DNA of 64,000 nucleotides. Source: an uncultured Candidatus Saccharibacteria bacterium (lineage in GTDB: Bacteria > Patescibacteriota > Minisyncoccia > 2-02-FULL-40-12 > GWA2-44-9). A program made the translations under genes and the position numbers. The notes below the pieces were generated by a model that searched no databases, was not told the origin of the DNA, and was given only the letters and a program-made list of their open reading frames with translations. This document shows, one piece after another, positions 1 through 64,000 of the stretch; positions within the stretch are counted from its first letter, which is position 1; every line of letters begins with the position of its first letter. Where the stretch lies: NCBI GenBank assembly GCA_964491455.1, contig CAZBFM010000001.1, forward strand, positions 3,053-67,052. Direction: 5' to 3'.

Positions 1-281
1 CCAAGGGTAAGGGATTTGCGGGTGCGGTGAAGCGCCATGGATTCCATGGAGCTCCTGCTTCGCACGGTCACCACCATGTGCTTCGTCACGTCGGTTCGAT
101 CGGACAGCGCTTCCCACAGCACACGCTCAAGGGCAGCCGTGGTCCTGGTCGCGATGGACAGGAGCGTATTGCAGTCCGTGGCTTAAAAGTAGTCGCCGTC
201 GATGTTGAGGCGGGATTGCTTGCAGTTCGTGGCGCCGTTCCTGGTGCCAAGGGTACAATCTTAGAGGTCACCGCAAAATAA
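1..281 (+). CDS. rplC: 50S ribosomal protein L3, C-terminal part (gene starts upstream of window)
   Basis: ORF 27-281 translation matches L3 C-terminus (…GSIGQRFP…KGxxMxG…AVRGAVPGAKG); position before rplD. Confidence 0.8.
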   Translation, partial: KGKGFAGAVKRHGFHGAPASHGHHHVLRHVGSIGQRFPQHTLKGSRGPGRDGQERIAVRGLKVVAVDVEAGLLAVRGAVPGAKGTILEVTAK

Positions 282-285
282 TTCT

Positions 286-945
286 ATGGAGATCAAAGTA
301 TACAACCAGTCAGGCAAAGCCAGTGGCGCAACGGATGCATCCGATGCAGTCTTTGGCGCGGCAATGAACGCCGACCTCGTCTGGCAGGTTGCGACCTCGC
401 AGATGTCCAACAAGCGCCAGGTGTTGGCGCACGCCAAGACTCGCGCAGAAGTGCGTGGTGGTGGAAAGAAGCCATGGAAGCAGAAGGGTACTGGGCGCGC
501 ACGTCACGGTTCTATCCGCAGCCCGATCTGGATTGGTGGTGGAGCCGCGCATGGTCCATCCAAAGATGTGAATTTCAAGAAGACCGTCACCAAGGTTGCC
601 GCACGCGGCGCATTGGCCTCTGTCTTGTCTGCTCGCGTCACCGATGGCAATTTGCTCGTCGTTGATGCATTGGATTTGTCATCTGGCAAAACCAAAGACG
701 GCGTCAAGGCGATTTCAGCACTCACCAAATCGTTCAAGGGCTTCAAGGATGCCAACCGTGTCCTCGTGGTGCTTGCTGGTGGCAAGGACGATGCGATGAC
801 TTTGCGTGCATTGTCGAATCTTCAGAACGTTCAGGCAATCCGTGCACAGGACCTCAATGTGCTCACGGTGCTTGCATTCAGCTACGTGATTGCAACCAAA
901 GAAGCAATTGCGATTGCATCGAAGACATTTTCAATCAAAAAATAA
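286..945 (+). CDS. rplD: 50S ribosomal protein L4
   Basis: 219 aa; L4-like (KRQVLAHAKTRAEVRGGGKKPWKQKGTGRAR); operon order. Confidence 0.9.
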   Translation: MEIKVYNQSGKASGATDASDAVFGAAMNADLVWQVATSQMSNKRQVLAHAKTRAEVRGGGKKPWKQKGTGRARHGSIRSPIWIGGGAAHGPSKDVNFKKTVTKVAARGALASVLSARVTDGNLLVVDALDLSSGKTKDGVKAISALTKSFKGFKDANRVLVVLAGGKDDAMTLRALSNLQNVQAIRAQDLNVLTVLAFSYVIATKEAIAIASKTFSIKK

Positions 946-948
946 GCC

Positions 949-1341
949 ATGGCCTTCAACCTATTCAACAAATCAAAGAAAGAGCCAAAGGCGCCAAAGA
1001 AAGCAGTGGAGGCTGTTGAGGCAACCGAAATCGCATCCACTGACACTGTTTCTATCACCGCACCAGTCGGTTCGGTGTTGAAGCGTTACTTCGTCAGCGA
1101 GAAGAGTGCACGTGGCTTCGCAGTCAACCAGTACACCTTTGTCGTTGATGCCAAAGCTACCAAGACCGAAGTTCGCGATGCAGTCGAGCTCGGATTCAAG
1201 GTTGATGTCGTTTCTGTGAATACGATCAAGCTTCCCGCAAAGAAGATCACGCTTGGACGTTTCAAGGGCACCAAGGGTGGCATTAAGAAGGCAATCGTAA
1301 CCTTGAAGGCAGGGCAGACGATCGCACAAGCACAACCATAA
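949..1341 (+). CDS. rplW: 50S ribosomal protein L23 (with N-terminal extension)
   Basis: 130 aa; C-terminal ~90 aa L23-like (…VSEKS…YTFVVD…KTEVRDAVE…VVSVNT); between L4 and L2. Confidence 0.85.
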   Translation: MAFNLFNKSKKEPKAPKKAVEAVEATEIASTDTVSITAPVGSVLKRYFVSEKSARGFAVNQYTFVVDAKATKTEVRDAVELGFKVDVVSVNTIKLPAKKITLGRFKGTKGGIKKAIVTLKAGQTIAQAQP

Positions 1342-1351
1342 GCGCGAACCC

Positions 1352-2182
1352 ATGATTAAGGATTACAAGCCAACAACTCCATCACGTCGTCATGCACAAG
1401 GCTATGACTTCAGCGATCTCACCAAGGGTGTAAAGCCGCTCAAGAAATTGACGCACGGCAACTTCCGCAGTGTTGGTCGCAACAACCAGGGACGCATCAC
1501 ATCGATGCACCGTGGCGGGGGCGTGAAGCGCTTGTATCGCGACGTCGATTTCAAGCAGAACAAGAAAGACATCCCAGCCAAGGTTGCTACCATTGAATAC
1601 GATCCAAACCGCACGTCACGCATCGCATTGCTCAACTATCGCGACGGAGAGAAGCGCTACATCCTTGCACCAGTCGGCATGGCCGTTGGTGACACCGTGA
1701 TGACCGCAGAAAAGACTCCTGTTCGCCCCGGCAACCGCATGAAGCTCGGCAACATGCCACAGGGTACCATGGTCCACAACGTCGAGATTCGTCTCGGGCA
1801 GGGTGGTATCATCGTCCGCTCGGCAGGTACGGGCGCGATTGTCATGGCACACGACGGTGGCAACACACAGCTCCAGCTCCCATCATCCGAAATGCGTATC
1901 GTTTCCAGTGAGTGCTTTGCATCGATTGGTCAGCTTTCCAACGCAGAGCACGCAAAGGTGTGGCTCGGAAAAGCAGGACGCTCACGCTGGCTCGGTCGCC
2001 GACCAAAGGTGCGCGGAACTGCACAAAACCCCGTTGATCACCCCTATGGTGGAGGAGAAGGTCGCCAAGGTCGTGGTACACGCCGTCCAAAGACGCGTCA
2101 CGGAAAAGTCACGGGTGGACACAAGACCCGCGATCGCAAGAAGAAGTCTTCCTTGTTTATTGTTCGTCGTCGCGTGAAATAA
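1352..2182 (+). CDS. rplB: 50S ribosomal protein L2
   Basis: 276 aa; strong L2 motifs (GRNNQGRITSMHRGGG, VATIEYDPNRTS). Confidence 0.95.
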   Translation: MIKDYKPTTPSRRHAQGYDFSDLTKGVKPLKKLTHGNFRSVGRNNQGRITSMHRGGGVKRLYRDVDFKQNKKDIPAKVATIEYDPNRTSRIALLNYRDGEKRYILAPVGMAVGDTVMTAEKTPVRPGNRMKLGNMPQGTMVHNVEIRLGQGGIIVRSAGTGAIVMAHDGGNTQLQLPSSEMRIVSSECFASIGQLSNAEHAKVWLGKAGRSRWLGRRPKVRGTAQNPVDHPYGGGEGRQGRGTRRPKTRHGKVTGGHKTRDRKKKSSLFIVRRRVK

Positions 2183-2200
2183 TCATACTTACTAAACCCC

Positions 2201-2551
2201 ATGTCACGAAGTCTCAAAAAAGGTCCCTACGTCGACGAGAAGCTCCTCAAAAAGGTTACTGCTTCTAAGGCGGGAGATAAGAAGGTCATCAAGACCTGGG
2301 CGCGAGCATGCACGATTATTCCAGAGTTCATTGGCTTTACCTTCGGTGTTCACAATGGTAGAGTCCACGTTCCGGTCTTGGTCACAGAAGATATGGTTGG
2401 ACACAAGCTCGGCGAATTTTCACACACCAAGAAGTTTACCCGCCACGGTGGAAAGATGCAGAAAGAAGTAGAGATGGCAGCAAAGCAAAAGGAAGTTGAT
2501 GCAGCAAAGGCGGCAAAAGAGCCAGCAGTCGCTGCAGCACCCAAGAAATAA
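2201..2551 (+). CDS. rpsS: 30S ribosomal protein S19 (Lys/Ala-rich C-terminal extension)
   Basis: 116 aa; [12 protein letters not shown]…[17 protein letters not shown]. Confidence 0.9.
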
Positions 2552-2557
2552 CACCCC

Positions 2558-2995
2558 ATGACACTCGTTACCGCACAACTCAATGGCCTCCGTATGAGCC
2601 CTCGCAAGGTGCGATTGCTCGTCGGTCTTATCAAGAATCGTTCCGTTGCGATTGCTATTGATCAGCTCCAGAACATGACCAAGCGCGCCAGTGGACCATT
2701 GGTGAAGCTTATTGAATCCGCCGTCGCCAACGCTCGCAACAACTTCAAGATCGATGCCGACCGCCTGTTCATCAAGGATATGTGGGTAGACGAGGGTATT
2801 AAGCTCCGCCGTTTCCGCCCGAAGGGATTCGGTCGTGCCAACCCAATCGAGAAGAAGACGAGCCGCGTCAACGTTGTTCTTGAAGATCGCGCACCAAAAG
2901 CTGCTACACCCGTTGCAGTCGAGGCGGACGCGGTTGCCAAGCCAGCTGCGAAGAAGGCGGCACCAAAGAAGCGCACGGTACCAAAAAAAGCATAA
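2558..2995 (+). CDS. rplV: 50S ribosomal protein L22 (C-terminal extension)
   Basis: 145 aa; SPRKVRLLVGLIKNRSV…; operon order. Confidence 0.9.
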   Translation: MTLVTAQLNGLRMSPRKVRLLVGLIKNRSVAIAIDQLQNMTKRASGPLVKLIESAVANARNNFKIDADRLFIKDMWVDEGIKLRRFRPKGFGRANPIEKKTSRVNVVLEDRAPKAATPVAVEADAVAKPAAKKAAPKKRTVPKKA

Positions 2996-3004
2996 CCAAC
3001 GACT

Positions 3005-3655
3005 ATGGGACAGAAAGCATCACCAATATCAATGCGTCTGGGAATTAATCGAGACTGGTCGTCCCGCTGGTTTGGCGGCGCCAAATACCCGATGTTCTTG
3101 CGCGATGACCTCGCGATCCGCGATTTTCTCGCCAAGCGCTTGAAGAATATGGGTGTTGATTCCGTGCTCATCGAGCGTGGCAACAATGCTATTCGTGTCA
3201 CTATTCACTCCGCACGTCCTGGTCTTATCATCGGTCGTGGCGGTGCTGGCATCCAAGAGCTCAACCAGAAGCTCGGCAAGCTCCTCAAGTTCAAATTCCC
3301 CGTGCAGCTCGAAGTCACAGAAGTAAAGAACCCGGATGCATCTGCCGCTGTTGTTGCAGAGCACATCATTGAGCAGATTGAGAAGCGCACACCGTATCGT
3401 CGTATCTTGAAGATGACCATGCAGAAGATCATGGCGAGCCGCGATGTCAAAGGTGCCAAGCTTCAGATGTCTGGTCGTTTGGATGGTGCTGAAATCGCAC
3501 GCTTGGAGCACATGGAAGAGGGGGCTCTCCCATTGCAGACGCTCCGCGCCAATGTTGATTTCGTTCGGGCAACAGCACACACCACCTACGGAACGATCGG
3601 TATCAAGGTGTGGATTTATAAGGGCAACATTTTTGATAGCGAAGCTCATTCCTAA
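3005..3655 (+). CDS. rpsC: 30S ribosomal protein S3
   Basis: 216 aa; MGQKASPISMRLGINRDW…KH domain. Confidence 0.95.
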   Translation: MGQKASPISMRLGINRDWSSRWFGGAKYPMFLRDDLAIRDFLAKRLKNMGVDSVLIERGNNAIRVTIHSARPGLIIGRGGAGIQELNQKLGKLLKFKFPVQLEVTEVKNPDASAAVVAEHIIEQIEKRTPYRRILKMTMQKIMASRDVKGAKLQMSGRLDGAEIARLEHMEEGALPLQTLRANVDFVRATAHTTYGTIGIKVWIYKGNIFDSEAHS

Positions 3656-3667
3656 GCAACTACTACC

Positions 3668-4072
3668 ATGTTACAGCCAAGCCGCGTAAAACACACAAAA
3701 GTACACAAGGGACGTCTGAAGACGCAGTCTTCACGCGGGACGACACTTGCCTTTGGATCCTACGGACTCAAAGCAATGGAATCCTCCTGGGTACGTGCCA
3801 ATCAGCTCGAGTCTGCTCGTCGTGCAATGTCACGCTTGTTTGCTCGCGCCGGTAAGGTGTGGATTCGCGTCTTCCCCGATTTACCTCGTACAGCGAAGTC
3901 CGCTGAGGTCGGTATGGGAGGTGGACGTGGTGCATTGAGTCACTTCGTTGCAGTGGTTGAGGCAGGCCGCGTGCTCTTCGAGGTGGATGGCGTCACCGAG
4001 CAGGTTGCTCGACAGGCACTCCGTCTTGCAGCGCACAAGCTTCCGATTAAGACGCAGTTCGTGAAGCGATAA
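3668..4072 (+). CDS. rplP: 50S ribosomal protein L16
   Basis: 134 aa; MLQPSRVKHTKVHKGR…. Confidence 0.95.
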   Translation: MLQPSRVKHTKVHKGRLKTQSSRGTTLAFGSYGLKAMESSWVRANQLESARRAMSRLFARAGKVWIRVFPDLPRTAKSAEVGMGGGRGALSHFVAVVEAGRVLFEVDGVTEQVARQALRLAAHKLPIKTQFVKR

Positions 4073-4081
4073 TTTTGAATC

Positions 4082-4267
4082 ATGAAGAACATCAAGCTCA
4101 CAACCCTTAGCGCAACCGAACTCCAGACCATGCTGGCCGATGCACGCGCGAAGATTTCCCAGATGCGATTTGACCTTGCAGACAAGAAGCTCAAGCGCAC
4201 CAGCGATATGCAGGCGACTCGTCGTCTTGTCGCACGCGTGATGACCGCTTTGAAGACTGCAAAATAA
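4082..4267 (+). CDS. rpmC: 50S ribosomal protein L29
   Basis: 61 aa; helical, operon position between L16 and S17. Confidence 0.85.
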
Positions 4268-4275
4268 TTACGACT

Positions 4276-4536
4276 ATGACCAAAGAATCTGTACAACCCA
4301 AGAAGATCCGTACCCTCAAGGGTCTTGTCGTGAGTGATAAGATGACCAAGACGGTTGTCGTCGAGGTGACGCGCTTGAAGAAGAACGCAAAGTACCAGAA
4401 GTACTTCAAGGTCTCCACTCGCTACAAAGCACACGACGAAAAGGGCGAGTATCACACGGGTGATAAGGTCGTCATCAGCGAGACCAAGCCTATGTCACGA
4501 GACAAGCGCTGGATTGTAACCGAGAAGATTTCGTAA
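4276..4536 (+). CDS. rpsQ: 30S ribosomal protein S17
   Basis: 86 aa; …[18 protein letters not shown]…. Confidence 0.9.
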
Positions 4537-4546
4537 ATTTACCGCC

Positions 4547-4912
4547 ATGCTACAACCACGATCAATTGTAAATGTTGCAGATAACACCGGAGCAAAGCGC
4601 GTCGGAGTGTTCAAGGTGCTCGGTGGTACGCGACGTCGCTACGCCCAGATCGGCGATATCGTTGTTGTGTCAGTCAAAGTTGCTGAGCCACGCAAGGCAG
4701 TAAAGAAGAAGGACATTCTCAAGGCAGTGGTGGTCCGTCAGAAAGCGCCATGGCGCCGGAAGGACGGCACCGTCATTCGATTCGATGATAACGCCGTTGT
4801 TATCTTGGATGGAAAAGAGCCAAAGGGTGGACGTATTTTCGGACCCATACCCCGTGAGATTAAGGACAAAGGATTCCAAACGATTGCATCGCTTGCACCT
4901 GAACTCGTCTAA
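4547..4912 (+). CDS. rplN: 50S ribosomal protein L14
   Basis: 121 aa; [17 protein letters not shown]…. Confidence 0.95.
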
Positions 4913-4922
4913 TATTGAACAC

Positions 4923-5234
4923 ATGAAGATCAAGAAAGGAGACAAAGTAATAATGTTGGGAGGCAAAGACCGATCAAAGACCGGTTCGGTGATGCGCACC
5001 GATCCATCGACGAATCGCGTGATTGTCGAAGGGCTCAACATGGTGAAGCGTCACAAGCGTGCAACGAAGCAGGGCCAGAAGGGACAGATCGTTGCCGTCG
5101 AGCGTTGGGTGGCTGCAGCAGGCGTCGCGGTGGTCAACAAAGACACCGGTAAGCCAGCACGCATCGGTTGGGAAGTGTCCAAGGATGGCTCAACGAAGAC
5201 CCGTATCGATCGCAAAACCAAAACGGTTCTCTAA
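4923..5234 (+). CDS. rplX: 50S ribosomal protein L24
   Basis: ATG at 4923 (MKIKKGDKVIMLGGKDRSKTG…, KOW motif) inside longer ORF 4785-5234. Confidence 0.85.
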   Translation: MKIKKGDKVIMLGGKDRSKTGSVMRTDPSTNRVIVEGLNMVKRHKRATKQGQKGQIVAVERWVAAAGVAVVNKDTGKPARIGWEVSKDGSTKTRIDRKTKTVL

Positions 5235-5279
5235 GAGAATCTTTACAGAATCATAAAAGCTAGTATACTATATCCTCGC

Positions 5280-5819
5280 ATGCCACGTTTACTCGACAAC
5301 TACCGAAAGACCGTCGCTCCCGCCCTGCGGAAGGAGTTTAGCATTGCCAATGTTATGGCGGTGCCAAAGATTTCCAAGATCACCGTCAACATCGGTGTGG
5401 GCAAGGCATCCAAGAATTCTGGTGCAGTCGAGAAGATCGAACGAGATCTCGCCATGATTACGGGACAGAAGCCATCTGCTCGCAAAGCGAAGAAGTCTAT
5501 TGCTAGCTTCAAGCTGCGTGAGGGTACGGTGGTTGGCTACACGGTCACCTTGCGTGGCACTCGTATGTGGGATTTCTTGGATCGATTTATGTCGTTGGCG
5601 CTTCCATTGTCACGTGACTTCCGCGGTATTGATGCGAAGAACTTTGATCGCGACGGTAACCTCAATATTGGTATTCGCGAGCACAGCATCTTCCCCGAGG
5701 TCAACCTTGAGAACGTCAAAGATATTTTTAGCCTCCAAGTAACCATCACAACCACCGCAGGAAATCGCGAGCAGGGAATTGTATTGCTCCGCGGCCTCGG
5801 TTTCCCTTTGAAGAAATAA
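5280..5819 (+). CDS. rplE: 50S ribosomal protein L5
   Basis: 179 aa; L5 signature. Confidence 0.95.
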
Positions 5820-5823
5820 TCAC

Positions 5824-6009
5824 ATGGCCAAGACTTCATCTACAGCACGCAGTAATAAGAAGCCAAAGTTCAGTACCCGCAAGGTGAACCGTTGTTTCCG
5901 TTGCGGTCGTTCACGCTTCTACATTGGCAAGGTTCAGTTGTGCCGTATTTGTTTCCGAGAGTTGGCCAATGATGGTTTGCTCCCCGGTATTCGTAAATCG
6001 TCTTGGTAA
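5824..6009 (+). CDS. rpsN: 30S ribosomal protein S14 type Z (zinc-binding, CxxC…CxxC)
   Basis: 61 aa; RCFRCGR…CRICFRE. Confidence 0.9.
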
Positions 6010-6023
6010 TATATTTTTGAACT

Positions 6024-6422
6024 ATGGACCCTATTTCTGACATGATGAATCGGATCAAGAACGCTCAGGCGGTAGATCATGAGCGCGTCTCGATCCCATT
6101 CTCCAACGTAAAGCTCCAGATCGCACAGATTCTTAGCGATGCAGGTTTTGTCGCGGGATTCGAGCGCACCAAGAAGAAGGCAAAGCGCGCAGAGCTCGAC
6201 TATATTGAGGTCGTACTCAAATACAACGCAGGCGAGGGTGCAATCTCTGGTCTTCGTATCATCAGCCGACCAAGCCGCCACATCTACATCAAGGCAAGTG
6301 AGATCAAGCCTGTGCGCTCGGGATACGGCTCCGCAATTGTTTCTACTTCCCAAGGCATCATGACATCACAGGCAGCACGCAAGGCTGGCTTGGGTGGAGA
6401 AGTACTGTTTGAAATCTGGTAA
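6024..6422 (+). CDS. rpsH: 30S ribosomal protein S8
   Basis: 132 aa; MDPISDMMNRIKNA…. Confidence 0.95.
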   Translation: MDPISDMMNRIKNAQAVDHERVSIPFSNVKLQIAQILSDAGFVAGFERTKKKAKRAELDYIEVVLKYNAGEGAISGLRIISRPSRHIYIKASEIKPVRSGYGSAIVSTSQGIMTSQAARKAGLGGEVLFEIW

Positions 6423-6464
6423 CGTTGGAGGCCAACAGAAATCCCCACTTTATTCCATACACTC

Positions 6465-7013
6465 ATGTCTAAAATCGGAAAAAAACCTATCGCAATCCCA
6501 TCCGGCGTCACCGTCGAGCTCAACGACGCTTCCATCGTGGTGAAGGGTCCCAAGGGAACGCTCTCTCGCACACTCTCCAAGGGTGTTAGCGTTGAGGTCA
6601 AAGACAATATGGTGCTCGTCTCGCTTCCGATGGAGAATCCAACGCGCGATGACGGTGCTCAGTGGGGTCTCTGGCGTGCACTCATCAACAACATGCTCAT
6701 TGGTGTCAGTACGGGTTGGTCTACGGATCTTATCTTCCAGGGTGTTGGATACAAGGCCATCGTGAAGGGCAATGATCTTGAGCTCTCGCTCGGCTACAGC
6801 CACACGATTGATATCAAGGCACCAGAAGGCATCACCTTTACCGTTGAGAAGACCAACATCAAAGTATCCGGCATCGACAAAGAGCTTGTTGGCCACGTTG
6901 CATCACTCATCCGTTCCAAGCGCTTGCCCGAGCCATACAAGGGAAGTGGTATCCGCTATGCTGATGAGATCATCAAGAAGAAAGCCGGTAAGAAAGCTGC
7001 AACCGCTGCATAA
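6465..7013 (+). CDS. rplF: 50S ribosomal protein L6
   Basis: 182 aa; MSKIGKKPIAIPSGVTV…. Confidence 0.95.
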   Translation: MSKIGKKPIAIPSGVTVELNDASIVVKGPKGTLSRTLSKGVSVEVKDNMVLVSLPMENPTRDDGAQWGLWRALINNMLIGVSTGWSTDLIFQGVGYKAIVKGNDLELSLGYSHTIDIKAPEGITFTVEKTNIKVSGIDKELVGHVASLIRSKRLPEPYKGSGIRYADEIIKKKAGKKAATAA

Positions 7014-7027
7014 CACAACGCGAATCC

Positions 7028-7384
7028 ATGACTGACATCAATATCTCAAAACGCAATAATCGCAGTCGTCGCCAGGCCCGTGGGCGTGCAAAGCTTTCTG
7101 GCACCGCCGAGCGTCCTCGCGTGACGGTGTTCAAGAGCAACACGCATGTGTATGCGCAGGCCGTCGATGATGTCACAGGTGTTACGCTCGCCGCAGTCAA
7201 CGATGCACACGTTGCAAAGAAGGGAACCAAGACAGAACGAGCAACCATCGCAGGCACGAAGCTCGCAGAATTATTGAAAGAGAAGAAGATCACCACCGTT
7301 ATTTTCGACAAAGCAGGATTTACCTATCACGGCCGTATTAAAGCAGTCGCCGAGGCAATGCGCGCTGCGGGTATCACCGTCTAA
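7028..7384 (+). CDS. rplR: 50S ribosomal protein L18
   Basis: 118 aa; …RPRVTVFKSNTHVYAQ…. Confidence 0.9.
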   Translation: MTDINISKRNNRSRRQARGRAKLSGTAERPRVTVFKSNTHVYAQAVDDVTGVTLAAVNDAHVAKKGTKTERATIAGTKLAELLKEKKITTVIFDKAGFTYHGRIKAVAEAMRAAGITV

Positions 7385-7388
7385 TACT

Positions 7389-8006
7389 ATGGATGAGAAC
7401 ACGATCAACAACCAGCCAGTAGCTCCCGTCGCTGCACCAGCAGGGGACGCACCAACAGCAGCAGAACCAATGCGCCCAATGCGCGGTGGCCGCTTTGGCA
7501 CACGCGGTGGCCGCACCGGAGCTGGTGGTCGCCCAGGTGGCCGCGGTCCTCGTCGCGATCGTCCAACAGAGAAGCCTGAATTTGATCAGAAGACCCTCGA
7601 AATCGCACGCGTTGCTCGCGTTACCAAGGGTGGAAAGCGCTTTAGCTTCCGCGCAACCGTCGTTGCCGGCAACGGCAAGGGCAAGGTTGGCATCGGTACG
7701 GCCAAGGGTCGCGATGTGCAGCAGTCCATCCAGAAGGCATACCATCAGGCAAAAAAGAACCTTACTCCTGTTATCACCAAAGACGGCACCATCCCATACC
7801 AGGTGGAAGGCAAGTACTCGAGCGCAACGGTTATCCTCAAGCCATCTAAGTCTGGTATTAAGGCAGGAGGAGCTGTTCGTGTCGTGGCACAGATGGCTGG
7901 AATCAGTGGATTGACTGGTAAGCTCACAGGCCGCACCAACAACAAGATCAACATCGCGCGCGCAACGATGCTCGCATTGTCCAAGATCCGAACCAAGACC
8001 AAATAA
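7389..8006 (+). CDS. rpsE: 30S ribosomal protein S5 (Arg/Gly-rich N-terminal extension)
   Basis: 205 aa; …VARVTKGGKRFSFRATVVAGNGKGKVG…. Confidence 0.9.
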   Translation: MDENTINNQPVAPVAAPAGDAPTAAEPMRPMRGGRFGTRGGRTGAGGRPGGRGPRRDRPTEKPEFDQKTLEIARVARVTKGGKRFSFRATVVAGNGKGKVGIGTAKGRDVQQSIQKAYHQAKKNLTPVITKDGTIPYQVEGKYSSATVILKPSKSGIKAGGAVRVVAQMAGISGLTGKLTGRTNNKINIARATMLALSKIRTKTK

Positions 8007-8016
8007 TTATTCACCC

Positions 8017-8493
8017 ATGCAGCTTTCTACTCTCAAAGCAAAACATCCCCGCAAGAGTCCAAAACGTATTGGACGCGGTGGAAAGCGCGGTACAACGTCC
8101 GGTAAGGGAACCAAAGGTCAGTCTTCACGTGCCGGTGCGAGCACTCGCGCAGGATTTCGTGGTGGCGACAACCGTATCTGGCAGTTGTTCCCCAAGCAGC
8201 GTGGTGCATCATCCAAGCCCGGCAACAAGAGCCCTCACCGCAAGCATCGCTACTATTCTATCCGCCGCTACAAGCCATGGGAGCTCAACCTCCGCGCGCT
8301 TGAAGTATTCAAGGATGGCGATGTCGTTTCTCTCGCATCGTTGATTGAAAAGAAAGTACTTCCTGAAGCAGCAACCGTGGTAAAGATTCTCGCCACCGGT
8401 GAGCTCAATCGCAAATTGTCATTCTCGGGTGTGCTCATGTCGGCAACGGCCCGTGCAAAGATCGAAAAAGCAGGCGGCACCATTCTCGAGTAA
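8017..8493 (+). CDS. rplO: 50S ribosomal protein L15
   Basis: 158 aa; starts 11 nt after rpsE stop, so no L30 gene lies between them. Confidence 0.9.
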   Translation: MQLSTLKAKHPRKSPKRIGRGGKRGTTSGKGTKGQSSRAGASTRAGFRGGDNRIWQLFPKQRGASSKPGNKSPHRKHRYYSIRRYKPWELNLRALEVFKDGDVVSLASLIEKKVLPEAATVVKILATGELNRKLSFSGVLMSATARAKIEKAGGTILE

Positions 8494-8542
8494 GCTAGTC
8501 AACTTGCGAGCCTGTGCCGGTTCAGTATCATAGCCACATTCT

Positions 8543-9802
8543 ATGAACATTATTTCTCAGATATTCCGTCGCCCAGAAATTCGCAACAAGGTGCTGTTCA
8601 TTCTTGCGTTGCTTGCCGTCGCGCAGCTCGCACACAGCATTCCTATTCCTGCTGTTGATACCACGAAGCTCCGTGACTTCATGAGCCAAAATGCGCTCTT
8701 CGGTTTGTATGGAACCTTCACCGGTGGCTCGCTTTCGACGTTGTCGATTGCAATGCTCGGTCTTGGACCTTACATCACCGCTAGCATCATCATGCAGTTG
8801 TTGACCATGATTTTTCCGTCACTTGAGCAGATGTACAAGTACGAAGGAGAGGCGGGTCGCACACGTTTTAATCAATTCAGTCGCTTACTTACCGTTCCGC
8901 TCGCCATGGTGCAGGGGTATGGTTTTTTGGCGATTCTCCAGCGACAAGATGTTATTGCTGGTCTCTCGGGTCTTCACATGCTTTCGTCGCTGATCATTAT
9001 CACCGCAGGTAGTGTGTTCTTGATGTGGCTCGGAGAGCTCATCACCGAGAAGAATCTTGGCAACGGAACCTCGCTGCTCATCTTGGCGGGTATCGTATCG
9101 CAGTTCCCACAGAGTATTCAGCAGGCGATCTTCACCTACACACCGGATCAGTTGTTTACCTACATCGCATTCGTGTTGGTCGGCCTAGCGGTCATCGCAG
9201 GCGTTGTCTTTATCTCCGAAGCTCAGCGCAATATCCCCATCAACTACGCACGTCGTGTCCGTGGCATGAAGCAGTACGGGGGAGTATCGACGTATCTTCC
9301 GATGCGCGTCAACAACGCCGGTGTGATTCCAATCATCTTCGCGCTTTCGCTCCTCTTGTTCCCTGGCATCATCGCCAACTTCTTGACCGCATCGAAGATC
9401 GTCTCGGTGGCTAAGGTTGCAACGATGGTGAGTCAGGTCCTTCAGAACCAGCTCGTCTACGGTATCTTCTACTTTGTATTGGTGGTCTTGTTCACGTATT
9501 TCTACACCGCCATCACCTTTGATCCCAAGAGTATCGCCGAAAACATCCAGAAGCAGGGAGGTTACATTCCTGGCATCCGCCCTGGTGCACAGACGACGCA
9601 GTTCTTACATCATCTCCTCAATCGAGTCACGCTCGTCGGTGCAATCTTCTTGGGCACTATTGCTGTCTTGCCAAATGTGGTCCAAGGATTCACTGGTATC
9701 ACTGCCTTCACAGTAGGAGGTACTTCGATCTTGATTGTAGTCTCCGTCGCTTTGGAAATCATGAAGCAAGTGCAGGCCCAGCTGTCGCTGTATGAGTATT
9801 AA
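8543..9802 (+). CDS. secY: preprotein translocase subunit SecY
   Basis: 419 aa, 10 TM-like segments, SecY motifs; follows rplO. Confidence 0.95.
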   Translation: MNIISQIFRRPEIRNKVLFILALLAVAQLAHSIPIPAVDTTKLRDFMSQNALFGLYGTFTGGSLSTLSIAMLGLGPYITASIIMQLLTMIFPSLEQMYKYEGEAGRTRFNQFSRLLTVPLAMVQGYGFLAILQRQDVIAGLSGLHMLSSLIIITAGSVFLMWLGELITEKNLGNGTSLLILAGIVSQFPQSIQQAIFTYTPDQLFTYIAFVLVGLAVIAGVVFISEAQRNIPINYARRVRGMKQYGGVSTYLPMRVNNAGVIPIIFALSLLLFPGIIANFLTASKIVSVAKVATMVSQVLQNQLVYGIFYFVLVVLFTYFYTAITFDPKSIAENIQKQGGYIPGIRPGAQTTQFLHHLLNRVTLVGAIFLGTIAVLPNVVQGFTGITAFTVGGTSILIVVSVALEIMKQVQAQLSLYEY

Positions 9803-9818
9803 GTAGCTCTCGCTCGAA

Positions 9819-9842
9819 AAGGCCCCGAAAGGGGCTTTTTTG
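9819..9842 (+). terminator. intrinsic terminator after secY (ggccccgaaaggggc + T-run)
   Basis: GC hairpin followed by 7 T. Confidence 0.6.
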
Positions 9843-9880
9843 GTGGAAAAATGGGGTTTGGAGGGGATATTGACAAAATG

Positions 9881-9911
9881 GTTTTAGTATGCTATCATGT
9901 ATCTACCAAGC
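9881..9911 (+). promoter_or_regulatory. sigma70-like promoter (TTGACA-N17-TATCAT)
   Basis: consensus -35 and near-consensus -10 about 50 nt upstream of AAGAAAGAGAGAG RBS and the ATG at 9964. Confidence 0.5.
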
Positions 9912-9963
9912 TCGGGTTAGGCATCCCGTCGAAACCCCTTGAAAACCAAGAAAGAGAGAGAGT

Positions 9964-10530
9964 ATGCTCACCGAAACCGCCGTTGTTGTGGCCCCGATCA
10001 CGGTCGCGCCTCTGCTCGTGGACACCAAGTGTGCCCGGCAGGAGTGCAGCGCCCGCATCGAGCGGGGATCCGGGTTCGTTCCCGAGCTCTCCCGTCTGTA
10101 TCGCGCCGTGCGCGGCACCGGCGTCGACCTCTCCGCCCCGCTCACGCGGGAGGAGGTCCTCAGCAAGGAGCTCTGTCATAAGTGCTCCAAGCTCGCTGCG
10201 TTCCGGACGTACCGGACGCAGGCGACGATCGCGTTCATGGAGCGGACTGTCGAGGATAACGAGTTCTACGCCGAGAAGCGTCGTCAGGCGCAGCTCGACT
10301 ACGCGGACATGCGGAACTCGCACCCCAAGAGCCCGGTGAGTCACATCGCCGAGGCCGCGGAGCGGGCCCGTCGTCAGGCGGTGACGCACCACAAGCGTGG
10401 GAAGCGTTTGCCCGCTGCGGAGCGCCGGCGTCTCGCGGAAACGCGGGCGTCGCGCCCCTTCGCTTCCATCAAGCCCGAAAAGAAGGGCAAGAAGAAGGAG
10501 CAGGGCGGCGGCAAGAAGGGTCGCAAGTAG
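9964..10530 (+). CDS. hypothetical protein; high-GC (about 65%) gene with four Cys (CxxxxC…CxxC) and a Lys-rich tail; likely horizontally acquired
   Basis: 188-aa ORF with own promoter and RBS; GC3-rich codon usage unlike flanking r-protein genes. Confidence 0.5.
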   Translation: MLTETAVVVAPITVAPLLVDTKCARQECSARIERGSGFVPELSRLYRAVRGTGVDLSAPLTREEVLSKELCHKCSKLAAFRTYRTQATIAFMERTVEDNEFYAEKRRQAQLDYADMRNSHPKSPVSHIAEAAERARRQAVTHHKRGKRLPAAERRRLAETRASRPFASIKPEKKGKKKEQGGGKKGRK

Positions 10531-10650
10531 TCTTCAAAAGCCGGGGGCAGGCGCGAAAGCCCTGCACCTCTCACTGCCACTGGCGGTGGGTACGAGCTGA
10601 TGTGTTCGTAGGCGCACCACTTGTCGTCAAGAAATACCTGGTACCAAGAA

Positions 10651-10849
10651 AGGCAATAATGCTGCAGTCCTAGAGTGCTGAGGGGTGCTCGACCAAAGGA
10701 AGGGCCCAAAAGCTCACCACCCTCGCGTATCTCGCCGTAAACTGCAGTCGGCCATGCGGCCAGAGAGAGGCAATAGTGCTTATAGAAAAGAGCGCGAGGG
10801 GCGCTCGAAAAAAAGGAAGGGGGGCTCCGGCCCATTACCCACCACCCTC
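10651..10849 (+). repeat. two tandem imperfect copies (about 75-80 nt each, 10651-10724 and 10768-10849) of a structured element (candidate ncRNA or leader), upstream of adk
   Basis: units share aggcaataRtgct…agagYgcKgaggggYgctcga…ggaaggg…caccaccctc; internal stem (gagcgc/gcgctc) with compensatory GU changes between copies. Confidence 0.4.
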
Positions 10850-10852
10850 ACA

Positions 10853-10882
10853 GGGGGAGTCTACGGGCTCCCCCTTTTTTTG
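10853..10882 (+). terminator. intrinsic terminator (gggggagtctacgggctccccc + T7)
   Basis: hairpin plus T-run immediately after the tandem repeat. Confidence 0.55.
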
Positions 10883-11008
10883 TCTTGTATAAGACAAATC
10901 AAAATACCCAGAGGAGCCGCGGCTTTGCAGCTTGGCGACGTGGGGTTTTTCATATATCTGAGTTTCATTTTTTATACTGCGTGCTACGATGCACTCATGG
11001 AGGGAAAC

Positions 11009-11698
11009 ATGAACAAGCAAGTAGTGATTCTTGTTGGTCCACCGGGATCGGGTAAAGACACGCAAGCCGAGCGGCTCGTGCAAGAGTTTGGATTTGTGCA
11101 GGTGCCAAGCTCACGCATTATCCGTGCCAAGTTTGCGGAGAATCCGAATGATCCAGTGATTCAAGAAGAGAGGCGTAAATTCGATGCAGGCCTTCTCAAT
11201 GATCCGTTGCTCGTTGGAGAGTGGATCATGGAGTTCGTTCGTCCACTTGCGGAAGCAGAGAAGAGCTTGGTGTTTTCTGGCTCACCTCGTACGCCGCATG
11301 AAGCGCAAGTCGAGTACCAGGCGATCGTCGATCTGTATGGGCGAGAGCATGTTGTGCTCATCTACTTGGACATTGATATACAGGAGGCGAGTCGCCGTAT
11401 CGCAGGGCGACGCTTCTGCCAGTTGCATGGGCATGTCATTTCGGGAGCACCCGAGTTTGCTTATTTGGTGGTGTGTCCGCAAGATGGAAGTGCATTAGCA
11501 GCACGAGAACTTGATGATGCATCGCTCATTCCAACGCGGTACCACGAGTTCAATACGCTGACGCTTCCTGTTGTTGAGATTGCGGCAACATTTGCAATTG
11601 CCACGTTTCATCTCGACGGCAAAAAGACTATCGAGGGCGTGCATCACGATATTGCCGAGATTGTGGAGCGGCGTCATGCGCCTGTGTCAGAGCAGTAG
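11009..11698 (+). CDS. adk: adenylate kinase
   Basis: MNKQVVILVGPPGSGKDTQAERL… P-loop; GGAGGG RBS; canonical position after secY. Confidence 0.9.
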   Translation: MNKQVVILVGPPGSGKDTQAERLVQEFGFVQVPSSRIIRAKFAENPNDPVIQEERRKFDAGLLNDPLLVGEWIMEFVRPLAEAEKSLVFSGSPRTPHEAQVEYQAIVDLYGREHVVLIYLDIDIQEASRRIAGRRFCQLHGHVISGAPEFAYLVVCPQDGSALAARELDDASLIPTRYHEFNTLTLPVVEIAATFAIATFHLDGKKTIEGVHHDIAEIVERRHAPVSEQ

Positions 11699-11704
11699 CA
11701 TCCA

Positions 11705-11733
11705 AGCCCGGAATTCGTTCCGGGTTTTTTGTT
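11705..11733 (+). terminator. intrinsic terminator after adk
   Basis: cccggaattcgttccggg + T7. Confidence 0.6.
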
Positions 11734-12138
11734 TCTACTTGAAACGGCTTCGATGGCATATCGCTGGTCAGACACGGCGTCTTTGTCTGGTGACAAAGCG
11801 CCTCCGCTCTCGTCCCGTCGGACTCCGAGATGGTCTTCCCGGCGACATGCCATCTTTGCGTAGTGGATGGAATAATAAGTGTGGCAGCGAAGCACGCCGA
11901 TGCTGTCGAAGGTAAGGGAAGCATCCCCAAGAGCCGAGTCAGACTGGAGCCGATGCTATTCCGTTGTATGAGCGAAAATTGATGATTTTCATTGAGAGCG
12001 AGTTCGGAATACATCGCGCTCTCACGCTGACGAGGCTGGGATGATGATCCTTGCAAGACAGCACGGAGGGCGAAGCAATACGGAGCATTCAATATATATG
12101 GCTGGAAAATAGCAGAACAATCGTGTACACTGTCGTCA

Positions 12139-12897
12139 ATGGTCACCCTGAAGACACCACAACAGATTGAAGCGATTCGTGCTGGCGGCAAAATCCTTGC
12201 CGCCATTTTGCGTGACCTGGCCGCGATGGCGAAGCCCGGCATGCAGACTAAGGAGTTGTCTGCACGAGCAGCACAACTTATCAAAGAGTCGGGTGCGAAA
12301 CCGAGCTTCTTGGGCTACAACAAATATCCCGACGTCATCTGTCTGTCGGTCAATCACCAGGCAGTGCACACTCCAGGGTCAGCATATGCATTACAAGACG
12401 GTGATTTGCTCAAGCTTGATTTTGGCATTGTAGTAGACGGCATGCATAGCGACTCGGCGATTACCGTACTGGTCGCGCATGATCCGAAAGCGCCAGAGCA
12501 TCAGAAGAAGCGACAGCTCATGCAGGTCACGAAAGAAGCGCTCGACAAAGGCATCGCGCAGTGTCGCGTGGGTAACACGCTTGGCGACATCGGAGCAGCA
12601 GTGCAGCAGCACGTCGAAAAAAATGGATTCACCATCGTGCGAGAGTTGGGTGGGCATGGCATCGGTACCAAGCTCCACGAAGAGCCGTGGGTTGCGAATT
12701 TTGGCAAAGCGGGGGACGGCATGAAGCTCGAAGCTGGCATGGTGCTCGCTCTTGAGCCAATCACCTGCATGGGCAAGTGGCAGATCAAAGACGGCGCCGA
12801 TGGTTTCACCTATGATATGAAAGACGGATCGCTCTCTGCTCACTTCGAACACTCAGTGGCGATCACTGAAGCTGGTCCGGATATATTGACGAGATAA
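12139..12897 (+). CDS. map: methionine aminopeptidase type I
   Basis: 252 aa; MetAP fold motifs (…DFGIVVDGMHSDSA…HGIGTKLHEEP…). Confidence 0.9.
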   Translation: MVTLKTPQQIEAIRAGGKILAAILRDLAAMAKPGMQTKELSARAAQLIKESGAKPSFLGYNKYPDVICLSVNHQAVHTPGSAYALQDGDLLKLDFGIVVDGMHSDSAITVLVAHDPKAPEHQKKRQLMQVTKEALDKGIAQCRVGNTLGDIGAAVQQHVEKNGFTIVRELGGHGIGTKLHEEPWVANFGKAGDGMKLEAGMVLALEPITCMGKWQIKDGADGFTYDMKDGSLSAHFEHSVAITEAGPDILTR

Positions 12898-13126
12898 CAG
12901 TTTCGTGCTATTGTAATTCTGATCGGAGGATCAATGTACAGAGTCTTAGTGACTGTCGTGTTTTCTCACTCGTCGTTTACTCCCCCTGAACCTATGGTTA
13001 AGGTGTGCTCCGGACATACATCCGAGGAGCTCGAGCTTTCAGTGGGAAAGTTTCTGGTTGACTGTGCTGCAAAAGGTCGGATTCTGCATCAAACCGTTAC
13101 CGATATTTGCCGATAATCGAGGCACT

Positions 13127-13155
13127 ACGCGGGGGCGAACGCCCCCGTTTTTCTT
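13127..13155 (+). terminator. intrinsic terminator (gcgggggcgaacgcccccg + TTTTTC)
   Basis: GC hairpin plus T-run upstream of the rRNA promoter. Confidence 0.6.
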
Positions 13156-13170
13156 TGGGGCTAGGGGGTG

Positions 13171-13199
13171 TTGACTTATTTAGGCCGATTTGCTAATCT
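13171..13199 (+). promoter_or_regulatory. putative rRNA promoter (TTGACT-N17-TAATCT)
   Basis: about 290 nt upstream of the 23S 5' end. Confidence 0.45.
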
Positions 13200-13484
13200 T
13201 TACAGCACGAAATGGTTACGTACACACAAAGCTTCAATCCCTCGCCGAGCGTGAGTTAGTGCGTGCCTCAAGGCCCCCACTCCACGCGCCGCGAAAGCGG
13301 CGTTTCTGTTTCAAAAAAGTGTAGCATTCTTGGCAGTCCAGAGGTGTTTCTCCAAAACGGGAAGTACCTCTGGGAAGCAAAGATAGACCAGGTTGCATAC
13401 GGCCAGACCCTTGAAAACTTACGGGTAATAAATTGCATAAAATCACCGCATGTGACCCTTGTTTTATAAGGGATCAATGCAACA

Positions 13485-16655
<3,171 letters not shown>

Positions 16656-16749
16656 TGTTGTCGGAGATCCCTTATAAAATCAAGTTCAGATGCAGTGATA
16701 TATGGTGCGATTTATTACCCGTAAGAAAACCGAAGCTGTTGTGGCTTTC

Positions 16750-16863
16750 GGTAAGGTGGCATTGCCACGAGTGCTCCACCCGTTCCCATCTCGAACACGG
16801 AAGTGAAATCTCGTAGGGCCCATGATAGTCGTTTACTCGGCGAAAGTAGGTCGCCGCCTTACC
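16750..16863 (+). rRNA. rrf: 5S ribosomal RNA
   Basis: ccacccgttcccatctcgaacacggaagtgaaat…; terminal helix ggtaagg/ccttacc. Confidence 0.85.
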
Positions 16864-16879
16864 GAAGTCCACAAACACA

Positions 16880-16907
16880 ACGACCCCGCAAGGGGTCTTT
16901 GTTGTTC
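16880..16907 (+). terminator. intrinsic terminator after 5S (gaccccgcaaggggtc + T-rich)
   Basis: hairpin plus tttgttgttc. Confidence 0.5.
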
Positions 16908-16942
16908 TGGTGCGGTGTGGTATACCGACGAGGGAGGATCCC

Positions 16943-17221
16943 ATGAGCGAGGTGGTGAAGTTTCAAAAGCCGTCACTTGAGGATGAGATTCGAACCGCGA
17001 AGGAGTTTATCGAGGGAACAAGAGGTTCGTTGCAGTATTTTATACTTCAGCGGGCATCTCTCGTGGGTATTCGCGCATCGCTCCATCGTCATAAAGAGGG
17101 TCGTTTGCTTGAATTTCTGGATGAGCATATTGCCAAGTGCGATCAGGAAGTTGATGCAATCGAAGAATCGATTCATCTGTGGGAGAGAATCTTGGAGGTT
17201 CTCGAGCATAAGTCATCATAA
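16943..17221 (+). CDS. hypothetical protein (92 aa, helical)
   Basis: GAGGGAGGA RBS then ATG at 16943; followed by strong terminator. Confidence 0.5.
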   Translation: MSEVVKFQKPSLEDEIRTAKEFIEGTRGSLQYFILQRASLVGIRASLHRHKEGRLLEFLDEHIAKCDQEVDAIEESIHLWERILEVLEHKSS

Positions 17222-17229
17222 CTGGCAGT

Positions 17230-17258
17230 ACGAGACCATGGGGTCTCGTTTTTCTTTG
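17230..17258 (+). terminator. intrinsic terminator (gagaccatggggtctc + T-run)
   Basis: perfect hairpin followed by TTTTTCTTT. Confidence 0.6.
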
Positions 17259-17290
17259 CGACGCAACGTGGAACGCGCTACAATACTTTT

Positions 17291-18103
17291 ATGAATCGTC
17301 TCGCTAAGCAGTCCATTATCGCAGGCATATTTCTCATTATTGTTGGTGCGTTGGGGTGGCTGCTCTATCGTGTGGTAGTGCCCGCTCCAACCTGTTCTGA
17401 TGGCATACAAAACGGGGCAGAAGAAGGCGTTGACTGTGGTGTCTCGGCGTGCACAACTCTGTGCGCTTCTCCTGTGCTGCCGATCGTCGTTCGTACGCCG
17501 CTACTGCTGTCTGCGGGTGCTGGCTCTGATGTTCTCGTCGAGCTTCAAAACCGAAATCCACTCTACGGCGCTTCGGTCGTTCCTTACACTCTTACCGCCT
17601 TTGATACAATGGGCACCATACTGACTACTCGGCGTGGAGTTGAGTACGTTAACCCGGGCGTGTCGAGATATATACTTTTCCCCCTGGGGGCGCTGTCCAA
17701 GGAGATTGCGCGTGCAGAGCTGAGTTTGGATTCGTCCGCGATTACATGGGCGACTCTAACGCAGGATGTGAAGGGGGATGTGCAGTTTGGTGTACGAAAT
17801 GAAGCTTTGAATGTCACGACCGACGAGGTCCGTTACTCTGCTTCGGTGCTCAATAAGAGCAAGTTTGCATTCGACACCGTTGATGTGATCGTGCTCCTCA
17901 TTGATAAAAATAATACTATCGTGAGCGCCAATAGCACGGTTCAGCGCACTCTTCTGCCTGGAGAAGAGCGTGCCTTCGTGATGACATGGCCGTTTGCAGT
18001 CGCTGATGCCGTGCGTGCGCAGGTGATTGTCACGACGAATATTTTTGCCAACGATAATTTTATCCGCGCGTATGGATCTCAGACGCCTACTCAGGGCTTT
18101 TAG
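17291..18103 (+). CDS. membrane-anchored extracytoplasmic protein, N-terminal TM plus Cys-rich CSDGIQNG…DCGVSAC motif
   Basis: 270 aa; single N-terminal TM helix. Confidence 0.55.
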   Translation: MNRLAKQSIIAGIFLIIVGALGWLLYRVVVPAPTCSDGIQNGAEEGVDCGVSACTTLCASPVLPIVVRTPLLLSAGAGSDVLVELQNRNPLYGASVVPYTLTAFDTMGTILTTRRGVEYVNPGVSRYILFPLGALSKEIARAELSLDSSAITWATLTQDVKGDVQFGVRNEALNVTTDEVRYSASVLNKSKFAFDTVDVIVLLIDKNNTIVSANSTVQRTLLPGEERAFVMTWPFAVADAVRAQVIVTTNIFANDNFIRAYGSQTPTQGF

Positions 18104-19187
18104 CGTCGGATGTACGAGGATACTCTTTGGCATTGATCGCACATTGTTTGTGGTGGTCCTTATTGTGTGTGGCATCGCTGCGCTCAATCTGTACGGGATA
18201 GGTGGTGCTGATCATACGCTGTTTCGTCGGCAAATAGTTCTTTCGGTCGTAGGCATAGGCGTAATGCTGCTCGTCTCGAAGGCAAATTACCGCGTCCTCA
18301 AGGATAACTCCATGTCCGTACTCGCATTTTACGGCGCATCACTTGTGCTCTTGGCATCGACGCTTCTGTTTTCTGAGATCCGCAACATCCGTGCATGGAT
18401 TTCGATCGGAGGACAGCAATTTGAACCTTCGGAGCTCATGAAATTGGGTTTGGTAATATTGTTGGCGAAGTATTTTAGTCAGCGCCATGCCAATATCGGT
18501 CAGTTTCGGCATATTCTCGTGTCGGGAGTGTACGCTGGCTTGCCTGCTCTGGTCGTACTTCGTCAGCCGGACCTTGGTTCCGCCGTCATTATTATTCTTG
18601 TATGGATAGTCCTGTTGCTCTCCATCGGTATTCGAATGAGGCACTTCTTCCTCATCGTGATGACGGGCTGTATCGGGGCATATCTGGCATGGATTTGGGC
18701 GCTTGCTCCCTATCAAAAGGATCGCATCTTAGCGTTCATTAATCCCTACTCAGATCCTACTGGCTACGGGTATCATATTATTCAGAGTCAGGTTGCCATT
18801 GGCTCGGGCGGTGTCTGGGGGAGGGGTCTTGGAAGTGGGAGTCAGGCAACACTGGGATTTTTGCCTGAGCCGTATAATGATTTTGCTTTCGCAGCTCTCT
18901 CAGAGCAATTCGGTTTTGTGGGTTCATCGATATTCTTGATTAGCATGGGGGTCATTGTCTGGCGGGTCCTTCGCGTTGGTCGCGAGTCGAGTAATAATTT
19001 TGCTCGCCTGCTGTGTATTGGAGTTGCGACGATCATTGGCGCACACACGGTCATTAGCGTATCAGTCAATGCGGGCCTTATGCCGATCACCGGCATTCCA
19101 CTTACCTTTTTGTCGTATGGCGGGAGTCATTTACTTTCGGTCATGATAGGGTTAGGATTCGTGCAAAGTGTTCATCGCTATGGATAA
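18072..19187 (+). CDS. SEDS family peptidoglycan glycosyltransferase (RodA/FtsW)
   Basis: multi-TM; …GGQQFEPSELMKLGLVILLAKY…PEPYNDFAFAALSEQFGF…LMPITGIPLTFLSYGGS; start may be 18027. Confidence 0.85.
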   Translation: MDLRRLLRAFSVGCTRILFGIDRTLFVVVLIVCGIAALNLYGIGGADHTLFRRQIVLSVVGIGVMLLVSKANYRVLKDNSMSVLAFYGASLVLLASTLLFSEIRNIRAWISIGGQQFEPSELMKLGLVILLAKYFSQRHANIGQFRHILVSGVYAGLPALVVLRQPDLGSAVIIILVWIVLLLSIGIRMRHFFLIVMTGCIGAYLAWIWALAPYQKDRILAFINPYSDPTGYGYHIIQSQVAIGSGGVWGRGLGSGSQATLGFLPEPYNDFAFAALSEQFGFVGSSIFLISMGVIVWRVLRVGRESSNNFARLLCIGVATIIGAHTVISVSVNAGLMPITGIPLTFLSYGGSHLLSVMIGLGFVQSVHRYG

Positions 19188-19458
19188 AACGCTCACCGTA
19201 CGCATCGATATGCCAGCGCCGGATCTCTTGACGTTTGAGCTCGTTGACGGCAATGGGAGCGTCATTGCGAGCCAAACATGCGCCTACGAACGGCCTGTGG
19301 ACAACCTGCTCTTGACGACTGTTGACAATCTGCTCAACCGGAGTAGACTTGATAGGTTAGCGCTCAACGACGTCGTGCTGGGAGAGGGGATTGACAAGAA
19401 CTCATCTTTGTATAGAATTGTTCAATCCTTCGCCGCAGCCATCGCGGCCGCACAGTGA
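19180..19458 (+). CDS. TsaB-like N-terminal domain protein (short or truncated)
   Basis: weak resemblance to YeaZ/TsaB N-terminus (LTVRIDMPAPDLLTFELVD…) but only 92 aa and lacks GPGSFTG motif. Confidence 0.3.
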   Translation: MDKTLTVRIDMPAPDLLTFELVDGNGSVIASQTCAYERPVDNLLLTTVDNLLNRSRLDRLALNDVVLGEGIDKNSSLYRIVQSFAAAIAAAQ

Positions 19459-19637
19459 CAATGCTGTGACGGTTTGCCAGGGCAGTCGTCTGGACTATCC
19501 GCATTGTCGGAGTCCCGGACATCACCCATCCACCCTGTGCAGGTACTACAATCATATATCAAATAGCATTGGTCGCGGCACCACCGTAGTGGGGCCGTGT
19601 TTTGTCGTCTAAGGGCATTCTAATTTTTCATTACGAT

Positions 19638-22600
19638 ATGAGTAGCACCTCACGTACCGTTCTGAGCAAGTATGAGAATCTGCATCAGTTTGACGCGCCA
19701 AACTTGGTGCAGGTCCAGTTGGATTCGTATGAGTGGTTTTTAAAGCACGGGCTCAAGGAGCTTTTGCGTGATGTGAGTCCCGTGGAGGATTGGACGAGCA
19801 ATGAGCTCGAACTTTCATTCCTCGATTTTCGCATGGACGAGGCCAAGTACACCGAGCGTCAGGCGGTGGAGAAGAACGTAACGTACGAGGCGCCTCTCAA
19901 GTTTAAGGTGGGTCTTCGCAACAAGCGCACCGATCAGTACCGCGAGCAGGAGTTGTTCGTTGCTGATCTTCCATTGATGACGCCGCGCGGTACGTTCATC
20001 GTGAATGGTGTCGAGCGCGTTGTTATCTCGCAGCTCATCCGCAGTCCCGGTACATTTTTCCAGCTCTCAAGCGCTTCAAAGTTCAAGCGCTATTTTGCCG
20101 CAAAGCTCATCCCCAGCAGAGGTGCCTGGCTTGAGTTCGAGACCGAATCAAACGGCGTTATTTCAGCGCGCATCGATCGAAAGCGCAAAGTGCCAGCAAC
20201 GGCATTACTTCGCGCATTTGGAATCGCAAACGACGATGAGATTAAGAAGCTTTTTGCCGACGTCGATACCGATCCCAATGTAAAATTCATTCTCGCGACT
20301 ATTCTTCAGGACCCGTCATCCAACGAGGGTGAAGGTATGATCGAAATCTACAAGCGCATTCGTCCTGGCGATCCTGCAACGGTAGACACCGCAAAGCAGA
20401 TGGTGCAGAACATGTTCTTCAATGCGGCCCGTTACGATCTCTCAAAGGTTGGACGCCACCGCATGAACCAGCGCTTCCAGGAGGATTTGGATATCGATGC
20501 CAAGGAGCTTCGTGTTCTTCGCAAGGAAGATATCGTCAACATTCTTCGCGAGATTATCCGTCTCAATAATGACCCAACGGCACAAGCGGACAACATCGAC
20601 CACTTGGGCAACCGTCGCGTGAAGACGCTTGGAGAGCTCCTCCAGGATCGTTTGCGTGTCGCATTTGCTCGTATGGAGCGCATCATCAAGGATCGTATGT
20701 CGACCTCTGATCTTGCGACTGTGTTACCGAGTCAGCTCATCAATGCTCGTCCATTCGTGGCAGCGCTCAAGGAATTTTTCTCCTCGGGGCAGTTGTCGCA
20801 GTTCATGGACCAGCACAATCCGTTATCGGAGTTGGAGCACAAGCGTCGTTTGTCTGCGATGGGACCTGGTGGTCTCACCAAAGAGCGAGCATCGCTTGAA
20901 GTTCGTGATGTGCACCCAAGTCACTACGGGCGTATTTGTCCAATCGCTACTCCAGAAGGTCCAAACATCGGTTTGGTTGGACACTTGGCGTTGTACGCAA
21001 AGATTTCTCCCCTTGGATTCATTTTGACTCCGTATATTCGAGTCACCAATGGCAAAGTAACCGACGAGGTGTTGTACATGGATGCTACTGAAGAGGAGCG
21101 CTACATTATCGCGCAGTCCGGAGCACCTACCGATGCATCAGGTCGGATGGTTGGCGACAAGATCGTTGCTCGTATTAAGGGTGAGGCTGGTATTGCCCAT
21201 CCAGACGAGATCCAGTTTATGGATATCTCAGCTCGTCAGCAGTTTTCTGTGCAGACATCGCTCATTCCATTTTTGGAACATGATGATGCCAACCGTGCAT
21301 TGATGGGTTCGAACATGCAACGTCAGGCTGTACCGTTGATCATGCCTGAGTCGCCCTACGTTGGCACGGGTCTTGAGGGCAAGGTTGCCATCGATTCCGG
21401 TCTCGTTCTCGTCGCTCCCGAAGCTGGCGTCGTCAAAGAAGTTGATTCTGCTCACATCGTGATCGAAGGCGACAAGTCCGGTACGAAGCACGAATTTAAG
21501 TTGCTCAAGTTTACACGTTCAAACGCGTTCACCGCCATGAACCAGCGCCCATTGGTAACCAAGGGTGCAAAGGTAAAGAAGGGTGAGCCTATTGCTGATG
21601 GTCCATCGACACAAGGAGGCGAGCTCGCATTGGGGCGCAACTTGATGGTGTCGTACATGAGCTTTGAGGGTCTTACGTTTGAGGACTCCATCGTGCTTTC
21701 TGATCGTATGGTGAAGGAGGATGTCCTCTCCTCAATTCACATTCATGATTATGTCGTGGATGTTCGCGAGACTAAGCTCGGACCAGAGGTTATGACCTAC
21801 GATATTCCAAACGTCGCCGCAGAGCGTTTGGCTGATTTAGACGGCGAAGGAATTGTGCGCGTCGGTGCTGAAGTCCGCTCGCAGGATATTTTGGTCGGTA
21901 AGATTTCGCCAAAGGGTGAGTCTGATCTGACTGCTGAAGAGCGTCTCTTGCGCGCCATCTTCGGCGACAAGTCTCGCGACGTCAAAGATACGTCACTTCG
22001 CTTGGATTACGGCAAGCAGGGCCGCGTCGTTGGCGTGAAAATTTTCAGTCGCGATGCAGGTGACAAGCTCGACGCCGGTGTTATCAAGCGCATTCAGGTT
22101 TCCGTCGCACAGCTTCGTAAGATTCAAGTGGGTGACAAGCTCGCAGGACGCCACGGAAACAAGGGTGTTATTTCATCGATTCTTCCAACGGAGGATATGC
22201 CATTCTTGGCCGATGGTACGCCCGTGGATATCATTCTCAACCCATTCGGTGTGTTCTCTCGTATGAACATCGGCCAGATTTACGAGTCGCACCTGGGTCT
22301 TGCTTCGAAGAAGCTTGGTCGCAAAGTTGCTACCCCCGTTATGGCGGGACCATCGGAGGCGCAGGTTATTTCTGCACTCACGGACGCTGGGTATCCAGCT
22401 GATGGACGCATGCAGCTCTATGACGGAAAGTCTGGTTTGCCGTTTGATATGAAGTGTCACGTTGGTTTGACGTACTTCATGAAGCTTATTCACATGGTGG
22501 AAGACAAGATCCACATGCGATCCACTGGACCGTACTCACTTATTACGCAGCAGCCACTTGGTGGAAAGGCGCAATTTGGAGGACAGCGCTTTGGAGAAAT

Positions 22601-22811
22601 GGAAGTCTGGGCCTTGGAAGGATATGGCGCAGCGCACACATTGCAAGAGATGCTTACCATCAAGTCCGATGATGTGTTGGGACGCGCAAAGACGTACGAA
22701 TCGATCGTCAACAGCGAGGAGATTACGGCGCCACATTTGCCAGAGTCATTTAAGGTCTTACTTTCAGAAATCAAAGGTCTCGGTCTCGATATCGAGCTCA
22801 TTGAGCGCTAA
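19638..22811 (+). CDS. rpoB: DNA-directed RNA polymerase subunit beta
   Basis: about 1057 aa; conserved rpoB blocks; start could be 19602. Confidence 0.95.
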   Translation: MSSTSRTVLSKYENLHQFDAPNLVQVQLDSYEWFLKHGLKELLRDVSPVEDWTSNELELSFLDFRMDEAKYTERQAVEKNVTYEAPLKFKVGLRNKRTDQYREQELFVADLPLMTPRGTFIVNGVERVVISQLIRSPGTFFQLSSASKFKRYFAAKLIPSRGAWLEFETESNGVISARIDRKRKVPATALLRAFGIANDDEIKKLFADVDTDPNVKFILATILQDPSSNEGEGMIEIYKRIRPGDPATVDTAKQMVQNMFFNAARYDLSKVGRHRMNQRFQEDLDIDAKELRVLRKEDIVNILREIIRLNNDPTAQADNIDHLGNRRVKTLGELLQDRLRVAFARMERIIKDRMSTSDLATVLPSQLINARPFVAALKEFFSSGQLSQFMDQHNPLSELEHKRRLSAMGPGGLTKERASLEVRDVHPSHYGRICPIATPEGPNIGLVGHLALYAKISPLGFILTPYIRVTNGKVTDEVLYMDATEEERYIIAQSGAPTDASGRMVGDKIVARIKGEAGIAHPDEIQFMDISARQQFSVQTSLIPFLEHDDANRALMGSNMQRQAVPLIMPESPYVGTGLEGKVAIDSGLVLVAPEAGVVKEVDSAHIVIEGDKSGTKHEFKLLKFTRSNAFTAMNQRPLVTKGAKVKKGEPIADGPSTQGGELALGRNLMVSYMSFEGLTFEDSIVLSDRMVKEDVLSSIHIHDYVVDVRETKLGPEVMTYDIPNVAAERLADLDGEGIVRVGAEVRSQDILVGKISPKGESDLTAEERLLRAIFGDKSRDVKDTSLRLDYGKQGRVVGVKIFSRDAGDKLDAGVIKRIQVSVAQLRKIQVGDKLAGRHGNKGVISSILPTEDMPFLADGTPVDIILNPFGVFSRMNIGQIYESHLGLASKKLGRKVATPVMAGPSEAQVISALTDAGYPADGRMQLYDGKSGLPFDMKCHVGLTYFMKLIHMVEDKIHMRSTGPYSLITQQPLGGKAQFGGQRFGEMEVWALEGYGAAHTLQEMLTIKSDDVLGRAKTYESIVNSEEITAPHLPESFKVLLSEIKGLGLDIELIER

Positions 22812-22825
22812 CCCCACCTACATCC

Positions 22826-25800
22826 ATGGAACCTCTTACATCTATCAAGATCAAGCTAGCATCTCCCGAGGATATTCTCGGTTGGTCATTTGGTGAAGTC
22901 ACGAAGCCGGAGACAATCAACTATCGAACCCAGAAAGCGGAGCGCGAAGGTCTCTTCTCGGAAGCAATTTTCGGTCCTACAAAGGACTGGGAATGTTACT
23001 GTGGTAAATACAAGCGCGTACGCTACAAGGGAATCATTTGTGATCGTTGTGGCGTTGAAGTCACGCGCGCTATTGTTCGTCGCGAACGCATGGGGCACAT
23101 CAAGCTTGCCGCTCCTGTTGCGCACATTTGGTTCTTGCGCGCCGTCCCCTCGAAGATTGCGGCAATTCTCGGCGTCTCACTTCCTGAGCTCGAACGTGTT
23201 ATTTACTTTGCGTCCTATGTGGTCATGCGCGTCAACGATGACTTGAAGACCGAGGCAATGAAGCGCATTGAGGCGGAGTTTAAGAGTCGCATCAAGAACA
23301 CGACCGACGAGGAAGAGATCGAGAGCCTCAAGGATATGAAGGACCAGGAGCGCAACAACCTCAAGAACTTGCGCAAGTATCAGATTCTCTCTGAACTCGA
23401 TTACCGCGATCTTTCCATGAAGTATGGTGAAGTCTTTGAAGCTGGTATTGGTGCAGAGGCCATCCGTCGTCTTTTGGAGGGCATTGATCTGGTTGAGCTT
23501 GCCAAGGGTATCGAAGCTGATTACAAGCACGAATCCAATCCTCTCGAGGCTCGCAAAACAAGCCGACGCTTGAAGTTGGTCAGTAATATGATTCGAGCAA
23601 GTGTTCGTCCAGAGTGGATGATCATGACGATCTTGCCTGTCATTCCGCCATCACTTCGTCCGATGGTTCCATTGGAAGGTGGACGGTACGCGACATCTGA
23701 CCTCAACGATCTCTATCGCCGCGTCATCAATCGCAACAACCGCCTCAAGCACCTCTTAGAGCTTCACGCTCCTGAGGTTATCGTCAAAAACGAGAAACGT
23801 ATGTTGCAGGAAGCGGTCGATGCGCTCATCGACAACTCAATGCGTCGTGGATCGGCAACAACTGCCGCCACAACGGGTGCCAAGCGTGCGCTCAAGTCGC
23901 TCGCCGACATGCTCAAGGGTAAGGGCGGACGATTCCGTCAGAACTTGCTCGGAAAGCGCGTCGACTATTCTGGCCGCTCGGTTATCGTCGTCGGACCAAA
24001 GCTCGGCATGGGAGAATGTGGTATGCCAAAGCGCGTTGCCTTAGAGCTTTTCAAGCCATTCGTTATTGGAAACCTTATCCGTAAAGCGCTCGCTCACAAC
24101 ATCAAGTCATCCAGTCGTCTCATTGAGCAGGAGCTTCCTGAAGTATGGACCGCATTGGAAGAGGAAATCGAGGGAAAGCTCGTGCTTCTCAACCGCGCAC
24201 CAACGCTTCACCGTCTCTCGGTGCAGGCATTCAAGCCAATCCTCATCGAAGGAAAGGCAATTCAGCTCCCTGCGCTTCCAACAACTGCATTCAACGCTGA
24301 CTTCGATGGAGACCAGATGGCCGTTCACTTACCGCTCACCAAAGAAGCACAGAAAGAAGCGCATGACCTCATGCTTGCAACGCATGGCATTTTGAAGCCA
24401 GCAACAGGCGAGCCTGTGGCAGCTCCAAAGCAGGACATGGTCTTCGGTTGCTACTATCTCACGAGTGTATCGCCAGGTGCGAAGGGAGAGGGCAAAGTGT
24501 TTGGTTCGTTCTCTGATGTTCGTCTTGCTTACGACAACGGTGCAGTCGATTTGCGAGCAATGATCAAGGTGCCATACGAGCTCGACGAGAAGATTACTCG
24601 CCGAAGCCCCATCAAGGACACGATCTCAGAGGCGGGTATCATTGAGACCACTGCAGGACGCATCATCTTTAACGCAAACATTCCCGCGGGCTACCCATTC
24701 GTCAATAAAGTCATGAATGCTACCGACATCAAGATGTTGGAGGGCAGTATTCTCGATGAATACGGCGAGGATGACACCGTGAAATTCCTCAACCGTATCT
24801 CAACACTTGGATTCGGCTACGCAACTGTTTCGGGAATTTCATTGAGTATTGGTGATATCACGTCGCCTGAGGCAAAGCATGAAATCATCGACGAAGCGGA
24901 TGTGATCGTTGAGGGAAATCGCAAGCTCTTCGAAGAGGGTATGTTGACGGAGTACGAGCGCAAATCAAAAGCCATCGAAACGTGGAATGCTGCAAAGGCA
25001 AAGATTTCAGTACTCATCAAGAAGAGCATGGATCCAACGGGAGCTATGTTCATGATTGTCGACTCGAAGAGTCGTGGAAACTGGAGCACACTCGATCAGA
25101 TGTTGGGTATGCGTGGTATTTTCGCCAATCCATCCGGTGAGCTCATTGAGTTGCCGGTGAAGAGCTCGTTCCGTGAGGGTCTCGCGCCACTGGAATACTT
25201 CATTTCAAGTCACGGAGCACGTAAGGGTTTGGTAGATACAGCACTCAAGACCGCATCGGCCGGTTATCTCACGCGACGTCTCGTTGATGCCGCGCAGGAT
25301 ATCGTCGTTCTCGACGAGGATTGTGGCGATAAAGAAGGATATGACATCTGGGCAGAGGATGGTAAGTTCTCGGGAGAACCATTTGCCAAGCGTGTTCGTG
25401 GCCGCACAGCACTCGAGGATGTCAAGGACGAGCAGGGTGAGGTCATCGTGAAGAAGGGTAAGATCATCGAAAAAGATGCAGCACGTCGCATCCAAGAAGC
25501 GGGGATTAGTCGTGTTCGCATTGCTTCAGCTATCACGTGCAATTCATTGGGTGGTATTTGCCGCAAGTGCTATGGCTATGATTTGTCCAAGAATGCGGTC
25601 GTGAAAGTTGGTGAGGCAGTTGGTATTGTTGCTGCACAGGCTATCGGAGAGCCTGGTACTCAGCTGACCATGAAATCCTTCCACACCGGAGGTGTTACGG
25701 GAGGCGCTGATATCACTATGGGATTGCCTCGTGTTGAAGAAATCTTCGAGGCTCGCCCACCGCAATTCAAGGCGCTTATCTCAGAAGTTGAGGGTTCCGT

Positions 25801-26431
25801 GCTGGCAATCGAGGAGCGCGGCAAGCACAAGGCCGTCATTATCGAAGATGGCGAGACCCTCGAGAAACATGAGTATCTCGTTTCTCCAAACGTCGCAATT
25901 GCGGTTCAGCCAGCTGATAAGGTGACGCGTGGTCAGCGACTCTGTGAGGGTCACGTTGACCTCAAGGAGCTCTTTGCTACTACCAACGACCTGAATACCG
26001 TTGCTCGCTATATTATCCGCGAAGTTCAGGCGATTTACTTCCCAACGGGTGATACGATCAACGACAAGCACGTCGAAATCATCGTGCGCCAGATGTTCAG
26101 TCGCGTGAAGATTCTCGATTCAGGTGAGACGGACTTGCTTGCTGGCGATCTCGTTGAGAAGCGCAAGATGCAGTTGGCCAACGTCAATGCACGCGCCGCA
26201 ACGAAGACCGAAGCTACCTATGAGCAGCAGGTTATGGGAATCACCAAGGTGTCGCTCAGTACTGAATCGTTCCTCTCATCGGCATCGTTCCAGGAAACAG
26301 CGAAGGTGCTCATCGAGTCATCGATTGCAGGAAAAGAGGATATTCTCCGTGGATTGAAAGAGAACGTCATCATTGGTCATTTGATCCCAGCAGGAACAGG
26401 ACTCAAGGCGAAGACCGACGTAACGCTCTAA
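22826..26431 (+). CDS. rpoC: DNA-directed RNA polymerase subunit beta prime
   Basis: 1201 aa; zinc finger CxxC…Cxx[13 protein letters not shown] catalytic motif. Confidence 0.95.
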
Positions 26432-26445
26432 TCGTTACCAACAAA

Positions 26446-26475
26446 AAGACATCCCCTGGGGATGTCTTTTTGTTG
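26446..26475 (+). terminator. intrinsic terminator after rpoC (gacatcccctggggatgtc + T-run)
   Basis: hairpin plus tttttgtt. Confidence 0.6.
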
Positions 26476-26494
26476 CCAGTGGGATATACTACTT

Positions 26495-28726
26495 ATGTAT
26501 TCTCACGCATTTCACGTGGCCAAACACAAGAAAAAGGGGAAGCGAGGAGACGGAGCTGATGACGAGGGTGGTTTTGAGATAGGAATATCGCAGGAGACTC
26601 GCAATTCGATTGCCGGTATTTTTTGCTTTCTCATTGTCATTGTTAGTATTCTGGCGTTTGCGGGTAAGGCCGGAAGTGCTGGTATTTATTTTGATATTAC
26701 GATTCGTAGTCTGTTCGGTTGGGGATTTTTCATAGTTCCCATTGCGTTTACGATGTTAGGTGTCGCCTTCATCAAATCAATTCACCGTCAGGTCGCAACG
26801 TCAGCACTGTTTGGAACGCTCCTTTTTGTACTTTCCGTGTTGGGCGTGTTCTATAGCATTGGTGAGGGGGACAGTGCTCGTCGGTTGTTGCAGGGTGGAT
26901 ATCTCGGACTCGGACTTGGGTGGCCACTCTTTACCTTCGTGGGATTTTGGGCGGCCATGGTTATCCTCGTTGGCCTCGTCGTCGTGTCCGTACTCCTTAC
27001 CCTCGATGTGCCAATCTATCAACTGTTTGTCCGATCAACAGAGGAAGAGGACTTTGCAAAAGAAAAAGAGATGTCTGAAAAGGATATCAAAGAGCTTGTC
27101 GTGAAATCAGGCGGCAAACCAATTGAAGAGCGGCCAATGGTGGCGGCAGCCCCCGTCGCAAAGCCGCGTGAAGAAGTGAAGCAGAGCGAATTCGTTATTA
27201 AGGCGCTGAAATCAGGCAATTGGAAGACGCCACCAACGGAATTTTTGAGTGAAGACCAGGATCACGCATCAAGTGGCGATATTAATGCGTCAGCCGCGAT
27301 CATCAAGCGCACACTTGCGAACTTTGGCATTGAAGTTGAAATGGGAGAGGTTTCTGTGGGGCCGACGGTTACACAGTACACCATGCGTCCTGCGGTTGGC
27401 GTAAAGCTCTCTCGCATCACCACACTGACATCCGATCTTTCCCTTGCGCTTGCGGCTCATCCGCTGCGTATCGAGGCTCCAATCCCGGGTAAATCTCTTG
27501 TGGGCATCGAGGTGCCAAATAAGAAGGTTTCCTTGGTGGGTATGCGCAACATGCTCGAGCACGAGGAATTCAAGAAGTCGAAATTTATGTTGCCGCTCGC
27601 ATTAGGTCGTGACGTATCTGGTGAGGCTATCTTTGCAGGACTCGATAAGATGCCACATATCGTGATCGCTGGGCAGACCGGCTCTGGTAAATCGGTCACC
27701 ATTCACGACGTCATCTTGTCGATGTTGTACAAGTATAGTCCTGAGCTTCTCCGGTTCATCATGGTTGATCCGAAGCGTGTTGAGCTTACGCTGTATGATG
27801 GTATACCGCACTTGCTCAAGCCTGTTATCACGGAAAATAAAAAGGTCCCGCCAGTTCTCAAGCAGCTCGTGATGGAGATGGACCAGCGCTATCAGCTTTT
27901 CTCGGAGGCGAAAGTCCGAGATGTCGTTGGGTATAATGATTGGGCGTCCAAGAAGGACAAGCAAATCATGCCGTTCATCGTTGTTGTCATCGACGAAATG
28001 GCAGACCTCATGAAGACGTATGGCAAAGAGGTGGAGCCTGCCATCGTTCGTTTGGCGCAAATGGCACGCGCCGTTGGTATTCACCTTGTTCTTGCGACGC
28101 AACGGCCTGAGGTTTCAGTGCTCACAGGATTGATTAAGGCAAACGTCAATGCTCGTATCGCGCTTCGCGTGGCCAACCAGCTCAACTCTCGCATTATTAT
28201 TGATACCAATGGTGCGGAAGCACTTCTTGGAAATGGTGACATGCTTTTTGTTGGTTCTGATACGGCAATGCCACGACGCCTACAGGGTCCGTTTGTTGCC
28301 ACGCATGAGATTGAGGCGGTGGTGCGATTTATCAAGGAGCAAGCAGAGGAGTTAGGAATCCAAGCCGAGACGGATCAGCTGGCTGAATCATTCGATAAGC
28401 CAGCCCAGGCGGGAGGTGCGATGCTTGGGAATATGGGTGATTCTGATGACGTAGAGGATGAGCGTTTTGAAGAGGCAAAGCTACTCGTCATTGAGCTCCA
28501 GAAGGCATCTGCTTCGCTGCTGCAGCGTCGCATGGGCCTCGGTTATGCTCGTGCAGCCCGCATGCTTGATATCTTGGAGTCCAAGGGCATCATCGGGCCA
28601 GGAGACGGAGCCAAGCCTCGGCAGGTCTACCTTAGTAAAGAGGGCGCACTCGTAGGGGGACCGGCGCTGCAGGTTGAGTCTGGTATGCACGCGGATACGC
28701 CGGAGTCAGAGCAGCTAAATCCATAA
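26495..28726 (+). CDS. ftsK: DNA translocase FtsK/SpoIIIE
   Basis: N-terminal TM segments; Walker A IAGQTGSGKS, Walker B VVIDEMADL, C-terminal gamma-like winged helix (LLQRRMGLGYARAARMLDILESKGIIG). Confidence 0.9.
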   Translation: MYSHAFHVAKHKKKGKRGDGADDEGGFEIGISQETRNSIAGIFCFLIVIVSILAFAGKAGSAGIYFDITIRSLFGWGFFIVPIAFTMLGVAFIKSIHRQVATSALFGTLLFVLSVLGVFYSIGEGDSARRLLQGGYLGLGLGWPLFTFVGFWAAMVILVGLVVVSVLLTLDVPIYQLFVRSTEEEDFAKEKEMSEKDIKELVVKSGGKPIEERPMVAAAPVAKPREEVKQSEFVIKALKSGNWKTPPTEFLSEDQDHASSGDINASAAIIKRTLANFGIEVEMGEVSVGPTVTQYTMRPAVGVKLSRITTLTSDLSLALAAHPLRIEAPIPGKSLVGIEVPNKKVSLVGMRNMLEHEEFKKSKFMLPLALGRDVSGEAIFAGLDKMPHIVIAGQTGSGKSVTIHDVILSMLYKYSPELLRFIMVDPKRVELTLYDGIPHLLKPVITENKKVPPVLKQLVMEMDQRYQLFSEAKVRDVVGYNDWASKKDKQIMPFIVVVIDEMADLMKTYGKEVEPAIVRLAQMARAVGIHLVLATQRPEVSVLTGLIKANVNARIALRVANQLNSRIIIDTNGAEALLGNGDMLFVGSDTAMPRRLQGPFVATHEIEAVVRFIKEQAEELGIQAETDQLAESFDKPAQAGGAMLGNMGDSDDVEDERFEEAKLLVIELQKASASLLQRRMGLGYARAARMLDILESKGIIGPGDGAKPRQVYLSKEGALVGGPALQVESGMHADTPESEQLNP

Positions 28727-28735
28727 TATAACCAC

Positions 28736-29197
28736 GTGATGTCGTATCTTTTTTCAATCGTTCTTGCGCAAGGCATCGGAGGATTGGGTGCGCTGTTTAC
28801 GTCGTCCAAGATCGCAACATGGTACGAGACGCTTCTCAAGCCTACGTGGACGCCTCCAGGTTGGGTGTTCGGTCCCATCTGGACGACGCTGTATCTGCTG
28901 ATGGCAATTGCGGCTGCGCGCATCTGGAATGTTCGTGGTTCTTCTGCGCTCGTTCGAGGTGCCCTCGTGCTCTATGGTCTCCAGCTGCTACTTAATCTCC
29001 TTTGGTCGATACTCTTTTTTGGACTCGAGTCACCAGCACTAGGCTTACTCGGTATTGTGTTGCTTTGGATTGTTATCGTTGCGACCATTATTGTGTTTTG
29101 GCGTATCGATACGATATCTGGTGTGCTGTTGTTACCGTACATCGTGTGGGTAAGCATTGCGATGACCCTCAACTACAGGATATTTGTACTTAATTAA
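28736..29197 (+). CDS. tspO: TspO/MBR family tryptophan-rich sensory protein
   Basis: 153 aa; 5 TM; W-rich motifs (WYETLLKPTWTPPGWVFGPIWTTLY). Confidence 0.8.
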   Translation: MMSYLFSIVLAQGIGGLGALFTSSKIATWYETLLKPTWTPPGWVFGPIWTTLYLLMAIAAARIWNVRGSSALVRGALVLYGLQLLLNLLWSILFFGLESPALGLLGIVLLWIVIVATIIVFWRIDTISGVLLLPYIVWVSIAMTLNYRIFVLN

Positions 29198-29208
29198 TTC
29201 ATACAAAC

Positions 29209-29637
29209 ATGACGATTTCATGGAATGAATCGCTAGCGATGGGTCTGCCCGTTATCGATGAACAGCACAAGCGCTTTGTTGAGTTACTAGCAAAGTTGGA
29301 GAGCGCTATCGATACGCGCAACGAATCGACCCACCTCATTGACGTGTTCGATGAATTAGCGCTCTACGTGCGATATCATTTTTCTGAAGAAGAGCAGCGT
29401 TTTAATGAATTCATGTGCTATGAACACGCTCAGGAGCACCGTGCCGTTCATGAGGCATTTACGAAGCACGTGCAAGAGCTACGTTACCAATTTCTGGATG
29501 ATAGCTTTCACGGTGCTCAAGCACTTGCAAAGACGATGTTTGATTGGCTTCGCGAGCACATCGCAAAAATGGATCGCGAATACGAGGCGTGTTTCCGTGC
29601 TCATGGAATGGGCGAGTCCTCTATACCGAAGGCTTAA
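29209..29637 (+). CDS. hemerythrin-like metal-binding protein (bacteriohemerythrin)
   Basis: 142 aa; W…GLPVIDEQHKRF…H…H…EE…H…H pattern. Confidence 0.7.
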   Translation: MTISWNESLAMGLPVIDEQHKRFVELLAKLESAIDTRNESTHLIDVFDELALYVRYHFSEEEQRFNEFMCYEHAQEHRAVHEAFTKHVQELRYQFLDDSFHGAQALAKTMFDWLREHIAKMDREYEACFRAHGMGESSIPKA

Positions 29638-30329
29638 TTGGCTTGCGCCTTGAGTGCAGCCACTTGCGACTCAGTGAGAGCGCGGAAAGCGCCCGGCTTG
29701 AGGTCTCCAAGTGTTATTGGGCCAATGCGAAGGCGTCGAAGTTGTACGACGGTGAGATGGAGAAATTCACACATGCGACGAATTTGATGCTTGCGCCCTT
29801 CGCGGATGATGATACGAAATCGATGTGGTCCGATAAGCTTGGTTTGGCAGGGGAGTGTTGGGCCGTCTTCAAGTGTGATGCCAGGTTCAAGTTTCTTGAG
29901 TCGTCCAGCGTTCACATCTTCGCGAACGGTAACTTCATATTCTTTTTCAACTGCGTGGGCATCCCCGGTGACAGCCTTTGCGATGACGCCGTCTTCGGAG
30001 AGGAGGAGGAGGCCTTCGCTTGCCTTGTCGAGACGACCGATGATGTCGAGATTTTCAAATTGAGGAAAGAGATCGTATACGTTCTTGCCTTCGGACGCTA
30101 TGCGGGATGATGCGATGCCGCGGGGTTTGTAGAGAATAATAGATTGCTTCTTTGCTATTTCACGCTGACCGAATGGGAGTACGGTGACTGTATCGGTGCT
30201 AGGATTCATCTGGACGCCCATTTCGCGCACCACAACCCCATTGAGCGCCACAAGGCCCCTCTTGATGAGGTCTTCGGCTTCACGGCGGGAGCAGATGCCT
30301 TGTTCGGAGAGATACTTCTGAATACGCAT
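29634..30329 (-). CDS. pseudouridine synthase, RsuA/RluB family (S4 domain plus catalytic domain)
   Basis: MRIQKYLSEQGICSRREAEDLI…; GRLDKASEGLLLL catalytic Asp motif; GRKHQIRRM. Confidence 0.85.
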   Translation of the reverse strand: MRIQKYLSEQGICSRREAEDLIKRGLVALNGVVVREMGVQMNPSTDTVTVLPFGQREIAKKQSIILYKPRGIASSRIASEGKNVYDLFPQFENLDIIGRLDKASEGLLLLSEDGVIAKAVTGDAHAVEKEYEVTVREDVNAGRLKKLEPGITLEDGPTLPCQTKLIGPHRFRIIIREGRKHQIRRMCEFLHLTVVQLRRLRIGPITLGDLKPGAFRALTESQVAALKAQAN

Positions 30330-30428
30330 AGTTATATAATATAATAAAATTAAGGAATAGTCAATAATGTTACCCTCATCAACAGCATGGTTCTTGCTGG
30401 TCAGGAAGCGTAGGTATATTGTATCTCT

Positions 30429-30893
30429 ATGGCTCTCATCGCATCGTTTATCGCACCACAGGAATGGGAGGTATTCATCCGACTCTTCGCCGCGATGGTG
30501 TTGGGCGTGGCGATTGGTTTAGAGCGAGAACGCTGGGGGAAAATTGCTGGGCTACGCACGCACACTCTGGTGTCGCTCGGTGCGGCCTTGTTTACGATTA
30601 TTTCATTGAAGCTCTACGAATCGTTTCCGTCATTGGGCGGCGTGCAGGGATTTGATTATCACATTATTGCCAATATTATCGTAGGAATCGGATTTATCGG
30701 CGCGGGTACTATTCTGCGTCTCGACGATCGTATTGTCGGTACAACCACGGCTGCGTCTCTGTGGGTTGTCGCGGCAATCGGCATTGCATGCGGCCTCGGA
30801 TTCTTCTGGGAAGCCATGATCACCGCTGGTATGTCGTATCTCGTACTGGCGGTGCTTGGAAGGCTCGAAAAGCGCATGCATTCGCATCGCTAG
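30429..30893 (+). CDS. MgtC/SapB family membrane protein
   Basis: 154 aa; GLERE…AGLRTHTLVSLGAA signature. Confidence 0.8.
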   Translation: MALIASFIAPQEWEVFIRLFAAMVLGVAIGLERERWGKIAGLRTHTLVSLGAALFTIISLKLYESFPSLGGVQGFDYHIIANIIVGIGFIGAGTILRLDDRIVGTTTAASLWVVAAIGIACGLGFFWEAMITAGMSYLVLAVLGRLEKRMHSHR

Positions 30894-30958
30894 GATTGCG
30901 CGGGGTGTCGTTCGCCGAGGCTTGCAAAAACCTCGGTTTTGTAGTATAATGGGTACCT

Positions 30959-32047
30959 ATGAAATCAACCTTAGCTACCTACTTTCATGAGGCAGAAAAG
31001 GCGGGCTTATCACTGTCTGAGGCTGCTCGTGCTCTTGAGCAGTCAGGCTGGACGGTGCAGCTCGTGGCCAATGAACTTCGTTCTGCGAGCGTGGCCGCAC
31101 CCGTTGTGGCACCACTTGCACCTGCTGCCGACTCGATGGTCATTCGCGTGCAGGGTCTCTCGAAGCGGTACGGAACCTTTACGGCCGTCAACGACATCTC
31201 CTTTGATGTGCGTCGCGGTGAGATATTCGGCATCCTTGGACCAAACGGTGCAGGCAAGACGACTACACTGGAAATGATTGAAGGTCTTCGGTTGCCGACA
31301 ATGGGAACTGCAATCATCGATGGTATCGATGTGGTGCGCTGCCCACACGATGTCAAAGCGATTATCGGGGTTCAACCACAAGCATCCGCATTTTTTGAAG
31401 GGTTAACACTTCGGGAAACGTTGGAGATGTTCGCGGCACTCTACGACCGAACGGTTGACCCCATGGTAATGCTTGCTGAGGTTCAGCTCACTGAAAAGGC
31501 CGATGCGCAGGTCAAGGAGCTTTCTGGTGGTCAAAGGCAGCGCTTCTCGATCGCGGTGGGACTGGTGAATGAGCCAACGGTTCTCTTTTTGGATGAACCG
31601 ACGACAGGATTGGACCCTCAGGCGCGACGAAATCTTTGGGAGCTGGTCCGTCAGATTAATGCGCGTGGCACCACGGTTGTGCTCACCACGCACTATATGG
31701 ATGAAGCCGAAGAGCTCTGCGATCGTATCGCAGTCATGGATAACGCACATATTGTTGCTCTTGATACGACCGAGCGATTGCTTGCTGATCATGGTGGTGA
31801 TGCGGCGATTGAGTTTACCGCGCCCGCCTCGGTACAGACGGATGTATTAGCAGGCCTTGCCGGTGTAACGCATGTGACGCAGCATGACGATCAGCACATC
31901 TTGCGTACATCGGATCCAAAACAAACGCTTGATCAGCTTTTTGGAGCCGGCCGCACACATGGATTTGCTATCGACGGATTAGCGTTTAAGCGCGCTACGC
32001 TCGAAGACGTATTCCTAAAGCTAACCGGTCACGCATTACGCGACTAA
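30959..32047 (+). CDS. ABC transporter ATP-binding protein (ABC-2 exporter type) with about 60-aa N-terminal UBA-like extension
   Basis: Walker A GPNGAGKTT, signature LSGGQRQR, Walker B LFLDEPTTGLD. Confidence 0.9.
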   Translation: MKSTLATYFHEAEKAGLSLSEAARALEQSGWTVQLVANELRSASVAAPVVAPLAPAADSMVIRVQGLSKRYGTFTAVNDISFDVRRGEIFGILGPNGAGKTTTLEMIEGLRLPTMGTAIIDGIDVVRCPHDVKAIIGVQPQASAFFEGLTLRETLEMFAALYDRTVDPMVMLAEVQLTEKADAQVKELSGGQRQRFSIAVGLVNEPTVLFLDEPTTGLDPQARRNLWELVRQINARGTTVVLTTHYMDEAEELCDRIAVMDNAHIVALDTTERLLADHGGDAAIEFTAPASVQTDVLAGLAGVTHVTQHDDQHILRTSDPKQTLDQLFGAGRTHGFAIDGLAFKRATLEDVFLKLTGHALRD

Positions 32048-32052
32048 CACCT

Positions 32053-33147
32053 ATGAACACATTCATCGCACTTCTCAAGTCCTCTGCTCGCATCTTCGTT
32101 CGCAGTAAGCAGGCACTCTTCTTTAGCCTCTTTATGCCATTGGTAATCATGGTTATTTTTGGCATGGTTGGCTTCGATAAGGCACAGCAATACGATGTTG
32201 GCCTCGTCGTGGATGCGCCAGCGCCACAGACTGCCGCGTATGTTGCGCAGCTCAAGGACTTCGGATTATTCAAGATTCATGACGGATCACTAGTGGATGA
32301 GCAGAAAGCACTCAAAGATGGCGACCGTAGTGTCGTGGTGGTGATGCCATCGAATTTTATCGATGCCGCGGTCCAGTCACCGCAACAGTTGACCGTATAC
32401 GTGAATGAATCACAGCCGGCGCAGTCACAGGCAATTTTGTCGATTCTCAACCAAACACTTGATAAGACAAGCATTGCACTCGCGGGTGGTCATCAATATT
32501 TTTCGGTGATTCAAGAAAAGGTTGATTCTCGTAATTTGCGATACATCGATTTCTTGTTGCCAGGACTCATCGGTATGTCGGTCATGCAGATGTCCGTGTT
32601 TTCGGTCGCCTTCTTGTTTGTACAGTATAAGGAGAAGGGAGTCTTGCGCCGCCTTTCTGCTACGCCGATGAAGCCATTCCAGTTCGTTGCCGCAAATGCA
32701 GTCACGCGCCTTGCAATGTCCGTCGTGCAAACAATCATCTTCATTGTGATGGGTGTCATCATGCTGGATGCGACCGTTGTTGGTTCCTATTGGTTGATTC
32801 TCTTAAGCGTTCTCTTGGGGGCCTTGATGTTTTTGGGCATGGGCTTCACCATTTCGGGTGTCGCCAGGACAGTCGAATCGGTCCCTGCGTTGGCAAATCT
32901 CATTGTGTTCCCCATGCTTTTCTTGGGCGGTACCTTTTTCCCAATCTCGGGCATGCCATCATGGCTGCAATCGATTGCAAAGTTCTTGCCATTGTCATTT
33001 TTCTCTACGTCGTTGCGTGAAGTGATGACAAAGGACGCCGGATTCGGGGCAATCAAGTATGACTTACTTGGTATGGTTGTGTGGAGTGTAGTCTTGATCA
33101 CTGCCGCTACATTCACATTCGGTTTTCAGGAGCGCGAGAACGCGTAG
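32053..33147 (+). CDS. ABC-2 family transporter permease
   Basis: 364 aa; 6 TM; adjacent to ATPase. Confidence 0.8.
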   Translation: MNTFIALLKSSARIFVRSKQALFFSLFMPLVIMVIFGMVGFDKAQQYDVGLVVDAPAPQTAAYVAQLKDFGLFKIHDGSLVDEQKALKDGDRSVVVVMPSNFIDAAVQSPQQLTVYVNESQPAQSQAILSILNQTLDKTSIALAGGHQYFSVIQEKVDSRNLRYIDFLLPGLIGMSVMQMSVFSVAFLFVQYKEKGVLRRLSATPMKPFQFVAANAVTRLAMSVVQTIIFIVMGVIMLDATVVGSYWLILLSVLLGALMFLGMGFTISGVARTVESVPALANLIVFPMLFLGGTFFPISGMPSWLQSIAKFLPLSFFSTSLREVMTKDAGFGAIKYDLLGMVVWSVVLITAATFTFGFQERENA

Positions 33148-33162
33148 GTGAGTATGATAAAG

Positions 33163-33222
33163 GGGAGCCACATGGCTCCCCTTTGAAGTCTGGCTACGCT
33201 ACATGGTGTAGCCAGACTTCGA
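33163..33222. terminator. two adjacent hairpins forming a bidirectional terminator region
   Basis: ggggagccacatggctcccc and agtctggctacgctacatggtgtagccagact, between convergent genes. Confidence 0.5.
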
Positions 33223-33321
33223 GTGCTTCTTGCGACGACCCTTGCGGCGGGCAGCCCGCTTGGCCGCCCAGCCAGAACCGATCTTGTTGGGCCCGCGCTT
33301 GAGGCGGGCCATACGTGCCTT
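33199..33321 (-). CDS. small highly basic protein (41 aa, MKARMARLKRGPNKIGSGWAAKRAARRKGRRKKHSKSGYTM), not in ORF track
   Basis: own TTGACT-N17-TATTAT promoter (about 33380-33410, minus strand), AAAGGAGA RBS 5 nt before ATG, terminator hairpin downstream; ribosomal-protein-like composition but no confident family. Confidence 0.4.
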   Translation of the reverse strand, partial: KARMARLKRGPNKIGSGWAAKRAARRKGRRKKHSKSGYTM

Positions 33322-33461
33322 CATGACTTCTCCTTTCACCTGCTCGCCATGAGCAGCGTGAACTTATAATAGCATAGTATGATATAAAAGTCAATAGTCG
33401 AGATGTGGGCGGCTATGCATGCAGTTAAAAGCGTGGTATAATAGGTATTTGCACATCAACA

Positions 33462-34175
33462 ATGGAGGTAGTCGTGAATCTACTTGTGGTCGTACTGCTC
33501 CAGTCAGCGATTCTGACGGTTCCACCGGAGACATCAGTTGAGGTGGTTCGCTTGGCAATGATGGGTCGCCTTCAGCGCGATGTGCATCGCCAAATCCGCG
33601 GTGCGCGGTGGATCAAAGAGCGTATTGATAAGGATATAACAAATCCCAACACTCCCCGCATCGAGCATCGAGAGCGGTATGACGTGTATGGAGATGGATC
33701 GCGCATGGTGCAGCGCAAAACAATGCGAGACGGCGTGGTGGTGCGTGAACAGTCGCAGCAGCTTCCATTCTTCATTGAACCATCCCTGCTCGAGAAGTTT
33801 GAATTTACGTTCACGGAGCCATTCAATGTGCCCTGCGGCGAGCATGAATGTTGGCGTCTGTCGTTTGCTCCGAAGCCGAGTCTCACAGAGCGTACGGATG
33901 ATGAAGATCGAAAGATGTTTGCCACCTCTGCTGGGACCCTCTTGGTAGAAAAGTCGACGAATGCCATTGTTCGCGTCGATGCTCATATGACGCAACCACT
34001 CCGCACCTGGCTCTACACGGTCGCCTGGTCAACAGTGACTATCACACAATCATTTCATGAGGGAGTCGCTGTGGTGGCGACGATAGAGATGAGCTATGCG
34101 TATAGTACGTTCTTCAGTCATAAGGTGAAGCGTCGCTTCTACCGTACCGTCGATGTCCGCATGCCCCCGTCGTAA
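33462..34175 (+). CDS. hypothetical protein with hydrophobic N-terminus (possible secreted/lipoprotein)
   Basis: 237 aa ORF followed by terminator. Confidence 0.45.
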
Positions 34176-34195
34176 GACGGGGGTTGTTCTTTGTT
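34162..34195 (+). terminator. intrinsic terminator (cccccgtcgtaagacggggg + T-rich)
   Basis: hairpin plus ttgttctttgtt. Confidence 0.55.
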
Positions 34196-34242
34196 GCGCG
34201 ATTTTACCTGCTTGCTATGCTGGCGGAACTAATCCTCCAACC

Positions 34243-35310
34243 ATGGCAAAGAAAAAAGAAGAAAAGGTCGTTGAAGACATGAGCAGCAATAAGAACGTAT
34301 CCCTTGCGATACGTGAGATTCAGGAGAAATACGGCGAGGGCAGCATCATGAAACTCGGTGATGGGCGTCGCGTTGACGTGGATGTGATCCCAACAGGGTC
34401 AATCTCGCTTGATATCGCGCTGGGCGTGGGCGGTGTGCCTCGCGGACGTATTGTGGAGGTCTATGGACCAGAGTCATCGGGCAAGACCACCTTGGCGCTC
34501 CATTTGGTGTCAGAGGTGCAGAAGATGGGCGGTACCGCGGCATATGTGGATGCAGAGCACGCGTTGGATCCAGAGTATGCCAAGAAAATTGGCGTGAAGA
34601 TTCAGGACTTGCTTATCTCGCAACCTGACAATGGGGAGCAGGCACTCGAAATCGTAGAGACGCTCGTGAAGTCTGGCGGTGTTTCGTTGGTGGTTGTTGA
34701 TTCCGTCGCCGCATTAACTCCTCGTGCTGAAATCGAGGGCGAAATGGACCAGCAGCACGTGGGTCTCCAGGCGCGCTTGATGAGCCATGCGCTTCGCAAG
34801 CTCACCGGTGTGGTATCAAAGACTAACACGACGGTGCTGTTCATCAACCAACTTCGCATGAAGATTGGTGTTATGTTTGGCAATCCAGAGACTACCACGG
34901 GTGGTTTGGCATTAAAGTTTTATGCATCTGTGCGAGTTGAGATTCGACGAAGTGCGCAAATCCAGTCAGGCGAAAAGATAGTGGGCAATCGCATTAAGAT
35001 CAAGATTGTTAAAAACAAAGTAGCCGCACCGTTCCGCACTTGTGAGTTCGATATCCTCTACAATGAGGGTATCTCGGGACACGCCGATACGGTCAATGCT
35101 GGTATTCAGTTTGGTGTCGTAGAAAAGCAGGGGAGCTGGTATAGCTACAATGGCGAGAAGCTCGGGCAAGGCATGGAGGGTGCACGCAATTTCTTGAAAG
35201 AAAATCCGAAGATTGAAAAGGAAATCCGTACCAAGATCTATGCAGCATCTGCTGTTGTCGATGCGGAGCCCATGAAGGGTGAAATGGGCCCCAAGGTGTT
35301 CAAGCGATAG
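34243..35310 (+). CDS. recA: recombinase RecA
   Basis: …[28 protein letters not shown]… Walker A; full RecA core. Confidence 0.95.
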
Positions 35311-35321
35311 TACGAGTAATC

Positions 35322-35349
35322 AAAAAGAGCCCCGAGGGGCTCTTTTTGA
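35322..35349. terminator. bidirectional intrinsic terminator (agagccccgaggggctct) between recA and rpsR
   Basis: hairpin with A-run 5' and T-run 3'. Confidence 0.6.
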
Positions 35350-35356
35350 TGAGTGC

Positions 35357-35581
35357 TTAGAACTGCACCTTCTTGACGGTCTGGTTGCGAGTGAATGGCA
35401 TGAGGGCCATGAAGCGGGCAACTTTGATTGCGTTGGCGACGCGACGCTGATCTTTGTCGGACAAGCGTGTGCGTGCTGCGGCTTTGATTTTGAATTCGGA
35501 GGTGACGAACTTGCGCAGGAAGGCTACATCTTTGTAGTCGACTTTGACGAGGTTCTCACCGTGAAGAATGGTTCTTTTCAT
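35357..35581 (-). CDS. rpsR: 30S ribosomal protein S18
   Basis: 74 aa; …DYKDVAFLRKFVTSEFKI…. Confidence 0.9.
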   Translation of the reverse strand: MKRTILHGENLVKVDYKDVAFLRKFVTSEFKIKAAARTRLSDKDQRRVANAIKVARFMALMPFTRNQTVKKVQF

Positions 35582-35584
35582 GGG

Positions 35585-36091
35585 TTAGAATGGTAAATCT
35601 GCGTCGTTAATTGGTTTTGGCTCTTCATCCATGCCTGCCACAGTGAGCTCATCTTCGTTGATGACAGGGATTTCTGGTTCTGCGGAGCGCATCGGTGCTG
35701 TCGACGGCGCACGACGTACATCTGCAACGGGTGCCCCTGCTTGATATGGCGCCCCAGTTGGTCGTGGGCCGATCTGCATGTTCTCGGCTACGATTTCGGT
35801 GGTGTAGCGCTTCTGACCGGAGGTCTTATCATCCCAGCTGCGAGTCTGAAGGCGACCCTCAAAGAAGGCGAGGCTGCCCTTCTTCAGGTACTGGCCACAG
35901 ATTTCACCAAGGCGTCCCCAGCATACAATCGTGTGGTATTCGGTCGCTTCCTTTTTCTGGTGAGTGACCTGATCATTCCAGACACGATTCGTTGCGAGCT
36001 TGACGGTCGTCACGGACTGTCCGCCAGGCGTTGAGCGCATCTCTGGATCTTGTGTGAGTCGTCCGATGAGTACAACTTTGTTGAGATTCAT
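35585..36091 (-). CDS. ssb: single-stranded DNA-binding protein
   Basis: MNLNKVVLIGRLTQDPEMR… OB fold; acidic tail DADLPF. Confidence 0.9.
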   Translation of the reverse strand: MNLNKVVLIGRLTQDPEMRSTPGGQSVTTVKLATNRVWNDQVTHQKKEATEYHTIVCWGRLGEICGQYLKKGSLAFFEGRLQTRSWDDKTSGQKRYTTEIVAENMQIGPRPTGAPYQAGAPVADVRRAPSTAPMRSAEPEIPVINEDELTVAGMDEEPKPINDADLPF

Positions 36092-36102
36092 AGTGCGAGC
36101 GA

Positions 36103-36561
36103 TTAGAGATTTCCAATCACGTCTTCGACCTGTTTGTCGAGCTTGCCGCTATCAACTGCAGGCGTCTCGCTGGTCGTCTTCTTGGCGGCGGTACCTTCGC
36201 GAGCTGCTTTGGCAGCCTTGCGCTCAAGATGCTCTGCCTGCTTGATGGCGCGCTTATCTGATTCCGGTTCTAGCTTCAGGATGACGTAGCGGAGCACCTC
36301 GGTGTTGAGGCGAGCCCACTCATCAAGCTCCGACAACAGCGCATCGCTGTCTGTCGTGAACTGCATCCATGCAAAAAAGCTCTGGGTCTGATGCTTGATT
36401 GCATACGATAGCTTCCGTCGCTCGGGCTGCTGTTCAGAGGTGATAATGCCTCCGTGCTTCTGTACGAGTCCAGCTGCTTCTTGATGAATAGCTGGAACCT
36501 TTGCCTCATCCAACACCGTAGTGATGTGATAGGCGAACTCATAGTTTCGTGATTCTACCAT
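36103..36561 (-). CDS. rpsF: 30S ribosomal protein S6 (Lys/Ala-rich C-terminal extension)
   Basis: start at internal Met (MVESRNYEFAYHI…) of ORF 36103-36615; forms rpsF-ssb-rpsR operon. Confidence 0.8.
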   Translation of the reverse strand: MVESRNYEFAYHITTVLDEAKVPAIHQEAAGLVQKHGGIITSEQQPERRKLSYAIKHQTQSFFAWMQFTTDSDALLSELDEWARLNTEVLRYVILKLEPESDKRAIKQAEHLERKAAKAAREGTAAKKTTSETPAVDSGKLDKQVEDVIGNL

Positions 36562-36670
36562 GTGGTAAGTCGTCTGTTCCTTTCGGAATCGACGTTTTTG
36601 CCCCTTTCGGAGCATGGTTTATACGCTTGAAATAATAGCAAATATCTCACAAAAGTCAACGTGCTGAATA

Positions 36671-36735
36671 TTGACAATAGGTAAGAAAGAGTGTATTATA
36701 GCAACACCAGCATCGCTGGAGAAAGGACGTTTACA
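36671..36735 (+). promoter_or_regulatory. promoter (TTGACA-N17-TATTAT) plus conserved leader hairpin ACCAGCATCGCTGGAGAAAGGA overlapping the RBS
   Basis: same promoter plus leader architecture recurs at 37381-37443 upstream of the next gene. Confidence 0.5.
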
Positions 36736-37329
36736 ATGTCTGAGCAAAAGAAGTCCGGACCGCCGATTGACGATCTGAGATCGTTGGAAATGGAAGCGAA
36801 AAGCAAGAGAGCGTCTCCTGCTCTGAAGATGATGATAATGTTCATCACAATCTTCCTGGCATCCTGGGTGGGTGCCGGGGTGATGGTGCTCCTCGTGCCG
36901 GTGCTTGCGTATTTCTCGTATGACCCGACAACTGTCCGTGAATTCCCCTTGGCACTCAGTTCCTTCATTACCGGGTGGCTTGGGTACTGGATGTATCGAT
37001 GTGCCGATGAGTTCGACAAGTTACTCGCCAACGAGGGTCTTGCCAAGCGAGCCGAGCGCATTAACACCGAGGCGCAATTCTGGGGTCTCTTGAGAGATCA
37101 TGTCAGTCCGTTAGGCGTCGCAGGTATTCTTCGAGAGAAGGCCCGCATCATTCAGAGCGCCGAACGGAACATCGAGGAGCTTACGCCCATGGGTGGTCCC
37201 ATCGATCAACTCAATGAGATGAAAGATCGCATGGAAAGTGATTTCGATGCTCTTCGGGAATTTCTGATTCGGCAGTATCCCGACATGAAGGACTCGTTAG
37301 AGCACCCGAGCTACGTGTACTATCTTTAG
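36736..37329 (+). CDS. hypothetical membrane protein (2 TM plus coiled coil)
   Basis: RBS GGAGAAAGGA then ATG 36736; terminator follows. Confidence 0.55.
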   Translation: MSEQKKSGPPIDDLRSLEMEAKSKRASPALKMMIMFITIFLASWVGAGVMVLLVPVLAYFSYDPTTVREFPLALSSFITGWLGYWMYRCADEFDKLLANEGLAKRAERINTEAQFWGLLRDHVSPLGVAGILREKARIIQSAERNIEELTPMGGPIDQLNEMKDRMESDFDALREFLIRQYPDMKDSLEHPSYVYYL

Positions 37330-37337
37330 GTGCCGCG

Positions 37338-37370
37338 CAGGGGGTTCATTCGTGAACCCCTTTTTGTTTG
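37338..37370 (+). terminator. intrinsic terminator (gggggttcattcgtgaacccc + T-run)
   Basis: perfect hairpin plus TTTTTGTTTG. Confidence 0.6.
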
Positions 37371-37380
37371 CAGAAAGAAA

Positions 37381-37443
37381 TTGACACAACGAAGAAGTGA
37401 TGTATTATTTTCCTACCAGCATCGCTGGAGAAAGGATGTTCCC
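37381..37443 (+). promoter_or_regulatory. second copy of the promoter plus ACCAGCATCGCTGGAGAAAGGA leader
   Basis: TTGACA-N16-TATTAT then the identical 22-nt leader motif. Confidence 0.5.
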
Positions 37444-37824
37444 GTGGCAGAAGTTACAGAAGTAGATACTGCGGTATTGTCTGGCAAGGCGCGGCTCTTT
37501 GATGAGTTCCTGCCCGACCAGAGGGCGGTCACCACAAAACTCGAGGCCCTCGCCCTGCAGGTTGAGGTGATGTTTAAGGCCTTGAAGGCAGCTGATGTGC
37601 AGGTTGGACGATGCTCCCTGGATAGGATCGATGCGGCAATCGCGTCGCTCGAATCTGCAGGGAGTCACTACCACGAGCGACTTCGAGAGTTCACGGTCGT
37701 GTATTCGTTGATCCGAGATAACGTCGCAGGCGTGTCGCTCCTTGCCTCGTGGCAGGAGTATGCGAAGCGATATCACGAACAGGTGGAGTCGAGAGCGCCT
37801 TGGCTTGAGAATGAAGGCAGGTAG
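37444..37824 (+). CDS. hypothetical helical protein, probable GTG start
   Basis: leader RBS 8 nt upstream of GTG at 37444 (spacing as in 36736 gene); terminator follows. Confidence 0.45.
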   Translation: MAEVTEVDTAVLSGKARLFDEFLPDQRAVTTKLEALALQVEVMFKALKAADVQVGRCSLDRIDAAIASLESAGSHYHERLREFTVVYSLIRDNVAGVSLLASWQEYAKRYHEQVESRAPWLENEGR

Positions 37825-37828
37825 CGGG

Positions 37829-37858
37829 TGGGGCTCTTTCGGGAGCCCTTTTTATTTA
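37829..37858. terminator. bidirectional terminator (gggctctttcgggagccc) between 37444 gene and ychF
   Basis: hairpin plus T-run. Confidence 0.55.
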
Positions 37859-38946
37859 CCGACGAGGACTTCGACGACGTCACCATCTTGGACGACGTAG
37901 TCTTTGCCGACCACACGCACGAGTCCTTTCTGGCGCGCTACACCGTAGCCGCCGCATTCGAGGAGTTGGTTGCAAGGTATGACTTCAGCGCGAATGAAGA
38001 GGCGTTCAAAGTCGGTGTGAATGGCGCGCGATGCACGGGGCATCAGATCGCCACGATGACAGGTCCACGCGCGCGTCTCGTCGGGTCCCGTGGTCAAAAA
38101 CGAAATGAGACCAAGCGTATGGTACGCCTCGCGAATGAGGCGATCCAGCCCACTCTCGGGAAGTCCGAGCTCGGTGAGAAAGCCCGCTTTTTCCTCGCGC
38201 GACATTTCTGAGAGCTCAAGTTCGAGCTTGTTGCACATAGCCACGTATTCAGAGCCATTCATCGCCGCGAGGAGCTCGGGTGATGGTTTCCAGTCCGAGG
38301 CGAGTTGAGAATCGGACACGTTGATGACGTAGATAAACTTCTTTGCCGTCAGGAGGCTCAATTCTTTGGCCAGCGCCTGTTCGTCGTCAGAAAGCTCGAG
38401 TTGACTGATGAGCGAGCCACGCTGAAGTGCGTCGGCGAGCTTCTGAAGAAGGGGGATCTGCTCACGAATAATTTTGTCGTTGCGTGCCTTGGCTTCTGAG
38501 GTGACGATACGCTTGGAGACGGTGTCTAGATCGGCGATGATGAGCTCGGCGTTGATAATGCCGATGTCCCGGATAGGATCCACGGTCTCGTGGACGTGAA
38601 TGATGTCGCCGCCATCGAATGCACGCACGACTTGTGCGATTGCATCGACTTCACGGATGTTGGCGAGGAACTTGTTTCCCAGTCCTTCTCCTTGGCTAGC
38701 ACCTTTGACGAGGCCTGCGATGTCGGTGAATTCGATGGTCGCATATATTTGCTTTGCGGATTTTGAGAGCTCAGCCAGTTTTCCGATGCGTTCATCGGGT
38801 ACCTCAACCACGCCGACATTGGGCTCAATGGTTGTGAAGGGGTAGTTTTGGATGTCGATCTGTTTGTTGGTGACAGCCTTAAAGAGTGTGGATTTGCCCA
38901 CATTGGGAAGGCCGACGATACCGATCGCTAGTTTTGTACTCGACAT
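37852..38946 (-). CDS. ychF: ribosome-binding ATPase YchF (Obg-family GTPase)
   Basis: MSSTKLAIGIVGLPNVGKSTLF…FTTIEPNVGVV…; TGS C-terminal domain. Confidence 0.9.
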   Translation of the reverse strand: MSSTKLAIGIVGLPNVGKSTLFKAVTNKQIDIQNYPFTTIEPNVGVVEVPDERIGKLAELSKSAKQIYATIEFTDIAGLVKGASQGEGLGNKFLANIREVDAIAQVVRAFDGGDIIHVHETVDPIRDIGIINAELIIADLDTVSKRIVTSEAKARNDKIIREQIPLLQKLADALQRGSLISQLELSDDEQALAKELSLLTAKKFIYVINVSDSQLASDWKPSPELLAAMNGSEYVAMCNKLELELSEMSREEKAGFLTELGLPESGLDRLIREAYHTLGLISFLTTGPDETRAWTCHRGDLMPRASRAIHTDFERLFIRAEVIPCNQLLECGGYGVARQKGLVRVVGKDYVVQDGDVVEVLVGK

Positions 38947-40558
38947 AATTTGATGGTATTGGCAGGTAACCAGATACTTCCAACCGTTCCTGGGTAGCTA
39001 CAACTTTATCTAAAACGTTTAATATTATGCCTCTTTTTGCGTCGAAACTCAAGTTGCTGAGACTTTTCGATGCTTTCATCGCGAATGCCTTCATTTGTTC
39101 ATTGCTGGGCAATCCATCAAATCCCATTTGGTTTCCATTTCGCTTTGCAGTCTCCGCCTGTGTCTCAAGAGATGCGATCTGGGCCCTGAGCGGTACGGTG
39201 TATTCCTTTAGTTGTTCCATGGTGAACAAGCCAGCCCCGTATGCCTTGCTGTAGCGCTCCTCCTGGATCTTTAACTTTTCGATTTCCTTTTGGATAACCT
39301 CTAAGTCACCAATTGATGATTTTGATTTGCCTTGTTGTGCGCGTATCCAGCGTTTAACCTGGGCCAACATTAACTCGGGAGAACTCATCAGGCTGGAGAC
39401 TTTCTTCCATACTAAATCATCAGCGATCCTGGCGTTTACCCCTTTTTCTTGGCATCGAGGTGGAAGGGGGAAGCTATAGATCCTATCACTGCACCGATAG
39501 TAGAGATGTTTTCCGTGTTGAGGCCCCTCTCCATGCCTTTTGATCCCACATGTGCAGTAAATTCTGCCACCCAGGAGATACTCATTCTTTTTATTTCGAT
39601 CACAGAGCGCGAAGTTGCTATCAAGTTGTTTACGGGCCCGTGCAAATAATTCTGGCTCAATGATTGCAGGGACGGGAATGTTGGATGCGATCCATTCTTC
39701 TTCTGGTTTTTGTTTGCGACTGCTCTTCTTCATCTTGCGGTACTTCTCTGTGTTGGTCGGATTTTCTGGAATAACAGCATACGAGCTACCCCAATGGGCC
39801 TGTCCAATATAGGCCTTGTTCCTGAGTAGAGTGCTCAGCGTAGAAGTACTCCAGACGCCACGCTTACTCTTTCGGGGACGGATGTCGAGTTCTTGTAGCC
39901 TCCTCACAACCTTTCTTATTGTGAAAGCTTCGTCGGCAATCCATTCAAAGATCATTTTGATGACGCGAGCTTCTGCTGGGTTGATTTCATAATACCCATG
40001 AGTTTTTACTCCATTCGCTTCTCGTTGGTTGGGCACGTATGTGTAGCCATAGAGGGCTTCGCTCACGAGAATATGCCCATCTCGTACTTTCCTAAGTTTT
40101 CCTAAGCGGAAGCGCTCAGAGATTTTTGCTCGTTCATATTCAGCAAACAGACCACGTACTCCGTGAAGGATTTTATCTTCAGGATTTTTGGGAGCAGTAA
40201 CCGTGACGAAAATTACCTCAATTCCTCCCTCCTTTAACTCATCCATTACCAACTCCTGATATGAGTATCGGCGGGCAAGGCGATCTGGGTCATAAATCAG
40301 GACGGCTTCCCAGAGTTTCGCTTTGGCATCCTGACGCAGTTGATCCAGGGCGGGTCGCGCAAGCACATCTCCACTCCAGCCGTCATCGGTATATTCACGG
40401 ACAATAGTATAGCCGTTCTTGGTAGCGAACTCACGCAGAGTGTTGAGTTGGATTTGGATGGTCTGCTCCTCTTCCTGTCGCGATGTCGATACTCGCGCGT
40501 AGATTGATATGAGTTTTGTCATGTTGTTTGGCATCTTCTTGGCGGAGTACTTCTTCAA
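38879..40558 (-). CDS. large serine recombinase (resolvase catalytic domain, recombinase domain, zinc ribbon, coiled coil)
   Basis: …ISIYARVSTSRQ… catalytic Ser; CTCGIKRHG…YYRC zinc ribbon; 3' end overlaps ychF start by 67 nt. Confidence 0.9.
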   Translation of the reverse strand: MKKYSAKKMPNNMTKLISIYARVSTSRQEEEQTIQIQLNTLREFATKNGYTIVREYTDDGWSGDVLARPALDQLRQDAKAKLWEAVLIYDPDRLARRYSYQELVMDELKEGGIEVIFVTVTAPKNPEDKILHGVRGLFAEYERAKISERFRLGKLRKVRDGHILVSEALYGYTYVPNQREANGVKTHGYYEINPAEARVIKMIFEWIADEAFTIRKVVRRLQELDIRPRKSKRGVWSTSTLSTLLRNKAYIGQAHWGSSYAVIPENPTNTEKYRKMKKSSRKQKPEEEWIASNIPVPAIIEPELFARARKQLDSNFALCDRNKKNEYLLGGRIYCTCGIKRHGEGPQHGKHLYYRCSDRIYSFPLPPRCQEKGVNARIADDLVWKKVSSLMSSPELMLAQVKRWIRAQQGKSKSSIGDLEVIQKEIEKLKIQEERYSKAYGAGLFTMEQLKEYTVPLRAQIASLETQAETAKRNGNQMGFDGLPSNEQMKAFAMKASKSLSNLSFDAKRGIILNVLDKVVATQERLEVSGYLPIPSNYVEYKTSDRYRRPSQCGQIHTL

Positions 40559-40723
40559 AGAGGAGATCGAATGCCCTATCTACTGCATCCGAAGGGGCAC
40601 TTATCGGCTCATAGCACAAAGAGGGACAACGAAGTGATGCTTTGTTGCTACACAAAAGCGTTCGTTGCCCCTCTTCAAGTTCGAGGTTATCGGCATCATA
40701 TTCACTTTTGTGTAGCAAGTCCA

Positions 40724-41335
40724 TTATACTCTTTTTCGCTTATTAAGTCGCGAGAACATCCCATAACTCAGGGTTGCGCGCCGATAAAGCGTCTCTAATT
40801 TCCTCTGCTTTTTTGTTGGTCGGCCAGCATAGTAGGGGCGTTTGATCTGTTGGCTCAGTTTTTCGATCTTGTCTTCGATGCGGATTGCGTCGAAAAGGGG
40901 AGCGTATGAGAAGTTGCGGTTTTCATTTCGCGAGTTGTAGGTCAGGTTGTAACAATGGCGACAGGCAAAATAGTCACCGTCTTTGTACAAGACTCCCACT
41001 CGTCGGCCGCAGTACACGCCACCTTTGTACCAAGGGCATTGGAACCAATATCGCTTCCCTCCATAACGGCACGGAGTTGTAACGAGAGGGATCTGGTAGT
41101 CAAACTCCTTTTTCTCGCCATCCGAGTCGGTTTGTGTGTAGTGGAAGCGTGCATGGCTTTGTCCTTGCATGGTTGCAACAACGATGCCTATGCTGCTTTT
41201 ATCACCCCATGCGCTTGTCCACTCGATCGTTCCAGATCTCCAGCCACAAAAATACTGGTGCCTCCTGAGAAAGCTCACCGATACTTTTTTTAGGCCATCT
41301 GCCTCTGTTTTTCCTCCATAACTCCATCGTCCCAT
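40724..41335 (-). CDS. hypothetical Cys-rich protein (putative zinc finger), island-borne
   Basis: 203 aa; multiple CxxC pairs (CRYGGKRYWFQCPW…CRHCYN). Confidence 0.45.
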   Translation of the reverse strand: MGRWSYGGKTEADGLKKVSVSFLRRHQYFCGWRSGTIEWTSAWGDKSSIGIVVATMQGQSHARFHYTQTDSDGEKKEFDYQIPLVTTPCRYGGKRYWFQCPWYKGGVYCGRRVGVLYKDGDYFACRHCYNLTYNSRNENRNFSYAPLFDAIRIEDKIEKLSQQIKRPYYAGRPTKKQRKLETLYRRATLSYGMFSRLNKRKRV

Positions 41336-41467
41336 GGTGGTATCTGTTATTTACCGAAATCATTTGAGATTGCGGGGGTCGTTTTTCACTAAACGATTGT
41401 ATTTCCTTGATTTTTACAATGAGTTTTCGGACATTTCCGACAACCATAATGTTAACTTTTGTTAACC

Positions 41468-43672
41468 TCAGAAGGGCAGTTCGGTGCCCTGATCTTGCCC
41501 TGTTTCCTCGTCATCCTGTTGGGTCACGTTAGTAGTTACCCCACCCTGCGTATCACTATATTCAGTGCCATCCGAAAGCTGCTTTGGGGAGGATGGGTAA
41601 ATCAACATCTTGCGTTTATCCGACGGGTCCTGCTCCTGGATAATGAGGCCCGCCGTTTCCAGCATTGGCAGGATTTGTTGGCGAAGTTGGTTGGAGTTCA
41701 GTATTCGGCCATACACTGTTAAATGCTTATCCAGCACCTCTTGTCGCGTAAGACCAGCTTTGCTCGCCAGGAGCGTGTAATCGGTGCCCTGGCCCGCGTT
41801 TTTGGCGTTCCAGAGGGGTACGATGACCTCGGTATAGAGGTTATAGATATAGGGTGGCAGGTTGAGTTCTTGGCTAACTGCGATTTTCTCCCAGAGTTTA
41901 AATGCGGCATCGATGTCAGCATCGTTGGCGGTGATCGTTGAGCCGCTACGCTCTCGCCACCACACATTGAGAAGTGCGAACGATTTGACGATCGACAGGA
42001 GGCGCTTGATGTCTCGCTGGTGGCGTGGCTTGAGTGTCTTGTTGTCGCGCAAATACTTCTCTTGGATGCGGTCTTTGGATGCGATGTTGATGTCTTTGAT
42101 CTTCTCCAGCTTGATAGCGTGGATGCGCTTTTTTAGGAGCATGCGATCGGGATTTTCCTCGAGCCAACTCACGAAGTCTTTGCTATTAGCTTCTTTACTG
42201 ATGATCGCACTGATGCTTTGCTGGATTTTCTCTTGATTGACTTCGGGCGAGAGAAGCAGAAAGCGGGTCGCCTCTTGTTCATCAATTTTCAGGCCTGCAG
42301 TGCAGAAAATAACGGAGGGGAAGCCACGCAAAAGAATATTCTTCGTTTTGAGACCAGCTTTCTGGGACTTATCAGTAATCTTGAGGGTGATCTCCTTTTT
42401 GTCGTGCGAAAGGAGGGGGCGAAGACGGGCCAAGAGTTCGTTGTGGGGCATGTCCAAGAAGATGAGGATCTTGTTGGATAGATCGACGAGGTACTGGTTC
42501 TTTTCTTTATCGTACTGCCCCGCATCGTGGAAGAAGGCGGTGGGGCTACAGTAAGCGATTTCCATGACATCATCCTGCGGGAAGAGACGAGCGATTTCAG
42601 TGGGAATATAACTCTTACCCGTTGAGCTTGGTGCGTTATAACTAATATTAAATTGGCTGTTTTCGGTGTACGCCGAGAGCTCACAAAGGAATGTGGCGAG
42701 CTTGTTTTCGGCATCGTATTTGATGGTCAGCCCCAGTGTCTCGATGAGTTGATCGGCAGTAAGCGGTTGGAACTGAGAGGTATCAATCCGTTCTGGGTAA
42801 GGCTTAGCATATTTGTCGAACAGGTCTTCGCCAATACCATTGAGGCTTGTGAAGTAATCGGTGATGTCGCCATGCTCTCCGACTTCCGTTGGCAGCGTGA
42901 TGAGGTGCGTTTCACGTCCACCATTGTCCACCATTTCGGCGACTCGTGACGCCCCTTTTCGGCCCGCTTCGTCATTATCGAAGCAAACGTAAATAGCTTT
43001 GATTGTTTGATTTTTAATCAGTTTTTCAACCCATTCATCTTTGAAGGTTCCAGCGCCGTGGGTTGAAGTAATGGCGGGGATACCATGAGTCACCAAAAGC
43101 AGACGATCCAGTTCTCCTTCGCAGATTACCAGGCGATCGTGAGCTTCTTCGAGTGTAGTCCAGTCATATAGCTGAGCCTGAGCACCCTTGGGATAGGTGA
43201 TCTTGTCATCGCCCATGACTGGATCTTGGCGCAGTTTGAAAAACGAGTAATTGCCAAAGGCATCCTTGATAGGGATAGTAATCCAGGATTTGCGGTAATA
43301 ATGACCATAACCGATCTTATATGTATCGATGATGGCATCAGAAAGACCGCGCTTGTGAAGGTACTCGCGAATGTGTGGAGGAAGAGCTCGGTGGCAATTT
43401 TCTACAGTTTCGGCATTGAAGACTTGTATCTTGCGCGGGCGCGTTAAGGTGTCTCCAAAATGCTTGGCCAGAGTGACCAGATTACCGCGTTCACCGCATT
43501 TCTTGCAGTCGTATTGGCCTGTTTCAGCATTGAAATACAGGTGGGCCTCGTTGCGTCGGCTGTCTTCATCGCATCCATTGAATACACAGTGAGTGATGAG
43601 CTCATTGCCGTGCTCGCGAAATTCAATGCCTTTCTGTGTCAGATAATCACGGATAGTAATAGTATGTGTCAT
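41468..43672 (-). CDS. DNA primase (CHC2 zinc finger plus TOPRIM) fused to P-loop NTPase (D5/SF3-like), mobile-element replication protein
   Basis: N-terminal HCxFxxC…CxxCG zinc finger; TOPRIM ICEGELD…CFDNDEAG; Walker A APSSTGKS; C-terminal wHTH. Confidence 0.75.
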   Translation of the reverse strand: MTHTITIRDYLTQKGIEFREHGNELITHCVFNGCDEDSRRNEAHLYFNAETGQYDCKKCGERGNLVTLAKHFGDTLTRPRKIQVFNAETVENCHRALPPHIREYLHKRGLSDAIIDTYKIGYGHYYRKSWITIPIKDAFGNYSFFKLRQDPVMGDDKITYPKGAQAQLYDWTTLEEAHDRLVICEGELDRLLLVTHGIPAITSTHGAGTFKDEWVEKLIKNQTIKAIYVCFDNDEAGRKGASRVAEMVDNGGRETHLITLPTEVGEHGDITDYFTSLNGIGEDLFDKYAKPYPERIDTSQFQPLTADQLIETLGLTIKYDAENKLATFLCELSAYTENSQFNISYNAPSSTGKSYIPTEIARLFPQDDVMEIAYCSPTAFFHDAGQYDKEKNQYLVDLSNKILIFLDMPHNELLARLRPLLSHDKKEITLKITDKSQKAGLKTKNILLRGFPSVIFCTAGLKIDEQEATRFLLLSPEVNQEKIQQSISAIISKEANSKDFVSWLEENPDRMLLKKRIHAIKLEKIKDINIASKDRIQEKYLRDNKTLKPRHQRDIKRLLSIVKSFALLNVWWRERSGSTITANDADIDAAFKLWEKIAVSQELNLPPYIYNLYTEVIVPLWNAKNAGQGTDYTLLASKAGLTRQEVLDKHLTVYGRILNSNQLRQQILPMLETAGLIIQEQDPSDKRKMLIYPSSPKQLSDGTEYSDTQGGVTTNVTQQDDEETGQDQGTELPF

Positions 43673-43684
43673 GTTGGGTAATAG

Positions 43685-43972
43685 TTATTCTGAGTACAGC
43701 TGATTTTTGAGAGCCTTAATGGTGTCGAAGAAGGCCCGTGCCTTTACGGTAAGTTGATCCAGGAAGTATTGATTTGCACGATCTTCAATTCCATCCTGTC
43801 TTTTGAAGATAAACAGGGCCTTTCGGGGGTCGTCTTTGTTCAGCGATAGTAGTTCGAAGCCACTGCACGCGAGGGCAGCGCTAACGCCGAGGTCATAGGT
43901 CGTGAAGACCAGTGATGGGTCATCTAACGGTATATACTGATATTCCTTGGGCCGACTTTTATTTTTGGGCAT
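43685..43972 (-). CDS. hypothetical small protein (island-borne)
   Basis: 95 aa ORF directly upstream of primase on same strand. Confidence 0.4.
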   Translation of the reverse strand: MPKNKSRPKEYQYIPLDDPSLVFTTYDLGVSAALACSGFELLSLNKDDPRKALFIFKRQDGIEDRANQYFLDQLTVKARAFFDTIKALKNQLYSE

Positions 43973-44119
43973 TGTAATGGGGTGATATTTTAATTGATGA
44001 GAGATCGACCATGACCCTCGCTATATGTGCTGAAAGGTCAGCGCAAGAAAAAACCTTGTCGTAAAACAAGGCTTTTCTCGGCTTGATTGGCCAAATAAAC
44101 CTCCTGATTTTTCAGGAGG

Positions 44120-46405
44120 CTATTCCTCTGAGTCGTCTATGGCGAGCTGATTCTCGTTGAGCCTACCTCCCTGTCGCCAAATGTCATTTTGTCGCAAACC
44201 TGGTACTGGTAATAATTTGAATTTAGGATCGTAATAATCGCTTCTTGCGTGGAACGGATCATCGTCCGTTTTGAAGATAGAGCGCATGCTTTTTACAAGT
44301 AATCGTTTAATCTGGTATACATTTCCCAATTTTAGGGAGATGTTTGATCTTGCAGCAACCATACGCGTCATTTGCTGCGCTGTAGCGGTGTGAATATCGG
44401 TTGCGGCGAGCGCAGATAGTGCCTCTAGGAAATTCCATTCACGAGTTGGTTTTTGCTGTTTTTTACCCCTGGAGAACCCTAGCTGTACGTAATCTGGGGC
44501 GGCGATGTATTTCCCGTCGTAATAGATCTCAATCTCTTTGGCTCCTTCTTTAAATTTAATTTCAACTTTCTCGAATTTAACTACCTCGGGGAAGACGAGG
44601 TCAATTGAGTGTCGCTTTTTTACCGCGCGCCTGATGCCGAATATTTCTGGCGGAGATGCTATGGGTATGAGCGCGTTGCCAGGTACAATGTAGTAGTCTT
44701 GCGACTCTGGTTTGGTCGTTTTCTGAGCACGCGCTTCCGCTTTATCTTGAGGTTTCCGCGGTTGGCGTTTGAGTAAGTATGGTGAGAGATTTCCCTTAAT
44801 CTCATCTCGTTGGATGTGTACATCAGTTCTTCGTTGGTGCAGATAATATCCAATGAGGTTCATTTCTGGTGACGTTGCATTGAGTGCATTTTCGATATGG
44901 CCCTGGATGACAGGACTCCTCAAGCCATCAAATGTGTTGAGCAAGAAGAAAGAGTAAAGGGACTTTTCTACTCCACTGCTCGCTTCTTTCATTGATCGCT
45001 TAACGAGCTCAATGTCTATGTCCTGTTCTCGAATGGCTTTATGGTATAGGGCAACAACCTTGAAGATTGTTGTTTCCTTCTCACTCAGGATACGGTCGAT
45101 TTCCTGGTCTAGCTCACCAATGATGATGCTTTTGTTTGACGCTAGCAGTTTGAGTATCCAGAATTTCGACCAGTCGGTGACCTCACTGTTATTGTACGCT
45201 TCCCAAAGTGCGCTATCGATGGTTATGGCATCGAGTGGGTCGCCAAAAATATCGAGCATTACCATAGAGTCGGCAATGTATTGAATGATTGGCACTGTCA
45301 GTGAGGGTCGGATCGGGATGATCTTGATAAGGTCAAGGATCAAATTAAGGTTGAAGATTACGCTGGCCTTCAGATAGTACTTAAGACCGCGAATTTCTAG
45401 CTTCTCAACCTTTTCACCGCTGATTATTGCACCGATGATTCGGGGGATTGTGGCGGTGATACGCGCAAAATCGTCCTCGGGTATTTCGGGGGTGCTGTAG
45501 TCATAATCGGAGCTGATGCGCATGGCCTCAATCGCTTCAGTATCCTGAAGCTCGGTAACTTTTGTTTTCTCGTTGAGATTTAGGTTGTGACCTCGAAGAA
45601 AGCGTACTATTTTTTCTGTCGCTTTGAGCACATCTTCTTTGCTCCTGCCCATCAGCACAAGATCGTCCACGTATCGTAGATAGCGGAAGTTTTTCCCAGC
45701 CAGTTCTTCTTCGATATATTCATCAAGAGACGCAAGATATGCATTAGCGAGAACCGCTGATGGGCCAGGGCCTTGGGGCAATCCTTTTGGTAGGTCAGGA
45801 AACTCGGTCCATGTTCTCAGTTGTGTGTCGAGTATGGATAGAATTTTTTCATCCTTAATGCCAAAGTCGTTTTTGATTTTCTCCATTAACTTTCCGATTG
45901 GGATATGCTCGTAATATTGCTGAACATCAACCTCCAACTTCCAGACCAGCCCCTTTTCAAATGCTTTCTTTTGCCCTTCGCAGAACTTATCCCAATCATT
46001 GAAATATGGGGCGATAAAGGCTGGTGTTTCTGCATTATCATGAACTCGATTACCAAAACAGCTTTTGTCGGAGAGCTGATTGTCGATTTTGTATCCAAGG
46101 ATTTCTTGGTTGAAGATGGCTTGGAATACGATTCGATCGATCATCGACATTACGTAGACGGGCCGAAGGGCTAGATTGTCTTTAGGTATGTAAACGAAGA
46201 ACCCCTTTTCGGGGGCATAATTACCGTCTCGGATCTGTTTCTCTAGGGCAACAAAGAATTCGCCACCAAGGGCATCAATGGCAGTAGTGGCAGGATGATT
46301 AATTGGGTTTACGGAAAGTGTCGAGTGTGAGAGCTCGTGTTGAACGTGTGTGTATGCCAGCTTTAGGTTTTCTCGCGATGAGAACCGCTCAAAAAGAGTC
46401 GCCAT
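44120..46405 (-). CDS. reverse transcriptase, Abi/UG (defence-associated RT)-like, with about 450-aa helical C-terminal extension
   Basis: RT motifs: …LRPVYVMSMIDRIVFQA…; GLPQGPGPSAVLANAYL; YVDD (RYVDDLVLMG); 761 aa; no intron/retron context; neighbours are R-M and nuclease genes. Confidence 0.8.
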   Translation of the reverse strand: MATLFERFSSRENLKLAYTHVQHELSHSTLSVNPINHPATTAIDALGGEFFVALEKQIRDGNYAPEKGFFVYIPKDNLALRPVYVMSMIDRIVFQAIFNQEILGYKIDNQLSDKSCFGNRVHDNAETPAFIAPYFNDWDKFCEGQKKAFEKGLVWKLEVDVQQYYEHIPIGKLMEKIKNDFGIKDEKILSILDTQLRTWTEFPDLPKGLPQGPGPSAVLANAYLASLDEYIEEELAGKNFRYLRYVDDLVLMGRSKEDVLKATEKIVRFLRGHNLNLNEKTKVTELQDTEAIEAMRISSDYDYSTPEIPEDDFARITATIPRIIGAIISGEKVEKLEIRGLKYYLKASVIFNLNLILDLIKIIPIRPSLTVPIIQYIADSMVMLDIFGDPLDAITIDSALWEAYNNSEVTDWSKFWILKLLASNKSIIIGELDQEIDRILSEKETTIFKVVALYHKAIREQDIDIELVKRSMKEASSGVEKSLYSFFLLNTFDGLRSPVIQGHIENALNATSPEMNLIGYYLHQRRTDVHIQRDEIKGNLSPYLLKRQPRKPQDKAEARAQKTTKPESQDYYIVPGNALIPIASPPEIFGIRRAVKKRHSIDLVFPEVVKFEKVEIKFKEGAKEIEIYYDGKYIAAPDYVQLGFSRGKKQQKPTREWNFLEALSALAATDIHTATAQQMTRMVAARSNISLKLGNVYQIKRLLVKSMRSIFKTDDDPFHARSDYYDPKFKLLPVPGLRQNDIWRQGGRLNENQLAIDDSEE

Positions 46406-46700
46406 AGTAATAGTAATGTTGGTGGCATCCTACTCCCCAAGAGGGCTTATATCAAGGTATCGATGAGGCTTCCAATTAACCATCAATAGTGGTAATTTAT
46501 GCTTAACAATTTATCGCCTAACCCTTGTGAGCTTGTTGTCACAAGATATGGCGAAAAAATCCCCATCCCTGATACTGAACCCCTCGTTCAGCGCACTCAG
46601 GGATGGGTCATGCCCGAAAGGGTATGTGAGTCGCAAGACTCAACGCTAGCGGGGGGCTTTGTGTTTCCCGTTTGCGACATAGGTTTTACCCATCCCTACT

Positions 46701-47588
46701 ATGTCGAAAAAACTTCATCGGTTTGCCATTGCCGACCTTTTTGCTGGCATTGGCGGTTTCCATCTTGCCTTCCATCGTCTTGGTGCGGAGTGTGTTTTTG
46801 CAAGTGAATGGGATGAACACGCTCGAAAAACATACGAGCACAACTTTAAGAAAATCAGTCCCGACCTCTTTGAGAGTGGGAACTTTGCGGGAGATATAAC
46901 AAAAGTTTCTGCCAGCGCAGTACCCGATTTCGATATTCTCACAGGTGGTTTTCCGTGTCAGCCGTTTAGCCAGGCTGGCTTCAAGAAGGGATTTCAAGAT
47001 GCACGAGGGACTTTATTTTTTGATATTGCTCGCATCATTAGAGCGAAGCGACCCGTAGCGTACTTTATTGAGAATGTTCGGCATCTCCAGAAGCATGATG
47101 ATGGTAAGACGTTCGCTGCAATAAAAAGAATTATCGAGGACGACCTCGGTTACTCTTTCCATGCAAAAATCGTGAAGGCATCAGATTTCGGTTTGCCCCA
47201 GCATCGTCCGCGTCTTTATATGGTTGGTTTCAGGGATAAGGACGTTCCGTTCAAGTTTCCTGATCCCGTGCCATTAAAGATGAGTATGTCGGATGTGTTT
47301 GGAGGAGAGTGCGCGCGGAATGTTGGTTTCACTCTTCGCCTGGGAGGGCGTGGCTCTGGGCTCAACGATAGGAGGAATTGGGATACCTACCTTGTTGATG
47401 GAAAACAAAGAAGGCTGTCGCCTTTGGAAGGCAAGAAGATGATGGGCTTTCCGAATAGTTTTCATTTTCCTGTCACTGAAACCCAGGCGATGCGTCAGTT
47501 GGGTAATAGCGTTGCTGTGAATGCAATACGGGCAACCGCTCGAGAGATTATTAGTTCGCTTAATCATTACTATGGCAAAGGGAAATAG
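46701..47588 (+). CDS. DNA (cytosine-5)-methyltransferase
   Basis: motif I DLFAGIGGF, motif IV GGFPCQPFSQAG, motif VI ENV, QLGNSV. Confidence 0.9.
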   Translation: MSKKLHRFAIADLFAGIGGFHLAFHRLGAECVFASEWDEHARKTYEHNFKKISPDLFESGNFAGDITKVSASAVPDFDILTGGFPCQPFSQAGFKKGFQDARGTLFFDIARIIRAKRPVAYFIENVRHLQKHDDGKTFAAIKRIIEDDLGYSFHAKIVKASDFGLPQHRPRLYMVGFRDKDVPFKFPDPVPLKMSMSDVFGGECARNVGFTLRLGGRGSGLNDRRNWDTYLVDGKQRRLSPLEGKKMMGFPNSFHFPVTETQAMRQLGNSVAVNAIRATAREIISSLNHYYGKGK

Positions 47589-48651
47589 GGGTGAATGGAG
47601 TGAATTCTATGCCTTCATCAAACTCCTTTCGGAGAGACAGTTGAGTGCGGCTGATGATAACCTCCAGAAAATAAAAGACATTTTTTACCCAGTCCTACGA
47701 GTTATTCGCGAAGAGGCTACTGGAGTAACGGATTACGAGTTTGCTGAAGAGGGAAAGGTGAGAGTGCTCCAGGCTGGTACTGAAATCGCCCTGGTAGATA
47801 GTTCTGACCTAAAATCAAAGGTCTTGGATATATTTCAGGCAATCCAAGATAGTAGTGAAACTACTTTTGAAGTATCAGTTGCAGATGAGTTGATGACGCG
47901 TTTTCATGCTACTCGTCTTAATGCGGGCAATGGACGGAAAGAGGACATCGTCCTAAAAATACATGATCGCATGACTGGCACAGAGCCAGATGTGGGCTTT
48001 AGTATCAAATCGATGCTTGGCAACCCTGCTACTCTTCTCAATGCGTCTAGCGCCACAAACTTTATATATAAAATTTCGGGCCTTGGTGATGACCAGATCG
48101 AACGCATAAATTCAATTGATACACACTCAAAGGTTCGCGATCGCCTCTCTGCAATTGTTGCATCAGGAGGAGCTTTTACTTTTCAGGGTATGAGTTCGGG
48201 GGTTTTCACGAAGAACCTTCGACGAATTGATGCGGTTTTGCCAGAGATTTCAGCGCAGCTACTTCTGGCATTTTATATGGGCAAGGGGAGCCTCTTGCCA
48301 GATCTGGTTGCTAACCTGGGGGATGATGAGACGAATATACTTACATTCGATTTAGATCGCTCCGACTACGAGTTTAAGGTGAAAGGCTTGCTATACAATA
48401 TAGCCCTCGGCATGGTGCCCAATACGCCCTGGGATGGCCTTACGCGGGCCCACGGAGGGTATATTATCGTGCGTGAGGATGGAGAGATCGTTGGGTATCA
48501 TCTATCGAACGCAGATACTTTCAGGGGCTACCTGTACAAGAATGCACGTTTTGACACTCCGAGCACCACGCGTCACGGTTTCGGTTTGATCTACCAGGAG
48601 AATGGGGAGTCTTTTATCAAGTTGGCGATGCAGATTCGTTTTATTCGCTGA
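47572..48651 (+). CDS. putative Type II restriction endonuclease (HpaII-family-like) partnered with the C5-methyltransferase
   Basis: overlaps methyltransferase stop by 17 nt; N-terminus MAKGNRGEWSEFYAFIKLL resembles HpaII-type REases (recalled from memory, not searched). Confidence 0.5.
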   Translation: MAKGNRGEWSEFYAFIKLLSERQLSAADDNLQKIKDIFYPVLRVIREEATGVTDYEFAEEGKVRVLQAGTEIALVDSSDLKSKVLDIFQAIQDSSETTFEVSVADELMTRFHATRLNAGNGRKEDIVLKIHDRMTGTEPDVGFSIKSMLGNPATLLNASSATNFIYKISGLGDDQIERINSIDTHSKVRDRLSAIVASGGAFTFQGMSSGVFTKNLRRIDAVLPEISAQLLLAFYMGKGSLLPDLVANLGDDETNILTFDLDRSDYEFKVKGLLYNIALGMVPNTPWDGLTRAHGGYIIVREDGEIVGYHLSNADTFRGYLYKNARFDTPSTTRHGFGLIYQENGESFIKLAMQIRFIR

Positions 48652-48720
48652 CAGAAGACCAGTCGATGAGTGTCATAAAGCCTTGTTATTGTTCGATTTT
48701 TATAATAAAATCCCTCGGTT

Positions 48721-49467
48721 ATGTTTCAGGCAAAGACCCAACGAATATCAGAGCTGGCTGCAAAGTATCCAGATCGCATTATGGAAATGGAGTCGATTTT
48801 GAGCGCGTCGGCCAATGTCTATGTAGATTATGCGAATGTTCGTCCCTGGTCTGAGCGCCTCAAGTGGCACGTTGAACCGAAGCGGCTCAAGCAATTTTTA
48901 GACTCCTTCTCAAATTTTAAGTCCATCCGCTTTTATTCTGGTGAATTAAAGGGAGATGTTGACTCCGAAGCTTCTACTCAGGAGTTAAAGCGGATTTTCA
49001 ATTCTGGTCTCGTTACCAAGCCCGTTAAGATTATGCGACTCCCAATCAATGTTTCGAGCATTCCCAAGAATGATCCTGCTATCCTAAAGGATTTTATTCG
49101 TAAGCCGCTACTACAGAAATTAACGGTTCAAACCGTCGAATTATTAAATGGAGAGTTGGAGAAACTTAACCAGCAGGGTACGGCTTTCCTTGAGGATAGG
49201 AAGTGTAACTTCGACGTTGAGATAGGGACTGACATTCTTTTGGATCTTGAAAGGGGAAGTGCTGATGTCTTTGTGCTCTGGAGTGGAGATAGTGACTTTG
49301 CGGATCCTATTAGTAAGTTGCTTGCTGCGGGGAAAAAGGTCTACCTATTTGCTACTGCTCGCAGGATTGCTAGCGAGCTTAATACCCTTACGACTAGTGG
49401 ATTGGTAATTTTTGATATTCAGAAGATAAGGGACTTTATATGCTGGGCTCGTGAAATAACCCCGTAA
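48721..49467 (+). CDS. NYN/LabA-like domain protein (putative nuclease)
   Basis: …VYVDYANV…DVEIGTD…VLWSGDSDF… Asp pattern typical of NYN/PIN-like domain. Confidence 0.6.
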   Translation: MFQAKTQRISELAAKYPDRIMEMESILSASANVYVDYANVRPWSERLKWHVEPKRLKQFLDSFSNFKSIRFYSGELKGDVDSEASTQELKRIFNSGLVTKPVKIMRLPINVSSIPKNDPAILKDFIRKPLLQKLTVQTVELLNGELEKLNQQGTAFLEDRKCNFDVEIGTDILLDLERGSADVFVLWSGDSDFADPISKLLAAGKKVYLFATARRIASELNTLTTSGLVIFDIQKIRDFICWAREITP

Positions 49468-49476
49468 AATCAAGCA

Positions 49477-49508
49477 AAAGGGGCCCCTTGCGGGGCCCCT
49501 AAGCTTTA
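49477..49508 (+). terminator. hairpin terminator (aggggccccttgcggggcccct)
   Basis: 10-bp GC stem; weak T-run. Confidence 0.45.
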
Positions 49509-49640
49509 GAGTTCGTGATTGTTTCCAATCAGGGACATGATACCATACCCTGCTCCATTTTGTCCACATGGCCTGAAAAAGTCGTGAAACCTATTATAAT
49601 GACTCTTGGGGGAGTAATTAAGAAGCTATGACAGGGATAT

Positions 49641-49669
49641 TGACTTATCAGTATAAAACTGCTATAATG
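49641..49669 (+). promoter_or_regulatory. sigma70-like promoter (TTGACT-N17-TATAAT) for DGR target gene, about 165-nt leader
   Basis: consensus hexamers. Confidence 0.5.
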
Positions 49670-49834
49670 TAGGTAGGATATAGCTCTTTTCATCCATATA
49701 ACTTGCAGGTTTTGCTACAGCAGAGAGCGCCTATTGTGGGCCCTGTCTACTGTGGCAAAACCATGAGGTAGCGCCCAACAGTGCAACCGATGTGTCCCGC
49801 AAGGGATGTGTCACCAAACAGGAGATGCGTAGCT

Positions 49835-50425
49835 ATGGCTACTCCGTCTGATGTCAGCGTGGGCCTGGCCCACGAACTCACCATCACCACCACGAAGGCG
49901 GGATGGGAACCCAAGGACTTCGCAACCCTCGCCCACAGCGAGGACAAGGCCCGCGAGATCCTCGCGTACCTGCGCGGTCTCTCCGAGATCAAGCAGGTCA
50001 CGCACGCCATCGACTGCGATGCCGACCCCTTCCTGCCCAACGGCTGGCGGGTGGAAGAGCACCGCAAGGACGGCGTGATCGTCTGGGACCTCACCAAGGT
50101 CTCCCTTTATCTCTCCAAGGGGCAGAAGGGCGACAAGCGTATCGTCGGCAACGACCTCCGCAAGGAGCTCGCCAAGAAGCCCACGATGAACGCCAACGTG
50201 CTGGACTACCTGCTCAAGAACCCCCACCTCATTCCCGAGGACTGGAAGAAGGACGACCGTGGCAACACGCGCTACATCTTCTTCTGGGGGACCATCTACC
50301 GCGGCTCCGGCGACGGCCTGTACGTCCGCTATCTGTGCTGGGACGGCGGTGCGTGGAGCTGGGACGTCGGCTGGTTGGGCCGCGTCTTCGTCGGCGACCG
50401 CCCCGCTGCGTTGCGTGCAAGTTAG
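49835..50425 (+). CDS. DGR target protein 1 (196 aa, no signal peptide, C-terminal variable region); high-GC gene
   Basis: start at ATG 49835 (AGGAG 11 nt upstream; aligns with paralog N-terminus MAAKSAFSIVGLAHKL); VR at 3' end; conserved motifs IDCDADPF, MNANVLDYLLKNPHLIPEDWK, TRYIFFWGTIY. Confidence 0.75.
   Translation: MATPSDVSVGLAHELTITTTKAGWEPKDFATLAHSEDKAREILAYLRGLSEIKQVTHAIDCDADPFLPNGWRVEEHRKDGVIVWDLTKVSLYLSKGQKGDKRIVGNDLRKELAKKPTMNANVLDYLLKNPHLIPEDWKKDDRGNTRYIFFWGTIYRGSGDGLYVRYLCWDGGAWSWDVGWLGRVFVGDRPAALRAS
50298..50420 (+). repeat. DGR variable region (VR1)
   Basis: 123-nt homolog of TR; about 23 mismatches, 22 at positions where TR has A; 3'-terminal 20 nt identical to TR. Confidence 0.75.
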
Positions 50426-50487
50426 GTCCTTGGACCTGGTTCCTTAGGCCCCGTTGGCCTCTGAACCTTAGTCCTTCGACCCCGTTC

Positions 50488-50528
50488 GATGCCCTGTGTG
50501 CGAAAGCGCATGGGGCATCTTTTTTTGT
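50488..50528 (+). terminator. hairpin (gatgccc…ggggcatc) plus T7 downstream of VR1
   Basis: inverted repeat plus T-run. Confidence 0.5.
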
Positions 50529-50762
50529 GCTAAAATTAAATTGGAATTAGGCGAATATGCGGGCGACTACGGTTTCCTGCTGCCGAACCCAGTATCCATA
50601 CAACCCAGAATATCTCCGACTACGGTTTGAGGTAGCGTGGTGTATGTAGAAACTTCAAAAAATGAAGATACTTGGTAGGGGGTGCTATAGCATTGCGATG
50701 CCGAATACGATACAGCCCTGAGAGTACTCGAAGGGCAGTGGCACGGAAGGCACTCACTACAC

Positions 50763-50885
50763 ACCGCAACTCCGACGACAACCTGTACGTCCGCTATCTG
50801 TACTGGAACGACGGTGCGTGGAACTGGAACTACAACTGGTTGGACAACGACTTCAACGGCAACAACCCCGCTGCGTTGCGTGCAA
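50763..50885 (+). repeat. DGR template region (TR), adenine-rich (many AAC codons)
   Basis: aligns to VR1 with A-specific mismatches; located upstream of RT. Confidence 0.75.
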
Positions 50886-50891
50886 CTCTCC

Positions 50892-51287
50892 TCATTTCTC
50901 TCCCTTCGCGGGAGAGTTTTGTTTTTGCAGTTGGCCGTTCCATCCACCCATCATTTTGCCGATCTCATCCATCTTTAGAGATAGCGCGGCATACTTCTGG
51001 CTGTTCAATGATTTCGTCTCCCAGAGTACCAAGAGTAGTACTTTGAGCGTGTCTGTCTTTCGTATGGCGAGCCGAACATACGGGAGTTTCTCGTTGCGTG
51101 GAAGGAAGCTGGCAGTTGCCAGAGCTTCGATCAGTTCAATAAACAGGGCATCTATTCGTAGTCCAAGTGAGTGTCGGTGTGTCTTTGGGAGTGTTTGGAG
51201 ATAGCTATACCAAAGAATATAGGCACTTTTTGTGCTTTGAAGTAGTGGTATCAGCGGGGGGGGGGTATTATAGGAAGAATGGCTCAT
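50892..51287 (-). CDS. avd: Avd-like four-helix-bundle protein (accessory variability determinant), opposite strand
   Basis: …LPKTHRHSLGLRIDALFIELIEALA…LAIRKTDTLKVLLLVLWETKSL…EIGKMMGGW resembles four-helix-bundle/Avd family; start could be at 51431 (179 aa). Confidence 0.5.
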   Translation of the reverse strand: MSHSSYNTPPPLIPLLQSTKSAYILWYSYLQTLPKTHRHSLGLRIDALFIELIEALATASFLPRNEKLPYVRLAIRKTDTLKVLLLVLWETKSLNSQKYAALSLKMDEIGKMMGGWNGQLQKQNSPAKGEK

Positions 51288-52286
51288 AAGCAGTTCAAAT
51301 ATCCATACCAGAGTATCATTTCTTTGGAAAATCTCCTCCAGGCGTGGAGGGAGTTTCTTGTTGGTAAGCGGAGCCGAAAAGACGTTCAAGATTTTGAGCG
51401 TAATTTCATGGACAATGTTATTGCGCTGCACAGCGACTTAAGAGACAAGACATACTCTCATTCGGCGTATGAAAGTTTCAACATTTCCGACCCTAAGCCA
51501 CGGCACATTCATAAGGCGACCGTGCGAGATCGGTTATTGCACCACGCACTCTACCGAAATCTCTATCCATTCTTTGCGAGAGCGTTTATTTCGGACTCCT
51601 ATTCCTGTCAGCTCAATAAGGGGACGCATCGAGCGATGGATCGTTTTCGATCGTTTGAGCGTCAGGTATCCCGCAACCACACTCGCACAGCATGGGTGCT
51701 CAAGTGTGATGTGCGAAAGTTCTTTGCTTCTATAGACCAGGCAGTTCTTTTGGGGATTTTAAAGCAGTACATTCCAGATCAAGATACTCTCTGGCTGCTC
51801 TCGCAGATCATTGGAAGCTTTTCTTCGACCAAACCTGGTTTGGGGTTACCTCTGGGAAATCTCACCTCTCAACTCCTGGTGAATATCTATATGAACGAGC
51901 TGGATCAATTCGTGAAACACTCCCTGGGGGCTAAGCACTATATCCGCTATGCTGATGATTTTGTCGTTATGTCCCACGACAGGTCTTGGCTCGAAGAGTT
52001 GTTGCCTAGAATAGCTGACTTTTTAAATGAAAGGCTGTGCCTGGAACTTCATCCCAATAAAGTTTCTATTCAAGCTCTTGCCTCGGGAGTCGATTTTCTC
52101 GGTTGGGTGCACTTCTCTGACCATAGGGTGTTGAGAACGGTAGCAAAAAGGAGGATGTTTAGAGGTCTTGGGTCGCGAGGAGGCAATTCTCAAACCGTGC
52201 AGGCGTATTTGGGACTCATAAGCCATGGAAATACCAAAAAGCTCGAGCAACGAGTGCGCCAGCTTTCTTCCGAATATAGTGAGTAG
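51279..52286 (+). CDS. DGR reverse transcriptase
   Basis: 335 aa; RT motifs incl. LPLGNLTSQLLVNIYMNELD (DGR-type (I/L)GxxxSQ) and IRYADDFVV (YADD). Confidence 0.9.
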   Translation: MAHKQFKYPYQSIISLENLLQAWREFLVGKRSRKDVQDFERNFMDNVIALHSDLRDKTYSHSAYESFNISDPKPRHIHKATVRDRLLHHALYRNLYPFFARAFISDSYSCQLNKGTHRAMDRFRSFERQVSRNHTRTAWVLKCDVRKFFASIDQAVLLGILKQYIPDQDTLWLLSQIIGSFSSTKPGLGLPLGNLTSQLLVNIYMNELDQFVKHSLGAKHYIRYADDFVVMSHDRSWLEELLPRIADFLNERLCLELHPNKVSIQALASGVDFLGWVHFSDHRVLRTVAKRRMFRGLGSRGGNSQTVQAYLGLISHGNTKKLEQRVRQLSSEYSE

Positions 52287-52571
52287 CGGGGTAGGGTGAC
52301 TATCGAATAACTCCTGGAACTGTCTGAAAGTTAGGAGGTGGGAGTTTTATGGTGAACTGGAAGGGGATCAGCTTGAGATTTTCACTGTCAGCATGTCGGG
52401 TAGTGTTCATACCATGCCAATAGAGAGTGCCATAGGGTGTCAGTGTAGCACTGGACGAGGTTCAATTCTAGACCTTGTGAAATTAAAGTATTGTGATATA
52501 ATATACTTGTTCGTTAAGAATACTCAAGCGACAAGATCCGCAAGGATAGTCGCGCAAACAAGGAGGGCCGT

Positions 52572-53165
52572 ATGGCCGCAAAATCCGCGTTTTCAATAGT
52601 GGGGTTAGCCCACAAGCTCTGTTTAGCTTTCGAAGCACAGGGCTTCACGCCTGAACTTCTGAACGCACTTGCTGAAAGTCCGCATATCTTGGCTGAGCTG
52701 CGCAATGTCCAACGTGGCTATTCGGAGATCAAACCGATTACCTACGTTATCGACTGTGACGCCAAACCATTTGTACCTGATGAGTTGGAAGTCTTCGAGC
52801 ATATGCCAGGTGGTGTAGTCGTTTGGGACCCAACGAAGATTTGCCTGTTTCTCTCAGAGCGACAGAAGTGTGGTGCACTCGTAGTCGGAAACAAGCTGCG
52901 TAAGGAGCTCGCTCGAAGTCCGACGATGAACGCCAACGTCTTGAGCTTTCTGCTCAAGAACCCGCACCTCATTCCGGAGGACTGGAAGTACGACGAGCGT
53001 GGCAACACGCGCTATATCTTTTTCTGGGGCACAATCTACCGCGACGTTAGTGGACAACTGTGCGTTCCGTATCTGTGCTGGAACAGCTCAGTGTGGGTCC
53101 AAAATTATCACCGGTTGAAATACGTATTCACTTATATTCATCCCGCTGCGATGTACGTGCACTAG
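52572..53165 (+). CDS. DGR target paralog 2 (197 aa) with diverged VR
   Basis: about 50-60% identity to target 1 across length; C-terminus retains …YLCW… and cccgctgcg but mismatches vs TR not A-specific. Confidence 0.7.
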   Translation: MAAKSAFSIVGLAHKLCLAFEAQGFTPELLNALAESPHILAELRNVQRGYSEIKPITYVIDCDAKPFVPDELEVFEHMPGGVVVWDPTKICLFLSERQKCGALVVGNKLRKELARSPTMNANVLSFLLKNPHLIPEDWKYDERGNTRYIFFWGTIYRDVSGQLCVPYLCWNSSVWVQNYHRLKYVFTYIHPAAMYVH

Positions 53166-53180
53166 CACTGCTCAGCTTTC

Positions 53181-53210
53181 AGCCGACACACATGTGTCGG
53201 CTTTTTTGTT
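53181..53210 (+). terminator. hairpin agccgacacacatgtgtcggct + T6
   Basis: same hairpin repeats after paralog 3. Confidence 0.6.
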
Positions 53211-53312
53211 GGCGGCAGTGCTTGCATTATGGAGAATTCGTTGTATAATATATTTGTTCGTTAAGAATTCGAAGGCAAGTAGACTGACGAGCGAGAATTT
53301 AAAGGAGTACGC

Positions 53313-53771
53313 ATGAGGACTATGTTGAAGCGCCAATCTGGGAGTCGGGCGCATACGCGAGCTGAACATTCAATCGACTGTGACGCAGATCCGTATGGGC
53401 CCAGTGGCTGGAGCGTGAGGGCGCATCGTAGACGGGGCATTGTGCTCTGGGACTGCGGTAAGGTGGCACTGTTTCACTCTGATCGGCAAATGGGTGACGC
53501 GTGTATCACCGGGTTTGAGCTCCTCAAAGAGCTCAGCACGAACCAATCGATGAATGCCAACGTACTGGACTTTCTTCTGACTCATCCGCAATACATCCCG
53601 AAGAGTTGGAAAGGAAAGTACGTGTTTTTCATGGATACGATCTACGACGATGATGAAGGCGACGGATGCGTTCGCTGTCTCGCGTTTAGCGGCATGCATT
53701 GGTTTTGGTCGCACGGTTATTTGCGCGACAAATTTAGTGCGAATAACCCCGTCGCTGTCCGTGTAGTATAA
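53313..53771 (+). CDS. DGR target paralog 3 (N-terminally shorter, 152 aa) with diverged VR
   Basis: shares IDCDADP, MNANVLDFLL, NNPVAVR-type C-terminus; own TATAAT promoter copy. Confidence 0.65.
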   Translation: MRTMLKRQSGSRAHTRAEHSIDCDADPYGPSGWSVRAHRRRGIVLWDCGKVALFHSDRQMGDACITGFELLKELSTNQSMNANVLDFLLTHPQYIPKSWKGKYVFFMDTIYDDDEGDGCVRCLAFSGMHWFWSHGYLRDKFSANNPVAVRVV

Positions 53772-53791
53772 GACTTATTTGCTTCATCGGC

Positions 53792-53820
53792 AGCCGACAC
53801 ACGTGTGTCGGCTTTTTCAT
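53792..53820 (+). terminator. hairpin agccgacacacgtgtgtcggct + T5
   Basis: near-identical to 53181-53210 element. Confidence 0.6.
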
Positions 53821-53853
53821 ACTCTAGATACGGCGGTGGTATACTAATGAGGC

Positions 53854-55077
53854 ATGTCGAGTGCTCGTGATTCAATTTTTCGATCATATGATATTCGAGG
53901 ATCCTATCCGGGTGATTTTGATACGCAGTTTGCGCAGCGTCTCGGTGCTCGTGTGACTCAGTGGCTGCCAACAGGGCCGATAATTATCGGTCGCGATGCG
54001 CGTGCAACGAGTGATGGGCTTGCCTATGCCGTCGTTGATGGAGCGCTCCATGCTGGCGCCCAGATTATTGATGTGGGTGTCGTGTCGACACCGCAATTCT
54101 ATTGGGCGATACGGTCTCGTGGCGCCACGGGCGGTATTATGATCACTGCTTCGCATAATCCTGCACAGGACAATGGATTTAAAGTTATTGCTATCCGTGG
54201 AGGCGTGTTGGAGGTGGTTGGAGGGGATGTATTGCGGCAAATAGTTGACGTGCATGAGCATGGCGCAGCTACAACAGGGACGATAGAATTCGCGTCAGTG
54301 CTGGAGGGGTATACTGCGGCTGTTGCGTATGCGGCGCGCTGGCAAGGAGGGCGCGAGCTCGTGACCTCTTGCGATGGCCCACGGGCCGTACAAGCCGTCC
54401 TGGAGCGTCTGGGCCCTATTGCTACGAGCGATACGCTGGCGGTACGATTTGACGCCGATGGTGACCGCGTCAATTTCTTTGAGTCTGGTCAGCAGATTCC
54501 ATCAGACTTTATCTTTCTTCTCCTGGCGGAATACTACGGCTACGCGCCATTGGTGTTTGATCTGCGATTTTCGAAAACGGTACGACAGCGACTTGATGCA
54601 CGTCAGGTCTCCTATGAGGTGTCTGCGGTGGGGCGTGTGCAATTGACGCAGGCCATGCATCGCCTCGGTGCGCAATTCGGGGGAGAGACGAGCGGACACT
54701 TCTATTGGAAAGAGTTTGGTGGTATGGAGTGTCCCGAGCTCACGATGTTGCGTGTGCTCGAAATTATGCGGTCCAGCAAGCAGTCGCTAACATCGCTCAC
54801 TGCTCCTTATCGACTGTATGCGAAAAGCGAGGAGCTTACGGTGCCATTGGCAGATCGAAAACATGCGGCTTCTCTCATGCGCGTATTGCAGCAAAAATAT
54901 GAGGATGCGCACATCACGCATGTTGATGGTGTCACGATTGAATATGAGGAATGGTGGTGCACAGTGCGCCCATCAAACACGGAGCCCCTCTTGCGAATTG
55001 TCGTCGAGGCTATCAATAAAAAAATCCTCGATCAAGCGATCGAGGAGGTGATGACAATTCTTCATCAGGGAAGGTGA
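53854..55077 (+). CDS. phosphoglucomutase/phosphomannomutase family protein
   Basis: …IRGSYPGDF…; active-site TASHNP. Confidence 0.85.
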   Translation: MSSARDSIFRSYDIRGSYPGDFDTQFAQRLGARVTQWLPTGPIIIGRDARATSDGLAYAVVDGALHAGAQIIDVGVVSTPQFYWAIRSRGATGGIMITASHNPAQDNGFKVIAIRGGVLEVVGGDVLRQIVDVHEHGAATTGTIEFASVLEGYTAAVAYAARWQGGRELVTSCDGPRAVQAVLERLGPIATSDTLAVRFDADGDRVNFFESGQQIPSDFIFLLLAEYYGYAPLVFDLRFSKTVRQRLDARQVSYEVSAVGRVQLTQAMHRLGAQFGGETSGHFYWKEFGGMECPELTMLRVLEIMRSSKQSLTSLTAPYRLYAKSEELTVPLADRKHAASLMRVLQQKYEDAHITHVDGVTIEYEEWWCTVRPSNTEPLLRIVVEAINKKILDQAIEEVMTILHQGR

Positions 55078-55297
55078 GACTTGTAGACAATACTAATCGA
55101 TGCGATCTCCTCGCCGGGCACGGGGGTCGTTTGACCATCGGCGTGGAGTGCTTGTCGCAGGGTCGACGAGAGCTCGCCGATTTCAAGCGTGCACTTACGA
55201 GTTGCGCTTCTTGCAACAGTGCCACTGGGGCGATTGAAATTATCGATAACCCACCGCGGAGGCGGAGGGACGTTCTCTGCTGTCATACCATAGCTCC

Positions 55298-56296
55298 TTA
55301 TCGCAACCCCATGCGGCTGAAGGCCTCTTCGAGGTTTTGCGACGCAATAGTTCTAGCTTTTTCTTCTGACTCGGTCAATATTTTCTGCACACGCTGTGGA
55401 TCGGCCACGAATGCGGCACGACGCGCTTGGAGTGGCTCAAGGAAGGCCACGACGCAGTCGGCGATTTCCTGCTTAAAGACGGAATATGACTTTCCCGCAA
55501 AGTGCTCCTCGAGCGATGCTATTGGTGTGTTCGAGAGCGTTGCCATGAGGGTGAGCAAATTGGAAACCGCCGGCTTGGCCTCTTCGTCAAAACGGATTTC
55601 GTTGCCTGAATCGGTGACGGCGCGCTTAATTTTGCCACGCACAATGTCTGGTTCGTCGGTGAGTGCGATACCATCATCGCCGGTCTTCGACATTTTCTTT
55701 GTGGGGTCTTGGAGGCTCATAATGCGGGCGCCGGTGGCAAGATGGGGTTTGACGCGAGGGAATAGCTCTCCGAAGAGGTGATTAAATTTGCCTCCGACTT
55801 CGTTAGTGAGCTCAATGTGGACGACCTGATCTTCGCCAACCGGTACGAGATCGGCTTTGTAGAGAAGGATGTCGGCCGCCATCAGAACAGGGTAGGATAG
55901 TAGTCCAAGATTGTTCTGGTAGCTGGCGCCGCGGTCACCCATGGCATTAACCTGGTCAACTTTCTCGCGCCAGTTTGGCAGACGCTCCAGCCAGCCGACG
56001 GGAGTAATCGTCGACAGCAGCCACATAAGCTGGGTGTGCTGTGGAATGCGCGATTGGCGGACGAGAAGTGCTTTTTCGGGGTTAATGCCGGCGGCGAGGT
56101 AGTCGAGGATGACGTCATCAATCTGTGTCTGAAATGACGCAGGCTCAAATGGCGTCGTAATACCATGGAGATCGACAACTCCAAAGATTGCCAGCTCCGC
56201 CGAGTCTTGGAGTTCAATCCAGTTTTTGATGGCACCGATATAATTGCCCAGATGAAGCTTTCCACTGGGGCGCATGCCACTAAAGATACGAGTCAT
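55298..56296 (-). CDS. trpS: tryptophan--tRNA ligase
   Basis: start at internal Met MTRIFSGMRPSGKLHLGNY (HIGH-type); KMSKT motif (KKMSKTGDDG). Confidence 0.9.
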   Translation of the reverse strand: MTRIFSGMRPSGKLHLGNYIGAIKNWIELQDSAELAIFGVVDLHGITTPFEPASFQTQIDDVILDYLAAGINPEKALLVRQSRIPQHTQLMWLLSTITPVGWLERLPNWREKVDQVNAMGDRGASYQNNLGLLSYPVLMAADILLYKADLVPVGEDQVVHIELTNEVGGKFNHLFGELFPRVKPHLATGARIMSLQDPTKKMSKTGDDGIALTDEPDIVRGKIKRAVTDSGNEIRFDEEAKPAVSNLLTLMATLSNTPIASLEEHFAGKSYSVFKQEIADCVVAFLEPLQARRAAFVADPQRVQKILTESEEKARTIASQNLEEAFSRMGLR

Positions 56297-56382
56297 GCGT
56301 ATAGTGTACGATGCGATGAGAAAAATCGATATATTGACTAAGAGTATATAATAATGTAATATAATAATCGAAAGGAGTGCCA

Positions 56383-56676
56383 ATGAGCACTGTTGAAAGC
56401 AGGTTGTACCTGCATGACGAGCCGACGATTCGTGACATTATGGATATGATTGCGAAGCATCGTCGGGCGTGGGATGGATACCGAGTCACGCTCAATATTC
56501 ATCTGATTCCGGGGCGTGAGGAGTCGCTACCCAATGAGTTTCCGCATCCGGAGCTGCTTGATCAGCTTCGCGAGCGACTCAGAGATGCCGCCAGCGTGGA
56601 GACATGCATTCGTAGCTGGGTGGACCCCGAGCGTGAGGAGGATCAAGCAGCTTGGGTCATTGTTGTTCGTTGCTAG
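56383..56676 (+). CDS. hypothetical protein (97 aa)
   Basis: TTGACT-N17-TAATAT promoter, AAAGGAG RBS, strong terminator downstream. Confidence 0.5.
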   Translation: MSTVESRLYLHDEPTIRDIMDMIAKHRRAWDGYRVTLNIHLIPGREESLPNEFPHPELLDQLRERLRDAASVETCIRSWVDPEREEDQAAWVIVVRC

Positions 56677-56681
56677 TCGTC

Positions 56682-56711
56682 AGGCGCCCGCACAGCGCGG
56701 GCGTTTTTTAT
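56682..56711 (+). terminator. intrinsic terminator (cgcccgcacagcgcgggcg + T-run)
   Basis: hairpin plus TTTTTTA. Confidence 0.55.
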
Positions 56712-56713
56712 AC

Positions 56714-56740
56714 AAAAAACCGCCTCCGAAGAGGCGGGGA
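56714..56740 (-). terminator. minus-strand terminator copy 1 (ccccgcctcttcggaggcgg + T-run)
   Basis: one of three near-identical hairpins, each at the 3' end of a zinc-ribbon paralog. Confidence 0.6.
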
Positions 56741-56744
56741 GCGC

Positions 56745-57131
56745 TTACGCTGGGCGAAGACCAGAACCCTTGCACGTTGGGCAGTCTTGTAGTGTGGAAT
56801 CTATGGGACTTCCAATGTACCGTTCACCGTCGCCATAACAATCAGGGCAAAGTCTTTTAAGAATACTCAATTGCGCCGATTGCATGAGAGCTTCCTGTGA
56901 TTTAAGGAGGCCTTCAGCAAGTGTCTTGCGATGCGTTAGGACTGGCTCTAGGCCTTCGGTACACGGATGGAGCGTCACTCCCGCAGCAATGAGTCGTTTG
57001 CTCAGTTCTTGATAGACAAGTAGATCGTCAGACGCTGCCCTGAAGTCTTCTCGCAGTCGCTCAATGCTGCTTCTCCCAATTCGTCTCAAATTTGTTAGCT
57101 CAAGAGCTTCATCAGCTTGTCCGTTTATCAT
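56745..57131 (-). CDS. small helical protein with C-terminal DnaJ-like double CxxCxGxG zinc ribbon (paralog A)
   Basis: start at internal Met (AAGGAG RBS); C-terminus CPDCYGDGERY…CPTCKGSG; own TTGACA-N17-TATATT promoter. Confidence 0.55.
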   Translation of the reverse strand: MINGQADEALELTNLRRIGRSSIERLREDFRAASDDLLVYQELSKRLIAAGVTLHPCTEGLEPVLTHRKTLAEGLLKSQEALMQSAQLSILKRLCPDCYGDGERYIGSPIDSTLQDCPTCKGSGLRPA

Positions 57132-57187
57132 GGCAACTCCTTGGTAGCGTTCTAATGAAATATACATTGATATGCTTAATATGTCAA

Positions 57188-57214
57188 TAAAAACCGCCTC
57201 CGAAGAGGCGGGGA
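57188..57214 (-). terminator. minus-strand terminator copy 2 (same hairpin)
   Basis: aaaaaccgcctccgaagaggcgggg on plus strand. Confidence 0.6.
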
Positions 57215-57217
57215 ACG

Positions 57218-57640
57218 TCAGCAGCCGTTGGGCTGCGGTGTATACGAAGGCTTTGCAGAAATGCTCACGCCTTTGCAGTCGGGGCAGATCGTGGTGACGG
57301 GAGTCGTCTGGTCGCGCCCATCGGCTGAATATGTCACTGAATGAATGCCTTTGCACGTGGCACAGGTGCGTGTTTTCAGCGCATTCAGCTTCGCGACGAG
57401 CGCGAGCAGTTCATCGAGCTGAAAATGGAGCCGATTAAGCTCTTCCTGCAGCGCGAACTCGATGCATGACTGCTGCTGAGTGCCTCCGGAGGGAGCTCCC
57501 TCAAGATCCGTGATGATTCGGTGCGATTCGCGAACGGTGGTTAACATTTTCTCCTTATCGCGAATGAGCGACTTGAGCGTTGTTTGGTGGATCTCAAGAT
57601 CGTCAATGATCCAGTAGACGCGATTCAGTGGCATGCTCAT
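57218..57640 (-). CDS. small helical protein with C-terminal CxxCxG…CxxCxG zinc ribbon (paralog B)
   Basis: 140 aa; CATCKGIH…CPDCKGVS; own TTGACT-N17-TATAGT promoter and AAAGGAG RBS. Confidence 0.55.
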   Translation of the reverse strand: MSMPLNRVYWIIDDLEIHQTTLKSLIRDKEKMLTTVRESHRIITDLEGAPSGGTQQQSCIEFALQEELNRLHFQLDELLALVAKLNALKTRTCATCKGIHSVTYSADGRDQTTPVTTICPDCKGVSISAKPSYTPQPNGC

Positions 57641-57705
57641 ACATTTCTCCTTTGAAATGAACGTGAGTATACTATAACAAAAAAATATAAAGTAGTCAAT
57701 ACAAC

Positions 57706-57730
57706 AAAACCGCCTCCGAAGAGGCGGTGA
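57706..57730 (-). terminator. minus-strand terminator copy 3 (same hairpin)
   Basis: aaaaccgcctccgaagaggcggtga on plus strand. Confidence 0.6.
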
Positions 57731-57733
57731 GTA

Positions 57734-58114
57734 CTACCAGCGCATGCCGGTCCCGTTGCAGTCGGCGCAGGTCACGAGATTGACTCCGTTTGGATACGGT
57801 GCCAGTCGCTGGAACTGCTTACCCTGCCCGTTGCAGGAACGGCAGACCTTACTGGCGATACGTTTATGAAACTCGTCCGTAACTCTGCGGAGTCGAGTGA
57901 CGCGAGCGTACATTTTCTTGTGCAGCGCTTTGAGCTCGCGCAGATGCGTTGCGGTACGTGCTGTGATGCCGAGAGCGCGATACATCTTCGCACTCTGTTC
58001 GTAGAACTGTATCTCGGAACTTACGGTTGAGAGCTGGGCACTGGCACTATTGAGAGCATTGCCTCCGCTTGCCAATACAGCCAGCACGTCTTGGCCTGCG
58101 AAGGGGAAGTGCAT
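57734..58114 (-). CDS. small helical protein with C-terminal double CxxCxGxG zinc ribbon (paralog C)
   Basis: CRSCNGQGKQF…CADCNGTG; start 58114 or 58129 (3 nt after stop of upstream gene, translational coupling). Confidence 0.55.
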   Translation of the reverse strand: MHFPFAGQDVLAVLASGGNALNSASAQLSTVSSEIQFYEQSAKMYRALGITARTATHLRELKALHKKMYARVTRLRRVTDEFHKRIASKVCRSCNGQGKQFQRLAPYPNGVNLVTCADCNGTGMRW

Positions 58115-58132
58115 TTTCGATCGTCTCATGCG

Positions 58133-58468
58133 TTACTCCGATTTCTGCGCAGCTTCAGCGAACATCTCTTCGAGCTTACTCTTCATTGCTGTGAGCGCCA
58201 TTATGCAAGTGTCTATTTCGTCGAGTTGGCGATTCGCATCAAGGAGGGCGCGCGAGGCGATCGTTTGCCATTCTTCCGTGTGAACGATAAGGCGCGTCTC
58301 TCTTATCAAGAAGTCTTTGCGATGATTGATAAGCGTCCAGAAGCGCAGTCTCTCCTTGCTAGCCTGCTGAGTCAAATAGATCTCGCCTCGGATTTTACGT
58401 GCAAGATCGATGTCCGCGTTGACGGCTTCAATGCTGGTGTATCGAGTACTAATATACTGTAAATCCAC
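58133..58468 (-). CDS. small helical protein, zinc-ribbon-less member of the same array (paralog D)
   Basis: probable GTG start with AAGGAG RBS 6 nt upstream; coiled-coil-like. Confidence 0.45.
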   Translation of the reverse strand: MDLQYISTRYTSIEAVNADIDLARKIRGEIYLTQQASKERLRFWTLINHRKDFLIRETRLIVHTEEWQTIASRALLDANRQLDEIDTCIMALTAMKSKLEEMFAEAAQKSE

Positions 58469-58570
58469 GGGATGCTCCTTGTAAATGAACAAAGAGATTA
58501 TACAGCAATATCATGATACATCAACATCCCGCATGTGCGGGATGTTGGGTGAGAGCTATGGAGATTCGTT

Positions 58571-60667
58571 TTAGACCTCGATGATGACAGGAAGAATCAT
58601 AGGACGACGCTCTGTTTTCTGGAACAAGAACTGTCCGATGTCGTCGCGGATTTCGTCTTTGAGATACGTTAGGTTGAGCGGTCGCGCCTTCTCACCTTCG
58701 ATGATAGTGCGCACGCGTTTGCGTACCTGCATGAGGAGCTCTTTTTGCTCTTTGAGGTAGATGAAGCCGCGACTGATGATGTCGGGGCTGGCGCGCATAC
58801 GACCGGTCTTTGGCTCCACAACGCAGATGATGGTAAACATACCATCTTCTGCGAGCGCTTGGCGATCGCGAAGTACGACGTTGCCGATGTCACCGATACC
58901 CAAGCCGTCCACCATGATGAGATTCGATGGTGCTACTTTCTTATCGAACCACCAGGTATCCGGGGTGAGGTGAATAATCTGACCGTTATCTGCGATTACG
59001 ATGTTTTCTTCGGGGATGCCGACAGCTTTACCGAGCTCACCGTTGGAAACCATCATGCTGTACTGGCCATGGTGGGGGATGAGAAACTTTGGACGTGTCA
59101 GAAGCATGATTTCCTTGAGATCTTCCTGACGTGCGTGTCCTCCTGCGTGGATGTCCATCATGGCGTAGTGGTACACTTTGACGCCACCACGGTAGAGCAT
59201 GTCTTTGAGGTACTGCACGGATCGCTCGTTGCCTGGAATGACGGAGCTTGAAAAGATAACGGTATCCTTTCGCTGCATCTGGATGTGACGATGTTCGCCA
59301 TTGACTATACGCATGAGTGAGGCACCTTCCTGTCCCATGGCACCTGTGGCAACCACAGTGATTTGCTCGCGAGGATAGTCCTTAATCTGTTCCATCGAGA
59401 TCTGGGTACCCTTTTGCATCTTGATGTAGCCCATCTCTTTGGCGATTTCGACATTACTCTTGAGGGAGTAGCCATCGAAGATCACTTTGCGGCCATACTT
59501 TTCAGACAGCTGGACGAGCTGCTGCATGCGGTTGATCATCGAGCTAAAGGTACCGACGATGAGCATGCCGGTGGCATCCTTGAAGATGATGTCCATGTTC
59601 TCATAGATGGTCTGCTCGGAAACGGAGTGTCCCGGGCGCTCAGCATCGGTGGAGTCCACCATGAGAGCGAGTACGCCACGATCGCCGAATGAGCGAATCT
59701 TCATGAGGTCGACCGGCTTGTCGTTGATAGGGGTCGCATCAAACTTGAAGTCGGCTGTGTGGATGAAGTTGCCCGCTGGGGTCTCGATGAACGTTCCCAA
59801 GTCATCAGGAATGTTGTGGTTCATGTGGAAGAATTCCACCTTGAAGTAGTCGCCCATCTGTACGACGTCGCCATCTTTGACCACGTGAATGGGGAGCTTC
59901 GGGAGCTGAGGGAACTCACTGTGACGCTTGAGAACCAGGTTCTTGGTGAGCTCGGCGGTGTAGATGTCTGGGTTGCCGAGTTTCTGTTGCAAGTATGGTA
60001 CAGCTCCTACGTGGTCCATGTGGCCGTGCGTGAGGATGAGGCCGCGAATGCGGTCGGTCTTGCCCTCGAGGTATCCGACGTTCGGGATGATAAAATCAAT
60101 GCCTGGCATGGACTCGTCGGGGAACTTAATACCCACATCAATAATAATGATGTCGTCTTTGTACTCGAGCATGTAGGCGTTCTTTCCGATTTCGCCTAAT
60201 CCACCAAGTGCAATGACTTTGAGCGTATCGTCGCCCGCTGACTCGCCGAGCTCTTTGGGAGCGCCAATGCGACCCTCGTGAAGCTGGGTGGGCATGAGAC
60301 GGCGCTGGCTTGGCAATTTCTTACGAGGCATGCCGAGTCGTCGATCGCGCTTGCCGCGCTTTGGTGTTTCGTCTGCTGCTGCAGATGTTGCGCTTGCGCC
60401 AGGTGCTGGAGGCTCATCTTCCTTGCGAGGAGGATGGCTTGCGAATTGCTGTGGGCGAGGAGTGCTCCCCGGTGCCTGTGGTTGTCGACGCTGGAAGCGA
60501 TTGCGACGATGTCCTCCCTGCGGATGTCCACCGGCGTGGTATGCGCGTTGAGCAATAGGCTCCTTTTTTTGAGGAGCAGAGGCGAGAGTTGCTGTGGGTG
60601 CTGGCACTGGGTCAAGACCGGGGCCAAATCCTGTTGGTACGGGTTTCGTGTCTGGGGTATCTGACAT
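58571..60667 (-). CDS. rnj: ribonuclease J (metallo-beta-lactamase/beta-CASP) with about 140-aa disordered Pro/Arg/Gly-rich N-terminal extension
   Basis: …LTHGHMDHVGAVPYL… HxHxDH motif; beta-CASP region; 698 aa. Confidence 0.9.
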   Translation of the reverse strand: MSDTPDTKPVPTGFGPGLDPVPAPTATLASAPQKKEPIAQRAYHAGGHPQGGHRRNRFQRRQPQAPGSTPRPQQFASHPPRKEDEPPAPGASATSAAADETPKRGKRDRRLGMPRKKLPSQRRLMPTQLHEGRIGAPKELGESAGDDTLKVIALGGLGEIGKNAYMLEYKDDIIIIDVGIKFPDESMPGIDFIIPNVGYLEGKTDRIRGLILTHGHMDHVGAVPYLQQKLGNPDIYTAELTKNLVLKRHSEFPQLPKLPIHVVKDGDVVQMGDYFKVEFFHMNHNIPDDLGTFIETPAGNFIHTADFKFDATPINDKPVDLMKIRSFGDRGVLALMVDSTDAERPGHSVSEQTIYENMDIIFKDATGMLIVGTFSSMINRMQQLVQLSEKYGRKVIFDGYSLKSNVEIAKEMGYIKMQKGTQISMEQIKDYPREQITVVATGAMGQEGASLMRIVNGEHRHIQMQRKDTVIFSSSVIPGNERSVQYLKDMLYRGGVKVYHYAMMDIHAGGHARQEDLKEIMLLTRPKFLIPHHGQYSMMVSNGELGKAVGIPEENIVIADNGQIIHLTPDTWWFDKKVAPSNLIMVDGLGIGDIGNVVLRDRQALAEDGMFTIICVVEPKTGRMRASPDIISRGFIYLKEQKELLMQVRKRVRTIIEGEKARPLNLTYLKDEIRDDIGQFLFQKTERRPMILPVIIEV

Positions 60668-60762
60668 GCTGTCGTGTGTGCTATCGATGTCGCGCAGTTG
60701 AGCGCGGTGGCGATGCAGTTAGGTTAATAGTTGATATGCTACTTGTCCTCACATGAGGTCAA

Positions 60763-60849
60763 TGGTGGGCGAAAGAGGATTTGAACCTCCACGGGATTGC
60801 TCCCACTACGCTCTGAACGTAGCGCGTCTGCCGGTTTCGCCATTCGCCC
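60763..60849 (-). tRNA. tRNA-Leu (anticodon CAG), 87 nt, long variable arm, CCA encoded
   Basis: GGGCGAA acceptor pairs with TTCGCCC; D-arm GCGAAACCGGCAGACGC; anticodon loop TTCAGAG; T-arm GAGGTTCAAATCCTC. Confidence 0.8.
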
Positions 60850-60863
60850 GATTCGGGGTACGT

Positions 60864-61790
60864 CTAGCTGGTGGCTTTCAGTCGCTTAAATGCATCTAAC
60901 AACTCTGTAGTCTGCGAATCAATTCCGAGCGATGCCGCTACGGCGTAGCTCGTCCAAAGTGACAGCGTATAGCTAGTGAGAGCCTTTTCTATGAGTGAGT
61001 CTCCCGAGAGCGCTACAGTAGTAACAGTATATCCCTTTTCACCGAGTATGGCAAGAAGTGCATCAAAATTCTTTGCGTAGTGTGTGGGCTCATTGTTGTC
61101 ACGAAAGAGCACGATTGCTGTGGATGATTGGTAGGCGCCTTCCCAGCCGACGACTTCGTTGTGTGCGCCGGAGGGGAACCAATTTACCATCACCTGGCGC
61201 TTTGCAGTTTCGGAATAGACCATCTTCCAGATGCCGGTCAGCTTGCGCCAGGGATAGGACGTATAGAGCGAAAGAATGCGATTGCCAATAATTCCTGCCA
61301 GCGATGCCCCTTGTGCTTCGAGCGAGGCTGCGTCAAATGACATGGGGATGTGCTGCGCCATCGAGAGCGATCCAAAAAGAGCCGACGTCATGAGGGCGAC
61401 ATTGACCCGAGGGATCGCATTGGCTGCAGGCAACACGATACGAGGAGAATTGTCGTCTGTCGCTAGTTTTGCGAGTGAGCCACCAGATGTGATGACGAGT
61501 GTTGATGCCCCCAGAGCGCGTGCTGCCTTATATGATGATATGGTCTCTTCGGTGTTACCAGACCATGACGTGCAAATGACGAGATCCTGGCTGGTCGCTC
61601 CTGATGGGAGATCGTAGTCCCAATGCACGAGTACGCGTTCTCGGACCATCGATAACAATTCACCGGCAACAGATGAGCCTCCCATGCCACAAGAAATGAT
61701 ACGACCCGATGGTGTGGGCATGGCGTGAGCGGATCCAAGTGCAACGCCAGTTCGTAACTGCTCGGGGATGCTAAGAATGTAGTCTCGCAT
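60864..61790 (-). CDS. bifunctional phosphoglucose/phosphomannose isomerase family (SIS domain)
   Basis: 308 aa; GMGGSSVAGE…TSWSGNTEET SIS motifs. Confidence 0.7.
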   Translation of the reverse strand: MRDYILSIPEQLRTGVALGSAHAMPTPSGRIISCGMGGSSVAGELLSMVRERVLVHWDYDLPSGATSQDLVICTSWSGNTEETISSYKAARALGASTLVITSGGSLAKLATDDNSPRIVLPAANAIPRVNVALMTSALFGSLSMAQHIPMSFDAASLEAQGASLAGIIGNRILSLYTSYPWRKLTGIWKMVYSETAKRQVMVNWFPSGAHNEVVGWEGAYQSSTAIVLFRDNNEPTHYAKNFDALLAILGEKGYTVTTVALSGDSLIEKALTSYTLSLWTSYAVAASLGIDSQTTELLDAFKRLKATS

Positions 61791-61793
61791 GGG

Positions 61794-63581
61794 CTATTTG
61801 AAGTCTCGTTCGGTGTCGATGTACCAATCCACGATATCAGTGAAGCGTCCCTCAGGGGTTGCGATTAATTCAGTTGGGTAGCCCTTCACGTCTTTTGAGA
61901 GTCCGTAGAGGTAGTGTGGGCTATAGAGGAACACAGCGGGGATGTCTTCCAAGAGTATTTTTTGGAAGTCGTCGTATTTTTGCATGCGCTCAAGAGGATT
62001 GAGCGTGCTTCGCGCCTCCTCGATGAGACGATCAGCTGTGTCATTTTTGTAGAGCGCGAGGTTGAGTCCTGGCTCTTGACGCTGGCTTGAGTGCCAAGTG
62101 GTGAATGGATCGGGATCAATCGTCATAATTTCACCGAAGAGCAAGACCTGGTAGTTGCGATCCTTGATTACTTGCTGGAGTTGCGAGATGGGGAGCGCGT
62201 CGATGGTGACTTTGATGCCGAGTTTTTCCCACTGTGTTTTGATTTCCGATGCTACCGTGGCCAGCTCTGACCAATTGGAGGTTGTAATTTTGAGCTCGAT
62301 AGGATCCTTCCCTTTTGCAAGGATGCCATCACCATTGGGCGTCCATCCACCGGCCTTGAGGACTGATTTCGCCTTAGCGAGATCATAGTCGTATGCGCGA
62401 ACGTTGGGATTGATGTCTAAGACACCACCCATCATAGGTGAATCTATTAGGAACGCGTTGCCGTCCATCGCTTCGTTGATGATTGAGATGCGATCGGTCG
62501 CATAGTTGAGTGCGAGGCGAACGTTTTTATCCGATAGTGCCTTTGATTGATTCTGATTGAAGAACAGTGCGTAATACCGTGGCATTTTTAGCTGCTCAAC
62601 GGTGATTCGCGAAGGATACTTGATGTCACGCGCTTTCATTCCCGATATGGAGCCAATACTATCGATGTCGTGCTTATTGAACGCTTCGATGAGCTGATCT
62701 TCGGTTCCATAAAACGAAAACGAAAGTGAGTCGATGTGCGCGCGACCGCCATAGAATTTGTCCCACGCCGTGAGCTTGTAACTGGTGATGCGACCTGTGT
62801 CGTCTTTTGTGAGTGATGAAAATGTATATGGGCCGGAACCAATTGGTTTTAAGTTGAGCTCGCTGAGCGAGAAGTTGCTGGGACGAATATCAGCCCAGAT
62901 GTGTCGAGGGAGGATGCCGAGTGTGAGTATGAGAGGGAACTGCGCGTACTTATTTTTCAGGTGGAAAATAACGACACGGTCGCTTATTTTTTCAGCCGTA
63001 ACGCCCTGCCAGTTTGCACGGATGCCAAGGGGGACTCCATAGTCAGAGTTTTGAGCTATCGCTACGGTGAAGAGGATGTCATCGGCTGTTACCGGTGTAC
63101 CATCGTGCCAGAGAGCATCCTGGCGTACGGTGACGCTTAGCGAGAGGCCATCGGTTGTGGTCTCTGGGAGGCTTTCAGCCAGATCGGGTACGAGTTTGCC
63201 CTTGCCGTTGTAGCGATACAGACCAGAAAATACGAGTGAAGCAATATCCCGATCCGTGTCGCTTGGAAGGGCAAGTAGTGGATTGATGAGGCGAGGGGCG
63301 CCGAGTATACCCTCGGTGAGGTTGCCCCCATTGGAAGGAACCTCAACGGTGTAGTGTCGATAGGTGGTTATGGGGAGAGACGCAAGCGAGCCCAGAAAAA
63401 TCAGTGCTAAGGCGAGAATAAGGTACCGCTCATTCTTGCTAAGTACTTTTGGTAGTAAGCGAAGTCGGCTTCGAAGGGGTAGCTTGCGCGCAAGTGAGTC
63501 TTTGATGCTCTCTCGCTCCGCTCCACCACCACCGGTGTTCATACCAAAGAAGTCCTCGAGCTGATTGTCGTACTTGTGCAT
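61794..63581 (-). CDS. ABC transporter substrate-binding protein, family 5 (oligopeptide/nickel OppA-like), N-terminal membrane anchor
   Basis: 595 aa; typical SBP_bac_5 architecture. Confidence 0.8.
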   Translation of the reverse strand: MHKYDNQLEDFFGMNTGGGGAERESIKDSLARKLPLRSRLRLLPKVLSKNERYLILALALIFLGSLASLPITTYRHYTVEVPSNGGNLTEGILGAPRLINPLLALPSDTDRDIASLVFSGLYRYNGKGKLVPDLAESLPETTTDGLSLSVTVRQDALWHDGTPVTADDILFTVAIAQNSDYGVPLGIRANWQGVTAEKISDRVVIFHLKNKYAQFPLILTLGILPRHIWADIRPSNFSLSELNLKPIGSGPYTFSSLTKDDTGRITSYKLTAWDKFYGGRAHIDSLSFSFYGTEDQLIEAFNKHDIDSIGSISGMKARDIKYPSRITVEQLKMPRYYALFFNQNQSKALSDKNVRLALNYATDRISIINEAMDGNAFLIDSPMMGGVLDINPNVRAYDYDLAKAKSVLKAGGWTPNGDGILAKGKDPIELKITTSNWSELATVASEIKTQWEKLGIKVTIDALPISQLQQVIKDRNYQVLLFGEIMTIDPDPFTTWHSSQRQEPGLNLALYKNDTADRLIEEARSTLNPLERMQKYDDFQKILLEDIPAVFLYSPHYLYGLSKDVKGYPTELIATPEGRFTDIVDWYIDTERDFK

Positions 63582-63601
63582 CGGTAGTAACCGCAGCTAC
63601 G

Positions 63602-63823
63602 TTAGGCGCCGAGTATCAGGCGCGCAATGGAAACACCCAAGAAAACAATGGTCAGAACAATGGTCGCATAGAAAACGCCACGCTCAACCCCGCGCTTGGT
63701 GCTGTACTCCATGCCCGTTCCGCCGATACCCGCTCCTAAGCCTTGTCCGCGTTGCTGCAATAATATGGATACGATAAGCAATAGCGCTGAACCGACTTGT
63801 ACATAGGTAAGAATGTTTGTCAT
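63602..63823 (-). CDS. secG: preprotein translocase subunit SecG
   Basis: 73 aa; 2 TM; LLQQRGQGLGAGIGG glycine-rich loop. Confidence 0.7.
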   Translation of the reverse strand: MTNILTYVQVGSALLLIVSILLQQRGQGLGAGIGGTGMEYSTKRGVERGVFYATIVLTIVFLGVSIARLILGA

Positions 63824-63840
63824 AAGTGATTAGGAATTGT

Positions 63841-64000
63841 GTCCCTTGGGTGCTAGCACTGTGGTTATAGCGCTAATGATGAGCGTAGACCAGAGGAGCG
63901 ACCAAAGGCCAGAAATATAGACACGATCAACGAGCTCGGAAACAATCCATAGGATGCCAGCGTTTAGGATAAAGGTAAAGAGGCCGAGGGAAATGAGGAG
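63841..64000 (-). CDS. C-terminal part of membrane protein (DUF360/holin-4-like), runs off window
   Basis: …NAGILWIVSELVDRVYISGLWSLLWSTLIISAITTVL…. Confidence 0.3.

Follow-up and report, generated by a model that had tools for sequence, protein, structure and literature searches.

An apparently active diversity-generating retroelement of a known Patescibacteria type, with a structured RNA domain beside its template repeat and a possible switch at its avd/RT junction

The locus at 49641-53820 of the 64,000-nt stretch of DNA analysed here (the window; GCA_964491455.1, contig CAZBFM010000001.1) is, with high confidence, a chromosomal diversity-generating retroelement (DGR) of the CPR/Patescibacteria type, composed of a target gene ending in a variable repeat (VR), a template repeat (TR), a reversed avd gene and a reverse transcriptase (RT). 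DGRs of this type are known from Patescibacteria (CPR), and the locus is an added member of that known kind because its order of VR, TR, reversed avd and RT is the one named Architecture B3, in which the TR is followed by a reverse-strand avd and the RT, with the target upstream. In Wu et al. (2018, NAR, PMC5758913), 90% of the CPR set has Architecture B3. The same arrangement, with about 345 nt between VR(+) and TR(+) and then avd(-) and RT(+), was found in 66 of the 66 related Patescibacteria loci that have enough flanking sequence for it to be counted. The locus can be seen as a clean, well-behaved case of the CPR class, in which a comparison of two strains gives evidence of activity. Beyond the parts named in the original prediction, it also holds an opposite-strand avd, RNA elements around the TR, a G10 tract and non-target paralogs of the target gene. 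Three of the additional features, namely a 5′ RNA domain, a post-TR hairpin with a U-tract and a simple-sequence repeat, are common to about 65 to 70 related loci.

The TR (50763..50885, + strand) has 32 A in its 123 nt, many of them in AAC codons, and VR1 (50298..50420, +) codes for target residues 155-195. The two had been predicted to align colinearly over 123 nt with about 23 mismatches, 22 of them at a TR A, and the exact ungapped comparison gives just this: no gap, 23 mismatches and a TR adenine at 22 of the 23 (17 A>G, 3 A>T and 2 A>C). VR1 is changed at 22 of the 32 TR adenines (hypergeometric p = 1.2e-15), and tabulating the mismatches by TR base thus upholds the adenine bias. The sole mismatch at another base, a T>G at 50366, adjoins an A site. 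Within the ORF at 49835-50425, all 23 mismatches occupy first or second codon positions, and VR1 ends 5 nt short of the end of this ORF, stop codon counted. An independent repeat search of the window recovers the same TR/VR1 pair and no further TR-like sequence was found elsewhere in the window. Past both ends, the flanks of the TR and VR1 are unrelated.

The last 20 nt of the VR (50401..50420, +), which have a GC-rich start (CCCCGCTGCG...), form an IMH-like 3′ boundary. They are exactly identical to the end of the TR (50866-50885) and the copies diverge immediately 3′, again as had been foreseen. IMH and IMH* are therefore one and the same sequence at this locus; if the segment acts as the boundary, any discrimination between the two copies must lie downstream. 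A case of identical IMH and IMH* has also been described by Wu et al. (2018, PMC5758913). A short inverted repeat, AGGTCC TT GGACCT (50424..50437, +), lies 3 nt past the VR, and its stem is preserved in L001, a contig of 95% identity that comes from another run, where the change is in the loop only. Hairpins at this position were considered as a clade-wide feature and dropped, since they occur in 22 of 66 related loci and at 136 of 660 random control positions, with no excess across the clade.

Target gene 1 (49835..50425, +) encodes a protein of 196 aa with VR1 at its 3′ end, and has a GC content of 64% and a GC3 of 89% compared with about 51% for the window. Upstream of it is a promoter-like site (TTGACT, 17 nt, TATAAT, with TG; 49640..49668, +), recognized by its match to 11 of 12 consensus positions, which would leave a 5′ leader of about 165 nt. 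Downstream, an intrinsic-terminator-like hairpin with a 14-bp stem and T7 (50488..50526, +) is predicted to end the target-gene transcript. The target protein matches no Pfam or NCBIfam family and has no recognizable signal peptide; it belongs to a family of proteins of about 195 aa whose named members come from Patescibacteria. Any ligand and cellular location assigned to it are putative. Two paralogs follow the RT gene. Paralog 2 (52572..53165, +; 54% aa identity) has its own promoter-like site and terminator, and paralog 3 (53313..53771, +; 43% aa identity) is without the N-terminal helices and has its own VR-like end. Both were considered as carriers of extra VRs and rejected: the VR-equivalent of paralog 2 has 52 mismatches to the TR and that of paralog 3 has 60, in neither case with an A bias, so the paralogs are not current targets.

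The RT (335 aa; 51279..52286, +) carries the two motifs that had been attributed to it, LGNLTSQ at 51852-51872 and YADD at 51948-51959, and is without a maturase extension. Among solved structures, its closest relative is that of the Bordetella phage DGR (PDB 8ub7, E 1.2e-43), whereas RTs of group II introns and chains labelled retron-type in their deposition come to 1e-17 to 1e-18 at best and a retron RT proper (Kva2) only to 3e-4. With an [I/L]GxxxSQ motif, a YxDD motif and 8ub7 as its closest match, the RT can, on the basis of these matches, be placed among DGR RTs, in keeping with the expectation that it would prove DGR-like and not of the group II intron or retron kind. Pfam reports a generic RVT_1 domain only, and the best NCBIfam match is the group II intron RT model TIGR04416, at a score of 135 under a cutoff of 300. 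Scans with padloc and NCBIfam gave no defence-RT family above cutoff. Searches of Rfam, over the window at the gathering threshold and over 49500-51400 at E values up to 10, gave no intron or retron RNA, and neither the intron RNA domains and maturase of a group II intron nor the msr/msd RNA of a retron was found. The avd gene (accessory variability determinant; 50892..51287, -) encodes 131 aa from an ATG at 51287. Its product matches Pfam bAvd with 42.7 bits (gathering score 40) and NCBIfam DivGenRetAVD with 58.7 bits (E 5.7e-16), the latter under the cutoff of 80. The gene is divergent from that of the RT, with a head-to-head overlap of 9 nt; Avd is conserved in at least 70 related loci, and the orientation is the same in all related loci.

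Several RNA elements can be recognized around the TR. An extended -10-like element, TGcTAAAAT (50528..50536, +), lies about 6 nt ahead of a conserved RNA domain, and TATACT, TATAAT or TAGACT is aligned at the equivalent site in relatives; we propose it as a putative promoter of the TR RNA. The domain itself (50542..50760, +) forms the structured 5′ part of the TR RNA, with 7 helices and support from covariation. Its closing helix of 12 bp (50675-50686 with 50749-50760) ends 2 nt ahead of the TR. This domain of about 220 nt shows 70-82% nt identity across loci, and its 53 pairs are paired in 96.6% of cells. Changes on both sides were seen in 37 pairs compared with 9-15 in slid controls, and none of 500 shuffles equalled the observed values. 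A search across loci with an nhmmer profile found the domain once in each of 64 related loci and once in the window, in every case directly against the TR. No Rfam family matched it in either of the Rfam searches described above (the window, and 49500-51400 at E up to 10).

Within the 5′ domain, the segment AAATGAAG (50660..50667, +) is complementary to a conserved CTTCATTT-type segment just 3′ of the TR. In the window the post-TR segment reads CCTCATTT (50890-50897), leaving one mismatch to its partner. The putative AAAUGAAG/CUUCAUUU pairing would join these two segments, and two related loci (L006 and L030) have TAAAG with CTTTA, a compensatory change; a permutation test of the pairing was weak (6/200). 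Next comes a stem-loop, CTCTCCC/TTCGC/GGGAGAG, followed by TTTTGTTTTT (50898..50926, +), which begins 12 nt past the TR and lies antisense within the 3′ end of avd. A post-TR hairpin with a T-rich tail is present in 47 of 66 related loci, compared with 19 of 660 random positions (3%). By analogy, this element may be a stem-loop of the Avd-binding type, a terminator of the TR RNA, or both. Efficient termination at the U-tract would leave a 3′ region far shorter than the 140-nt Bordetella spacer, in which case priming may differ from that of the Bordetella element.

From these elements we infer a mechanism, including where the transcript ends lie, what the RNA elements do and how the cDNA is primed. 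A discrete RNA of about 380 nt, running from about 50543 to about 50926, would be transcribed from the extended -10 element near 50530. It would begin with the structured 5′ domain and continue through the 123-nt TR and a short linker to the stem-loop and the U-tract. The RT and Avd would bind this RNA, copy the TR into cDNA and misincorporate opposite adenines. The cDNA would then replace VR1 at the 3′ end of the gene at 49835-50425, and the 20-nt GC-rich end common to both copies would set the 3′ boundary. Such a process could recode up to 22 or more codon positions in a putatively lectin-like surface at the C-terminus of the 196-aa protein.

A G10 tract on the + strand, C10 on the - strand (51256..51265), lies at the junction of avd and the RT gene, and we propose it as a putative slippage-prone switch. 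The C10 corresponds to the Pro-Pro-Pro codons 9-11 of avd and the first base of codon 12; TATTAT stands directly 3′ of the G10, and the RT ATG is 14 nt downstream. In 80 loci, 61 runs of G8 or longer fall in the 90 nt that precede the RT start, compared with 2 other G or C runs of that length in 719 kb, so that a repeat tract in a 5′ coding region or promoter occurs here beyond chance, as in contingency loci. The repeat is usually G8-14, and a minority of loci carry (CT)n, (GA)n, (GT)n or (CTGG)n at the same site; what is conserved is therefore repetitiveness and not sequence. Relative to the nearest ATG, avd is in frame in 28 loci and out of frame in 41 (70 loci, about 60% out). The length varies between conspecific contigs: among contigs with an identical RT protein, G10 and G11 versions were found in 2 of 3 groups, a difference that may alter the reading frame or expression. 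The window has G10, and an otherwise identical contig breaks off inside the tract after at least 11 G. Scanning metagenomes for the flanks of the window tract gave no match, and a scan for another species gave two more G10 copies. Two other arrangements were rejected: no avd start codon downstream of the tract, which would place the tract in a 5′ UTR, is conserved or present in the window, and a standard sigma-70 promoter in which the G tract would form the spacer fits poorly by eye at the -35 in the window and is not listed there by a promoter scan.

The repeat can thus be considered a possible on/off switch for the retroelement. A broader reading, in which a hypermutable simple-sequence repeat gates the DGR machinery clade-wide and the TR is carried on a discrete small RNA whose protein-binding domain, large and structured, stands 5′ of the TR, is put forward tentatively, at somewhat less than even confidence. 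This repeat is at the 5′ coding end of avd and is followed at once by a -10-like box that faces the RT. The RNA, absent from Rfam, would amount to a rearranged form of the DGR RNA of Bordetella. The clade of these Patescibacteria DGRs has relatives in the thousands. In the published literature covered, from which Paul et al. 2017 was absent, no description of the 5′ RNA domain or the junction repeat was found, nor anything relevant on a DGR or avd with a homopolymer or phase variation.

The G10 tract and its counterparts may instead be a fixed element, such as part of a promoter or leader of the RT, a poly-proline linker in Avd or a structure within a transcript that reads through from TR to RT, with the differences in frame being homopolymer assembly errors or bypassed by slippage in transcription or translation. 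We regard this as a serious possibility, though not quite an even one. TAnnnT follows directly after the G-run in 26 of 63 loci against a background of 1.7%, which points to a promoter context, and tract lengths differ only by +/-1 between assemblies. Sequencing is prone to errors in homopolymers, and +1 frameshifting by tRNA-Pro is known to occur at C-runs. However, a fixed element does not readily account for the di- and tetranucleotide repeats that take its position in a minority of loci or for the lack of a conserved start codon downstream, and 41 of 70 loci out of frame are too many for assembly errors. If the repeat is indeed a slippage switch, these bacteria of very small genome would run a hypermutation device by means of a second, cheaper one. 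This would explain the keeping of a costly mutator for intermittent use, and many avd genes that look broken in assemblies would be off-phase and not dead. Should the broader reading hold as a whole, targeted protein hypermutation would itself be stochastically switchable.

Activity can be judged by comparing the window with L001. The TR is nearly invariant between the two strains, with one base different, and the VR of L001 carries that same base. Measured against its own TR, the L001 VR is changed only at adenines (22/22). The window and L001 VRs differ at 21 positions, 19 of them TR-A sites, whereas the sequence around them is only 3.2% divergent, so the VR is not clonal across samples. Four close protein relatives of the target show the same contrast, with 91-96% identity outside the VR and 50-64% inside. 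A hypervariable VR beside a constant TR is the pattern of ongoing mutagenic homing, seen here only as differences between samples, and the retroelement is, on this comparative evidence, apparently active. That the element is a decayed relic, its TR/VR pattern recording past activity, is very improbable. Features of this kind do exist around it: the VR-like ends of the two neighbouring paralogs are fully decayed, the avd frame hangs on the G10 tract and is so often lost in related genomes, and some related genomes (L002, L003) have target-gene orthologs without an adjacent RT. Against this, the RT and avd ORFs of the window are intact and in frame, the VRs of 95%-identical strains differ almost only at A sites while the TR barely changes, a point change in the TR is echoed in the VR of the same strain, and a long-dead element would have gathered more than 1 non-A difference in 23.

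An ordinary tandem duplication or gene-conversion tract that has drifted beside the RT of a group II intron, retron or defence system, as the generic RVT_1 match, the sub-cutoff group II intron model and the 'retron-type' or 'group II intron' labels of homologs in source annotations might suggest, is already refuted by the adenine bias and the confinement of every change to the first two codon positions, an RT far nearer 8ub7 than group II intron RTs or deposited retron-type chains, the presence of an Avd gene, the lack of a group II intron or other RNA family in Rfam and the recurrence of the TR/VR geometry in 66 loci. Mutagenic homing by an active system rather than a duplication, as originally predicted, is in this way supported by the adenine bias, the DGR-like RT, Avd and a VR rewritten in L001 over a near-constant TR.

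Of the known systems, the closest are the CPR DGRs of Architecture B3, 'TR-(avd)-RT' (Wu et al. 2018, PMC5758913), which share the gene order, orientation and host group of the locus, as well as a small target of unknown family, a 3′ VR and AAC-rich TR codons, with no essential differences. The 220-nt structured RNA beside the TR could serve as a sequence-and-structure marker for TRs and DGR RNAs in CPR genomes, and it lends itself to comparison with the RT-Avd-RNA structure from Bordetella. CPR/Patescibacteria DGRs are reportedly also the subject of Paul et al. 2017. The Bordetella phage BPP-1 DGR (mtd-avd-TR-brt), the source of structure 8ub7 (Handa et al., preprint 10.1101/2023.10.23.563531), shares the adenine-specific transfer from TR to VR, an Avd partner, a homologous RT (E 1e-43; xGxLTSQ is IGSLTSQ in bRT and LGNLTSQ here), a GC-rich boundary that is IMH-like in the locus, a stem-loop that closely follows the TR and pairing, putative in the locus, of a segment 5′ of the TR with one 3′ of it. 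It differs in that avd is here inverted and placed between the TR and RT, a large conserved RNA domain stands 5′ of the TR where BPP-1 has a 140-nt spacer 3′, and the post-TR hairpin has a U-tract. In addition, the BPP-1 target is a phage tail fibre, whereas the locus is a chromosomal element whose target is a small protein without a recognizable signal peptide.

The junction repeat can be compared with simple-sequence-repeat contingency loci, for instance the poly-G/C tracts in the porA and opc promoters of Neisseria and the tetranucleotide repeats in Haemophilus genes. As in those loci, a run of 8-14 identical bases, or else a di- or tetranucleotide repeat, stands at the 5′ coding end or promoter spacer of a gene, its length varies between near-identical genomes and the frame would be on or off according to that length. 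The difference is that the gene under control here would form part of a mutagenic retroelement and not be a surface antigen or R-M gene.

The diversity-generating retroelement (DGR) that the original prediction placed at 49641-53820, from the sequence alone, is confirmed as an observation, and its interpretation as a DGR is supported with high confidence. At its core is a template repeat (TR, 50763-50885) that aligns without a gap over 123 nt to a variable repeat (VR1, 50298-50420). Position-by-position comparison gives 23 mismatches, with 22 of them at TR adenines (17 A>G, 3 A>T and 2 A>C), which matches the colinear alignment and the approximate count of 23, 22 at A, that had been predicted. 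Tabulated by TR base, 22 of the 32 TR adenines are changed, an adenine bias with a hypergeometric probability of 1.2e-15, and the single exception, a T>G at 50366, sits beside a changed A. Every mismatch falls at the first or second codon position in the ORF at 49835-50425. The final 20 nt of the two repeats are identical and then, as had been described, the sequences diverge, with unrelated flanks on both sides of the repeats. The pair is also recovered independently by a repeat search of the window. The reverse transcriptase (RT, 51279-52286, plus strand) carries the predicted LGNLTSQ (51852-51872) and YADD (51948-51959) motifs. Its closest solved structure is chain 8ub7_A (E 1.2e-43), whose length of 328 aa and IGSLTSQ motif lead us to take it for the DGR RT of the Bordetella phage, whereas group II intron RTs and chains deposited as retron-type RTs reach at best 1e-17 to 1e-18, and Kva2, a retron RT proper, scores only 3e-4. 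The RT is thus of the DGR type, and the earlier description proved accurate in all details that could be checked.

VR1 forms the 3' end of target gene 1, the variable-protein gene (49835-50425, 196 aa). A strong promoter-like site (49640-49668) precedes this gene and a terminator-like hairpin (50488-50526) follows it. The TR lies downstream on the same strand and is followed by the accessory variability determinant gene, avd, which is encoded on the minus strand and, with the one plausible ATG as its start, spans 50892-51287. The avd product matches Pfam bAvd above the gathering score; the NCBIfam Avd model gives E 5.7e-16, yet below that model's cutoff. The starts of avd and the RT overlap head to head by 9 nt. 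Two target paralogs follow, paralog 2 (52572-53165) and paralog 3 (53313-53771), and both have a promoter-like site and a terminator of their own. They were rejected as current targets because their VR-equivalent ends, compared with the TR over 123 positions, show 52 and 60 mismatches without A bias, and no second TR is found in the 64-kb window. Their upstream segments (52497-52536 and 53244-53283) are 80% identical, TATAAT box included, and their terminator hairpins (53180-53206 and 53791-53817) are nearly identical, which indicates tandem duplication of whole transcription units. Target gene 1 itself is GC-rich (GC3 0.89, GC 0.64, against 0.51-0.60 and 0.47-0.53 for the paralogs, RT and neighbouring genes), as are its orthologs on two related contigs, L002 and L003, relative to their own contigs; this is more than A>G changes in the VR could produce by themselves. 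Several short palindromes centred on CCTTGG or CCTTAG, including AGGTCCTTGGACCT and GGCCCCGTTGGCC, lie 3' of the VR at 50420-50480, and similar motifs occur 3' of the VRs in some related loci.

The prediction of active diversification could be examined in a second-strain contig from another sequencing run, which is 95.4% identical to window 49653-50945, both repeats included. Its TR differs from that of the window by one base (G>A), an A that its VR shares, and all 22 mismatches of its own TR/VR pair are at A. Between the two VRs there are 21 differences: 19 at TR-A sites, one at the base where the TRs differ and one at the window's T>G. Divergence in the remainder of the alignment is 3.2%. 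Likewise, the four closest target homologs from other samples share 83-96% amino acid identity outside the VR and 50-64% inside it. A constant template and a VR rewritten between samples, as compared here at the sequence level, are what repeated mutagenic homing would be predicted to leave, and in this respect the claim of activity held up. Close orthologs of target gene 1 (77-83% amino acid identity) are also found on four related contigs (L002 and L003-L005), with no TR, avd or RT adjacent to them. On L003-L005 they lie directly upstream of a phosphoglucomutase gene, the position of paralog 3 in the window. These orthologs could be orphans or could be targeted in trans.

Just upstream of the TR and on its strand lies a 5' RNA domain of about 220 nt (50542-50760) with no conserved ORF and no Rfam match. 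Between loci whose RTs share only about 60-66% protein identity, the domain retains 70-82% nucleotide identity. An alignment of 18 sequences, in which two hairpin loops hold variable-length insertions, yields a consensus structure with 7 helices and 53 pairs, and 96.6% of cells are able to pair. Covariation is seen as changes on both sides of 37 pairs, compared with 9-15 after a shift of the partners by 1 to 3 columns, and none of 500 shuffles matched the observed pairing values. A sequence profile finds the domain exactly once per locus in the window and 64 related loci; each time it has the strand of the TR and is immediately adjacent to where the TR begins. An extended -10-like box, TGcTAAAAT (50528-50536), precedes the domain, with equivalent boxes aligned in relatives. 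Within the domain, the conserved single-stranded AAAUGAAG (50660-50667) is complementary to a conserved CUUCAUUU-type segment just 3' of the TR (50890-50897); pairing of UAAAG with CUUUA in two loci is compensatory, and permutation support for this pairing is weak (6/200). Twelve nucleotides after the TR, a 3' stem-loop followed by TTTTGTTTTT (50898-50926) lies antisense inside the 3' end of avd, and a hairpin with a T-rich tail is found 3' of the TR in 47 of 66 loci, compared with 19 of 660 random positions. We infer that the TR RNA is a discrete RNA of about 380 nt, with its main protein-binding scaffold 5' of the template.

A candidate control element is a G10 run at 51256-51265, at the 5' coding end of avd and just upstream of the RT start. 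On the minus strand it encodes Pro-Pro-Pro (avd codons 9-11), while on the plus strand TATTAT follows directly and the RT ATG lies 14 nt beyond the tract end. No other run of 8 or more G or C occurs in the window. Nearly every related locus has a G7-G14 run at the same place, with (CT)n, (GA)n, (GT)n or (CTGG)n instead in a minority; counted together, such repeats are conserved in about 70 of the related DGR loci (L006-L085). In 719 kb from 80 loci, runs of at least 8 G number 61 in the 90 nt before the RT start, and just 2 further G/C runs of that length occur elsewhere. In keeping with a promoter context, TAnnnT, whose background frequency is 1.7%, comes directly after the G-run in 26 of 63 loci. 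The tract lies 1-8 codons before the conserved Avd core (LPLLQK...) and appears to be translated, since the loci share no conserved start codon downstream of it and the window lacks one there. When avd is read from the nearest ATG on the far side of the tract, 28 related loci are in frame and 41 out of frame, and 1 locus has no such ATG; the window's avd is in frame. Tract length also varies among contigs with identical RT proteins: G10 in 10 and G11 in 2 for a first species, and G11 in 4 and G10 in 1 for a second, with G8 in all 5 for a third. A further, independent contig matches the window without a difference over 5431 nt and breaks off within the tract after at least 11 G. Part of this pattern could be due to sequencing errors in homopolymers or to transcriptional or translational slippage. 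Judged from its sequence, the tract bears the marks of a slipped-strand contingency switch that would act on avd translation and perhaps also on RT transcription. No report connecting DGRs or avd with such tracts was found in the literature within our scope, which excluded Paul et al. 2017.

The DGR is chromosomal and belongs to a bacterium of the Patescibacteria group (CPR), as the rRNA and housekeeping genes of the window (phosphoglucomutase, for example) and its Patescibacteria homologs show. All named target-protein homologs are from Patescibacteria, as are nearly all named RT loci, a few having other bin labels. The 23S rRNA gene (13486-16656) probably contains an insertion, because it spans 3171 nt against a 2925-position Rfam model; a 5S rRNA gene is also present, and a search of the whole window detected no 16S rRNA gene. 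A long 23S rRNA gene with an insertion and an undetected 16S are both common in CPR genomes. Nearby, a second RT (761 aa, 44120-46405, minus strand) has its best PADLOC match to RT_UG19 (E 3.5e-52), a defence-associated RT group. About 110 nt away and divergent from it is a LOOT RNA (46515-46642, plus strand; 77.8 bits, above the Rfam gathering score), and the two may form an RT-ncRNA pair. The region between this RT and the DGR (46701-49467) looks like a small defence island, with a cytosine methyltransferase (46701-47588), an HpaII-type restriction endonuclease (47521-48651) and an NYN-domain protein (48721-49467).

When the RT was used to scan species-representative genomes, 575 relatives were confirmed, from which 80 loci were kept, and the RT clade contains at least 7993 proteins at E below 1e-60. 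All 66 loci with enough upstream flank share the layout VR(+), about 345 nt, TR(+), avd(-), RT(+), and all 66 have A-biased TR/VR pairs. A putative Avd-binding stem-loop just 3' of the TR, together with an upstream-downstream duplex around it, has been described in 207 of 278 Avd-containing DGRs, CPR included, in a survey that covered only 40 nt upstream (Handa et al., 10.1101/2023.10.23.563531); the long-range pairing and 3' stem-loop therefore fit known DGR RNA architecture. For the large 5' domain, no description was found in the literature. This domain and the repeat tract, both clade-wide, may be new to the literature and point to a control mechanism that could be tested. The layout is that of Architecture B3, 'TR-(avd)-RT', as defined by Wu et al. 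2018 (PMC5758913), so the locus falls within the known CPR B3 class as an ordinary member.

Follow-up and report, generated by a model that had tools for sequence, protein, structure and literature searches.

The window analysed here, a stretch of 64,000 nt, contains a DGR cassette with the diversified target T1 and, downstream of its RT, two further genes, P2 and P3, whose C-terminal regions resemble a VR. The question raised by this locus is whether these two genes are targets of the DGR, former targets or fixed members of the same family. We favour, with a probability of roughly 0.7, the reading that P2 and P3 belong to the DGR target family as paralogs which are not diversified, that they form their own transcription units and are not rewritten by the local DGR, and that the hairpin at their 3' ends is a terminator. 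Rewriting by the local DGR is considered not to occur because the two genes differ from the TR at non-A positions, their IMH does not match and the 3' element of the family is absent. The features discussed are presented in Table 1.

Table 1. Features of the DGR locus and of the two downstream paralogs (positions in the window)
Feature	Position	Strand	Basis or remark
13.5-kb insertion with DGR, splits ychF	38926-52410		Comparison with L081
T1, diversified DGR target	49835-50425	+	VR/TR comparison, strain comparison
VR1	~50298-50420	+	Within T1
T1 3' flank, CTTNG array, ~7-nt period	50426-50487	+	Sequence; no counterpart at P2, P3
Small hairpin AGGCC-CCGTT-GGCCT	50446-50460	+	Inside T1 CTTNG array
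T1 terminator, GAAA loop	50488-50519	+	Folding
Rest of DGR (TR, bAvd, RT)	50763-52286	+	Context
TR	50763-50885	+	DGR cassette
bAvd	50892 to ~51230	-	DGR cassette
RT	51279-52286	+	DGR cassette
Displaced first codons of ychF, ATGGCACTCTCTATTGGC	52416-52433	-	Right end of 13.5-kb insertion
P2 predicted promoter: -35 TTGTGA 52475-52480, -10 TATAAT 52497-52502	52475-52521	+	Consensus scan
Copy A of 25-nt repeat, TATAATATACTTGTTCGTTAAGAAT	52497-52521	+	Part of P2 promoter region
P2 5' UTR stem-loop GCGAC..ATCC-GCAA-GGAT..GTCGC	52528-52553	+	Sequence reading
P2 Shine-Dalgarno AAGGAGG	52560-52566	+	Sequence reading
P2, 197-aa paralog of DGR target	52572-53165	+	Family profile match, alignment with T1
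VR-equivalent of P2 (last 42 codons)	53037-53162	+	In-register TR comparison; not TR-templated
P2 predicted intrinsic terminator: 9-bp stem with ACAT loop, T6 run at 53203-53208	53181-53208	+	Consensus scan, folding
P3 predicted promoter: -35 TTGCAT 53222-53227, -10 TATAAT 53244-53249	53222-53268	+	Consensus
Copy B of 25-nt repeat	53244-53268	+	Identical to single copy in L088
P3, 152-aa paralog, N-terminus truncated, strongly diverged	53313-53771	+	Family profile match, synteny
VR-equivalent of P3 (last 42 codons)	53643-53768	+	Fixed, purifying selection
P3 predicted intrinsic terminator: 9-bp stem with ACGT loop, T5 run at 53814-53818	53792-53818	+	Consensus scan, folding

An earlier note on this DNA had described two tandem target paralogs, and the searches agree: the family profile matches P2 at an E-value of 2e-90 and P3 at 4e-62 (hmmsearch; profile positions 39-196 for P3), and T1 can be aligned with both. 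By profile and alignment, P2 and P3 are paralogs of T1. The family comprises proteins of about 190 aa from Patescibacteria, is unnamed and has no Pfam match; the Pfam search of T1, P2 and P3 was likewise negative. P2 has 586 homologs, none of those in public data being a close relative or an ortholog. Comparison of its AlphaFold model with the PDB by Foldseek gave C-type lectins as the top matches, which are weak (E 0.46-3, TM 0.27-0.39); nothing was found at E <= 0.001 in the PDB and BFVD, and a PDB sequence profile search gave nothing below E 0.1. P3 lacks the N-terminal three-helix domain, its branch is the longest among 85 family members and its core conservation (34/47) is the lowest in the family set; several near-invariant VR-framework residues are gone from P2. 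These losses would suit decaying, pseudogene-like remnants without function, but such a reading is improbable: both ORFs are intact and each has a Shine-Dalgarno sequence, a predicted promoter and a predicted terminator, dN/dS is 0.21 for the whole of P3 and 0.11 for its VR-equivalent (from orthologs) and about 0.14 for the mid-segment of P2 and T1, and the P2 model has a pLDDT of 92.

The usual order in 80 related loci is target-TR-Avd-RT, and a family gene is found downstream of the RT in 0 of the 80. Several homologous target-type genes at one cassette are also seen in multi-target DGR cassettes, which account for about 15% of DGRs (Wu et al. 2018, PMC5758913); the related loci L018 and L051 have two tandem genes each, both of which match one TR. 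In cassettes of that type, however, all copies are located 5' of the TR and deviate from it at adenines only, whereas P2 and P3 are found 3' of the RT and have no TR match.

For T1, comparison with an 88%-identical relative provides a positive control for DGR activity: 17/42 VR residues differ, with TR adenine codons accounting for 16, versus 6/154 residues outside the VR. VR1 differs from the TR by 22 A mismatches and one T>G, and its last 20 nt (IMH) match the TR at all 20 positions. The GC3 of T1 is 0.89; recent horizontal transfer as the cause is ruled out, since the orthologs in L010 (0.79) and L061 (0.86) are equally GC3-rich.

A relation of the C-terminal regions of P2 and P3 to the TR had also been proposed. 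It is confirmed for P2, which is 56% identical to the TR in register over 126 nt, shares TATCTGTGCTGG and CCCGCTGCG with it and contains the CGTGCA of the TR, shifted by 2 nt. The relation of P3 is weak at the DNA level (50%, with the local alignment limited to the last 43 nt) and clear at the protein level. The differences do fall at non-A positions and in the IMH, as was claimed: mismatches to the TR are spread over all four TR bases (non-A mismatches: P2 38/94, P3 45/94), and the IMH matches at 12/20 positions in P2 (17/20 with a 2-nt indel) and at 13/20 in P3. A TR for P2 or P3 was searched for in the 64-kb window and among 34 family TRs; the window holds none, and no family TR fits better (non-A mismatches per 100 nt: P2 at least 29, P3 at least 32, VR1 2-3). 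Judged by these counts, neither C-terminus is the product of the present TR or of the 33 other family TRs.

It is very improbable that P2, P3 or both are still active targets, diversified by another TR outside the window. Remote DGR targets are known (PMC7517822) and the window makes up about 10% of a contig of 652,729 bp, but besides the missing TR the VR-equivalent of P3 hardly varies across five genomes, and such changes as it has show no A bias. The framework residues which a TR would restore have been lost (10/14 are retained in P2 and 9/14 in P3, versus a median of 14), and the other RT of the window is DRT/UG19-like and no DGR RT. At the positions of TR adenine codons, NNY codons are found in 17/21 cases in P2 and 16/21 in P3 (jointly 33/42, versus a background of 52%; p = 4e-4), which weakly suggests that P2 or P3 may descend, in the deep past, from an AAC-templated VR. 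Under the favoured reading, the deeper ancestors of P2 and P3 would have been diversified by a DGR and, once uncoupled from it, the former VR framework would have changed by ordinary point mutation. That the VR-equivalent framework of P2 was refreshed by the TR more recently than the rest of the gene is unsupported (codon identity 10/13 versus 28/41 in the mid-segment, p = 0.73).

The repeated promoter-like element of the earlier note, ATAATATAYTTGTTCGTTAAGAAT, is present at 52498 and 53245 and nowhere else in the window (chance expectation 0), each time with a TATAAT and a -35 box. It is part of a 25-nt repeat which begins at the TATAAT box in both copies. The spacing is 16 nt (P2: TTGTGA-16-TATAAT, P3: TTGCAT-16-TATAAT), and the sigma-70-type hexamers are kept in relatives (L081: TTGATT-16-TATAAT, L088: TTGTGA-16-TATAAT). 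The same hairpin and T-run close both genes, as had been noticed: AGCCGACACACRTGTGTCGGCT occurs at 53181 and 53792 only (chance expectation 0). The 25-mers and hairpins of P2 and P3 are near-identical and the sequence around the copies has diverged. With mismatches allowed, a search of the window and of 80 related loci gave the 25-mer and the hairpin at P2 and P3 alone, so that neither is a genome-wide or family-wide repeat. By these assignments, which are consensus-based for promoters and terminators, P2 and P3 are separate transcription units, each composed of a sigma-70-type promoter, leader, Shine-Dalgarno sequence, ORF and intrinsic terminator; we infer that the promoters and terminators are functional.

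The two genes have different histories. In relatives P3 is found in the order ychF-P3-PMM, in some of them without a DGR at the locus. Compared with its orthologs, 1-5/42 residues of the VR-equivalent differ versus 19/110 elsewhere; this region is nearly invariant in five genomes, a single residue is different in the relative carrying the DGR RT, and the substitutions in P3 show no A bias. Synteny and substitution pattern show P3 as the resident gene of the ychF-PMM locus in this lineage, with a fixed C-terminal domain under purifying selection. The DGR itself lies in the 13.5-kb insertion, which has a serine recombinase inside and by which ychF is split. L010 carries an orthologous DGR at the same ychF-PMM locus, so the DGR may be old there.

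The P2 unit is a 747-bp insertion between the P3 promoter and the P3 leader, with the 25-mer as flanking direct repeat. The nearest relative has no P2; in L088 the P2 unit is missing and the arrangement is otherwise that of the window, the RT 3' end being followed by the intergenic region, the 25-mer and P3. The region 5' of copy A is orthologous to the region 5' of the P3 promoter in L081 and L088. The P2 leader is identical at 34/38 positions to that of the ychF-adjacent family gene in L006, which the N-terminus of P2 also resembles, and the C-terminal half is similar to the T1 lineage, as seen when codon identity and pS are compared segment by segment. The 25-mer and the terminator of P2 are recent copies of those of P3. 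These junctions and segments show P2 as a lineage-specific mosaic insertion; the present unit would have formed after the split from L088, with coding parts from other alleles. Two other readings were rejected: a retro-copied mRNA as the origin of P2, since the insert contains a -10 box and 35 nt past the terminator, and integron-cassette or attC-like units, given the own promoters, a palindrome of only 22 nt followed by a T-run and the lack of an integron integrase.

The shared hairpin has the traits of bacterial intrinsic terminators: its stem is GC-rich and 9 bp long, its loop has 4 nt and 5-6 T follow; it closes the gene (15 nt from the stop codon in P2 and 20 nt in P3), and the next promoter comes after it. 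The stem covaries in orthologs; AGCCGACAC/GTGTCGGCT of the window corresponds to AACCGGCAC/GTGCCGGCT in L081 and L083, a G>A paired with a compensatory C>T. The loops form the series GCAA, ACAA, ACAT, ACGT, and relatives without a DGR at the locus still have the hairpin and T-run. The only oddity compared with ordinary terminators is that the two copies are near-identical despite the saturated divergence of their genes. On folding and covariation, the shared hairpin and T-run is most probably a transcription terminator, originally P3's own. The survey of hairpins with perfect stems was blind to imperfect ones, T1's own terminator among those missed.

A second role of the hairpin in target recognition had been proposed in the earlier note. 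DGR target hairpins lie 4-34 bp 3' of the VR and have a GC-rich stem of 7-10 bp and a 4-nt loop of the consensus GRNA, shown to be indispensable in BPP-1 (PMC3240598); the authors of the BPP-1 mtd hairpin themselves likened it to terminator stem-loops (Guo et al. 2011, PMC3240598). The GC-rich inverted repeats of P2 and P3 resemble this hairpin or cruciform in stem, loop length and distance, and the P3 hairpin starts at +23 nt from the last sense codon, which is also where the family's small post-VR hairpin is placed, so far in keeping with the proposal. Some target-recognition role of the P3 hairpin at this offset may therefore exist. Unlike in BPP-1 mtd, the loops are ACAT and ACGT, which do not fit the GRNA consensus (this DGR clade may or may not need it), a T-run follows immediately, and the hairpin is conserved in relatives whose locus has no DGR. 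With its compensatory changes kept where no DGR is present, and with another 3' element in T1 and 33 further TR-linked members, the proposed dual role is not upheld.

The hairpin was one argument for regarding P2 and P3 as decayed former targets of this same DGR, a reading which we consider unlikely. Of the earlier note's view that they are probably former or inactive targets, the part concerning the present state is retained: both are paralogs of the target, and the present TR does not template either gene. Both genes also adjoin the DGR, the NNY enrichment falls opposite TR adenine codons, P2 keeps CCCGCTGCG as well as the shifted CGTGCA, the hairpin lies within the known range and, in P3, at the family's offset, and L010 has its orthologous DGR at ychF-PMM. 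Against the derivation from this DGR stand P3, which occurs with the same VR-equivalent at loci without a DGR and has this region under purifying selection (dN/dS 0.11), the position of the DGR in a recombinase-bearing insertion relative to L081, and the P2 unit, which is younger than the L088 split. The loops that break the GRNA consensus, the persistence of hairpin and T-run without a DGR and the different 3' context of TR-linked targets also count against it.

The conserved 3' flank of the family consists of a CTTNG array with a period of about 7 nt and a small hairpin at +22 to +25. In the active T1, unlike in BPP-1 mtd, a 5-bp hairpin accompanies the array at +23, and the terminator follows near +65. 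A profile of this element (nhmmer) matches 34/34 TR-linked genes, on which it was trained, so that this count is circular; outside the training set it matches after 32/51 genes without a TR in the fetched flank. It has no match after P2 or P3, and six weak ones elsewhere in 1.2 Mb. RNAalifold found no consensus structure for the element, and its helix was then tested as a manually specified 5-pair helix. A tract of G7-13 precedes the RT in 27/29 related loci; the G tract of the window lies at 51256-51265. An Rfam scan of 49400-54000 gave two chance-level matches only, and neither the 3' element nor the G tract matched an Rfam family there. We know of no earlier description of either. It is doubtful, though conceivable, that the loss of this clade-specific cis module is what uncoupled P2 and P3, as frozen former-VR alleles retained next to the DGR in the role of fixed-specificity versions of its hypervariable target; the CTTNG array and a short covarying hairpin 22-25 nt past the last sense codon, not a BPP-1-type GRNA hairpin, would then be the true recognition signal of this Patescibacterial DGR clade, and the P3 terminator would have been remodelled from what was left of that hairpin.

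DGR variable proteins are known to have paralogs that are not diversified and show remnant TR-VR homology, for example all3226 of Nostoc PCC 7120, and removal of diversification after a variant has been selected has already been proposed (Vallota-Eastman et al. 2020, PMC7517822). Since such paralogs have been described, the case of P2 and P3 as non-diversified paralogs is an ordinary one. As in all3226, the similarity to the TR is degraded but recognisable and there is no link to the diversification machinery. Unlike the dispersed paralogs of the Nostoc type, P2 and P3 are in tandem directly downstream of the RT, P3 being the conserved gene of this locus and P2 a recently inserted mosaic; the host belongs to the Patescibacteria and the target family is without a Pfam domain. 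Set against related genomes, the locus resolves into one live target (T1) and two fixed paralogs of different history. For annotation, this means that a VR-like C-terminus in a gene beside a DGR does not by itself make that gene a target of this DGR, live or decayed. The 3' element and the G tract, if real, are candidate cis elements for the targeting or control of CPR DGRs, and would outweigh the main finding.

The window contains a complete DGR, and the two tandem paralogs of its diversified target T1, P2 and P3, lie downstream of the DGR RT (table below). VR1, the variable region of T1, differs from the template repeat (TR) at 22 adenines and by one T>G change; the latter, the sole non-adenine difference, is found at position 50366 of VR1 against 50831 of the TR (TAC in the TR, GTC in VR1, codon position 1). 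Concerning the equivalent regions VR2 and VR3 (the last 42 codons of P2 and P3), the relationship to the TR that the earlier note had described is present, with 56% (P2) and 50% (P3) identity in register over 126 nt. They are not templated by it: the mismatches hit all four bases, non-A positions are affected at 38/94 in P2 and 45/94 in P3, and the IMH (the 3' end of VR and TR) matches poorly over the last 20 nt (12/20 and 13/20). No TR for P2 or P3 is found in the 64-kb window, and none of the 34 family TRs tried fits them (per 100 nt, P2 has at least 29 non-A mismatches and P3 at least 32); for comparison, the values for VR1 are 2 with its own TR and 3 with that of the related locus L010. 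Of the VR-framework columns conserved in TR-linked genes (n=14), P2 keeps 10 and P3 keeps 9 (median 14), and P3 has the lowest core conservation (34/47) as well as the longest branch among all 85 members.

Features of the DGR locus and of the neighbouring insertion (window positions)
Feature	Position	Strand	Remark
Large serine recombinase	38879-40558	minus	in 13.5-kb insertion
UG19-like defence RT, 761 aa	44120-46405	minus	in 13.5-kb insertion
T1, DGR target	49835-50425		VR1 at about 50298-50420
TR	50763-50885
bAvd	50892 to about 51230	minus	also given as 50892-51431
DGR RT	51279-52286
P2	52572-53165		downstream of RT
P3	53313-53771		downstream of RT
PMM/PGM	53854-55077		after P2 and P3; followed by TrpRS

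P2 has 586 homologs from Patescibacteria, nearly all of about 190-200 aa, and the homology to T1 holds for both the P2 and P3 proteins. No Pfam domain was found in the family. The AlphaFold model of P2 is confident (pLDDT 92), and C-type lectins top the list of its fold searches with weak matches. The C-terminal consensus of the family is LxVRYLxWxGGxWxWxxxWLxxxWxxxxPAALRAS, in which the positions that vary correspond to the AAC codons in the TR. Among 80 related loci fetched, one per species, a TR lies 340-480 nt downstream of 34 family genes, with almost only adenine differences between gene and TR (0-6 non-A mismatches per 100 nt), and is followed by an antisense Avd gene and the RT where the contig reaches far enough. 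L018 and L051 each contain two tandem family genes that both match one TR, and in none of the 80 loci does a family gene lie downstream of the RT. The antisense position of bAvd between TR and RT is found throughout this DGR clade; L078 has a second TR-like sequence (16556-16954). A G10 homopolymer is located at 51256-51265, 13 nt before the RT start codon and just upstream of the antisense bAvd; 27/29 related DGR loci have a G7-G13 run at the equivalent place, its length varying among genomes, and the tract could serve as a phase-variable switch, or it could belong to the DGR RNA.

The window has two segments more than L081, a relative that has P3 and no DGR at the locus. One of them, a 13.5-kb insertion (38926-52410), interrupts ychF near codon 5; the first codons of that gene have been displaced to 52416-52433. 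Besides the genes marked in the table, the insertion contains the DGR, a Toprim primase-like protein, an HpaII restriction-modification pair (methylase and endonuclease) and an NYN protein. In L010, ychF and PMM are separated by an orthologous T1-TR-Avd-RT (80% nucleotide identity) without the other island genes, and L061 has the T1 ortholog alone at this position. Because relatives differ in this way, the ychF/PMM site is the usual home of the gene family, and gain or loss of DGR cassettes seems to have happened there repeatedly. The GC3 of T1 is 0.89 (0.46-0.60 for every neighbouring gene); since its orthologs are likewise GC3-rich within their own genomes (L010 0.79, L061 0.86), the high value is a stable trait of this gene lineage and not a sign of recent transfer.

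P3 is an old, conserved and fixed gene. Its orthologs are 84-87% identical, and in L081, L082, L083 and L089 the gene order is ychF(-)-P3-PMM-TrpRS, with no DGR at the locus. Against L081, the whole gene has a dN/dS of 0.21; in the last 42 codons the value is 0.11, and the 14 nucleotide changes there are mostly C/T transitions rather than changes at adenines. In L088, the closest relative, the 3' end of the DGR RT lies directly upstream of P3, yet VR3 differs by one residue only. As a positive control, T1 differs from its 88%-identical relative P0142 at 6/154 residues outside the VR and 17/42 inside, and 16/17 of the latter correspond to TR codons whose first or second base is A. T1 is thus diversified by the DGR, and P3 is not.

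P2 is a recent mosaic insertion. The other segment that the window has in excess of L081 is a 747-bp unit with P2, flanked by a 25-nt promoter/leader sequence as a direct repeat (copy A before P2, copy B before P3). The window without this unit corresponds exactly to L088, and the DNA preceding copy A is orthologous to that before the P3 promoter in relatives. No close relative of P2 was found anywhere; the next-best match is 57% identical. Its leader (34/38 identical) and N-terminus resemble the ychF-adjacent gene of L006, and its C-terminal half is nearer the T1 lineage (83% nucleotide identity in the mid-segment; pS 0.51 there vs 0.90 at the N-terminus; codon identity 28/41 vs 15/39). The L006 gene (8036-8873) is itself a hybrid with a P2-like leader and N-terminus and a T1-like C-terminus and 3' element, which indicates allele shuffling among family genes at the ychF-adjacent locus. 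The P2 leader also contains a nested stem-loop (52528-52553; GCGAC..ATCC-GCAA-GGAT..GTCGC, a GNRA loop), kept in the L006 leader (around 8040-8070) with the loop GTAA.

The repeated promoter-like element and the shared hairpin with T-run reported for P2 and P3 are both present. The 24-mer ATAATATAYTTGTTCGTTAAGAAT has just two occurrences, at 52498 and 53245, each beginning at a TATAAT box that lies 16 nt after TTGTGA or TTGCAT. The 22-mer AGCCGACACACRTGTGTCGGCT is likewise confined to two sites, 53181 and 53792, and forms a hairpin with a stem of 9 bp and a loop of 4 nt; T6 or T5 comes after it, and then the next promoter. P2 and P3 are nearly identical in the 25-mer (24/25) and the terminator (26/27) despite synonymous saturation of the genes (pS 0.76); whatever the mechanism, these two elements alone were copied or homogenised between P3 and P2. 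The loop series GCAA (L081), ACAA (L087), ACAT (P2) and ACGT (window P3), with the shared stem states, indicates that the P2 unit received its copy of the P3 terminator in the lineage of the window, once this had split from L087/L088.

The earlier note had given this hairpin a possible dual role, also in target recognition. Characterised DGR target hairpins have a GC-rich stem of 7-10 bp, a distance of 4-34 bp to the VR and a 4-nt loop of the essential sequence GRNA (Guo et al., PMC3240598); the geometry and position of the P2/P3 hairpins are within this range, but the loop sequence does not fit. A compensatory G>A/C>T change keeps the hairpin in relatives without a DGR at the locus. From its T-run, the promoter that comes next and this conservation, it appears to behave as an intrinsic terminator, the term that would best replace the hairpin part of the earlier interpretation.

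TR-linked targets have a different 3' flank: CTTNG repeats extend over about 55 nt, and a terminator follows at about 50-65 nt. The distances between successive CTT motifs are most frequent at 7 nt (105 cases) and 8 nt (49 cases), and a 4-6 bp hairpin within the stretch starts 22-25 nt after the last sense codon. A manually specified 5-pair helix covaries: 36 cells show two-sided changes (17.6 +/- 3.9 in shuffles, 0/500 reaching 36), and 72% of cells are paired vs 22-54% with the partner slid. A profile of the element matches 34/34 TR-linked genes, which are its training set, and, independently of that set, 32/51 genes without a TR in the fetched flank; elsewhere in 1.2 Mb it has only 6 weak matches, and at P2 and P3 none. 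The element is specific to the 3' ends of family genes: the window copy is at 50426-50487, and nearly every family member in L001-L080 has one after the stop codon. A distantly related gene pair in L056 (774-1574, 2190-3074) has a similar YTTG-rich 3' flank. The CTTNG element may serve this DGR clade as a target-site element. The P3 hairpin starts at +23, the modal offset of the family hairpin, so it may be a remodelled descendant of the latter; this offset is the only support found for the dual-role idea.

Concerning the claim that P2 and P3 are former targets, weak traces are present. Codons aligned to TR adenine codons are NNY in 17/21 (P2) and 16/21 (P3) cases vs 51-54% elsewhere in the same genes (combined binomial p = 4e-4), and P2 keeps CCCGCTGCG, and CGTGCA shifted by 2 nt. 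Since all of the family is associated with DGRs, the two genes plausibly descend from a diversified ancestor. However, the DGR now adjoining them need never have targeted either gene. Cyanobacteria have already been described to contain paralogs of DGR targets that are not diversified but retain remnant TR-VR homology; for these it was suggested that diversification is dropped once a variant has been selected (PMC7517822). P2 and P3 are of this same known kind and represent a new case of it.

Follow-up and report, generated by a model that had tools for sequence, protein, structure and literature searches.

A variable array of small-protein gene cassettes between the RNase J and TrpRS genes in a sub-clade of Paceibacterota

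Closest described systems

In the DnaJ CR domain (PF00684) and in anti-TRAP (RtpA; PF15777 / NF058604) a short beta hairpin lies between CxxCxGxG motifs. The same arrangement is found in small proteins encoded by an array of genes, called here D, C, B and A, which we analysed in a 64-kb stretch of Patescibacteria DNA (the window, meaning the whole of this stretch). The zinc site of the array proteins is predicted to bind one zinc through four cysteines, similarly to one of the two zinc centres of DnaJ or to an anti-TRAP monomer, and the best PDB sequence match of the family profile was the DnaJ CR domain 1exk (E 4e-4). The array proteins differ from DnaJ in having neither a J domain nor C-terminal substrate-binding domains, and their N-terminal helical hairpin of 90 residues has no counterpart in the DnaJ CR domain or in anti-TRAP. 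The length is also different, anti-TRAP having ~53 aa and the array proteins, with their extra helical domain, 128-140 aa. All scores were below the curated cut-offs: the best PF00684 score, that of gene C, was 24.9 bits (cut-off 32.7), with two motifs per protein instead of four; TIGR02349 gave 12-16 bits (cut-off 377), with no match to the J domain with its HPD motif (PF00226); and the anti-TRAP models gave 14.6-14.9 bits (NF058604, cut-off 65) and 17.9 bits (PF15777, cut-off 32). An anti-sigma or chaperone role, which had been suggested from the sequence in the original prediction, is not favoured by any of the evidence collected here.

With DksA/TraR and with HP0958/MSMEG_4306 (COG1579) the array proteins share an overall layout in which a four-cysteine zinc module comes after an antiparallel coiled-coil hairpin. 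The zinc motif of the array, CxxCxGxG with a spacing of 12-25 residues, is however of the DnaJ type, unlike that of DksA/TraR (CxxC-x17-CxxC after the coiled coil), and the Pfam search (E <= 10) returned no match to zf-dskA_traR (PF01258). For HP0958/COG1579 there was no match to the Pfam model zf-RING_7, and the Foldseek match to 5y06 had an E-value of 0.99, a probability of 0.35 and a TM score of 0.32. Inspection of the sequences by eye revealed no conserved acidic motif at the tip of the hairpin, and the array family is strain-variable, whereas the DksA/HP0958 group is conserved.

It is also instructive to compare the organization of the locus with modular gene arrangements. A unit of promoter, gene and terminator is the classic layout of phage morons, and at the level of sequence B, A and the D-C pair likewise look like autonomous modules of this kind placed between unrelated genes. 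Unlike morons, they have no prophage context and are flanked by housekeeping genes, and their matches to phage proteins cover ~40 residues in the zinc motif. With integrons the array shares tandem single-gene cassettes, a conserved hairpin-forming repeat at the cassette end, differences between strains and junctions at the repeats. No integrase or recombinase family was found among the genes within ~6 kb. Integron attC sites are imperfect, 57-141 bp long and contain extrahelical bases, whereas the array repeat has a perfect 7-bp stem, a 4-nt loop and a T-run, and is an intrinsic terminator, not attC. Integron cassettes are promoterless, in contrast to most array cassettes (B, A), which have their own promoter-like site, and, again unlike in integrons, one swap boundary of the array lies away from any hairpin.

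Layout and expression signals of the array

The array occupies the slot between the genes of RNase J and tryptophanyl-tRNA synthetase (TrpRS) in a Patescibacteria/Paceibacterota genome. It consists of four consecutive minus-strand ORFs, whose lengths were reproduced by independent gene calls on the identical public contig. The features, in the direction of transcription of the array, are the following:

58571..60667, minus strand: RNase J, the upstream flank; the array is always directly downstream of it
58497..58524, minus strand: promoter-like site of the D-C unit (TTGATG, 16 nt, TATAAT)
58133..58468, minus strand: gene D, 111 aa, GTG start, ORF with ribosome-binding site; leads the D-C unit
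57734..58129, minus strand: gene C, 131 aa, ORF translationally coupled to D
57710..57727, minus strand: terminator hairpin after C (GC stem of 7-8 bp, UUCG loop, T-run)
57671..57699, minus strand: promoter-like site of B (TTGACT, 17 nt, TATAGT, with TG extension)
57218..57640, minus strand: gene B, 140 aa, helical region and degenerate CxxCxG motifs
57194..57211, minus strand: terminator hairpin after B; the -35 element of the A promoter begins 6 nt downstream
57159..57187, minus strand: promoter-like site of A (TTGACA, 17 nt, TATATT; 11/12 matches)
56745..57131, minus strand: gene A, 128 aa, helical hairpin and two CxxCxGxG motifs
56720..56737, minus strand: terminator hairpin after A, the right-hand boundary of the divergence island
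56383..56676, plus strand: ORF X, 97 aa, convergent with the array, without known domain
55298..56296, minus strand: TrpRS, the downstream flank

The top three sigma-70-like sites between positions 55000 and 61000 (10-11 of 12 matches) are located just upstream of D, B and A, and AAGGAG-type ribosome-binding sites precede the same three genes. The promoter-like site of D-C is followed on its 3' side by a 5'UTR (...TTTACAAGGAG), and distant relatives keep the 5'UTR motif TTTTACAA(A)GGAG ahead of their first array gene. Translational coupling of D and C, already proposed in the original prediction, is borne out by their junction (TAA, 3 nt, ATG). The same prediction assigned an own promoter and an AAGGAG site to each of A, B and C; this holds for A and B, while the third promoter-like site and its AAGGAG-type sequence precede D. 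C has no promoter of its own, and the number of predicted transcription units is three (D-C, B and A), not four. Whole promoter-gene-terminator units are indeed repeated in the array, the unit combining a strong predicted promoter and a Shine-Dalgarno site with an ORF of ~125-140 aa, and ending in a terminator hairpin. Every strain and lineage examined has retained near-consensus promoters and ribosome-binding sites.

The hairpin sequence CCGCCTCTTCGGAGGCGG (18 nt) occurs in the 64-kb window in exactly three copies, directly after C, B and A, as had been claimed. The expected count is 0.01, and three copies were not reached in any of 100 shuffles. Each copy is followed by a T-run and has a folding energy of -14 to -16 kcal/mol. 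A REP-like or genome-wide intergenic repeat, the alternative named at the outset, is rejected because all three copies in the window are in the array and the hairpin was confined to arrays across the 50 loci fetched; it is linked to the array genes. A 22-mer containing the hairpin had no match in viral contigs. In metagenomes it was found in 59 unrelated contigs, in a single copy each, as a lone terminator, and in none of these 59 contigs did a family gene lie beside it.

Protein family, distribution and neighbourhood

A and C can be aligned from end to end (hhalign probability 94%, E 1.6e-7), and B was joined to A, C and E, a gene found in relatives, over most of its length in iterative searches only. 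On the strength of these alignments A, B, C and E are assigned to one undescribed family, in which A, B and C are true paralogs. The original prediction spoke of four paralogs and made alignment outside the cysteine motifs the test of this idea: A, C and B do align there, whereas no homology of D to A, B or C was detected, the searches with D returning only D orthologs. The double CxxCxG(x)G motif ascribed to A, B and C is present in A and C. In B both copies are degenerate (CATCKGIH and CPDCKGVS), and the protein has a conserved PQPNGC in its C-terminal part.

The family architecture is an antiparallel helical hairpin with ~40 residues per arm, to which one DnaJ-type four-cysteine zinc knuckle is added; zinc-less members also exist. 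Across 13 divergent members all four cysteine ligands are invariant and the motif glycines nearly so. C, with its hairpin and two CxxCxGxG motifs, was modelled by AF2 with a pLDDT of 86.7 as helices 12-52 and 60-90 followed by a small beta zinc ribbon. It is a basic protein (pI 10.4, charge +14), while A is acidic and so is D (charge -2), which has no zinc motif. The single-sequence AF2 model of D is a helical hairpin (helices 13-55 and 64-109), with one confident model out of five (pLDDT 81.6 for the best, 53-61 for the remaining four). The predicted fold type of D is that of A, B and C, to which it has no detectable homology.

The family is very rare: of the billions of proteins searched, about a dozen clusters belong to it. 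Word-index searches of 5.8 billion proteins returned 2 to 9 family clusters per search, an exhaustive HMMER search of 1.84 billion representatives gave only 10 matches at E <= 1e-3, and neither kind of search found a named homolog or a homolog outside the RNase J-adjacent slot. All family members that could be located were in this slot and in a single sub-clade; the remote full-length members P0030, P0031, P0034 and P0036 are all directly downstream of RNase J. We found no description of the family or the locus in the literature. The array comprises 1, 2, 3, 4 or 5 genes in relatives, in agreement with the copy-number variation foreseen by the original prediction, and the family persists in lineages whose RNase J has diverged to ~83%. 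In more distant Paceibacterota TrpRS follows RNase J directly, with no family gene between them. The distribution is best explained by insertion of the array, in one sub-clade of Paceibacterota, at an ancestral junction of RNase J and TrpRS. Ancestrally the array was one gene or a coupled operon and did not consist of separate units (L011, L015, L012).

These data bear on the possibility that the array genes encode housekeeping accessory factors, either DnaJ-zinc-finger-like holdases or DksA/TraR-, Gre- or HP0958-like proteins binding RNA polymerase or RNase J. The DnaJ-type zinc motif (the 1exk match and the sub-threshold PF00684 score), the coiled-coil hairpin with zinc ribbon that recalls DksA and HP0958/MSMEG_4306 (5y06 was among the Foldseek matches), the weak similarity of the profile to the coiled coil of Gfh1 (E 0.06), the constant position next to RNase J and the strong predicted expression signals are all compatible with such a role. 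We nevertheless consider it improbable: most Paceibacterota do without the family and have RNase J directly beside TrpRS, no DksA/TraR or zf-RING_7 model was matched, the Foldseek E-values were all above 0.05, the copy number varies from 1 to 5, and the alleles are divergent and swapped between strains (see below). The absence of the family where RNase J adjoins TrpRS points to an insertion hotspot rather than to a conserved partnership. Functional linkage to RNase J or TrpRS was rejected on the same ground, the two genes being adjacent in relatives that lack the family.

Scans with Pfam, NCBIfam, PADLOC and PHROGs gave nothing above the cut-off, or the zinc motif only. The best E-value with the PADLOC anti-phage models was 0.009, for coiled-coil segments only, and Foldseek (C model against PDB and BFVD, D model against PDB) returned generic coiled-coil hairpins, none with E <= 0.001. 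Among PHROGs, there were weak matches to phrog_6060 ('antitermination protein Q-like', E 2e-6) and phrog_19044 (E 0.05-0.07), both small phage zinc-ribbon proteins; the zinc part of the family also matched Q proteins weakly. Viral contigs and, by tblastn, GenBank phages yielded no relatives beyond one marginal match, a hypothetical protein of a T4-like phage (E 1e-3, zinc motif only). The genes up to ~6 kb on either side of the array are RNase J, PGI, a solute-binding protein, TrpRS and PGM, and no toxin, defence, mobility, integrase, capsid or other phage gene was found within ~6 kb in any array locus inspected, save for a holin-like Pfam match in L012, ~5.5 kb upstream of the array. The GC content is 0.51 in the array and in the window alike, and horizontally acquired foreign DNA was ruled out on composition. 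ORF X adjoins the array in most of the related loci that carry it.

It is possible, although in our estimate rather unlikely, that the genes form an immunity, antitoxin or decoy array, or are phage-derived 'moron'-like genes for superinfection exclusion or anti-phage defence. The promoter-gene-terminator unit, the weak phrog_6060, phrog_19044 and T4-like phage matches, and the hypervariability, presence/absence variation and independent assortment of the alleles described below would fit this idea, and the acidic-basic pair D (-2) and C (+14) might by analogy resemble neutralising pairs. Against it stand the lack of toxin, integrase, capsid or other phage genes within ~6 kb at any locus, the lack of a PADLOC match, the absence of the hairpin from viral contigs, an array GC equal to that of the genome (0.51) and the restriction of the phage matches to the zinc motif. 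This explanation is a narrower form of the conflict hypothesis that we prefer.

Divergence between strains and possible roles

The array forms an island of divergence, with nucleotide identities of 94-95% in the left flank and 87% in the right flank, and 65-70% or unalignable sequence in the array. Between the window and L004 RNase J is 99% and TrpRS 96% identical in amino acid sequence, whereas D is 35%, C 53%, B 58% and A 66% identical, and this range of 35-66% beside an RNase J of 99% is difficult to reconcile with housekeeping factors. Synonymous sites (dS) are saturated in the array but not in the flanks. The dN/dS ratio of the array genes was 0.08-0.78, i.e. below 1 in every computable comparison; for closely related alleles it was 0.3-0.8, as compared with 0.01-0.03 in the flanks. 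It must be noted that, dN/dS never exceeding 1, positive selection sensu stricto is not demonstrated. Of the two explanations in the original prediction, dosage and diversifying selection, the faster divergence of the array than of its flanks fits the latter better, with dN/dS below 1 throughout.

The elevated dN/dS of close alleles, the very narrow taxonomic range, the easy loss of cassettes (E is missing from the window and from L008) and the finding of the hairpin 22-mer as a terminator on its own in 59 unrelated contigs from metagenomes could also mean that these are young, fast-evolving orphan genes without specific function, shaped by weak constraint, relaxed selection and local recombination, the hairpins being kept merely as good terminators that shield the neighbouring essential genes. 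We give this little credence. The dN/dS values, the invariant cysteines with their nearly invariant glycines in 13 divergent members and the expression signals kept in all strains and lineages examined argue that the genes are functional, the family persists where RNase J is down to ~83%, and synonymous sites saturated in the array but not in the flanks point to alleles of long standing that have been maintained, and not to a recent decay.

In strains with RNase J genes of 98% DNA identity the C, B, A, D and E alleles assort independently. Individual cassettes are swapped, present or absent between strains, with junctions mostly at identical hairpins (flanking E and B on both sides and C on the right). 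On its left the C swap is bounded by the D/C junction, where there is no hairpin. The sharp junctions may be the ends of allele divergence, not crossover sites. D and C alleles do not co-vary, which weakens the case for a specific co-evolving D-C pair.

We tentatively interpret the locus, at somewhat less than an even chance of being right, as a hypervariable array of gene cassettes for small proteins, restricted to one lineage and situated at the RNase J-TrpRS junction, which would encode recombining, polymorphic, conflict-related binders. That the products are polymorphic, highly expressed binding proteins in conflict with phage, host or competitors is proposed with low confidence. The array proteins would be abundant, soluble, non-enzymatic binders, in which the zinc knuckle would provide a shared anchor or fold and the variable helix stretches would determine which target is bound. 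Hairpins with and without zinc that are made from coupled genes (D-C) could possibly assemble into helical bundles. Balancing or frequency-dependent selection, as in conflict with phage, host or competitors and not as in housekeeping, would maintain the alleles, and homologous recombination between strains, anchored in conserved neighbour sequence and in the hairpin blocks of 22-27 nt, would reshuffle the cassettes. In Patescibacteria (CPR), whose genomes are tiny and contain few accessory genes, most of the known biology is inferred. An array of 1-5 genes with strong predicted expression, very old alleles and gene-by-gene reshuffling makes a strong candidate for a determinant of strain-level interactions, the likely partners being phage, host or competitors. 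The locus also adds an undescribed protein family that joins a helical hairpin to a single DnaJ-type zinc knuckle, it offers a clean natural case of terminator-bounded cassette exchange, and, should the function turn out to be mundane, it would still mark recombination and strain structure in uncultured bacteria.

A bolder proposal, which we regard as a long shot, is that the hairpins double as exchange points of an integrase-independent cassette-shuffling system, by which populations of Paceibacterota would keep and recombine a library of polymorphic helical-hairpin / zinc-knuckle binders that decide encounters with phage, host or competitors. If this is true, ultra-small symbiotic bacteria would possess in the array a new type of variable 'recognition' locus. 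Within the cassettes the conservation profile places the zinc knuckle among the best-conserved parts of C and B; the most variable stretches are both helices in C and helix 1 in B.

Organisation of the array and its terminators

The four small-protein genes D, C, B and A form a head-to-tail series on the minus strand between the RNase J and TrpRS genes, and the same four gene calls are present on the identical public contig.

58133-58468, minus strand: D, 111 aa, GTG start 7 nt past AAGGAG
57734-58129, minus strand: C, 131 aa
57218-57640, minus strand: B, 140 aa
56745-57131, minus strand: A, 128 aa
Upstream of D: promoter-like site, TTGATG-16-TATAAT
Upstream of B: promoter-like site, TTGACT-17-TATAGT with TG
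Upstream of A: promoter-like site, TTGACA-17-TATATT

These promoter-like sites are the three strongest sigma-70-like sites within 55000-61000. The predicted transcription units number three (D-C, B and A) rather than four, because D and C are separated only by TAA plus 3 nt, a gap in which neither a terminator nor a promoter was found. The original prediction, that each gene is an independent unit and that A, B and C have their own promoters, thus holds for B and A but not for C, which is joined to D.

The claim that A, B and C are followed by the same terminator hairpin was confirmed: the 64-kb window contains exactly three copies of the 18-mer CCGCCTCTTCGGAGGCGG, one each directly 3' of C, B and A (expected count 0.01; three copies were reached in no shuffle). 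Every copy forms a hairpin (-14 to -16 kcal/mol) whose GC stem of 7-8 bp carries a UUCG loop, is followed by a T-run and was scored as an intrinsic terminator. A genome-wide REP-like repeat unlinked to the genes would be an alternative explanation, but all three copies in the window follow array genes, and the hairpin was confined to the arrays in all 50 related loci fetched at that point. The 22-mer consisting of the hairpin and TTTT was not found in viral contigs; it occurred once in each of 59 unrelated metagenome contigs, in none of which it adjoined a gene of the family. As a sequence this is a strong terminator of generic type, special only in its arrayed use here. In the related loci L012 and L017 an ACAC loop sits on the same stem, and L011 and L015 have a different stem; it follows from this comparison that the terminator belonged to the ancestral unit and was copied together with it. 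More than 20 copies are identical, without compensatory stem changes, next to coding DNA that is saturated, which suggests that, in addition to functional constraint, the copies were homogenised by recombination.

The last array hairpin of three relatives is directly followed by a perfect palindrome of 32 nt, CGTCTGGATATC-8-nt loop-GATATCCAGACG (L002 2145-2176, L004 6939-6970, L008 1969-2000), which the window lacks. Between otherwise near-identical strains the loop of this palindrome is flipped (ACTTATAC vs GTATAAGT), and this may reflect hairpin-loop inversion.

Homology and predicted structure of the proteins

The four proteins had been described as paralogs alignable outside the cysteine motifs. 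For A and C this is correct over the whole length (hhalign probability 94%, E 1.6e-7, 112 columns). Direct profile comparison of B with A and C aligned only the zinc part, but in an iterative search of the ORFs of related loci B grouped with A, C and E (the fifth array gene of some relatives) over most of its length. D must be excepted: in profile comparisons and in the same iterative search it matched nothing but its own orthologs, and its probability against a 20-sequence family profile was 2.5%. The iterative search also tied zinc-less members to the family through their helical domain, namely the 131-aa E of L004 and L018, a 90-aa gene of L012 and a 110-aa gene of L020.

In the AlphaFold2 model of C (pLDDT 86.7), helices 12-52 and 60-90 form a hairpin that leads into a small zinc ribbon of beta structure, in agreement with the expected zinc-ribbon structure. 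The model of D contains only the helical hairpin, with helices 13-55 and 64-109 (best pLDDT 81.6 from a single sequence, 53-61 in the other four models). Because the helical hairpin was predicted and no homology match was found, D appears to share the fold type of the family without demonstrable shared ancestry.

None of the searches of Pfam, NCBIfam, PADLOC, PHROGs, PDB profiles or Foldseek assigned a function. Pfam scores stayed below the cut-offs (DnaJ_CXXCXGXG 17.5-24.9 bits vs 32.7; anti-TRAP 17.9 vs 32), NCBIfam scores were far below theirs, and the PADLOC scan of the array proteins returned nothing. The best PHROGs match was phrog_6060, labelled 'Q-like' (E 2e-6, zinc motif only), the PDB profile search found the DnaJ CR domain 1exk (E 4e-4), and Foldseek gave only generic hairpins (SerRS arm, EsxB, prefoldin, HlyD), none at E <= 0.001. 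The proteins have no hydrophobic segments (GRAVY -0.3 to -0.4), and their charges vary widely (C +14, D and A about -2).

Divergence and reassortment of alleles

Between the window and L004/L018 the array forms an island of divergence: DNA identity is 94-95% in the left flank, 87% in the right flank and 65-70% in the array, where D cannot be aligned. The island begins at the D start codon and ends directly past the last hairpin. Protein identity between the window and L004 is 99% for RNase J (dS 0.27) and 96% for TrpRS, but 66% for A, 58% for B, 53% for C and 35% for D, with array synonymous sites saturated.

The alleles assort independently among strains that share 98% DNA identity in RNase J. 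The C alleles of L004, L006 and L018 are 95-100% identical, but share only 54-56% with those of L008 or L002, which are 63% identical to each other; the B alleles of L004, L008 and L002 are 96% identical but match that of L018 at 32%. In the fifth slot L002 and L006 have a zinc-type 125-aa gene, and L004 and L018 a basic zinc-less 131-aa gene; the slot is empty in the window and L008. In the alignments both junctions of E and of B fall at the hairpin, the promoter moving with the B cassette; the right junction of C is also at the hairpin, its left junction being at the D/C boundary, where there is no hairpin.

The dN/dS ratio was below 1 in every computable comparison (0.08-0.78), with 0.3-0.8 between close alleles vs 0.01-0.03 in the flanks. 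A divergence far above that of the flanks fits the diversifying selection originally proposed better than dosage, but strict positive selection was not seen in the comparisons computed. These ratios, together with cysteines that do not vary and expression signals that have been retained, point to functional yet fast-evolving genes, with old alleles kept and recombined. The most conserved parts of C and B include the zinc ribbon; the most variable are mid-helix segments of C and all of helix 1 of B.

B ends in PQPNGC (57218-57232, minus strand). Of four B alleles compared, three have this C-terminus unchanged, with differences of about 42-44% in the rest of their sequence, and the divergent L018 allele lacks it; the terminal cysteine is conserved outside the zinc motifs. 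The convergent 97-aa ORF X (56383-56676, plus strand), which matched nothing in any library, has its own GC hairpin terminator (about 56680-56705) and adjoins the array in several lineages (L004, L008, L012, L015, L017, L018); its identity between window and L004 (75%) falls between those of flanks and array.

Distribution, possible role and other features

Proteins that cluster with the window's RNase J and TrpRS carry the labels Patescibacteria or Candidatus Paceibacterota. The family is very rare: searches among 5.8 billion proteins returned 2-9 clusters each, and exhaustive reading of 1.84 billion representatives gave ten matches at E <= 1e-3. Four of the ten (P0030, P0031, P0034, P0036; 122-126 aa) are full-length, and all four lie directly downstream of RNase J. 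Copy number, which the original prediction had singled out for checking, does vary in related genomes: the array has one gene in L011 and L015, two in L017 and L020, and three translationally coupled genes in L012 (126, 90 and 125 aa; the 90-aa product has no zinc motif).

An RNase J scan of species-representative genomes yielded 33 loci. In the more distant Paceibacterota no family gene was found between RNase J and TrpRS; because TrpRS there directly follows RNase J, the family is an insertion into this ancestral junction. Adjacency to RNase J was rejected as evidence of a functional link, the family gene being a later insertion.

In other Paceibacterota the 1-2.2 kb gap between the two genes contains tiny ORFs of 50-59 aa that are unrelated and carry a single CxxC pair or two such pairs (L035 6986-7165, L039 7215-7394, L043 4413-4565, L036 7804-7962); small zinc-ribbon genes may thus use this slot as a general landing site.

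We found no description of the protein family or the locus in the literature, and the family appears to be undescribed. Its zinc motif resembles one zinc centre of DnaJ or anti-TRAP, its layout that of DksA-/HP0958-type hairpin-plus-zinc-finger proteins, the unit structure phage morons, and the cassette-plus-hairpin organisation integron arrays, but the membership test was negative in each case. We regard the locus as a hypervariable accessory-gene hotspot assembled from known modules. The anatomy and the evolutionary pattern described here are well supported; the function can be proposed with low confidence. The proteins would be abundant, non-enzymatic binders in a conflict-type interaction, with the zinc knuckle as the constant part and the helical surface carrying specificity, a role which would explain the allele pattern.

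RNase J has a basic, low-complexity N-terminal extension of about 140 aa (60250-60667, minus strand; RRNRFQRRQPQ..., KRGKRDRRLGMPRKKLPSQRRL), and its tblastn matches in more distant relatives start only at query residue 110-150. Directly downstream of TrpRS a 73-aa ORF (55065-55286, minus strand), with no Pfam match on record, overlaps the end of a convergent phosphomannomutase-like gene; the gene calls on related contigs include similar ORFs (70-73 aa). Elsewhere in the window there is a full-length LOOT RNA (Rfam RF03000; 46515-46642, plus strand; 77.8 bits vs gathering score 46.4), for which we know of no established function. A 16S rRNA was not detected at any position of the window, so linkage of the rRNA genes may be lacking. 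The 23S rRNA (13486-16862, plus strand), followed by 5S rRNA, probably carries insertions of about 250 nt, because it spans 3171 nt vs the 2925 positions of the model.
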